Positions 1 through 18,764 of a stretch of DNA of 18,764 nt are shown here, piece by piece. Under the pieces are notes generated by a model, which was not told the origin of the DNA, searched no databases, and saw nothing but the letters and a program-made list of their open reading frames with translations. This stretch comes from Candidatus Bathyarchaeia archaeon (GTDB lineage Archaea; Thermoproteota; Bathyarchaeia; Bathyarchaeales; Bathycorpusculaceae): the NCBI GenBank assembly GCA_037481775.1, contig JBBFKZ010000026.1, positions 1-18,764 of the forward strand, written 5' to 3'. Numbering within the stretch: position 1 is the first letter of the stretch; each line of letters opens with the position of its first letter. Position numbers and translations under genes: made by a program.

Positions 1-1572
1 ATCTTTAGTCAGATAGTTTTCCCTTCGAGTAAAAAAGTACGCGCCTGTGATGAAGTCTCGGATGGCGCCAATTATTGGACCTCCAAATCTTGGCGAAAGT
101 ATCTGATCTTGGACTTGCATGAGCAAAAGAGCCTCTGTTTGGGCTTCCTCGCTCTGTGGTACATGGAGGTTCATTTCGTCACCATCAAAGTCAGCGTTGT
201 AAGGTGGACAAACGCACAAGTGCAAGCGGAAAGTTTTGTAAGGCAAAACACGCACATAATGCGCCATGATAGACATCCTGTGCAGCGAGGGCTGACGATT
301 GAATATTGCTATATCGCCGTTCTTAAGATGACGCTCTACAACGAAGCCTGGTTCTATGGCTTCGGCGATTTTTGTTCTGTCCACTACGAACTCAAGCCGT
401 ATGCGCTTTCCATCGGGTCTAATAATGTAGAGGGCGCCTGGATACTTGTCAGGACCGTTTATGACGAGTTTCTTCAGTTCCTCAATATTCCAAGTGGTTA
501 CTTTTTCAGGCACTGATAGGCGCATGGCCACATCCTGTGGAACGCCTACCTCGTTTATGTCAAGGTTTGGATCTGGAGAGATAACAGTTCTTGCAGAGAA
601 GTCAACTCTTTTACCTGAGAGGTTGCTTCTAAAGCGCCCTTCTTTTCCCTTCAACCTCTGCGAGAGAGTTTTTAAAGCCCGCCCAGATCGATGCCGCGCG
701 GGAGGTATACCTGAGGCTTCGTTGTTGAAGTAAGTTGTAACGTGATATTGGAGAAGTTCAGACAAGTCTTGAATTATAAGGGTTGGTGCTCCTGCTTCCA
801 TGTTCTCTTTAAGCCGCTGGTTAATGCGGATAATGTCAACAAGCTTGTGAGTTAAGTCATCTTCCGAGCGGATTCCTGACTCCAGCGTGATAGATGGTCG
901 AACGTAGACTGGAGGTACAGGCAAAACTTGGAGAACCATCCATTCAGGTCTTGCTACTTTGGGGTTGAATCCTAAAATTTCCAAATCTTCGTCTGAAATA
1001 CGCTCAAGTCTTTCTCTAATCATGCTTGGCGTTAACGGTTCAGAGCCTGTTTCTGTTTGCTCTGTGAACTTTGTGGGCTTCTCAAAAGTTATTTTGTACT
1101 GCGGAGCTGCACAATGGGGGCATTGTTTAGCCTTAATCTCTTGCATAATGCTCTTGTGCACTTCGTCAGGTATTGTGCCTAAGAGTGACTTGTATTTCTC
1201 GATGCGACCGCGAATTTTTTTCGCCGATTCTTCTGATAAAAGTATGCGACCGCAATTGCGGCATGTTGCTTTCAAAAGTTCATGGATTATCTTTGTAAAT
1301 TCTATGTGGACTATGGGCACCGCCAGTTCAATGTGTCCGAAGTGGCCGGGACAGCGAACCGCTGTATTACCGCATGTTTTACATCGCTGACGGGGCTCGA
1401 GGGTTCCTAATCGCCCATCCATCAGGCCTGCTGTGATAGGTGCTCCGTCTTCATCGTAAGTGTCGGGTGTTTGAATTTCTACAACTGATTGCTTTCTTAG
1501 GTCTTGGGGGGAAATTAAGCCGAAAGAGATTTCATCAACAACTTTATGAATTGGTTCTTCTGAAGACATCAT
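1..1572 (-). CDS. rpoA1: DNA-directed RNA polymerase subunit A' (Rpo1N), 3' end runs off the window
   Basis: Not in the ORF track because there is no stop in the window. Manual translation gives [22 protein letters not shown]...[36 protein letters not shown] (zinc site) and the catalytic [14 protein letters not shown] at ~165-206. The ATG overlaps the rpoB stop (ATGA); alternative start at 1569. Confidence 0.98.
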
Positions 1573-4500
1573 GCCTTCTCCTTTAGTTTTAATTTTGGTG
1601 TAATACACAAACTTTGGAGTTCTTGAAGCAATAGCTTGAAAGCGTAAGAAATGATCACAGGTGAAATCTTGGCTTTTTCATCGCAGATTTTGCATATGTA
1701 TTTTCGCTGCTTCATGTCAAAATAGGCAATTTGCCCGCAGTTTTCGCACACATACAAAGTGTACTTGTCAGATTCCTCTAGCAACCTATCTCTGAGCAGC
1801 ATTGCAGCACCGTGGCCTATAAGGCAGTCGCGTTCCATTTCGCCGAATCTTAAACCACCGCCTCTGGCGCGGCCTTCAGTGGGTTGCCTTGTTAACATTT
1901 GCACTTGCCCGCGTGCTCGGGCATGGATTTTGTCGGCCACCATGTGATGGAGCTTCTGGTAGTAAACGATGCCAACAAATATGTCGGCAACAAATTTTTC
2001 GCCCGTCATTCCGTTGTAGAATACTTCAGTGCCTGTGTGGCTGAATCCAAGCTTTACAAGGTTTTTCCTGATTACCTCAGGTCCTTCATTGGAGAATGGG
2101 GTACCATCTGCGGGTTTTCCTCGGGCAGCAGCCATTTTTCCAGCTAGAGACTCGATGAATTGGCCAATCGTCATTCTTGAGGGTATAGCGTGAGGATTTA
2201 TTATTATGTCTGGAACTATGCCGTCCTCTGTAAAAGGCATGTCTTCCTGTGGAACTATTAAGCCTATAACACCTTTTTGTCCATGGCGGGAGGCAAACTT
2301 GTCGCCTAACTCTGGAACACGCTGATCGCGAACCCTGACCTTCACGAGTTTGCTGCCTTCTCCAGATTGCGTTACGAATATTCCATCAACGACTCCTGTT
2401 TCTGAAGGACGCATATCCACAGAGGTATCTCTCATGGAGGGCCCTTTAACCTCAAATTCCTTATATTCCTCGAGGAATCTGGGCGGGCTTATTCTTCCAA
2501 TTAGAACGTCTCCGCCTACGACTGCTGATTCTAGACTTACGATTCCATCAGACTCGAGTAGCCTGTAATACTGTTCACCACGATAGCCGCGAGTTCCTGG
2601 TTCAGGAATCGTAAATTTGTCTTTCAAACCGCCTAGGTATTGGCGGCATTCGGCTTCGTATATCCTATAGAAGGTGGAGCGCGCTAGGCCTCTTTCTATT
2701 GAAGCTTTGTTGAAGATTAAGGCGTCTTCCATGTTGTAGCCTTCGAAGCTGAGAACTGCGACGACGCAGTTTTGTCCTGTAGGCCGCTGTTTGTAGCCGA
2801 TAACATCCATTAGTTCAGTTTCAACCAGAGGCGCTTGCGGATAATGGAGTATATGCGACCTTGAATCCACTCTATAATGGAAGTTTGTGCCATATACGCC
2901 TAATGCTTGCTTGGCCATAGCAGCTTGGTATGAGTTGCGTGGTGACTGGTTGTGCTCGGGATAGGGTATAGTTGATGCACAAATTCCCAAAATAGTGTAT
3001 GTTGCAATTTCAGCATGCGTATGTTGAGGAGTGATCCCGCCTAATGATAAAGCAATATACGCGTTTTCTTCTTCATCAGCGTCCAAATATTCAATCAAAC
3101 CGTTTTTCACAAGATCCTCCCAGGTCCATTCGCCGAGACTTAGTTTTTCAAGATGCTCCGGCTGAAGCTTGGAAACACCGTTTTCAATAATTATTAAGGG
3201 ACGCCTCACTCGTCCTTCATCACAGTTTACATGCACTTCTTCTGTCTCGCTTTGCTTTTTAGAGAAATAGGTTATGTTAACTTCGGTTGAGATTTCCCCT
3301 TTTCTCCGTTTTTCTCTGAAAATTTTGACCATCTCTGGTGCTGAGGAGCAATATCCAACGATGTTGCCATCAACGAAAACTTTGGCTCCGGAAAGACGCA
3401 ATGCTTCAGGAGCTTCATAAGCGGGAACCACTCCCATCTCAAAAAGTAACTGTTTGATTTTCTCGGGGTTCACGCCTACAGAGATTGATGCGGACAATGC
3501 TAAATTCTTCACTAGACCACAGTTAGATCCTTCAGGCGTCTCGTTAGGACATAAACGACCCCAATGTGTTGGGTGCAAATCTCGAGCCTCAAAGTTAGGC
3601 TGACTTCGGCTCAGTGGTGACTGAAGACGTCGCAGGTGGCTGAGCGTTGAGACATAGTTTGTTCTATCTAAGAGCTGAGTTATACCGACCCGGCCTCTTC
3701 CCCAGTTTCCAGTGGCGAGGGCATGCTGGAATCTTTCAGAAATTATTCCTGGCCGGACAGCGGTAGACACTGTTATTACTGGTCCTTTTAGACCTATACG
3801 TTCAAGTTGATATTTTATATCACGAATCAAGTTTTTGAAAGATACACGGAACAAGTCGGCGAGAAGCGGCCCGGCAAGTCTGAGACGCTTGTTCTTGAAG
3901 TGGTCTTTATCATCAAGTTGCCTTCTGCCGAGCTTAAGTTGAATAACACGGTAAGCCATTTCACCGAGGAATAGCGCTTTGTCTTTGCGGTTACTTTCGC
4001 TTCTGCCCAAATGTGGCAAAAAGTTCTTGTCTAGGGCTGTTTCAGCTTTTTGCAGACGGTACTCTTCGACTTGCCCGTGGGCTACACGGTTTCCAATAAA
4101 TAGCATTGCGTCTTTCTGTGTATCTACACCTATTGCTTTTTCGAATGATGCGCTTAACTCCATTTGAATAGTCTTATCGAGAGAAACTGCCTCAGCAATT
4201 TCTTTATCCTTTTCCAAACCGAGAGCGCGCATTATCACCACAAAGGGCATTTCGGTTGGCACGCCGGGCATTGTGACGTATATGGCGTCGTCTGGTTTCA
4301 GCTTTAATTCTATTCGCGCCCTGAAGCCCACAGTGGTTGAGAATATTTTTGCCTGATAAACTGGTGAGGTTCCCTTATCATCTATGTCAACGATTACGCG
4401 GTTAGGCGCTAAATCTTCCATGGCGACTATGACTCGTTCAGAGCCATTAACTATGAAGTAGCCGCCGGGGTCATCTGGATCTTCGCCTGCGGCGATCAGT

Positions 4501-4934
4501 TCTTCCCTTGAAAGCTGCGAAAGGAAGCATAATTTTGACTTTAGCATAACAGGGATGCTTCCGATGTAAACCAGTTCAGTGTCTTGTTCCCTTCCATCGA
4601 TTACAGGTGTCATTTCAAGGGCTATGGGTGCTGCATACGTGAGATTCCGAAGCCTTGCTTCCATCGGGTAAATTTCATGTTTAGTGCCGTCTACCTCTGT
4701 GACATATGGCCCAGTTATACGCGATTGAGGATCAATAATCCAAACTTGTCCGAGCTTTACTTTATATGGACTTTCGGGAACTTCAATGTCGATTTCGCCG
4801 ACCTCGTCCACCACTTCCTGTAAGCCATGGTCTATGAACTCGTTGTATGAATCAAGGTGCTGCCTTACTAGGCCTTTCTCGTTGAAAAAGGATTTCAACA
4901 AAATGCGTGCATCTTCTTTTGAAAGTTCAGCCAA
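1569..4934 (-). CDS. rpoB: DNA-directed RNA polymerase subunit B (Rpo2), unsplit
   Basis: 1121 aa with [55 protein letters not shown] and a C-terminal CENC...CKIC zinc ribbon. TTG start preceded by GGAGATAGGT. Confidence 0.99.
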
Positions 4935-4975
4935 CTTTACCTATCTCCCACATTTTTTTAAATACGTAAACATGC

Positions 4976-4995
4976 TTTTTTTAAGCGGGTTTTTC
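4976..4995 (-). promoter_or_regulatory. candidate BRE/TATA promoter of the rpoB-rpoA1 operon
   Basis: Minus strand reads GAAAAACCCG-CTTAAAAAAA about 45-60 nt upstream of the TTG start. Confidence 0.35.
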
Positions 4996-5650
4996 AAACT
5001 TATGATTTCCTCCGTGTCGGAGTGACCAATTTGAAAAAGGGTCTCCTATCTTTAGAGAGCACAAACACATGCTACACCGCTTACTAATAAACTTTTTTAT
5101 GCACTTGGTAGTAAACCATGGCTTTTTTAAACTTTTTAGAGTATTGTACAATAATAGCTTTTTCATTAGTGTATTGCGCCCGCGAATTCTGAAGAAAGAG
5201 AATATTCACTATGAAAACGGAGATAACTGATAAACAAGCCTGATTTTGAAGAATACAAGAGTTTTGCGATTTTAATTAGCAGCGCCATTTCGCCTGTCTC
5301 GTGGCTTCGGGATTTTCGCTTTTATATCTCTGGACTTTAGAAGGAAGTCAAGTTCAGCGTCATTTTTACTTTAAACATATTAATGATGCGTGCTTGATTC
5401 CATTGGAAAAGCAACAGAATAGCCCCTCTATAGGTTTCTGCAATGAATCGCTAATATGCGCCAAATATGACGGTGCGGCTGGAGAGTTGGTTGTTTTTGG
5501 ACGGCGTTGTGTTACGTATTATTGTGCTATTCCTTTTTTTGTGGTGGTATTGGGATAGGATTTAACTTGGATTCTGATTCTGAATTCAGAGGGAGATTTC
5601 ACAACAAATATTCTTAAGCAAAAACAAAAGGGAACAGCTAGGGTTAAAAC

Positions 5651-7270
5651 TTGAACAAGATATCTGCAGGAAAAGAACAAAAACTACTAGCCATCTTAGC
5701 TCTAGCTACACTACTACTTTTTATGCAGCAACTTAACGTTACGGTGCAAGCGGCAACAGAGTACCAGAGATACGTCCACACATATTATAATACCCTTAAC
5801 CGTGGTAACTGGACTTACATTGAGAAGCCCATTTTCCCACTTTACCTTAACAAGTCACAAGTACCTATAGGACAGAACTGGACTACTGTTTGCCCACTGG
5901 AAGCCGGCCGCAGTTACCATGTGTACTGCTATGGTGCATGGATAAACACAGGCCCAAAGCCTAAGACAGACTATGACATCTGCGTCTATAACCCAGAAGG
6001 CGCATTAGAGAGCATACATACCGAAGCCGCTGGATTGCCGGAGCATTTGGGCACAACTGCGGATGACGCGTTCTTTGTACCTGCCAGCTCGGGTAACTAC
6101 ACCTTTGTGCTTATGAATGATGCGCGAGAGAGCTATGGTGCTGAACAAGCTACGTTTATGATAATAGAGAATATTGAATGTAACAAGTGGTATGAGCACA
6201 ATGTGACGGGAAAAATAGCTAACGTGCCGACGTTCAGAACTAGTTGGGCTTACGAGTTTATGACTGATAGTGAACGCATAGAAGTTTGGGTGCGCGTTCC
6301 CGACACGCTAGACATGTATGAAGCACGCCTTTATCTAATGAGCAACGCGAAGTCATTAAGGGTAAATAATGTTTCACTACCTTGGGAGCCTGGGCTCTAC
6401 GGCAACTTAAGCGACGTAGGCGGCTACAACCTTGAAAGTGAAGGATACCGTGGCGTAGCATACGCAAGCTGCGAGTTTAATGGTCAAGACATGTATCTGA
6501 ACTATACTCAGCCGTTTCCAGGCAACAATTTGTATCATTTGGTTTTAATTGGCGAACTTGGCGAGGGAACAATAGAATTTCTGGTTAAAACAAAGTTCGA
6601 CGCCGCCTTAATACCCTTGGCGATTCCCCGTAAAGTCACACCTATTGACTCGACAGAGATTGCATACAAGGCAAATAACACAGAGTTAGAGAACGCCACA
6701 CTTAGGTATACAGTTGACAATTGGAAGAATGTAAATGTGATAGAGATGACTGTTAGTAACATGACGTGCAACGCTACAATCCCGCAACAGAAAGCTGGCA
6801 GCTTCGTAGAGTATAAAGTTCAAGCAACAGACATGATGAAAAATCAACTCACCGCTGTGGGAAACTTTACAGTCAAATATCCCTCAGCTGTAACGGACTT
6901 TAATGTCACCCGCACAAAGGTGACTATAGGCGAAAATATAACAGCAATAGGAACACTGTCTGCCGAAGCCGCGGGTGCACCTGTAACAGTCACGTTTACG
7001 TCTGTAAACGCCACAGAAAAACTGCAGTGCAAAGCGCTTGAAAACGGCACTTTCACCGTGAGCTATCAGCCGTTGACCACTGGAACGTGGCTGGTTCAAG
7101 CTGCATTCGCTGGAAATGAAACCGTCTATGAGTGCGAGAGCGCGATTGTGATGGTAACGGTGGAGGAACCCTCATTCCTCTCCCTGTATGGACTATACAT
7201 TGGCGGCGGCGTCGGCGGAAGCCTAGCCGCAGCAGGCGCAGTAGTTTATATAAAGAAGTACAGAGAATAG
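5651..7270 (+). CDS. secreted, C-terminally membrane-anchored beta-rich glycoprotein (PPC-like and Ig-like domains), function unknown
   Basis: N-terminal signal peptide ending VQA. PPC-like motif TDYDICVYNPEG...GNYTFVL. Ig-like C-terminal domain (GTFTVSY...GTWLVQAAFAGN). C-terminal TM followed by KKYRE. More than a dozen N-X-S/T sequons. Confidence 0.8.
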   Translation: MNKISAGKEQKLLAILALATLLLFMQQLNVTVQAATEYQRYVHTYYNTLNRGNWTYIEKPIFPLYLNKSQVPIGQNWTTVCPLEAGRSYHVYCYGAWINTGPKPKTDYDICVYNPEGALESIHTEAAGLPEHLGTTADDAFFVPASSGNYTFVLMNDARESYGAEQATFMIIENIECNKWYEHNVTGKIANVPTFRTSWAYEFMTDSERIEVWVRVPDTLDMYEARLYLMSNAKSLRVNNVSLPWEPGLYGNLSDVGGYNLESEGYRGVAYASCEFNGQDMYLNYTQPFPGNNLYHLVLIGELGEGTIEFLVKTKFDAALIPLAIPRKVTPIDSTEIAYKANNTELENATLRYTVDNWKNVNVIEMTVSNMTCNATIPQQKAGSFVEYKVQATDMMKNQLTAVGNFTVKYPSAVTDFNVTRTKVTIGENITAIGTLSAEAAGAPVTVTFTSVNATEKLQCKALENGTFTVSYQPLTTGTWLVQAAFAGNETVYECESAIVMVTVEEPSFLSLYGLYIGGGVGGSLAAAGAVVYIKKYRE

Positions 7271-7288
7271 CCTAAAGGTCAAGTTGTG

Positions 7289-7304
7289 GGAAATAATTAA
7301 TAAG
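7289..7304 (+). promoter_or_regulatory. BRE/TATA promoter of the tRNA gene
   Basis: GGAAATAA-TTAATAAG ending 29 nt before the mature tRNA 5' end. Confidence 0.6.
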
Positions 7305-7332
7305 AAAGTCATTGAATTTTCTTAGTTTGTGT

Positions 7333-7451
7333 GCAGCGGTAACCAAGCCAGGTCAAAGGTGAAGGACTCAAGATCGACGCTTTGATCGAAGGCGCCCAGA
7401 TGGGATATCCTTTCCCGTAGGGGTTCGCAGGTTCAAATCCTGCCCGCTGCA
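7333..7451 (+). tRNA. tRNA-Leu (anticodon CAA) with an intron at position 37/38
   Basis: Acceptor stem GCAGCGG/CCGCTGC, D arm ACC...GGT, anticodon stem AAGGA/TCCTT with CT-CAA-G, long variable arm CCCGTAGGGG, T arm GCAGG-TTCAAAT-CCTGC, discriminator A at 7451. A full CCA is not encoded (ACCT). Confidence 0.96.
7373..7406 (+). other. 34-nt tRNA intron with a bulge-helix-bulge splice motif
   Basis: Central 4-bp helix CTCA(7367-70)/TGGG(7401-04), 3-nt bulges AG|A and AT|A, closing TC/GA pairs and an internal CGCTTT/AAGGCG hairpin. Confidence 0.9.
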
Positions 7452-7532
7452 CCTCAGAACTTCGTCTATGAGCGGGTAAGTTCAGATCGGCTTTCAGCAT
7501 TAAAGCAATCAACAGGGTTTATGTGCACAATT

Positions 7533-7576
7533 TTGTAATACAGTAATGTTTTTAGCTTTCCATGAAATTATTACAA
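7533..7576. promoter_or_regulatory. inverted repeat, probable vapBC autoregulatory operator
   Basis: TTGTAATA (7533-7540) and TATTACAA (7569-7576) bracket a T-rich TATA-like stretch just upstream of the antitoxin start. Confidence 0.5.
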
Positions 7577-7593
7577 CAGTAGTGAAAACATTT

Positions 7594-7815
7594 ATGTCTA
7601 CAACGTTTACGATACGCATACCTCGAGAACTTAAAGAGAAAATGGAGCAGAATCCTGCAGAATGGAGTCAAGAAGTCAGAGCTTTCCTTGAGGAAAGAGT
7701 GAAACAAATCGAATTGATGAAGACACTTCAAGAAATAGGAAAGCGAGCAGAAAAAAGGAAAACAAAAACAGACTCTACAAAACTCATCAGGGAGGACCGA
7801 GAACGCCAAGCCTAA
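7594..7815 (+). CDS. vapB: VapB-type ribbon-helix-helix antitoxin
   Basis: 73 aa from ATG 7594: MSTTFTIRIPRELKEKM...WSQEVRAFLEERV...STKLIREDRE, the typical archaeal RHH antitoxin pattern. Overlaps a PIN-domain gene. Confidence 0.88.
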   Translation: MSTTFTIRIPRELKEKMEQNPAEWSQEVRAFLEERVKQIELMKTLQEIGKRAEKRKTKTDSTKLIREDRERQA

Positions 7816-8237
7816 TTCTTGACTCTAGCATAATCGTGAAGCTTATTCTAAACGAAGCAGGCTCAGAAGAAGCCGCAGTAACAGTCGCCAACGCGCTAAA
7901 GAAAGGATACGCCCTCCACACAGTAGATCTTGCTTTAGCTGAATGCTTGAACGTCATATGGAAGCACATAAGCATAATTAAAGATTTGAAAGCAGAAGAG
8001 GCAAACGGTGCAGTAGAAGACCTTACAAAACTATATGATGGCTTAAAGGTTATTGTTGGGCGTGAAATTGCGGCGGAAGCTATGCACGTTGTGTTAGCCC
8101 AAAACATAAGCGCTTATGACGCACTTTATATCGCAGCAGCACAGAAAATCAACGGCACATTATACACTGCAGACCAAAAACTCTATGCGTTGGCAAGCAG
8201 AAGCGGAAACACAAAATTATTAAAGAGCGAACCATAA
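7803..8237 (+). CDS. vapC: VapC-type PIN-domain toxin (start uncertain, upstream of the ORF-track GTG at 7836)
   Basis: In-frame extension gives (T)PSLILDSSIIVKLILNE. All four acidic PIN positions are present: LILD, LAEC, SAYDAL, LYTAD. Confidence 0.9.
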   Translation, partial: TPSLILDSSIIVKLILNEAGSEEAAVTVANALKKGYALHTVDLALAECLNVIWKHISIIKDLKAEEANGAVEDLTKLYDGLKVIVGREIAAEAMHVVLAQNISAYDALYIAAAQKINGTLYTADQKLYALASRSGNTKLLKSEP

Positions 8238-8418
8238 AATAGGCACCGCCAAAAATTCTTCGCCCTCCCTATATAAGAGGACACAAATGATATTATGCGT
8301 TAATGAGCACAAACTCATGGTCTGCTCAGGTCAACAGGCACTATCGACGGCAGTACGCATGGCACGTGTGACTTCAAGTTTTTGCAAACTAACAAAGTAA
8401 AACCAAACAAACCACGTA

Positions 8419-9186
8419 TTAAAGGCTAAAGGCAGGCTCAGAAGCAATCGAAGCCAGAAGCCGATCGGCAGCCGCTTCCTGTTCTGCTGTGTCGCTGATG
8501 GCAAGCCAGCAGCATCCTTCTGCGCCGCAGACGCCGCCGGCAGCTATTAGTTCAGCATCCGCGCCTGTTAGAAGTTTTATAGCTTCGATTTCGGTGAATA
8601 CTTGCCCGGGCATGGGGAATAGGCGGAAGCCGCTTGCGCCGGGCGCGTTAACCTTTTCAGCTAAGCAATGTAAGTCGCCGTTTACGCGTTTTTCCAAGCC
8701 AACGGGCACGATGAGCTTTACGCGGCGGCCGAGCACTGCTTGAAGTGCCACGGCGATGGTGCCTGCTTTCGGGTGCCCTATGAGGAGGGCTGCTTGCTTG
8801 CGTTGTAGATCCACTGCATTGGCGCCTTTCAGTATGACGTCGCCTTCTTTGAGTTCGTCGATTACGTCGGCGATGGTTTTGCCTTTGCGCCATTCGCCTC
8901 GGGTTATTATTACATCGCCGGGGAATTGGGTTTCGTCGTGTAATCGGCCTTCTGTGGTTACTGGTATGCCTGGCGGTAGGGTGATGCCGCGGAAAAAGCG
9001 TTTCCGTGAAAAGCCTGCGGCTTGTCCGATTGAGTTTAGGATTTCTTCGGCTACGTAGCCGTTTGTGGTGCCAGCGACGATGACGAGTGTTCCATTCTTT
9101 AGAGCGCTTGTTACTGCTGGGTGTTTTGTTAGCGCTTTAGCTATTAGGCGTTTTCCGGCTGCGGGTGTGATTATGAATTGTTTCAT
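8419..9186 (-). CDS. conserved hypothetical protein, probable NagB/RpiA/CoA-transferase-like alpha/beta fold
   Basis: 255 aa soluble protein with [27 protein letters not shown] and LIVPVGLEK, resembling the eIF2B/RpiA-like superfamily. The fold is inferred. Confidence 0.7.
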
Positions 9187-9289
9187 AGGCTTGTACTTCC
9201 TTCAGAGTCTTGCGGTAGTATTGTTTTTTGGTGGTAATTAAGTTCTACTGTTGAGCACGTGCCTCTTTAGGAAGACTTTGTTTGGCGTG

Positions 9290-9348
9290 TAGGCTATTTG
9301 TTCGTCAGTTGCAGCGTTGCGTGGCTGGCAGAATAGCTGACGACACGG
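9290..9348. repeat. 59-bp structured direct repeat, copy 1
   Basis: TAGGCTATTTGTTCGTCAGTTGCAGCGTTGCGTGGCTGGCAGAATAGCTGACGACACGG; 48/59 identical, ungapped, to 10019-10077. Confidence 0.85.
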
Positions 9349-9408
9349 TTGTTGAATGTTTTGCTGGATTTTTGTTGTGTATTTGTGTAGTTCATTTCGA
9401 CAATAAAA

Positions 9409-9416
9409 TTTATTAA
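9409..9416 (+). promoter_or_regulatory. TATA box for the 9456 gene
   Basis: TTTATTAA after an A-rich BRE-like run, 40 nt upstream of an ATG that has an AGGAGAG SD-like motif. Confidence 0.55.
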
Positions 9417-9455
9417 GACTTAAGACTAGCTACTTGATACAAAGGAGAGCAAACA

Positions 9456-9905
9456 ATGAGCCTGGCAAAACTCTCAACAAAAACACTACTACTCATAATA
9501 ACCACAGGAGTAATCCTAACCGCCGTCACTACAGGTGCACTTACAGTAACCAAACCAATACCCGCAACAGGCACCATATCAACAATAAACTTAGAAGCCT
9601 ATTTAGACGTTGCATGTAGCCAACCCGTAACATCGATAGACTGGGGAACTATCTCGCCGGGAGCCACAGTAACCAGAACAGTATACTTAAAAAACACTGG
9701 TAGCGTACAAATGACGCTCAGCATGACGCCAAGCAATTGGAGCCCGACAAGCGCAAATGGACCAATAACTATTTTTTGGGATAAAGAAGGTGCAACTTTG
9801 CCGCCTGGTCAAACAACAGCGGCAGTCATTACACTACGTGTCTCAAGCAGCATCAGTGGCATCACAAGCTTCAGCTGCAATATAGTCATAACGGGAACAG
9901 CGTAA
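9456..9905 (+). CDS. small secreted all-beta protein, TasA/CalY-like candidate
   Basis: 149 aa, Thr/Ser-rich. Hydrophobic N-terminus, then GTISTINLEAY and IDWGTISPGATVTRTVYLKNTGSV. Paralogous to 16913-17482. Confidence 0.75.
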   Translation: MSLAKLSTKTLLLIITTGVILTAVTTGALTVTKPIPATGTISTINLEAYLDVACSQPVTSIDWGTISPGATVTRTVYLKNTGSVQMTLSMTPSNWSPTSANGPITIFWDKEGATLPPGQTTAAVITLRVSSSISGITSFSCNIVITGTA

Positions 9906-9915
9906 AACAACATCC

Positions 9916-9927
9916 TTTTTCTTTTTT
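9916..9927 (+). terminator. oligo-T archaeal terminator
   Basis: TTTTTCTTTTTT 10 nt after the stop of the 9456-9905 gene. Confidence 0.6.
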
Positions 9928-10018
9928 AAGCCACAGCAACAGAAAAAGCTCGATGGACGCATAAAGCAAAGCAGTGCATGCGTTAAGTCTAAAAATTGAA
10001 AAATCAAGAGGCAACATT

Positions 10019-10077
10019 TAGGCTATGTGTTCGTCAACTGCAGCACCTCACGGCTGACAGAATCGCTGACGACACGG
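10019..10077. repeat. 59-bp structured direct repeat, copy 2
   Basis: TAGGCTATGTGTTCGTCAACTGCAGCACCTCACGGCTGACAGAATCGCTGACGACACGG; imperfect hairpin GTGT-T-CGTCA...CAGC-N8-GCTG...TGACG-ACAC. Confidence 0.85.
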
Positions 10078-10257
10078 GTTTGGTAGCAGTGCATTATGTC
10101 ATGAATTAGGCTGTTGTGCAGAAGTTTGTTTTCGCGGCTTAGTTTACACTTATGGAATGATTCTGTTGAGAGGGGTAACCGGGAAAGTTATAAAATGTTT
10201 CTTGCGGAGTAGTTGCGGCCTATTAGAGGAATAATTGGTTATGTAAAAGTTGATCAG

Positions 10258-10821
10258 CTAGTGATCTGAACGTCGGTAACGCAGTGGCGGAAAATTTTCA
10301 ACGGCAAAAGAGAAGGTATACAACTCAAGGAAGACCATTCGTAGCTGATCGAACTCATCCATACGCTTTTTGGCTTCGATTGGTTGCTGGCTGGCTTTTT
10401 GTTTGGACCATGCCTCGTAGGCGGCTTCCCATTTCCTCAAGTACTCCATCGGTTCGATGCTGCATATCATGAATAGCTTTTTAAGTCGTTTGAGCAGGAC
10501 GGACTGCTTTTTCTTGGGAATGAAGATGCGGGCTATTTCTGCGTATTGGTTCATTAGTTCAACAGCTTCATCTAGCCTGTTCTGTTCTTTCAACAGTTTT
10601 GCCCTTTCGTAGTACTCGGTGAACAGGTTAATGCGCAGGTAGCCTATCTGCGTTAAAAGGAAGCGCTTCTTTTCCCTTGGTTTAGCGTTGCTTTTAAGGA
10701 ATTGTTTTAGCCAATTCTCGTTTATCAATGGAAAGTCGAATTGCCTGTTTCTGACGGCAGCCTTGTTCAGCTCGTCAAGTTTCTGCTTAAGTGTTTGAAA
10801 AAGTTCTTCAAGTTCTTCCAA
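10258..10821 (-). CDS. hypothetical highly charged alpha-helical protein
   Basis: 187 aa, K/E/L-rich and protein-like, with a TATA-like TTATATGT upstream. No family recognised. Confidence 0.65.
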   Translation of the reverse strand: MEELEELFQTLKQKLDELNKAAVRNRQFDFPLINENWLKQFLKSNAKPREKKRFLLTQIGYLRINLFTEYYERAKLLKEQNRLDEAVELMNQYAEIARIFIPKKKQSVLLKRLKKLFMICSIEPMEYLRKWEAAYEAWSKQKASQQPIEAKKRMDEFDQLRMVFLELYTFSFAVENFPPLRYRRSDH

Positions 10822-10876
10822 GGTTTTTTCTTTTAATTTTAAGCCCTCCCCTCGAAAAGCGTTTCAGGCTCTACAT

Positions 10877-10892
10877 ATAATAAGCTTATTAT
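10877..10892. promoter_or_regulatory. 16-bp perfect palindrome overlapping a TATA-like box
   Basis: ATAATAAGCTTATTAT, overlapping minus-strand TTATATGT (10873-10880) upstream of the 10821 gene. Confidence 0.45.
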
Positions 10893-10906
10893 TAGGTTTG
10901 TGTGGG

Positions 10907-11107
10907 CTAGAAAGGTTGGAAGATTCGCATAACAACTGTAGCCATGAAGGCTATCCCTAAGGCTAAGGCTACAACTCGGAGGCGCTTTTTTTCGATCATA
11001 ATCTGCGGTTCTGTGATGGAGCTTATTATTTCTGTGGTTATAAGCAGGATTATCGCCATGACGGCTAGCCAAAGGCTTATGTCGGATAAAGTCATTGGAA
11101 AATTCAT
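10907..11107 (-). CDS. small two-TM membrane protein
   Basis: 66 aa with two hydrophobic helices separated by EPQIMIEKKRLR. ATG lies 2 nt after the upstream gene's stop. Confidence 0.8.
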   Translation of the reverse strand: MNFPMTLSDISLWLAVMAIILLITTEIISSITEPQIMIEKKRLRVVALALGIAFMATVVMRIFQPF

Positions 11108-11109
11108 TG

Positions 11110-11964
11110 TTAGCTCTCCACCAGCTGATACCAGAGTTCAACTGTCTCGCCATCAGGCACTATATTGTCCTTCTGGAGGGTAACTGTTTTTCCTGAGGCT
11201 TTGGCTATGGCGCATGCAATGGCGCTTGCAAGCGGGCAGCCTAGATAGTGTATGCTCTTAAGCTCTTCTGTTATGTAGAGGTTTCGATACGGCGAACCTA
11301 TCATTTTGAGGTAAAATCCGTTGTCTTCCTGTTTTATTTCCACTTCTTTTGCCAGTTGCAGGTTTTCAGTTATCAGCGGCGGCAGGATTTCTAATAGTTC
11401 GGTTAGTTGGAGTTTTGTTATGTCTCTTTTCAGTTCTTTTTCCAGCTGTTCTAGCAAGCCTAATCCTGGTGGAGCCACGCAGATGCCGTTTGGGTTTTCG
11501 AGTAGGAATTTGCTTTTGGCTAATTCCTCGATGGATGGCATTCCGCTGGTGCTTGCAGAGATGAAGACTACGCTTTCCTTGAGTCCTTTTAAGTGCTGTG
11601 GGAGATATACATCCTTCGGGTAAGAGGGGATGTAGTAGGCTTTTCCGGTAATTTGTAGGTCTCGGAGTATTCTGTCTGTGGTTAAGTACTCTGATAAGGC
11701 TGTTGAGGTGAGCATGCTGCTTGCGACATATCTTGCGGGTTTTATGAAGAAGAAGAGGACTCCCCAGAAGGTTAGGCTTAAGCCGATGAATGCGAGTGTA
11801 GTGGAATTTGCTATTATGGCATATGCTAATGCCAGTGCTCCTGGAATTAGAAGCGCTAAACCCACTTTTACCGAGGGTACATTGGCCTTGCCTGATTTTG
11901 CCTTCGGATTTTCAACCACGTTTTTTTGAGGGGCAATTTCAGTGTTTTGATTTTGCGCGCACAT
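11110..11964 (-). CDS. membrane-anchored protein with a V4R-like C-terminal domain
   Basis: Two N-terminal TM helices, then a soluble domain with APPGLGL and GCPLASAIACAIAKASGK, reminiscent of V4R/heme-NO-binding-like folds (inference). Confidence 0.7.
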   Translation of the reverse strand: MCAQNQNTEIAPQKNVVENPKAKSGKANVPSVKVGLALLIPGALALAYAIIANSTTLAFIGLSLTFWGVLFFFIKPARYVASSMLTSTALSEYLTTDRILRDLQITGKAYYIPSYPKDVYLPQHLKGLKESVVFISASTSGMPSIEELAKSKFLLENPNGICVAPPGLGLLEQLEKELKRDITKLQLTELLEILPPLITENLQLAKEVEIKQEDNGFYLKMIGSPYRNLYITEELKSIHYLGCPLASAIACAIAKASGKTVTLQKDNIVPDGETVELWYQLVES

Positions 11965-12054
11965 TTTGTTTTACTGCTCGCTTTTTTGGTTGGCTGTCTC
12001 ATGAGCTTTTTGCTCTTGATGGAGATGGCTTCGTTCCTATTAAGTTTTCAGAAA

Positions 12055-14106
12055 TTAAATCAGACTTTTCCAAACAAGTTTTGGCTTGATTCCGCTGGCA
12101 TTGAGGTCGGGTTTTATGAAGCCGTATTCGTGTAGGCGTTTTAGTTTTTGCGTGAGAATATCTGGTTGCATGGTGCTTCCGGTTTTGTTTTTGATGGCGT
12201 TGTTGATTTCTTCGATTGTAAAGGCGTGTTTTTCTTTGCTTAGCTCGGAAATTGTTTGGAGTAGCATTTTGTCTTCCGGTGAGGCGAAGTTATTGAAGAT
12301 TTTTAGGTTGCTTGTTCTTCTACGCCAGTCGTCGGCATATTGCGATGTCTTCGCGACTATTATTACGGCTATGGAGAGAGCTAGAAGTGCTTGTTGGGCG
12401 GGGATGCCTAGTGATATTAGCGATTGGGTTTTGATTGGCTGCCAGTGTGAGGCTATGGCTTCTCCGAAGCTTAAAAGTTTGTCCTCATATTGTGGATAGC
12501 CTGTTGTGTTATATGTTAGGATTACGAGGCTTATACGCACATATTTTTGTTGTACTGTGAGGCCGGTTTTGAACGTTGCTTTCTCATACCAGTAAAGCGT
12601 TACTTGCGTGTAGTTTTCGGGTGTGGTGAAAACGAGGTATCGTGCTGTTATCGGAAATCCTTCTTCGGTTAATTGTATGTCTTTGGAGTCTATGACGGAA
12701 ACTATGGGGTATTTGCCTTGCGCGGTTTGGTAGGAGATTAGGCATACTTCCCAGTTGTGTAGGTTTGAGATGCTGTCTGCGCTGCCAATCATGACGAAGA
12801 CGGCTGGTTCTGAGGAGTTCGCTGGAATGTATGCGTATACCAGCGAGGCGTCTTGTTTTGCGATTCGTTCGTATTCAACGTCGCGATATAGGAATTTAAG
12901 GGTATAGTCTGGGATTTGTGGGAAGATGTTTGCGGTGTTTTCCCATGTTGAGGTAACTTCTATCTGGTTTTGTGCAACGGCGAAGGTTGGCGCGTTAATG
13001 CTTAAGGCTACTGCGGGAAGCACCAGCAATAGAATAAGTAGTTTTGCCCAGAATTTTGAAGAAGGCTTCGCCGGCGAGGTAGCGAGGAATTTTCCGCAGT
13101 TCAGGCAGAAGCTTTGGTTTTTTTGTGGTTTTTCGCATTCTGGGCAGGAGGTAGCTGCAGTTTTTTGTAGGAAGCGTACTTTTAGAAGTTTTTCGGCTAT
13201 GAAGAGGGTTATGAGCATGCCGATGAATGTTAGGATTAAGCCGGCAATGGTGTGGAAGATTAGCATGGCGATTTCTTCGCCGAAGAGGTAGGCCGCGGAG
13301 AGTATGGTGGATATGCGGACTATGTTTAATGTTTCGAATATGGCGAAGCCTATGGCGAAGATTAGCAGTTTCTTTATGGTTGATGTGGAGACGATTAGGG
13401 TGAGGAAGAATGCGAACATGATGAAGGCTATCAGCGTGTATATGCCAGAGCACGGCAGGTCAACGGTGAAAGTGGCAGGCTGACCTCCTACAGTCGTGAG
13501 CAGCAGTGTTGGTGCTCCGTAGGCTGTAGTTAATTCGACGGGGACACCAAAGGTTTTGAGCAGCGTGTAGGAGGCTTGGGTGTTAACATTCGCCAAGTTT
13601 CCGCCTATTGTCTGCATGATCTCGTTGGGTATGGGCACTAAGAATAGAAGGATTAAAAGGGGTAGGATGATTATTCTTAATGTTTTCATGTTAAAGAGGA
13701 TGAGTACCACGCCTGAGATGAATAGTGGTAGGGAAAGTAAGTGATATGCTAGGGGGCTAAAAGTGTGAGAGCCATACCAGTAGATGAGGAAAGCGATGAG
13801 ACAAAGACTTAATCCAACAAGCTCGTCCATGAACTTGATTTTTGGCTTTTTCTGCACTTCATCTAAGACTAGTGAAGCTGTGAACAAGTCTTTTCTCTGG
13901 TATAATAGGAAGCCTAAGAAAAAGGGTATTAGAACAACATGAGAAAGAGCTTCCGCGTTTAGCGCTTCGTTTGCGATGATTTCTAGGTCACGCCAGTAAA
14001 CCAGAACAATTAGCAATATTATTAGCGCAGTTGCCAGAATATGTGGATAGTAGACTTTTGCCTCATTTACTGATTCGGTAAGCTTTCTCATAAATGTTAC
14101 ATCCAT
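12055..14106 (-). CDS. exosortase/archaeosortase family protein fused to zinc-ribbon, EpsI-like and wHTH-like domains
   Basis: About 8 N-terminal TM helices with the triad motifs VDLPCSG (Cys at 13450-52), LNIVRI (Arg) and IFHTIAG (His), plus SHVVLIP and LVPIP. Then CPEC...CLNC, a TM, an extracellular domain with LHNWEVCL and LYWY, another TM and a basic helical C-terminus. Start could be 14091. Confidence 0.9.
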   Translation of the reverse strand: MDVTFMRKLTESVNEAKVYYPHILATALIILLIVLVYWRDLEIIANEALNAEALSHVVLIPFFLGFLLYQRKDLFTASLVLDEVQKKPKIKFMDELVGLSLCLIAFLIYWYGSHTFSPLAYHLLSLPLFISGVVLILFNMKTLRIIILPLLILLFLVPIPNEIMQTIGGNLANVNTQASYTLLKTFGVPVELTTAYGAPTLLLTTVGGQPATFTVDLPCSGIYTLIAFIMFAFFLTLIVSTSTIKKLLIFAIGFAIFETLNIVRISTILSAAYLFGEEIAMLIFHTIAGLILTFIGMLITLFIAEKLLKVRFLQKTAATSCPECEKPQKNQSFCLNCGKFLATSPAKPSSKFWAKLLILLLVLPAVALSINAPTFAVAQNQIEVTSTWENTANIFPQIPDYTLKFLYRDVEYERIAKQDASLVYAYIPANSSEPAVFVMIGSADSISNLHNWEVCLISYQTAQGKYPIVSVIDSKDIQLTEEGFPITARYLVFTTPENYTQVTLYWYEKATFKTGLTVQQKYVRISLVILTYNTTGYPQYEDKLLSFGEAIASHWQPIKTQSLISLGIPAQQALLALSIAVIIVAKTSQYADDWRRRTSNLKIFNNFASPEDKMLLQTISELSKEKHAFTIEEINNAIKNKTGSTMQPDILTQKLKRLHEYGFIKPDLNASGIKPKLVWKSLI

Positions 14107-14178
14107 AATAGCTTAAGTTGAAAAATAACAATGGACTAATTTAGGGATTATTCTTCGAAAAAAGTAAAGAAAGGTAGG

Positions 14179-14748
14179 TTAAATTGGCAGAGATCGGGGT
14201 TTTCGTAATGCCATGTAAGCGCCAAAAGCGACTATCATTGCAGTTGTCGCTATCACGGTACCTAACGGAACCTCGGGGATAACCTGCTCTGGAACATTCC
14301 AGCAGAAAGTCACATGAGAAATGCCCTTTCCGGCCGGTGCGTCCAGATCTGTATCGCCAGTGGTTGGTGGAATATATTCATATAAATAAGCTGTTGATAG
14401 GCCGCCGCTGGAATCGCTTTCGCTATGCCTCCCTGTTTCGGCTCTCCCCGTTTTGACTATTACCGCGCTGATAGGCAGTGTTGACGTCCAATTAAATGTA
14501 TAGCCGTCTTTGCTGGTAACGGTTATAGTGTTGCCGTTGACTGTTGCAGTGAAGGAATTAGGAGAATCTTCAACCCAAGAGTCAAACTTGTAGCTATAAC
14601 TGAAACTTGAAGCATAAACTTGCTCCCAACTATTTGACTATGGAGATATAAGTGTTGGTGTAACCGAAGCAGCCATTGCAGTTGCAATTCCTACTGTCAA
14701 AAGAAGCATCGTTATAATAAACCCTATACTAGCAGATTTGTTTTTCAC
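14179..14748 (-). pseudogene. secreted protein with a VIPEVPLGTV sorting tail, interrupted by an in-frame TAG at codon 37
   Basis: Manual translation from GTG 14748: MKNKSASIGFIITMLLLTVGIATAMAASVTPTLISP*SNSWEQ...SAVIVKTG...GKGISHVTFCWNVPEQVIPEVPLGTVIATTAMIVAFGAYMALRKPRSLPI. 190 codons in one frame, TAG at 14638-14640, GAGGAG SD-like motif upstream. Confidence 0.85.
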
Positions 14749-14786
14749 TTCCTCATTTCTCCTCATTTAAGTAAAGCGAAAACGCA

Positions 14787-14794
14787 CTATATAA
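14787..14794 (-). promoter_or_regulatory. TATA box for the 14748 gene
   Basis: Minus strand TTATATAG about 40 nt upstream of the GTG start. Confidence 0.55.
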
Positions 14795-15105
14795 GAGTTT
14801 ATAGATAAGTAATATAGAAAAGTTTGAATTTGTTCTATTCTTACGCAGTTTTGATATTCGAAAATGCAAGTTTTTAAGTCATTTCAATTAGACTTTTAAT
14901 ATTACAAAACCCCGATTCATTATCGGATTTATCTATTGTAGCTGAACACGGAATGCCCAGAAAAACAGGCGCAAAGCAAAAATGTATAAGTGTAAATGTA
15001 GAAACAAAAACAGAAAAAAGTTCTTCAAGGGTTTTTCAAAGCCCGCTTCAGCCTAAACTCGTGCCTTCTTAGGAAGGGTTCATTACCATTGAACCGACAA
15101 GCTTA

Positions 15106-16002
15106 CTAAGGGATGTTTAGCTTGAGTTTTTTAGTCTTTGCTATGAAAGCGAGGAAGCAGGCGCCAACCGCGGCTACTGTTCCCAAAGGCAGTTCTGGAA
15201 TAACATTGATTTCTTTCAGCACACAGAGGTTTGTTGTTGTGGTTAATCCTATCTGATCGTCTATGCCAATTAGGTCTTGAGTGCAATCGCTGTGGAGGTA
15301 CTGCGTCGGCCAGACGCCTCGGGTCCAAGCCTTAACTTTTATTACCGTTCCGATTTGGGATGGAGCTGTTAAAGTTACTGCTGCTATGCCTGTAGCATCA
15401 GTTAAAGCCTCAAGTTGGCTTAGTGTTCCACCCACCGCCTCGAATTTAATCTTGACATTGGCTCTGCCGTTGCCGTTGCCATCTGCGAGTTTGACTTTCA
15501 ATACCACGCTTTCACCTGGGCCCATAACGTTCGGCGCATTAACCCATTGCAGGGTATCGCCGTTTCGGCAGACATCCTTGCCTGTGGCTTCCGCAGCAAG
15601 AGAATTACCATATGGTGAAGGGTTAGAGCCGCTGAGGATTTTCCAAATGGCGCCTTGAACATCAGCTGCTTCATCATTGCTTTGCGGCGGATCATGCCAT
15701 GAGAGGACATAGGCAATAGCACGCCAAGTAGGCGTATCTGGGGCGCTCGTCTTGGTGAATGTGTAGGAGTGCCCGATGTAGAGATTGACGTTGTATTCCA
15801 TGCAGTATGCCCTAGTAGATGTACCAGAATATTGGATGAGGATTTCTCCCGCCCAGTAAGTTTTATTATAATTGTGCGTAAACGTTTTGCCTTTGCCTGT
15901 TCCGGAGACGTATACGTTAACTGTTTGTGCGGCAACTGTTGAAATGCACAGGATCACTGCTAATAGGCTTAATGCAGTTAAAGCAAATACACTTCTTCTC
16001 AT
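15106..16002 (-). CDS. secreted thioester-domain (TED/TQXA-like) surface protein with an Ig-like insert and a VIPELPLGTV sorting tail
   Basis: Likely start ATG 16002 (GGAGAAGG upstream; signal peptide MRRSVFALTALSLLAVILCISTVAA). Motifs RAYCME, DVQGAIWKIL, invasin/Big-like TDATGIAAVTLTAP and TQDLIG, then NVIPELPLGTV-TM-KTKKLK. Confidence 0.8.
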   Translation of the reverse strand: MRRSVFALTALSLLAVILCISTVAAQTVNVYVSGTGKGKTFTHNYNKTYWAGEILIQYSGTSTRAYCMEYNVNLYIGHSYTFTKTSAPDTPTWRAIAYVLSWHDPPQSNDEAADVQGAIWKILSGSNPSPYGNSLAAEATGKDVCRNGDTLQWVNAPNVMGPGESVVLKVKLADGNGNGRANVKIKFEAVGGTLSQLEALTDATGIAAVTLTAPSQIGTVIKVKAWTRGVWPTQYLHSDCTQDLIGIDDQIGLTTTTNLCVLKEINVIPELPLGTVAAVGACFLAFIAKTKKLKLNIP

Positions 16003-16042
16003 TTGTGAAGCCTTCTCCGAGCATGAGCTTTGATGCGGCAAG

Positions 16043-16050
16043 TATTTAAA
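16043..16050 (-). promoter_or_regulatory. TATA box for the 16002 gene
   Basis: Minus strand TTTAAATA about 40 nt upstream of ATG 16002, which supports the shorter start. Confidence 0.6.
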
Positions 16051-16118
16051 CATTGATGAAAGAGGCTTATAGAACAAAGCAAAAATGTTCCATACGTCCA
16101 GTTTACTGAGCGTTATTC

Positions 16119-16802
16119 TCAGAGCGCCGACTTCAAAATTGCCTTGAAGATTTTGAAGCCGTCGGGTAGCGTTTTAAGCCTTGAAACGCCGTTTGCGCGT
16201 TTTTTGCAGCTTATTGGGATTTCTACTAATTTGAAGCCGTTTTTTAGGCTTTTTACTGTTAGCTCTGTTTCAATGTCGAAGCCGTCGGATTCTAGGCTTA
16301 TGTGCTGTAGGAAGTCTTTTTTGAGGGCTCTTAGGCCTGTTTGGCTGTCGGTGATTCTTTTTCCTGTCAGAACCATTATTGTTGCGTTGATGAGGCTGTT
16401 TCCGAACTGGTGAACACTGGATGTGTGGTCTTTTGCTTGGCCTAGGAAGCGCGAGCCGGCTACCACATCGGCGCCGTCAAAAAGCGGAGTTATGAGGTCG
16501 GGGATTTCTTTTGGGTTATGTGATCCGTCTGCGTCGATGGTTATGATTATGTCGCCTTGGGCGTGCTCGAGACCTTTTCTTAGGGCGTAGCCCTTCCCGC
16601 GGTTGCGCGGGTAAGAGACTACTTGAACCTTGTATCTGCTGGCTACTTCTCTTGTGCGATCCTTGGAGCCGTCGTCTACGACGAGGATTTCGTATGGCAT
16701 CTTCAGCGTTTCCAATACTTGCATGGTCTCCTCTACAACATTGCCTATGGATTTTTCTTCGTTATAGGCTGGAATGATAACAGAGAGCACGCTGCGTTGC
16801 AC
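16119..16802 (-). CDS. family 2 glycosyltransferase, DPM1/polyprenol-phosphate glycosyltransferase-like
   Basis: SVIIPAYNEE, VVDDGSKDRT, NRGKGYAL, IDADGSH (DXD), DVVAGSRF, TDSQTGLRA. Probable GTG start at 16802 after a G-rich SD. Confidence 0.95.
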   Translation of the reverse strand: MQRSVLSVIIPAYNEEKSIGNVVEETMQVLETLKMPYEILVVDDGSKDRTREVASRYKVQVVSYPRNRGKGYALRKGLEHAQGDIIITIDADGSHNPKEIPDLITPLFDGADVVAGSRFLGQAKDHTSSVHQFGNSLINATIMVLTGKRITDSQTGLRALKKDFLQHISLESDGFDIETELTVKSLKNGFKLVEIPISCKKRANGVSRLKTLPDGFKIFKAILKSAL

Positions 16803-16912
16803 GAAGACCCCCCTTTCTCTAAACTTGTAAGGTAGGCTTACTTGCAAATAAGGTTTTATGAAGAAAGCGTATAGAAAAGTTTTGAGAATGATCTATAGGA
16901 TACTTCTTGTTT

Positions 16913-17482
16913 TTAATCTGAAGGTAAAGCCTTGATGGTTATGTCAAAAGCAAATTCTTTCACGTTGTTATCTATTACGTAAGTTAAGAAGGCGACATCT
17001 GAGGAGAGGGCTAGGCTTATGGTTACGTAGACTGATTCGCGTGGGTTTATGATTGTATCGTTGTAGTTCCAGGTTATTTTTAGTGGTTGGCTTATGGGTA
17101 GCTGTATGGTAACGTTTTCTCCGCGGTTGTTGCGGAATGTGAAATTTGAGGTAGTGAGGTTCAATTTTATGGGTATGTTGCTTTGGCTCTTAATGTAGAA
17201 GGAGTTGTTTGCTATAGTGCCTAGGTAAAGTGTGCCCCAGTCGAGGTATTGGTGGCCGTCTTGGCTTAGGTGTATGTCTCCGCCGTAGGCTTCTACGCCT
17301 ATTACGCGGATTATGCCGAAGCTGGGGAAGCTTGTGTTGTGATAGCTGCTTAGCCAGATGGAAGCCAACATGCTTAGAAGCAAAGTTAAGCCTGAAACGA
17401 TTACTATTAGCAGTATGGTTTTCTTTGAGCGATGAAGTAGCTGGAGCAGCGAGTTAATGTAATACTTCAATTCATAAACCAT
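16913..17482 (-). CDS. secreted or membrane-anchored beta protein, paralog of 9456-9905 (TasA/CalY-like candidate)
   Basis: N-terminal TM, then GIIRVIGVEAY, LDWGTLYLG...FYIKSQSNIP, ITWNYNDTIINP...VTISLALSS, FAFDITI. Several N-glycosylation sequons. Confidence 0.75.
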   Translation of the reverse strand: MVYELKYYINSLLQLLHRSKKTILLIVIVSGLTLLLSMLASIWLSSYHNTSFPSFGIIRVIGVEAYGGDIHLSQDGHQYLDWGTLYLGTIANNSFYIKSQSNIPIKLNLTTSNFTFRNNRGENVTIQLPISQPLKITWNYNDTIINPRESVYVTISLALSSDVAFLTYVIDNNVKEFAFDITIKALPSD

Positions 17483-17523
17483 CTCATTTAATACATGCGA
17501 AAGCCTAAATAGTTACCGGAAAA

Positions 17524-18764
17524 TTATGCGTGGATCCCAGCGGCGCCTAAAATTTTCTCCATTGCTGCGAGGGGATGTTTAGAATTTTTGAGATTAACCC
17601 TAAGCCTGAGAAGAGGTTTGTCAGATTTTTTATGTCGCTTGAGGTTATGGCGCCGATGAGCGGCGCTAAGCTCAGATACGCCAGTATGAAGGCGACGCCG
17701 CCTATGGCGAGTTCTATCCAGTCTGCGAATGCAGTAAGGCTTATTGCGAGGAAAGCTACGGCGGCGGCTATGGCTGCGGCAGCGAGGATCTTAAGTGAAG
17801 CGGCGAGGTTGATTTTGGCGTTATAGTTTTTCCAAACCCAATGCAATCCGATAAATATGGCTGGAGCCCTAGAAGCTATGCTTCCTATTATTAGTCCGAC
17901 TATTCCGTATGTGGGAATTAGCAGGAAGGCTAAGGGTATGCCGAATGCGAGTGTTATGAGGCTTAGTTTCATTTGGATTTTTGTTTCGTCGATGCCTGTG
18001 AGGAAGCTGCCTATGCTGAGGTTGCCGATGAGGGCGTGGAGGTTGCCGATTACGTATAGGGTTAGTAAGTATGGTGCGGTGGCCCATTTCTCTCCGAAGA
18101 TGGTGCTTATCATCGGCTGTGAGAGCGCCATCATTGCGGTTGTTATTGGAACTAAAACTATTGTGGTGTATTTAACTGAGGATTCGAAAACGGTTTGCAG
18201 TAGTTCGCTTTCTTCATGCGGGTTTATTTTTGAGAATGCGGAGAAGAGCACTGTTGAGATTGGGGTTGTGATGAATGTTAGTATGGTGGCGAATTGGGTT
18301 GCGACTTGGTAGTTTCCGATTGCGGCGTCTGTGCAGTAGATTACCATCAGGAAGGAGTAGAATTATAGTAGAAAGCCGCTTATGATGCCTGCTATTGAGA
18401 GGGGAAACCGTAGTTCAGCATGGCTTTCAGGGTTTGAATGACGCTTGTTTTTTGTGTGTTGTTTGGCTTCAGTTTGCGGGTTATTTTTAGGTAGAGCAGT
18501 AGAAGGCTGATTGCGGCTGCGGCTGCGAAGGCTATGGTGTAGCCGATGGTTGCGCCTAGGGCGCTTAATCCCAGAAACACGAGCAGCGGTGAAGCAACGG
18601 TTTTTACGGCGGCTTGAAGGATGTTGGTTATACTTGTTAGCGCCATTCGCTCGAAGCCGGTGAAGCACGCTTGCGCCGCAGTTAGCAGTGCGCCTGTGAG
18701 TATGGTGGTGGAGGCTATGGCGATGAGCGGTGCTGATTCGGGTCTGTTGAAGATGGCAGTGGAG
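17524..18764 (-). pseudogene. oligosaccharide/polysaccharide flippase (Wzx/RfbX, MOP superfamily), 5' end outside the window, apparently disrupted
   Basis: Continuous multi-TM sequence (FNRPESAPLI...FTGFERM...MLNYGFP|LSIAGIISGFLL*FYSFLMVIY...IGNYQVA...LLIPTYGIVG) broken by a frameshift at G4 18401-04, a TAA at 18363-65 and a probable frameshift at G4 17571-74. Confidence 0.85.

Follow-up and report, generated by a model that had tools for sequence, protein, structure and literature searches.

Knowledge of exosortases and EpsI dates back to 2006. Archaeosortase A (ArtA), the enzyme of the PGF-CTERM system in haloarchaea, belongs to the same superfamily and strips the C-terminal transmembrane (TM) signal from surface proteins. 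To our knowledge, ArtA has no EpsI-like domain, no zinc ribbon and no winged helix. DNA-binding domains held at the membrane are represented by ToxR and CadC, in which OmpR-type domains with conserved basic recognition residues are found at the N-terminus and are not fused to an enzyme. In the bacterial PEP-CTERM system, EpsH and EpsI occur as fused exosortases (TIGR02602 + TIGR02914), and in 2006 this system was reported not to have been found in Archaea (Haft et al. 2006, PMC1569441).

The window analysed here is a stretch of 18,764 nucleotides from a Candidatus Bathyarchaeia archaeon (contig JBBFKZ010000026.1). On its minus strand, an open reading frame at 12055..14106 codes for an exosortase-family protein of 683 residues. 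The start codon is probably that of M6 (14091), because this residue is the first one in the homologues and in the database entry. A single chain contains the enzyme, an outside domain resembling EpsI, and two modules in the cytoplasm, and its gene lies beside those of likely substrates. In the openly accessible literature, we found no description of an architecture that unites the enzyme, an EpsI-like domain, a zinc ribbon and a winged helix. This makes the protein a compact system in which to study the function of an EpsI-type domain and possible communication between a sortase and the cytoplasm. With about even confidence, we read it as a lineage-specific 10-TM sorting exosortase, the winged helix of which would serve as a cytoplasmic protein-contact or regulatory module and not as a sequence-specific DNA-binding transcription factor.

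Catalytic core and membrane topology

The original prediction had placed an exosortase with several appended domains at 12055–13150. This span covers residues ~320–683, whereas the gene extends to 14106. Every sequence element named in that prediction is present in the translation of 12055–14106 (minus strand), and the exosortase identity was borne out: the 683-residue protein scores 114.8 bits against PF09721 (cut-off 25.7) and 50 against TIGR04178 (cut-off 23). These two models and the TM segments seen by hydropathy delineate an 8-TM catalytic domain at residues 31–304 (13195..14016, minus strand). A search at E ≤ 1e-3 finds 397 homologues; where a source name is attached, it reads exosortase or archaeosortase of Bathyarchaeia. 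C219 (in the motif PCSG), R264 and H285 are invariant among 31 aligned homologues. From work on ArtA and XrtA, we take conserved Cys, Arg and His residues of this type to be catalytic.

The 683-residue protein does not reach the cut-off of any named exosortase subfamily (XrtA, XrtB, XrtD, XrtW and others). It scores 92.4 vs 425 for XrtW, 80.4 vs 208 for XrtA and 59 vs 400 for XrtD, and the 8TM_EpsH model gives 60.3 vs a cut-off of 105.6. Exosortase models fit better than archaeosortase models (25 bits for ArtC). The bathyarchaeal protein differs in this respect from ArtA, and its genome contains a separate archaeosortase-like gene on another contig (C11).

We derived the topology by hand, using hydropathy together with the positive-inside rule. 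Lys and Arg are enriched in the loops that this topology places inside. This analysis strongly indicates a 10-TM exosortase in which the 8-TM core is followed by a zinc ribbon, TM9, an outside domain, TM10 and an inside tail, with the active site of the Cys/Arg/His core at the outer membrane face. The zinc ribbon (CPEC-x9-CLNC, residues 319–339; 13090..13152, minus strand) lies in the TM8–TM9 loop, which contains 6 K/R vs 2 D/E. Its two Cys-x-x-Cys knuckles, C321-P-E-C324 and C334-L-N-C337, are separated by nine residues, and all four cysteines are invariant among the 31 aligned homologues. Pfam zinc-ribbon models match only below their cut-offs (Zn_ribbon_3, E 0.0094). When the corresponding loop window was compared across 69 representatives, 34 contained the C4 ribbon and 21 a first knuckle with a Cys/His variation; the other 14 gave no match. 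The C4 ribbon is not universal in the family.

TM9 spans residues 352–370 (12997..13053, minus strand; Kyte-Doolittle peak 2.37). TM10 (residues 566–587; 12346..12411, minus strand), assigned from hydropathy and the alignment, carries two conserved polar residues, QQ or QN, close to its outer end. Averaged over 67 homologues, the charge of the segment directly after TM10 is +4. The proposal that the zinc ribbon and the C-terminal domain are cytoplasmic agrees with this charge, with hydropathy and with the positive-inside rule.

An 8-TM Cys/Arg/His core followed by a TM helix and an extracytoplasmic EpsI-type domain is also the layout of bacterial EpsH-EpsI fusions (PMC1569441). Unlike these fusions, the protein described here comes from an archaeal host, reaches no named Xrt subfamily and resembles EpsI below threshold. 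It also adds the zinc ribbon, a second TM helix after the EpsI-like domain and the cytoplasmic winged helix.

The extracytoplasmic middle domain

The domain between TM9 and TM10 (residues 371–565; 12412..12996, minus strand) is a polar stretch of ~195 residues for which PF11984 and the ESM Atlas suggest an EpsI/DUF3485-like identity. It carries the motifs H450-N-W-E-V-C455 and Y505-W-Y507. Among the 31 aligned homologues, H450, W452 and E453 as well as Y505 and W506 are invariant. The domain also has a nearly invariant N-Y-T sequon (N498). In distant members the Cys of HNWEVC is gone, while H-x-W-E and Y-W are kept. The AF2 model (pLDDT 88.4) predicts a Mog1/PsbP/DcrB-like fold. This class emerged from VIA-align, with Z scores of 8.0–8.6 to DcrB, Mog1, Tsi3 and PsbP; Foldseek matches were weak and mixed.

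The 683-residue protein has no match to PF11984 or TIGR02914 at E ≤ 10. This result would suit a middle domain that is not related to EpsI and acts as an independent Mog1/PsbP-type sensor, so that the protein would be a signalling sortase sensing an outside ligand. The fold is common to unrelated envelope proteins (PknH sensor domain, LpqN, DcrB) and the Z scores are middling (7.5–8.6), as such an origin would allow. We nevertheless regard this explanation as very unlikely. PF11984 is matched by 3 of 16 homologues (best E 3.1e-4, 20.9 bits vs a cut-off of 26.1). It is the top family for these three, and the alignments are colinear: protein residues 25–157, 44–155 and 54–157 pair with profile positions 27, 48 and 56, respectively, through 154. 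In six-frame scans of 401 genomes, the sole PF11984 match at E ≤ 0.01 sits exactly in this middle domain. The nearest ESM Atlas clusters belong to DUF3485 (0.87–0.88, a lead only), and the ten best family-bearing matches share the family or clan of this top match. Finally, the domain follows the exosortase core and is preceded by a leading TM helix (TM9), which is the placement of EpsI in bacterial EpsH-EpsI fusions (PMC1569441).

The EpsI-like domain of the original prediction hence stands in part. The sequence matches to PF11984 suggest a remote, sub-threshold relative of EpsI/DUF3485, but all scores stay below the curated cut-offs and TIGR02914 is matched by none of the 16 homologues. The accompanying description of EpsI fusion as a bacterial trait is in line with Haft et al. 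(2006, PMC1569441). Scans of the isolated middle domain and the isolated tail against NCBIfam returned nothing relevant, and a PF11984 scan of the protein's own genome gave no match. When relatives of the C-terminal half that stand alone or bear an EpsI label were sought by word index, the hits were all fragments of the same family, mostly on short contigs and none with PF11984. A tblastn search with the exosortase core against plasmids also gave no match. If the protein is the sorting exosortase that we favour, its outside domain may assist in keeping either the substrate or the acceptor in place.

The cytoplasmic winged helix

The inside tail comprises 96 residues (588–683; 12058..12345, minus strand) and begins with a basic helix directly after TM10. 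The remainder, from about residue 609 to 683 (12058–12282, minus strand), is the winged-helix core as delimited by AF2, Foldseek and VIA-align. The tail reads DKMLLQTISEL...TIEEINNAI...LTQKLKRLHEYGFIK...PKLVWK. Its AF2 model (pLDDT 90.6) shows the order H-H1-b-H2-H3-b-b, with elements H23-38, E41-42, H44-55, H61-74, E77-82 and E89-94. The Foldseek matches listed are winged-helix proteins, and VIA-align returned mostly winged helices, DNA-binding and protein-binding alike, at Z 8.5–10.4. The original assignment of a C-terminal wHTH-like domain is therefore confirmed at the level of the model, which predicts that the last ~75 residues are a canonical winged helix. Residues L655, L658, Y661, P675 and W679 are invariant among the 31 aligned homologues; family-wide conservation is concentrated in the hydrophobic core and the P-x-L-V-W-K strand.

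The fold neighbours include the DNA-binding proteins Stf76, PadR, Fur, MarR and Cdc6/Orc1 (Foldseek and VIA-align) as well as the protein-binding APC2 and Cul1 WHB domains, RPA32C, Scc1 and Stn1 (VIA-align). At Z 9–10 the tail resembles the C-terminal winged helix of Cdc6/Orc1 (PF09079), the WHB domains of cullins and APC2, RPA32C and the kleisin C-terminal domain. The match to Cdc6/Orc1 extends over all 96 tail residues, the preceding helix included, and PF09079 is weakly detected in 6 of 67 members. Compared with Cdc6/Orc1 and the protein-binding winged helices, no family member reaches the Pfam cut-off, an AAA+ context is missing and sequence identity is 6–15%.

The same prediction had suggested that the winged helix binds DNA from its place at the membrane and could thereby couple surface-protein sorting to transcription or to chromosome positioning. 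This suggestion is not supported. A membrane-tethered DNA-binding domain could tie the state of the sortase to transcription of the surface locus, in the manner of ToxR and CadC, or could anchor DNA. The tail does share with ToxR and CadC a TM-held winged helix at the cytoplasmic face that is linked to an extracytoplasmic domain. The canonical fold and the DNA-binding proteins among the top fold matches are consistent with such a role, as are the Cdc6_C matches (best E 7.6e-4) and the best hit of the tail profile among PDB sequences, the DNA-binding domain of Nur from the Fur family, at a non-significant E of 0.016. Furthermore, the winged-helix core of the query's own clade is basic: the 15 closest sequences range from +1 to +12, a charge that would suit binding of nucleic acids or of acidic lipids. 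The bacterial PEP-CTERM system has dedicated transcription regulators, PrsK and PrsR, and therefore provides a precedent for a regulatory link (PMC1569441).

Against this role, the winged helix differs from those of ToxR and CadC by its position at the C-terminus, after a 10-TM enzyme, and by its lack of conserved basic surface residues. Across the family, neither the recognition helix nor the wing shows conserved basic or polar residues of the kind that contact DNA, and K93 of the tail is the only invariant charged residue. The median charge of the recognition-helix (H3) region is -1; most members read D-[DE]-E-P in the wing loop. The core has a median charge of 0 within a range of -6 to +12, and 27 of 78 sequences are at 0 or below. 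No curated wHTH family of Pfam or NCBIfam is above cut-off for the query. Sub-threshold matches among the 67 members are to Cdc6_C (six), MCM4_WHD (two) and HTH_12 (one). An alignment of the upstream region with that of the closest relative shows TATA-like conservation and no obvious shared palindrome, although a comparison of two sequences is a weak test. We consider DNA binding unlikely. A protein-interaction wHTH without DNA binding is the more likely case.

As a module for protein contacts at the inner face, the winged helix together with the zinc ribbon might dock, gate or regulate the sortase. Alternatively, it might hold a partner or the cytoplasmic tail of the substrate. The basic core in the query's clade, the fold matches to the DNA binders PadR, Fur, MarR and Cdc6/Orc1, and the sub-cut-off matches to Cdc6_C (6 of 67) and MCM4_WHD (2 of 67) count against a role in protein contacts.

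The domain layout is strongly conserved. The C-terminal half of the protein matches 272 clusters at 50% identity. Among 69 full-length representatives of 50%-identity clusters, a profile of the middle domain matches all and a profile of the tail matches 68. The four-part architecture does not change between Bathyarchaeia, Brockarchaeota and thermophilic Nitrososphaeria: the tail is kept in 78 of 80 species loci from these lineages, and the brockarchaeal and nitrososphaerial members with a tail share 24–33% identity. Of the two loci that miss the tail, one lies at the end of its contig, and the other gives no match although there is space for it. Such persistence is costly for a domain that only fixes TM9, TM10 and the EpsI-like domain to the core. 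This is what the winged helix and zinc ribbon would do if they formed a purely structural clamp or dimerisation module with neither ligand nor partner. A clamp would account for conservation that is mainly confined to the hydrophobic core and the P-x-L-V-W-K strand while surface charge drifts freely. It would also fit with a tail that always occurs in the same polypeptide, with no stand-alone family found and short hits mostly on short contigs. However, a well-folded domain of 75 residues retained in 78 of 80 species from three archaeal lineages seems too much for this purpose, and the ribbon can vanish while the winged helix stays (no ribbon match in 14 of 69, no tail in 1 of 69). We judge a clamp to be improbable, about on a par with DNA binding.

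It is very unlikely, in our estimation, that the sortase also has a signalling function, with a winged helix that is kept latent at the membrane, can bind nucleic acids or a factor, and responds to substrate load at the outer face. The availability of the winged helix would then shift through the EpsI-like domain and TM10, or through cleavage at TM10, a segment that resembles a sorting signal in its succession of polar motif, TM helix and basic cluster. If true, gene expression in these archaea would receive a direct signal from the sorting of surface proteins. According to the alignment, the sequence GIPAQQ at TM10 occurs in the close clade only and is replaced by ISQNG in distant members. 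With GIPAQQ limited in this way, we rejected TM10 as a mimic of an IPE sorting signal; this candidate survives only within the signalling explanation just described.

Candidate substrates and the surrounding locus

Two genes next to the sortase gene code for likely substrates. The first (15106..16077, minus strand) encodes a secreted protein of 323 residues that resembles Ig-like and thioester domains, with weak Pfam matches to Big_1 and TED, and ends with ...VIPELPLGT, a TM helix and KTKKLK. The second, identified by frame translation (14179..14766, minus strand), encodes a secreted protein of ~195 residues that ends with ...VIPEVPLGT, a TM helix and RKPR. One in-frame TAG (14638-14640) interrupts this second frame, and the contig of an independent run has the same letters. 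Reading of this codon as pyrrolysine is not supported: in the genome (96.7% complete), no tRNA with a CUA anticodon was found among 36 tRNAs, and PylS remains below cut-off.

Within the genome, PE-x-P-[LI]-G followed by a TM helix and a basic tail ends three open reading frames, of which two are the adjacent ones and the third is on contig C11. In 9 of 16 loci, signals of a similar [VI]P[ED] type, picked by eye, lie no more than 10 kb from the homologue. Adjacency and motif are the basis on which the neighbouring proteins with a [VI]PExP[LI]G signal, TM helix and basic tail are likely to be the substrates of this sortase. The second, archaeosortase-like sortase gene on contig C11 counts against a firm assignment. 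As in the PEP-CTERM system (Haft et al. 2006, PMC1569441), the signal is a C-terminal tripartite one of P-E motif, TM helix and basic cluster. The archaeal motif differs from PEP in that it reads [VI]PE-x-P-[LI]-G, and no more than about three candidate substrates were found in the genome. Assigned in this way, PEP-CTERM-like signals of the IPE-x-PLG type would extend to uncultured archaea with high abundance in sediment and hot-spring habitats.

For the sorting exosortase, we propose that the enzyme cleaves the [VI]PE-x-P-[LI]-G, TM and basic-tail signal at the C-terminus of a few secreted Ig-like proteins from adjacent genes, and that the cleaved proteins may be transferred to a surface acceptor. 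The sortase would act within a small glycan- and surface-assembly locus that includes a family-2 glycosyltransferase (GT2), a flippase, Ig-like membrane proteins and a DUF7982 protein. The last of these is encoded directly downstream of the sortase (11110..11964, minus strand). It is a membrane protein of 284 residues with two TM helices and a predicted cytoplasmic domain, and scores 0.97 to DUF7982 clusters in the ESM Atlas. Among 15 related loci, 8 contain DUF7982, and in 7 it is next to the sortase gene or a short way downstream. When this protein's cytoplasmic part and the winged-helix tail were modelled as a complex, both runs, carried out without controls, gave an ipSAE of 0.01, a value that speaks neither for nor against an interaction.

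The GT2 gene (16119..16847, minus strand; PF00535, E 1.3e-35) is part of the same gene string and recurs in 8 of the 15 related loci. Next to it, 16913..17482 (minus strand) translates to a protein of 189 residues with an N-terminal TM helix and an Ig-like domain. This protein is co-conserved with the sortase in 6 of 15 related loci, and Ig-like proteins overall occur in 6 to 7 of 15. Glycosyltransferase and flippase genes are also found near bacterial EpsH-EpsI fusions (PMC1569441). In the window, the C-terminal part of a gene for a Wzx/MurJ-type polysaccharide flippase lies at 17547..18347 (minus strand; PF13440, 5.4e-14; PF03023, 4.5e-9), and a flippase is present in 4 of the 15 related loci.

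Family membership and architecture of the sortase

All motifs quoted in the original prediction were found in the translation of a 683-residue ORF (12055–14106, minus strand), with CPEC-x9-CLNC at residues 321–337, HNWEVC at 450–455, YWY at 505–507 and the strings of the tail in place. These features lie in the C-terminal half of the protein. The predicted exosortase identity was confirmed by residues 31–304, which match Pfam Exosortase_EpsH with 114.8 bits (cut-off 25.7), by TIGR04178, the exosortase/archaeosortase signature (50 bits, cut-off 23), and by three residues that are invariant in 31 aligned homologues, Cys219 (PCSG), Arg264 and His285. The sortase reached none of the named exosortase subfamilies (XrtW 92 bits vs cut-off 425; XrtA 80 vs 208). 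Its named homologues are almost all from Bathyarchaeia. The ORF as listed starts at ATG 14106; homologues and the database entry (678 aa) begin at a methionine five codons downstream, and the true start is probably 14091.

The source genome (1.82 Mb, 54 contigs) is 96.7% complete, and archaeal rpoB and rpoA' are also present in the window. At 7 kb from the sortase, positions 1–4934 (minus strand) contain the beginning of rpoA' together with an rpoB of 1121 aa that is not split; such closeness is by itself no sign of a functional link.

The membrane topology was derived by hand from a 19-residue hydropathy scan with the N-terminus set inside. Eight transmembrane (TM) segments in the core are followed by TM9 (352–370) and TM10 (566–587). 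In this arrangement the catalytic cysteine would lie where TM6 ends on the outside, the expected site in the exosortase class, and the K/R-rich loops 70–89, 240–246 and 306–351 would be inside. The last of these loops contains the zinc ribbon. Residues 371–565 (the middle domain) would lie outside, and the tail (588–683), which starts with WRRR, inside. Averaged over 67 homologues, the charge of the 21 residues that follow TM10 is +4. An outside location of the middle domain fits with an N-Y-T sequon that is nearly invariant in the homologue alignment. We therefore infer that the zinc ribbon and the tail are cytoplasmic, in agreement with what had been proposed.

The architecture is strongly conserved. 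A search with the C-terminal 374 residues returned 397 clusters at 90% identity, and the best 120 of these are mostly about 680 aa long with a query coverage of 94–100%, save for a few shorter entries. Exhaustive HMMER over 1.84 billion representatives gave 272 matches at E ≤ 1e-3 and 205 at E ≤ 1e-10. Among the listed representatives of at least 600 aa, local HMMs detected the middle domain in 69 of 69 and the tail in 68. The zinc ribbon is less fixed than either: of the same 69 sequences, 34 have a C4 ribbon and 21 one whose first knuckle is a Cys/His variant, and the loop window gave no match in the other 14, some of which reflect window offsets and several of which are truly Cys-free. No stand-alone form of the C-terminal half was found, and short matches were mostly contig-end fragments.

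Seventeen of 401 sampled genomes of the phylum carry the gene, one copy each, including 9 of 25 from the window's own family. When all prokaryotes were scanned with one genome per species, 80 loci were recovered, 68 of them labelled Bathyarchaeota, Bathyarchaeia or Bathyarchaeales, one Brockarchaeota and six Nitrosocaldus, Nitrosothermus, Nitrososphaerales, Nitrosopumilales or Thaumarchaeota; the remainder are named in general terms (Thermoproteota archaeon, uncultured archaeon) or carry an unexpected name on a short contig. The tail is present at 78 of these loci, at 77 in the same ORF; one miss is a contig end and the other has room but no match. Family members labelled Sulfotelmatobacter, Nanoarchaeia, Methanocella and Fervidobacterium sit on short contigs (loci L065, L091 and L097; protein P0008), and these labels are probably binning errors rather than transfers.

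The middle domain and the winged-helix tail

In the description of Haft et al. (2006, PMC1569441), EpsI is a functionally uncharacterized region that some bacterial EpsH proteins carry as a fusion or have beside them. The middle domain of the query matches neither PF11984 (DUF3485, the Pfam form of EpsI) nor TIGR02914. PF11984 is matched colinearly by 3 of 16 homologous middle domains, the best at E 3.1e-4 (20.9 bits vs a cut-off of 26.1). In a six-frame scan of the 401 genomes, the sole PF11984 match at E ≤ 0.01 is exactly the middle domain of one homologue. An ESM Atlas feature search, which we take as a lead only, ranked DUF3485 clusters first (0.87–0.88). Given these sub-threshold matches and the position after the EpsH core, we call the domain EpsI-like. 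The predicted relationship is probably one of remote homology and falls short of membership under curated thresholds. H-x-W-E and Y-W are invariant family-wide; the cysteine of HNWEVC is absent in distant members. The AlphaFold2 model (pLDDT 88.4) is an alpha/beta sandwich of the Mog1/PsbP/DcrB/Tsi3/LpqN class, with middling scores (Z 8.0–8.6 for the top eight rows) that point consistently to this class.

The AlphaFold2 model of the tail, computed from an alignment of 67 sequences, has a mean pLDDT of 90.6 and consists of a helix adjoining TM10, H1, a short strand, H2, H3 and a beta hairpin. The Foldseek matches listed from the PDB are winged-helix proteins (Stf76, Cdc6/ORC, PadR, MarR, Fur and ArsR), with weak E values (2.4e-3 and up) and probabilities near 1. 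An independent all-against-representatives fold search gave Z 8.5–10.4, mostly for winged helices. As modeled, the tail folds as a winged helix, just as the original prediction had read it. By sequence it reaches none of the curated wHTH families: the query has only weak matches to DUF5958 (18 bits vs 23.6) and Stork_head (E 0.11), and the 67 members match Cdc6_C (6, best E 7.6e-4), MCM4_WHD (2) and HTH_12 (1) below threshold. A tail profile found nothing significant among PDB sequences.

The original prediction also proposed that this domain could bind DNA and couple surface-protein sorting to transcription or chromosome positioning. Established DNA-binding wHTH families usually retain basic or polar contact residues. 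In the query's own clade the winged-helix core is basic (+1 to +12), and true DNA binders are numerous among the fold neighbours (PadR, Fur, MarR, QsrR, Cdc6/Orc1), which also include the protein-binding winged helices of APC2 and Cul1 (WHB), the C-terminal domains of RPA32, Scc1 and ORC2, and Stn1. Across the 67 homologues, however, median net charges are 0 for the core and −1 for the recognition-helix stretch (typically LLEKL-x-EAEE-x-GL), and the wing loop reads D-[DE]-E-P in most. Over 78 species loci the core charge drifts from −6 to +12, being 0 or below in 27 and at least +4 in 28, and invariance throughout the family is confined to residues of the hydrophobic core and, in the last strand, to the P and the W-K. 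Indirectly, this pattern leans against a conserved DNA role, and we consider DNA binding by the tail unlikely.

Gene neighbourhood, candidate substrates and a working proposal

The sortase gene belongs to a string of genes, all on the minus strand: a flippase (17547–18347 and beyond), a 189-aa TM and Ig-like protein (16913–17482), a GT2 (16119–16847), a 323-aa secreted protein (15106–16077), a secreted protein of about 195 aa (14179–14766), the sortase itself and, directly downstream, a 284-aa DUF7982 membrane protein (11110–11964; ESM Atlas 0.97) with two TM segments and a domain of about 210 aa predicted to be cytoplasmic. At their C-termini the two secreted proteins carry VIPELPLGT and VIPEVPLGT, respectively, each ahead of a TM segment and a basic tail. 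Exosortase signals have this tripartite layout, and the P-E core resembles that of PEP-CTERM; both proteins are likely substrates of the sortase. A third ORF, on contig C11 of the same genome, ends in VPEYPIGS, a TM segment and RRTKR. Of 16 loci, 9 have similar [VI]P[ED] signals, picked by eye from scan output, no more than 10 kb from the homologue; the seven without include two short contigs. BLAST against 15 related loci detected the DUF7982 protein in 8, of which 7 have it immediately or closely downstream; GT2 was present in 8, the flippase in 4 and Ig-like proteins in 6 to 7.

We propose that this dedicated exosortase would act at the outer face of the membrane, where it would cut the IPE-type C-terminal anchor off a small number of secreted Ig-like proteins encoded nearby and transfer the cleaved proteins to an acceptor at the surface that the locus itself produces. 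On the outside, the EpsI-like domain may act on substrate or acceptor. The zinc ribbon and winged helix would provide a cytoplasmic face working through protein contacts; candidate partners are DUF7982, the glycan machinery, the enzyme's own loops and the basic tail of the substrate. The exosortase class and the EpsI fusion are already known. The literature open to search yielded no description of the archaeal setting, the second TM segment, the zinc ribbon or the strictly kept, predicted cytoplasmic winged helix.

The sole other sortase of the genome is a 387-aa archaeosortase-like protein on C11 (about 43070–43900; locus L016:1300–2463), which matches TIGR04178 with 43 bits, weakly resembles thaumarchaeosortase and ArtC, and lacks extra domains. 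Dispersed through the genome are seventeen ORFs of 818–921 aa whose C-termini consist of a motif of the ETYFA, ETYVLG or D-I-Y-F-V-P type, a TM segment and LRKR; they look like a separate, larger substrate set.

The gene for the ~195-aa protein, with its signal peptide and IPEVPLG signal, is one open frame bar a single in-frame TAG (14638–14640) just after the signal peptide. The same letters occur in X2, a contig from an independent sequencing run, and the closest genome has an uninterrupted ortholog. The source genome yielded no CUA-anticodon tRNA and no PylS above cut-off. A nonsense allele or pseudogene is likely; read-through is possible.

Two small proteins with an N-terminal TM segment and an Ig-like domain (9456–9905, plus strand; 16913–17482, minus strand) show weak likeness to 'choice-of-anchor D', and each is again encoded close to the sortase in 6 to 7 of the 15 related loci. 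A further Ig-like protein, secreted and 539 aa long (5651–7270, plus strand; Big_3_5, Filamin), has a different C-terminal anchor, EEPSF, a G-rich TM segment and KKYRE. A small basic ORF with a ribbon-helix-helix-like look (7546–7815, plus strand) precedes a PIN-domain protein (7836–8237, plus strand; PF01850, E 1.1e-9), and the two form a putative VapBC-like toxin–antitoxin pair.

Follow-up and report, generated by a model that had tools for sequence, protein, structure and literature searches.

The window analysed here, an 18,764-nucleotide stretch of a Candidatus Bathyarchaeia contig (JBBFKZ010000026.1), carries on its minus strand a gene for an exosortase-family enzyme, lying directly downstream of genes for two proteins with C-terminal sorting tails (termed here the small and the larger cargo) and in the company of a GT2 glycosyltransferase, a flippase and further conserved neighbours (Table 1). 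An earlier note, made from the sequence alone, had described this order of enzyme and cargo genes, and the positions and common strand of the three bear it out; the letters of both tails that it quoted are exactly as given.

Table 1. Features of the window in order of position.
Feature	Positions	Strand	Remarks
66-aa two-helix membrane protein	10907..11107	minus	conserved partner
284-aa membrane-anchored DUF7982 protein	11110..11964	minus	assigned by Atlas search
Exosortase-family enzyme, 683 aa	12055..14106	minus	Pfam PF09721 and NCBIfam TIGR04178
Winged-helix-like cytoplasmic C-terminal domain of enzyme, residues 608-683	12058..12285	minus	predicted from AF2 model
Ectodomain of enzyme, residues 372-560	12427..12993	minus	between membrane helices 9 and 10
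His285 codon of enzyme	13252..13254	minus	invariant in family alignment
Arg264 codon of enzyme	13315..13317	minus	invariant in family alignment
Cys219 codon of enzyme	13450..13452	minus	motif DLPCSGIY; presumed nucleophile
Small cargo gene, 195 codons	14179..14766	minus	signal peptide, beta-rich body, sorting tail
Small cargo sorting tail	14182..14292	minus	PEQVIPEVPLGTV, membrane helix, RKPR
In-frame TAG, codon 43 of small cargo	14638..14640	minus	
Larger cargo, 298 aa	15106..16002	minus	signal peptide, class II-like thioester domain, sorting tail
Larger cargo sorting tail	15109..15213	minus	EINVIPELPLGTV, membrane helix, KTKKLK
GT2 glycosyltransferase	16119..16847	minus	Pfam Glycos_transf_2, 123.3 bits
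189-aa protein, N-terminal membrane helix and beta-rich body	16913..17482	minus	conserved neighbour
MOP/Wzx-type flippase	17547..18763	minus	runs past window end; Pfam Polysacc_synt_3, MurJ, Polysacc_synt

The enzyme matches the Pfam model Exosortase_EpsH at 114.8 bits (cutoff 25.7) and, in the NCBIfam scan, the generic signature TIGR04178 at 50 bits (cutoff 23). The Cys/Arg/His triad earlier read as intact is unchanged in all 113 aligned family members, and by likeness to Cys173 and Arg214 of ArtA, as given in the available text of PMC9263693, Cys219, Arg264 and His285 would be the catalytic residues. The domain layout was drawn from the order of helices and strands in an AF2 model (pLDDT 86.5, pTM 0.85), in which a catalytic core of eight helices (residues ~1-310) is followed by a cytoplasmic Zn ribbon (CxxC...CxxC, residues 319-339), two membrane helices (350-371 and 565-590) that enclose the ectodomain, and a C-terminal domain of three helices and then a beta hairpin. 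Within the 113-member alignment Cys321 of the ribbon is invariant and Cys324, Cys334 and Cys337 are conserved in at least 90%; the winged-helix-like segment is likewise kept among family members, L658 and W679 without exception. The ectodomain is probably EpsI-like, a lead drawn from an ESM Atlas feature search whose best named clusters were DUF3485/EpsI (score 0.86, 169 of 256 features); no NCBIfam or Pfam model, those for EpsI included, matched residues 341-600, and a comparison of the ectodomain with PDB structures gave nothing at E <= 0.001. For the winged-helix-like domain, Foldseek returned weak matches to CodY chains (E 0.018-0.13) and Pfam sub-threshold matches only.

The two cargoes have unrelated bodies and nearly the same tail, as had been claimed, because BLASTP similarity between them is confined to the tail (13 of 21 identities, E 2e-5), which in both consists of VIPE[VL]PLGTV, a membrane helix and a basic end. 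Against a profile HMM built from 39 seed tails, theirs among them, the tails of the small and the larger cargo score 49.4 and 42.3 bits, respectively. The body of the small cargo bears the motifs PISAVIVK and ISHVTFCW, and those of its 27 homologues that carry a name are without exception called "hypothetical protein".

By fold and motifs, the larger cargo resembles adhesins with a class II thioester domain. Its AF2 model (pLDDT 87.4) places a beta sandwich within the thioester domain, and class II thioester domains fill the first four places among the Foldseek matches in the PDB (E 9.5e-8 to 8.2e-6), with 6fwy, 6fwv and 6fx6 as the best. All 13 sequences compared keep C67 (in YCME), Q116 and W120 (in VQGAIW) and Q242 (in TQDLI). 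Compared with the TIE adhesins of Gram-positive bacteria, and following the motif definitions in the available text of PMC6194298, YCME fits the [YFL]C-hydrophobic-hydrophilic motif and VQGAIW is a form of the TQXX-hydrophobic-W motif, while Q242, past the inserted beta sandwich, is a candidate bond-forming Gln; a C-terminal sorting signal is a further likeness. The larger cargo differs from those adhesins in its archaeal host, in a tail of exosortase rather than LPXTG type, in having no isopeptide-domain stalk, and in a Pfam TED score of 19.4 bits, below the cutoff of 22 (Big_1, at 32.1 bits, is also sub-cutoff); the thioester bond is putative. With that fold and those motifs, the label "adhesin" in the earlier note is reasonable for this protein; for the small cargo it is tentative.

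Both secreted cargo genes that had been described are present, but the small one is not an open frame: a TAG interrupts it ten residues past the predicted signal-peptide cut. TAG is the ordinary terminator of 5 of the 15 window genes checked, and homologues have at this column Trp (6 of 11), Phe (4) or Leu (1), the two closest having Trp; the stop therefore reads as TGG changed to TAG, by nonsense change or sequencing error. The GT2 and flippase likewise stand in the same run of genes, as had been noted, but the flippase is broken: one base is missing near 18400, and at 18363..18365 there is a TAA, for which the closest locus (L001) has CAA. Three lesions in ~4 kb, in two genes that are both intact in L001 (where the flippase has 528 aa), could mean that the cassette is decaying here, the small cargo and flippase being true pseudogenes and the system partly out of use in this genome even if functional in relatives. 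Decay of cargo does occur, since at another locus (L018) a tail remnant is preceded by many stops. Against this, the genes for the enzyme, larger cargo, GT2, DUF7982 protein and 66-aa protein are all open, errors of sequencing and assembly occur in metagenome contigs, two of the lesions consist of a single transition each, and another contig also encodes the larger cargo, with 100% protein identity (P0122), so that the lineage keeps that cargo. We regard decay as a serious possibility, though not the reading we favour.

Together with related proteins of ~680 aa, the enzyme forms a family that spans Bathyarchaeia and falls into two clades. At E <= 0.001 the family takes in 342 of 7999 scored candidates, and the 120 listed span 633-707 aa; with the N-terminal 315 residues as query, 128 of the 50%-identity representatives were found at E <= 1e-30. 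Of 78 genomic loci fetched, 74 are titled Bathyarchaeota or Bathyarchaeia. A 64-row tree separates clade A, that of the window, from clade B by a branch with SH-aLRT 100, and a tail is present in the locus for 33 of the 39 rows on the window's side as against 1 of 25 opposite.

Neighbourhoods of up to 10 kb on each side of every enzyme were covered, and a first regular-expression pass for tails took in all frames irrespective of position. In 30 of 36 usable clade-A loci, as against 0 of 33 in clade B, the tail HMM (match >= 30 bits) finds, within 2 kb upstream of the enzyme, between one and three genes with the N-[VI]-[VI]-P-[ED]-x-P ending. The 11,615 stop-to-stop frames that all loci yield contain 51 C-terminal matches of >= 30 bits. 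A clade-A enzyme is no more than 2.5 kb away from 49 of them, and 43 precede the enzyme on its own strand. These counts are partly circular because the seeds were drawn from the counted loci (39 of the matches are seeds and 12 are new). In the 39 tails, Asn occupies position -3 in 30, [VI] position -1 in 37 and Glu or Asp position +1 in 36. Cargo bodies across loci are unrelated, and the type of tail follows the clade of the enzyme; the recurrence of this tail class beside clade-A enzymes is more than chance.

These observations bear on the view that the tails are ordinary uncleaved membrane anchors, the exosortase homologue acting on other targets or non-proteolytically, for example as a membrane-tethered regulator that works through its winged helix. 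Cleavage is still a prediction, the cytoplasmic Zn ribbon and winged-helix-like domain lie outside the enzyme's NCBIfam and Pfam domain matches, and 5 of the 36 usable clade-A loci (L004, L008, L009, L022 and L039) have no nearby tail gene. Mere anchoring, however, would not require proteins otherwise unrelated to share a motif at a set spacing ahead of the helix, nor the motif type to change with the enzyme clade, and the invariance of the triad likewise argues against this view, which we judge unlikely.

Other neighbours recur with the enzyme. Its most conserved partner is the DUF7982 protein (assigned at an Atlas score of 0.97, 234 of 256 features, with DUF7982 as best cluster, and without a match in local Pfam or NCBIfam), found in 38 of 42 other clade-A loci, where in 37 cases it follows the enzyme immediately and in the same orientation, as well as in 20 of 36 clade-B loci. 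The 66-aa protein, which has no Pfam match, occurs in 34 of the 42 and 15 of the 36. A homologue of the GT2 is present in 29 of the 42 (26 upstream on the same strand) and one of the 189-aa protein, for which no Pfam or NCBIfam family scored above cutoff, in 30. The GT2 is closest to dolichyl-phosphate hexose transferases, scoring 162.1 bits on the NCBIfam AglJ model (cutoff 325).

The earlier note had proposed scoring against the NCBIfam CTERM and sortase models. None of the specific exosortase or archaeosortase models accepts the window enzyme (score/cutoff in bits: XrtW 92.4/425, XrtA 80.4/208, EpsH TIGR02602 60.3/105.55, XrtD 59/400, ArtC 25.2/100), and each of them also rejects 13 further family members. 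All 67 tails stayed below cutoff on every CTERM model of exosortase or archaeosortase type; the window tails had no match to TIGR03024 or TIGR02595 even at E <= 10, and the best clade-A tail scored 12.4 bits on PEP-CTERM (cutoff 16), while three true PEF-CTERM proteins, run as positive controls with the same tool, scored 38-43 bits (cutoff 23). Close cargo homologues, under NCBI-sourced names, are called "Ig-like domain-containing protein" or "hypothetical protein" and bear no CTERM name.

Such scores weigh against the possibility that the cassette is an already defined pair, either PEF-CTERM with archaeosortase C or PEP-CTERM with XrtA/EpsH, although each has points of likeness. The tripartite window tail begins with I-P-E-x-P, as do the PEF-CTERM tails of P0299, P0302 and P0306, members, from other archaea, of the small cargo's own family in which that tail is genuine (TIGR03024, 38-43 bits); such homologues, of methanogen type, end in EIPEFPT[VI]ALP..QRRK. 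In the window type, x is V, L or Y where PEF-CTERM has F, after the motif comes L-G-T or V-V-G-T where PEF-CTERM has T-[VI]-A-L-P, and the enzyme scores lower on ArtC than on the bacterial-type exosortase models. With respect to PEP-CTERM, the tail has a V-P-E core, the best specific matches of the enzyme are the bacterial models XrtW, XrtA and EpsH, and in sister clade B 4 of 17 tails pass the PEP-CTERM model (20.8-28.0 bits, cutoff 16). A glycosyltransferase and flippase adjoin, as in the exopolysaccharide loci described in the available text of PMC1569441. The scores of the enzyme on these models nevertheless all fall far under the cutoffs, the second proline of P-E-x-P stands one residue later than that of P-E-P, the enzyme has ~680 aa and three added domains relative to XrtA/EpsH, and its host is archaeal where theirs are Gram-negative bacteria. 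The archaeal host is not known to have an outer membrane. We consider an already defined pair very unlikely.

XrtW and XrtD are likewise long proteins, their models having 494 and 486 positions, and to their core an EpsI-like C-terminal domain is fused. Alignments of these models to the window enzyme, reaching residue 507 with XrtW, and to clade-B members continue beyond the catalytic core; the window family differs in its low scores and in adding the Zn ribbon and the cytoplasmic winged-helix-like end. ArtA of Haloferax volcanii, which acts on PGF-CTERM, is the only archaeal relative known from bench work. It cleaves its substrates, a lipid is then attached, and Cys and Arg residues are critical (PMC9263693, PMC6098224). 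Its signal, too, is tripartite, and it serves as our mechanistic model, but its motif is PGF, it is absent from the NCBIfam matches of the window enzyme at E <= 1, and its third critical residue is Arg253 (PMC9263693), where the window family has the invariant His285.

The distinct sortase/signal pair that had been proposed thus stands insofar as no named model fits and the clade tracks the tail, but its I-P-E-x-P core is common to PEF-CTERM. Because it shares that core and a cargo family with PEF-CTERM, the tail is, on sequence comparison, a derivative of a known signal and not unrelated, and the cassette is real and represents a version, as yet without a name, of a type of sorting system already known.

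We think it likely that the window carries a single example of a protein-sorting cassette that is spread across Bathyarchaeia and works as follows. An N-terminal signal peptide would export the cargo, and a tripartite C-terminal tail, N-[VI]-[VI]-P-[ED]-x-P-[LVF]-G/x-T with one membrane helix and a Lys/Arg cluster, would hold it in the membrane. The polytopic exosortase encoded next door would recognise P-E-x-P at the outer membrane face, and, on the analogy of ArtA, Cys219 aided by Arg264 and His285 would cleave at the motif, remove the helix and pass the new C-terminus to an acceptor, fixing the cargo covalently on the cell surface. The acceptor would most likely be a membrane lipid, as with ArtA; alternatively it may be a dolichol-linked sugar that the GT2 next door would make and the flippase would flip. 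Adhesins might be anchored into a glycan matrix, as the earlier note supposed. For the Zn ribbon, ectodomain, winged helix, DUF7982 protein and 66-aa protein, we infer roles by analogy. Since a thioester-domain protein is among its cargoes, the cassette probably presents adhesins capable of covalent reaction, and with it an enzyme branch and a recognition tail that are nameless in the family libraries searched are seen to be conserved across Bathyarchaeia.

The two secreted proteins encoded beside the exosortase, termed here the larger and the small cargo, end in tails that read exactly as the earlier note had written them, and its description of unrelated bodies joined to alike tails was borne out by BLASTP, which aligned the two proteins over the tail only (13/21 identities, E 2e-5). 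Their genes belong to a single minus-strand run spanning 10258..18763, whose members are listed below together with the remaining features of the window and with the recurrence of the partner genes at related loci, in clade A (the window side of this Bathyarchaeia family of ~680-aa enzymes) and in its sister, clade B.

Features of the window, with partner-gene counts at 42 other clade-A and 36 clade-B loci (counts bounded by the flank present at each locus), and clade-B tails that pass the PEP-CTERM model (coordinates of the named locus)
Feature	Coordinates	Strand	Other clade-A loci	Clade-B loci	Remark
RNA polymerase subunit A' (start)	1..1608	-			archaeal split Rpb1 type
RNA polymerase subunit B	1569..4934	-			
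539-aa Ig-like surface protein	5651..7270	+			C-terminal membrane helix and KKYRE
tRNA	7333..7451	+			Rfam, 119 bases, full model, 44.1 bits (cutoff 29)
89-aa ORF	7546..7815	+			precedes PIN-domain gene
PIN-domain protein	7836..8237	+			Pfam, 39.3 bits
187-aa helical protein	10258..10821	-			ninth in transcription order
66-aa membrane protein	10907..11107	-	34/42	15/36	eighth
284-aa protein (DUF7982 homologue)	11110..11964	-	38/42 (37 directly downstream, same strand)	20/36	seventh
683-aa exosortase homologue	12055..14106	-			sixth
195-codon secreted protein (small cargo)	14179..14766	-			fifth
298-aa secreted protein (larger cargo)	15106..16002	-			fourth
GT2 glycosyltransferase	16119..16847	-	29/42	5/36	third
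189-aa membrane-anchored beta-rich protein	16913..17482	-	30/42	7/36	second
MOP/Wzx-type flippase	17547..18763	-	19/42	8/36	first
Clade-B tail, L046	15329..15478				
Clade-B tail, L057	7873..8022				
Clade-B tail, L073	13413..13562				
Clade-B tail, L077	13417..13566				

The DUF7982 assignment derives from an Atlas search (0.97), local Pfam giving no match, and dolichyl-phosphate hexose transferases come closest to the GT2 (AglJ, 162 bits, below the cutoff of 325). Outside the run, the tRNA presumably carries an intron; ARAGORN, unlike Rfam, reported no tRNA on the window. The 89-aa ORF and the PIN-domain gene that follows it look like a VapBC-type toxin-antitoxin pair. The 539-aa Ig-like protein, considered as a third cargo, was set aside, having neither a P-E-x-P motif nor a match to the tail profile described below; it may have a plain C-terminal anchor or belong to another sorting class.

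The window enzyme belongs to no named NCBIfam subfamily. It scored 114.8 bits on Exosortase_EpsH (PF09721; cutoff 25.7) and 50 bits on the generic signature TIGR04178 (cutoff 23), the sole NCBIfam exosortase model passed. In the comparison with sortase models that the earlier note had proposed, every specific model remained below its cutoff: XrtW (NF038142) at 92.4 bits against 425, XrtA (TIGR03109) at 80.4 against 208 (best relative 90.3), the EpsH subfamily (TIGR02602) at 60.3 against 105.55 (best relative 87.2), XrtD (TIGR04152) at 59 against 400, and archaeosortase C (ArtC; TIGR03762) at 25.2 against 100 (best of 13 relatives 32.6). Thirteen further enzymes (six clade-A, seven clade-B) gave the same outcome, with bacterial-type exosortase models outranking archaeosortase models in all 13. 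Of 7999 candidates scored in a word-indexed search, 342 reached E <= 0.001; the 120 of these that were listed measure 633-707 aa, are nearly all from Bathyarchaeia and, where named, are called 'exosortase' or 'exosortase/archaeosortase family protein'. A full HMMER pass of the first 315 enzyme residues over 1.84 billion representatives returned 1111 matches with E <= 0.001, 128 of them at E <= 1e-30; among the best 150 of the 1111, most are 650-720 aa in length and all resemble the same family. Four members (L012, L040, L049 and the database homologue P0012) occur on short contigs in bins titled Thermoproteota, Baldrarchaeota, Desulfobacterales or Fervidobacterium, which may reflect binning error rather than the true range of the family.

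Pairing of this enzyme with the tails was assessed across 78 loci obtained from one scan of species-representative genomes, 74 of which are titled Bathyarchaeota or Bathyarchaeia, with up to 10 kb covered on either side of each enzyme. Counting the window, 43 loci encode enzymes at least 45% identical to the window enzyme and 36 encode enzymes at 31-42% identity; in a maximum-likelihood tree of 64 rows (15 of the 79 being left out as aligned in multiple pieces or over fewer than 560 residues), clades A and B split with an SH-aLRT of 100. A position-blind regular-expression pass in all frames, for P-[EDQY]-x-P followed by a helix and a basic end, found tails mostly directly upstream of clade-A enzymes. 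A profile HMM built from 39 of these tails was then run over 11,615 stop-to-stop frames. At 30 bits or more it matched 51 C-termini, 12 of which were not seeds; a clade-A enzyme is found no more than 2.5 kb away from 49 of the 51, and 43 of the 51 are upstream on the same strand. Among the 36 clade-A loci usable for this purpose (enzyme start present and at least 700 bases upstream), a tail gene occurs within 2 kb upstream in 30, and within 2.5 kb on either side in 31; five (L004, L008, L009, L022 and L039) have no tail gene within 2.5 kb. None of 33 comparable clade-B loci has a gene matching the tail HMM within 2 kb upstream. The invariance of the two prolines in the seed tails is by construction, since the seeds were required to have both; features that the expression did not impose are Asn at position -3 (30/39), [VI] at -1 (37/39) and E or D at +1 (36/39). 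At locus L018, a 76-aa tail-bearing frame upstream of the enzyme is preceded by many same-frame stops (9000..9765) and looks like the remnant of a decayed cargo gene. Clade-A and clade-B enzymes can coexist in one bin, as two pairs of loci (L032 and L066; L019 and L075) each derive from a single assembly, on different contigs.

The same tails were compared with named sorting signals. The two window tails and 67 tails from the loci all fell below the cutoffs of the PEP-, PEF-, PEFG-, PFE-, Loki- and Heimdall-CTERM models. On TIGR03024 (PEF-CTERM, cutoff 23 bits) neither the window tails nor the 67 others gave any match at E <= 10, and on TIGR02595 (PEP-CTERM, cutoff 16 bits) the window tails gave none, the best clade-A tail reaching 12.4 bits. 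Seven of the 67 tails reached the LPXTG_anchor cutoff, at 15.9-17.7 bits and over model positions 12-34 only, which correspond to the helix and basic end; the window tails did not match this model. P0299, P0302 and P0306, three homologues more distantly related to the small cargo, were positive controls: they end EIPEFPT[VI]ALPIAAILGLAFF.QRRK and scored 38-43 bits on PEF-CTERM against the cutoff of 23; in the same scan, four Bathyarchaeia-type small-cargo homologues gave no PEF-CTERM match. The small cargo family thus occurs with two different sorting signals, a genuine PEF-CTERM tail being present on its members in other archaea. Local Pfam was uninformative on tails: the true PEF-CTERM controls were likewise without a sorting-domain match, PF26596 being absent from that copy. 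The proposal of a distinct, unnamed sortase and signal pair consequently stands in part: no named enzyme or CTERM model accepts either member, but the I-P-E-x-P core of the window tail, like its cargo family, is common to PEF-CTERM. Judged by sequence, the window tail is a class separate from PEF-CTERM and is paired with a different enzyme. Tails of clade B are of more than one kind: 4 of 17 tested, of the V-P-E-P-A-T-I-A type, pass PEP-CTERM at 20.8-28.0 bits (cutoff 16), and the other 13 (V-V-P-E-Y-x-x-G and similar) fail it. In the portions of the literature consulted, the PEP-CTERM signal is described for bacteria.

The candidate catalytic residues C219 (in DLPCSGIY), R264 and H285 are invariant in all 113 aligned family members, as is Cys321, with Cys324, Cys334 and Cys337 conserved in at least 90%. 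An AF2 model of the enzyme (pLDDT 86.5, pTM 0.85) shows, in order, a helical core, a short Cys-rich segment, a membrane helix, an alpha/beta ectodomain, a second membrane helix, and a C-terminal part of three helices and a hairpin. The predicted topology would place the N-terminus inside, followed by an eight-helix core and a cytoplasmic Zn ribbon, with the ectodomain outside and a winged-helix-like end inside. The ectodomain alone matched nothing in NCBIfam or Pfam, and the whole model retrieved nothing from the PDB at E <= 0.001 in a fold search; an Atlas language-model feature search likened the ectodomain to EpsI/DUF3485 (0.86, 169/256 features), which we treat as a lead only. A complex prediction of enzyme residues 1-600 with the C-terminal 59 residues of the larger cargo, run without controls, scored 0.00 against a mark of 0.32 and was counted neither for nor against the pairing.

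Cargo bodies differ widely between loci, each window body recurring in only one of the 42 other clade-A loci. Pfam recognises no domain in the small cargo family. For the larger cargo 13 homologues were found, named 'Ig-like domain-containing protein' by NCBI where a name is present. Invariant in 13/13 are Cys67 in YC[MTLI][EQ] (YCME in the window), Gln116 and Trp120 in VQGAIW, and Gln242 in TQDLI. Thioester domains are marked by [YFL]C-hydrophobic-hydrophilic, TQXX-hydrophobic-W and a later Gln, according to the part of PMC6194298 consulted, and the cargo residues fit all three motifs as given there, the choice of bonding Gln being inferred. In a fold search with the AF2 model (pLDDT 87.4), the top four PDB matches were class II thioester domains (6fwy, two chains; 6fwv; 6fx6) at E 9.5e-8 to 8.2e-6 and probability 1.00, with low query-normalised TM scores of 0.32-0.35. 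The Pfam TED model (PF08341) gave 19.4 bits, below its cutoff of 22; precomputed annotation places PF08341 in one homologue, P0130. Because motifs and fold match and the TED score lies below cutoff, we call the larger cargo thioester-domain-like, with a putative bond.

Two lesions in the run had been overlooked in the earlier note. The small cargo has an in-frame TAG as its codon 43 (14638..14640), at a column where homologues have Trp (6/11, including the two closest), Phe (4/11) or Leu (1/11). Reading it as pyrrolysine or another reassigned TAG was rejected, because TAG is the ordinary stop of 5 of 15 window genes and the homologues have Trp or Phe; the likely cause is a TGG-to-TAG change or an error in sequencing. 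One base is missing from the flippase gene near 18400, and a TAA interrupts it at 18363..18365; at L001, the closest locus (enzyme 81% identical), the TAA is matched by CAA and the gene is intact, at 528 aa. Between the two cargo genes lies a 339-base AT-rich gap (14767..15105; G+C 0.39 in the block 14001..15000), so the small cargo and enzyme may have their own promoter.

The portions of PMC9263693 and PMC6098224 consulted describe Cys173, Arg214 and Arg253 as critical residues of Haloferax volcanii ArtA, and the attachment of a lipid after cleavage. By analogy with ArtA, Cys219 would cleave the cargo at the P-E-x-P motif and the cleaved cargo would pass to a lipid; an alternative acceptor would be a dolichol-linked sugar, in keeping with the nearest relatives of the GT2. 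As in known exosortase systems, an exosortase is accompanied by a dedicated C-terminal signal; the window system differs from them in its own enzyme branch, motif, added domains and partner genes. A broader joint reading, which we offer tentatively and think unlikely to hold in full, is that the system would be a Bathyarchaeia counterpart of the sortase-anchored thioester adhesins of Gram-positive bacteria, a class II-like warhead bonding its target covalently while a bacterial-type exosortase fixes the other end covalently; that the enzyme would double as a sensor, linking surface cargo processing to gene expression through its EpsI-like ectodomain, Zn ribbon and membrane-tethered winged helix; and that a cargo family would have passed between the clade-A system and methanogen ArtC/PEF-CTERM. 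Were such passage true, tails would be modules exchanged among sorting enzymes that are not orthologous; the occurrence of one cargo family with either a window-type tail or PEF-CTERM makes modular signal exchange testable.

In the open-access literature searched, we found no report of this Bathyarchaeia sorting system; the passages retrieved for exosortase and Bathyarchaeota concerned ANME archaea, and no link to Bathyarchaeota was found in them. The open-access texts consulted, including parts of PMC12617251, likewise yielded no report of an archaeal thioester domain, and Gram-positive bacteria are the only group named for covalent thioester adhesins in the portions of literature surveyed (PMC6194298 among it). 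A thioester-domain cargo would take covalent adhesins beyond Gram-positive bacteria. An archaeal class possesses bacterial EpsH-type exosortases and, in the sister clade, genuine PEP-CTERM tails. Bathyarchaeia rank among the most abundant uncultured archaea of sediments, and to our knowledge almost nothing is known of their cell surface. The family-wide conserved cassette offers a direct route to listing their surface-anchored proteins, and the tail HMM, combined with an HMM of the clade enzyme, would let many proteins now called 'hypothetical' or 'Ig-like' be re-annotated.
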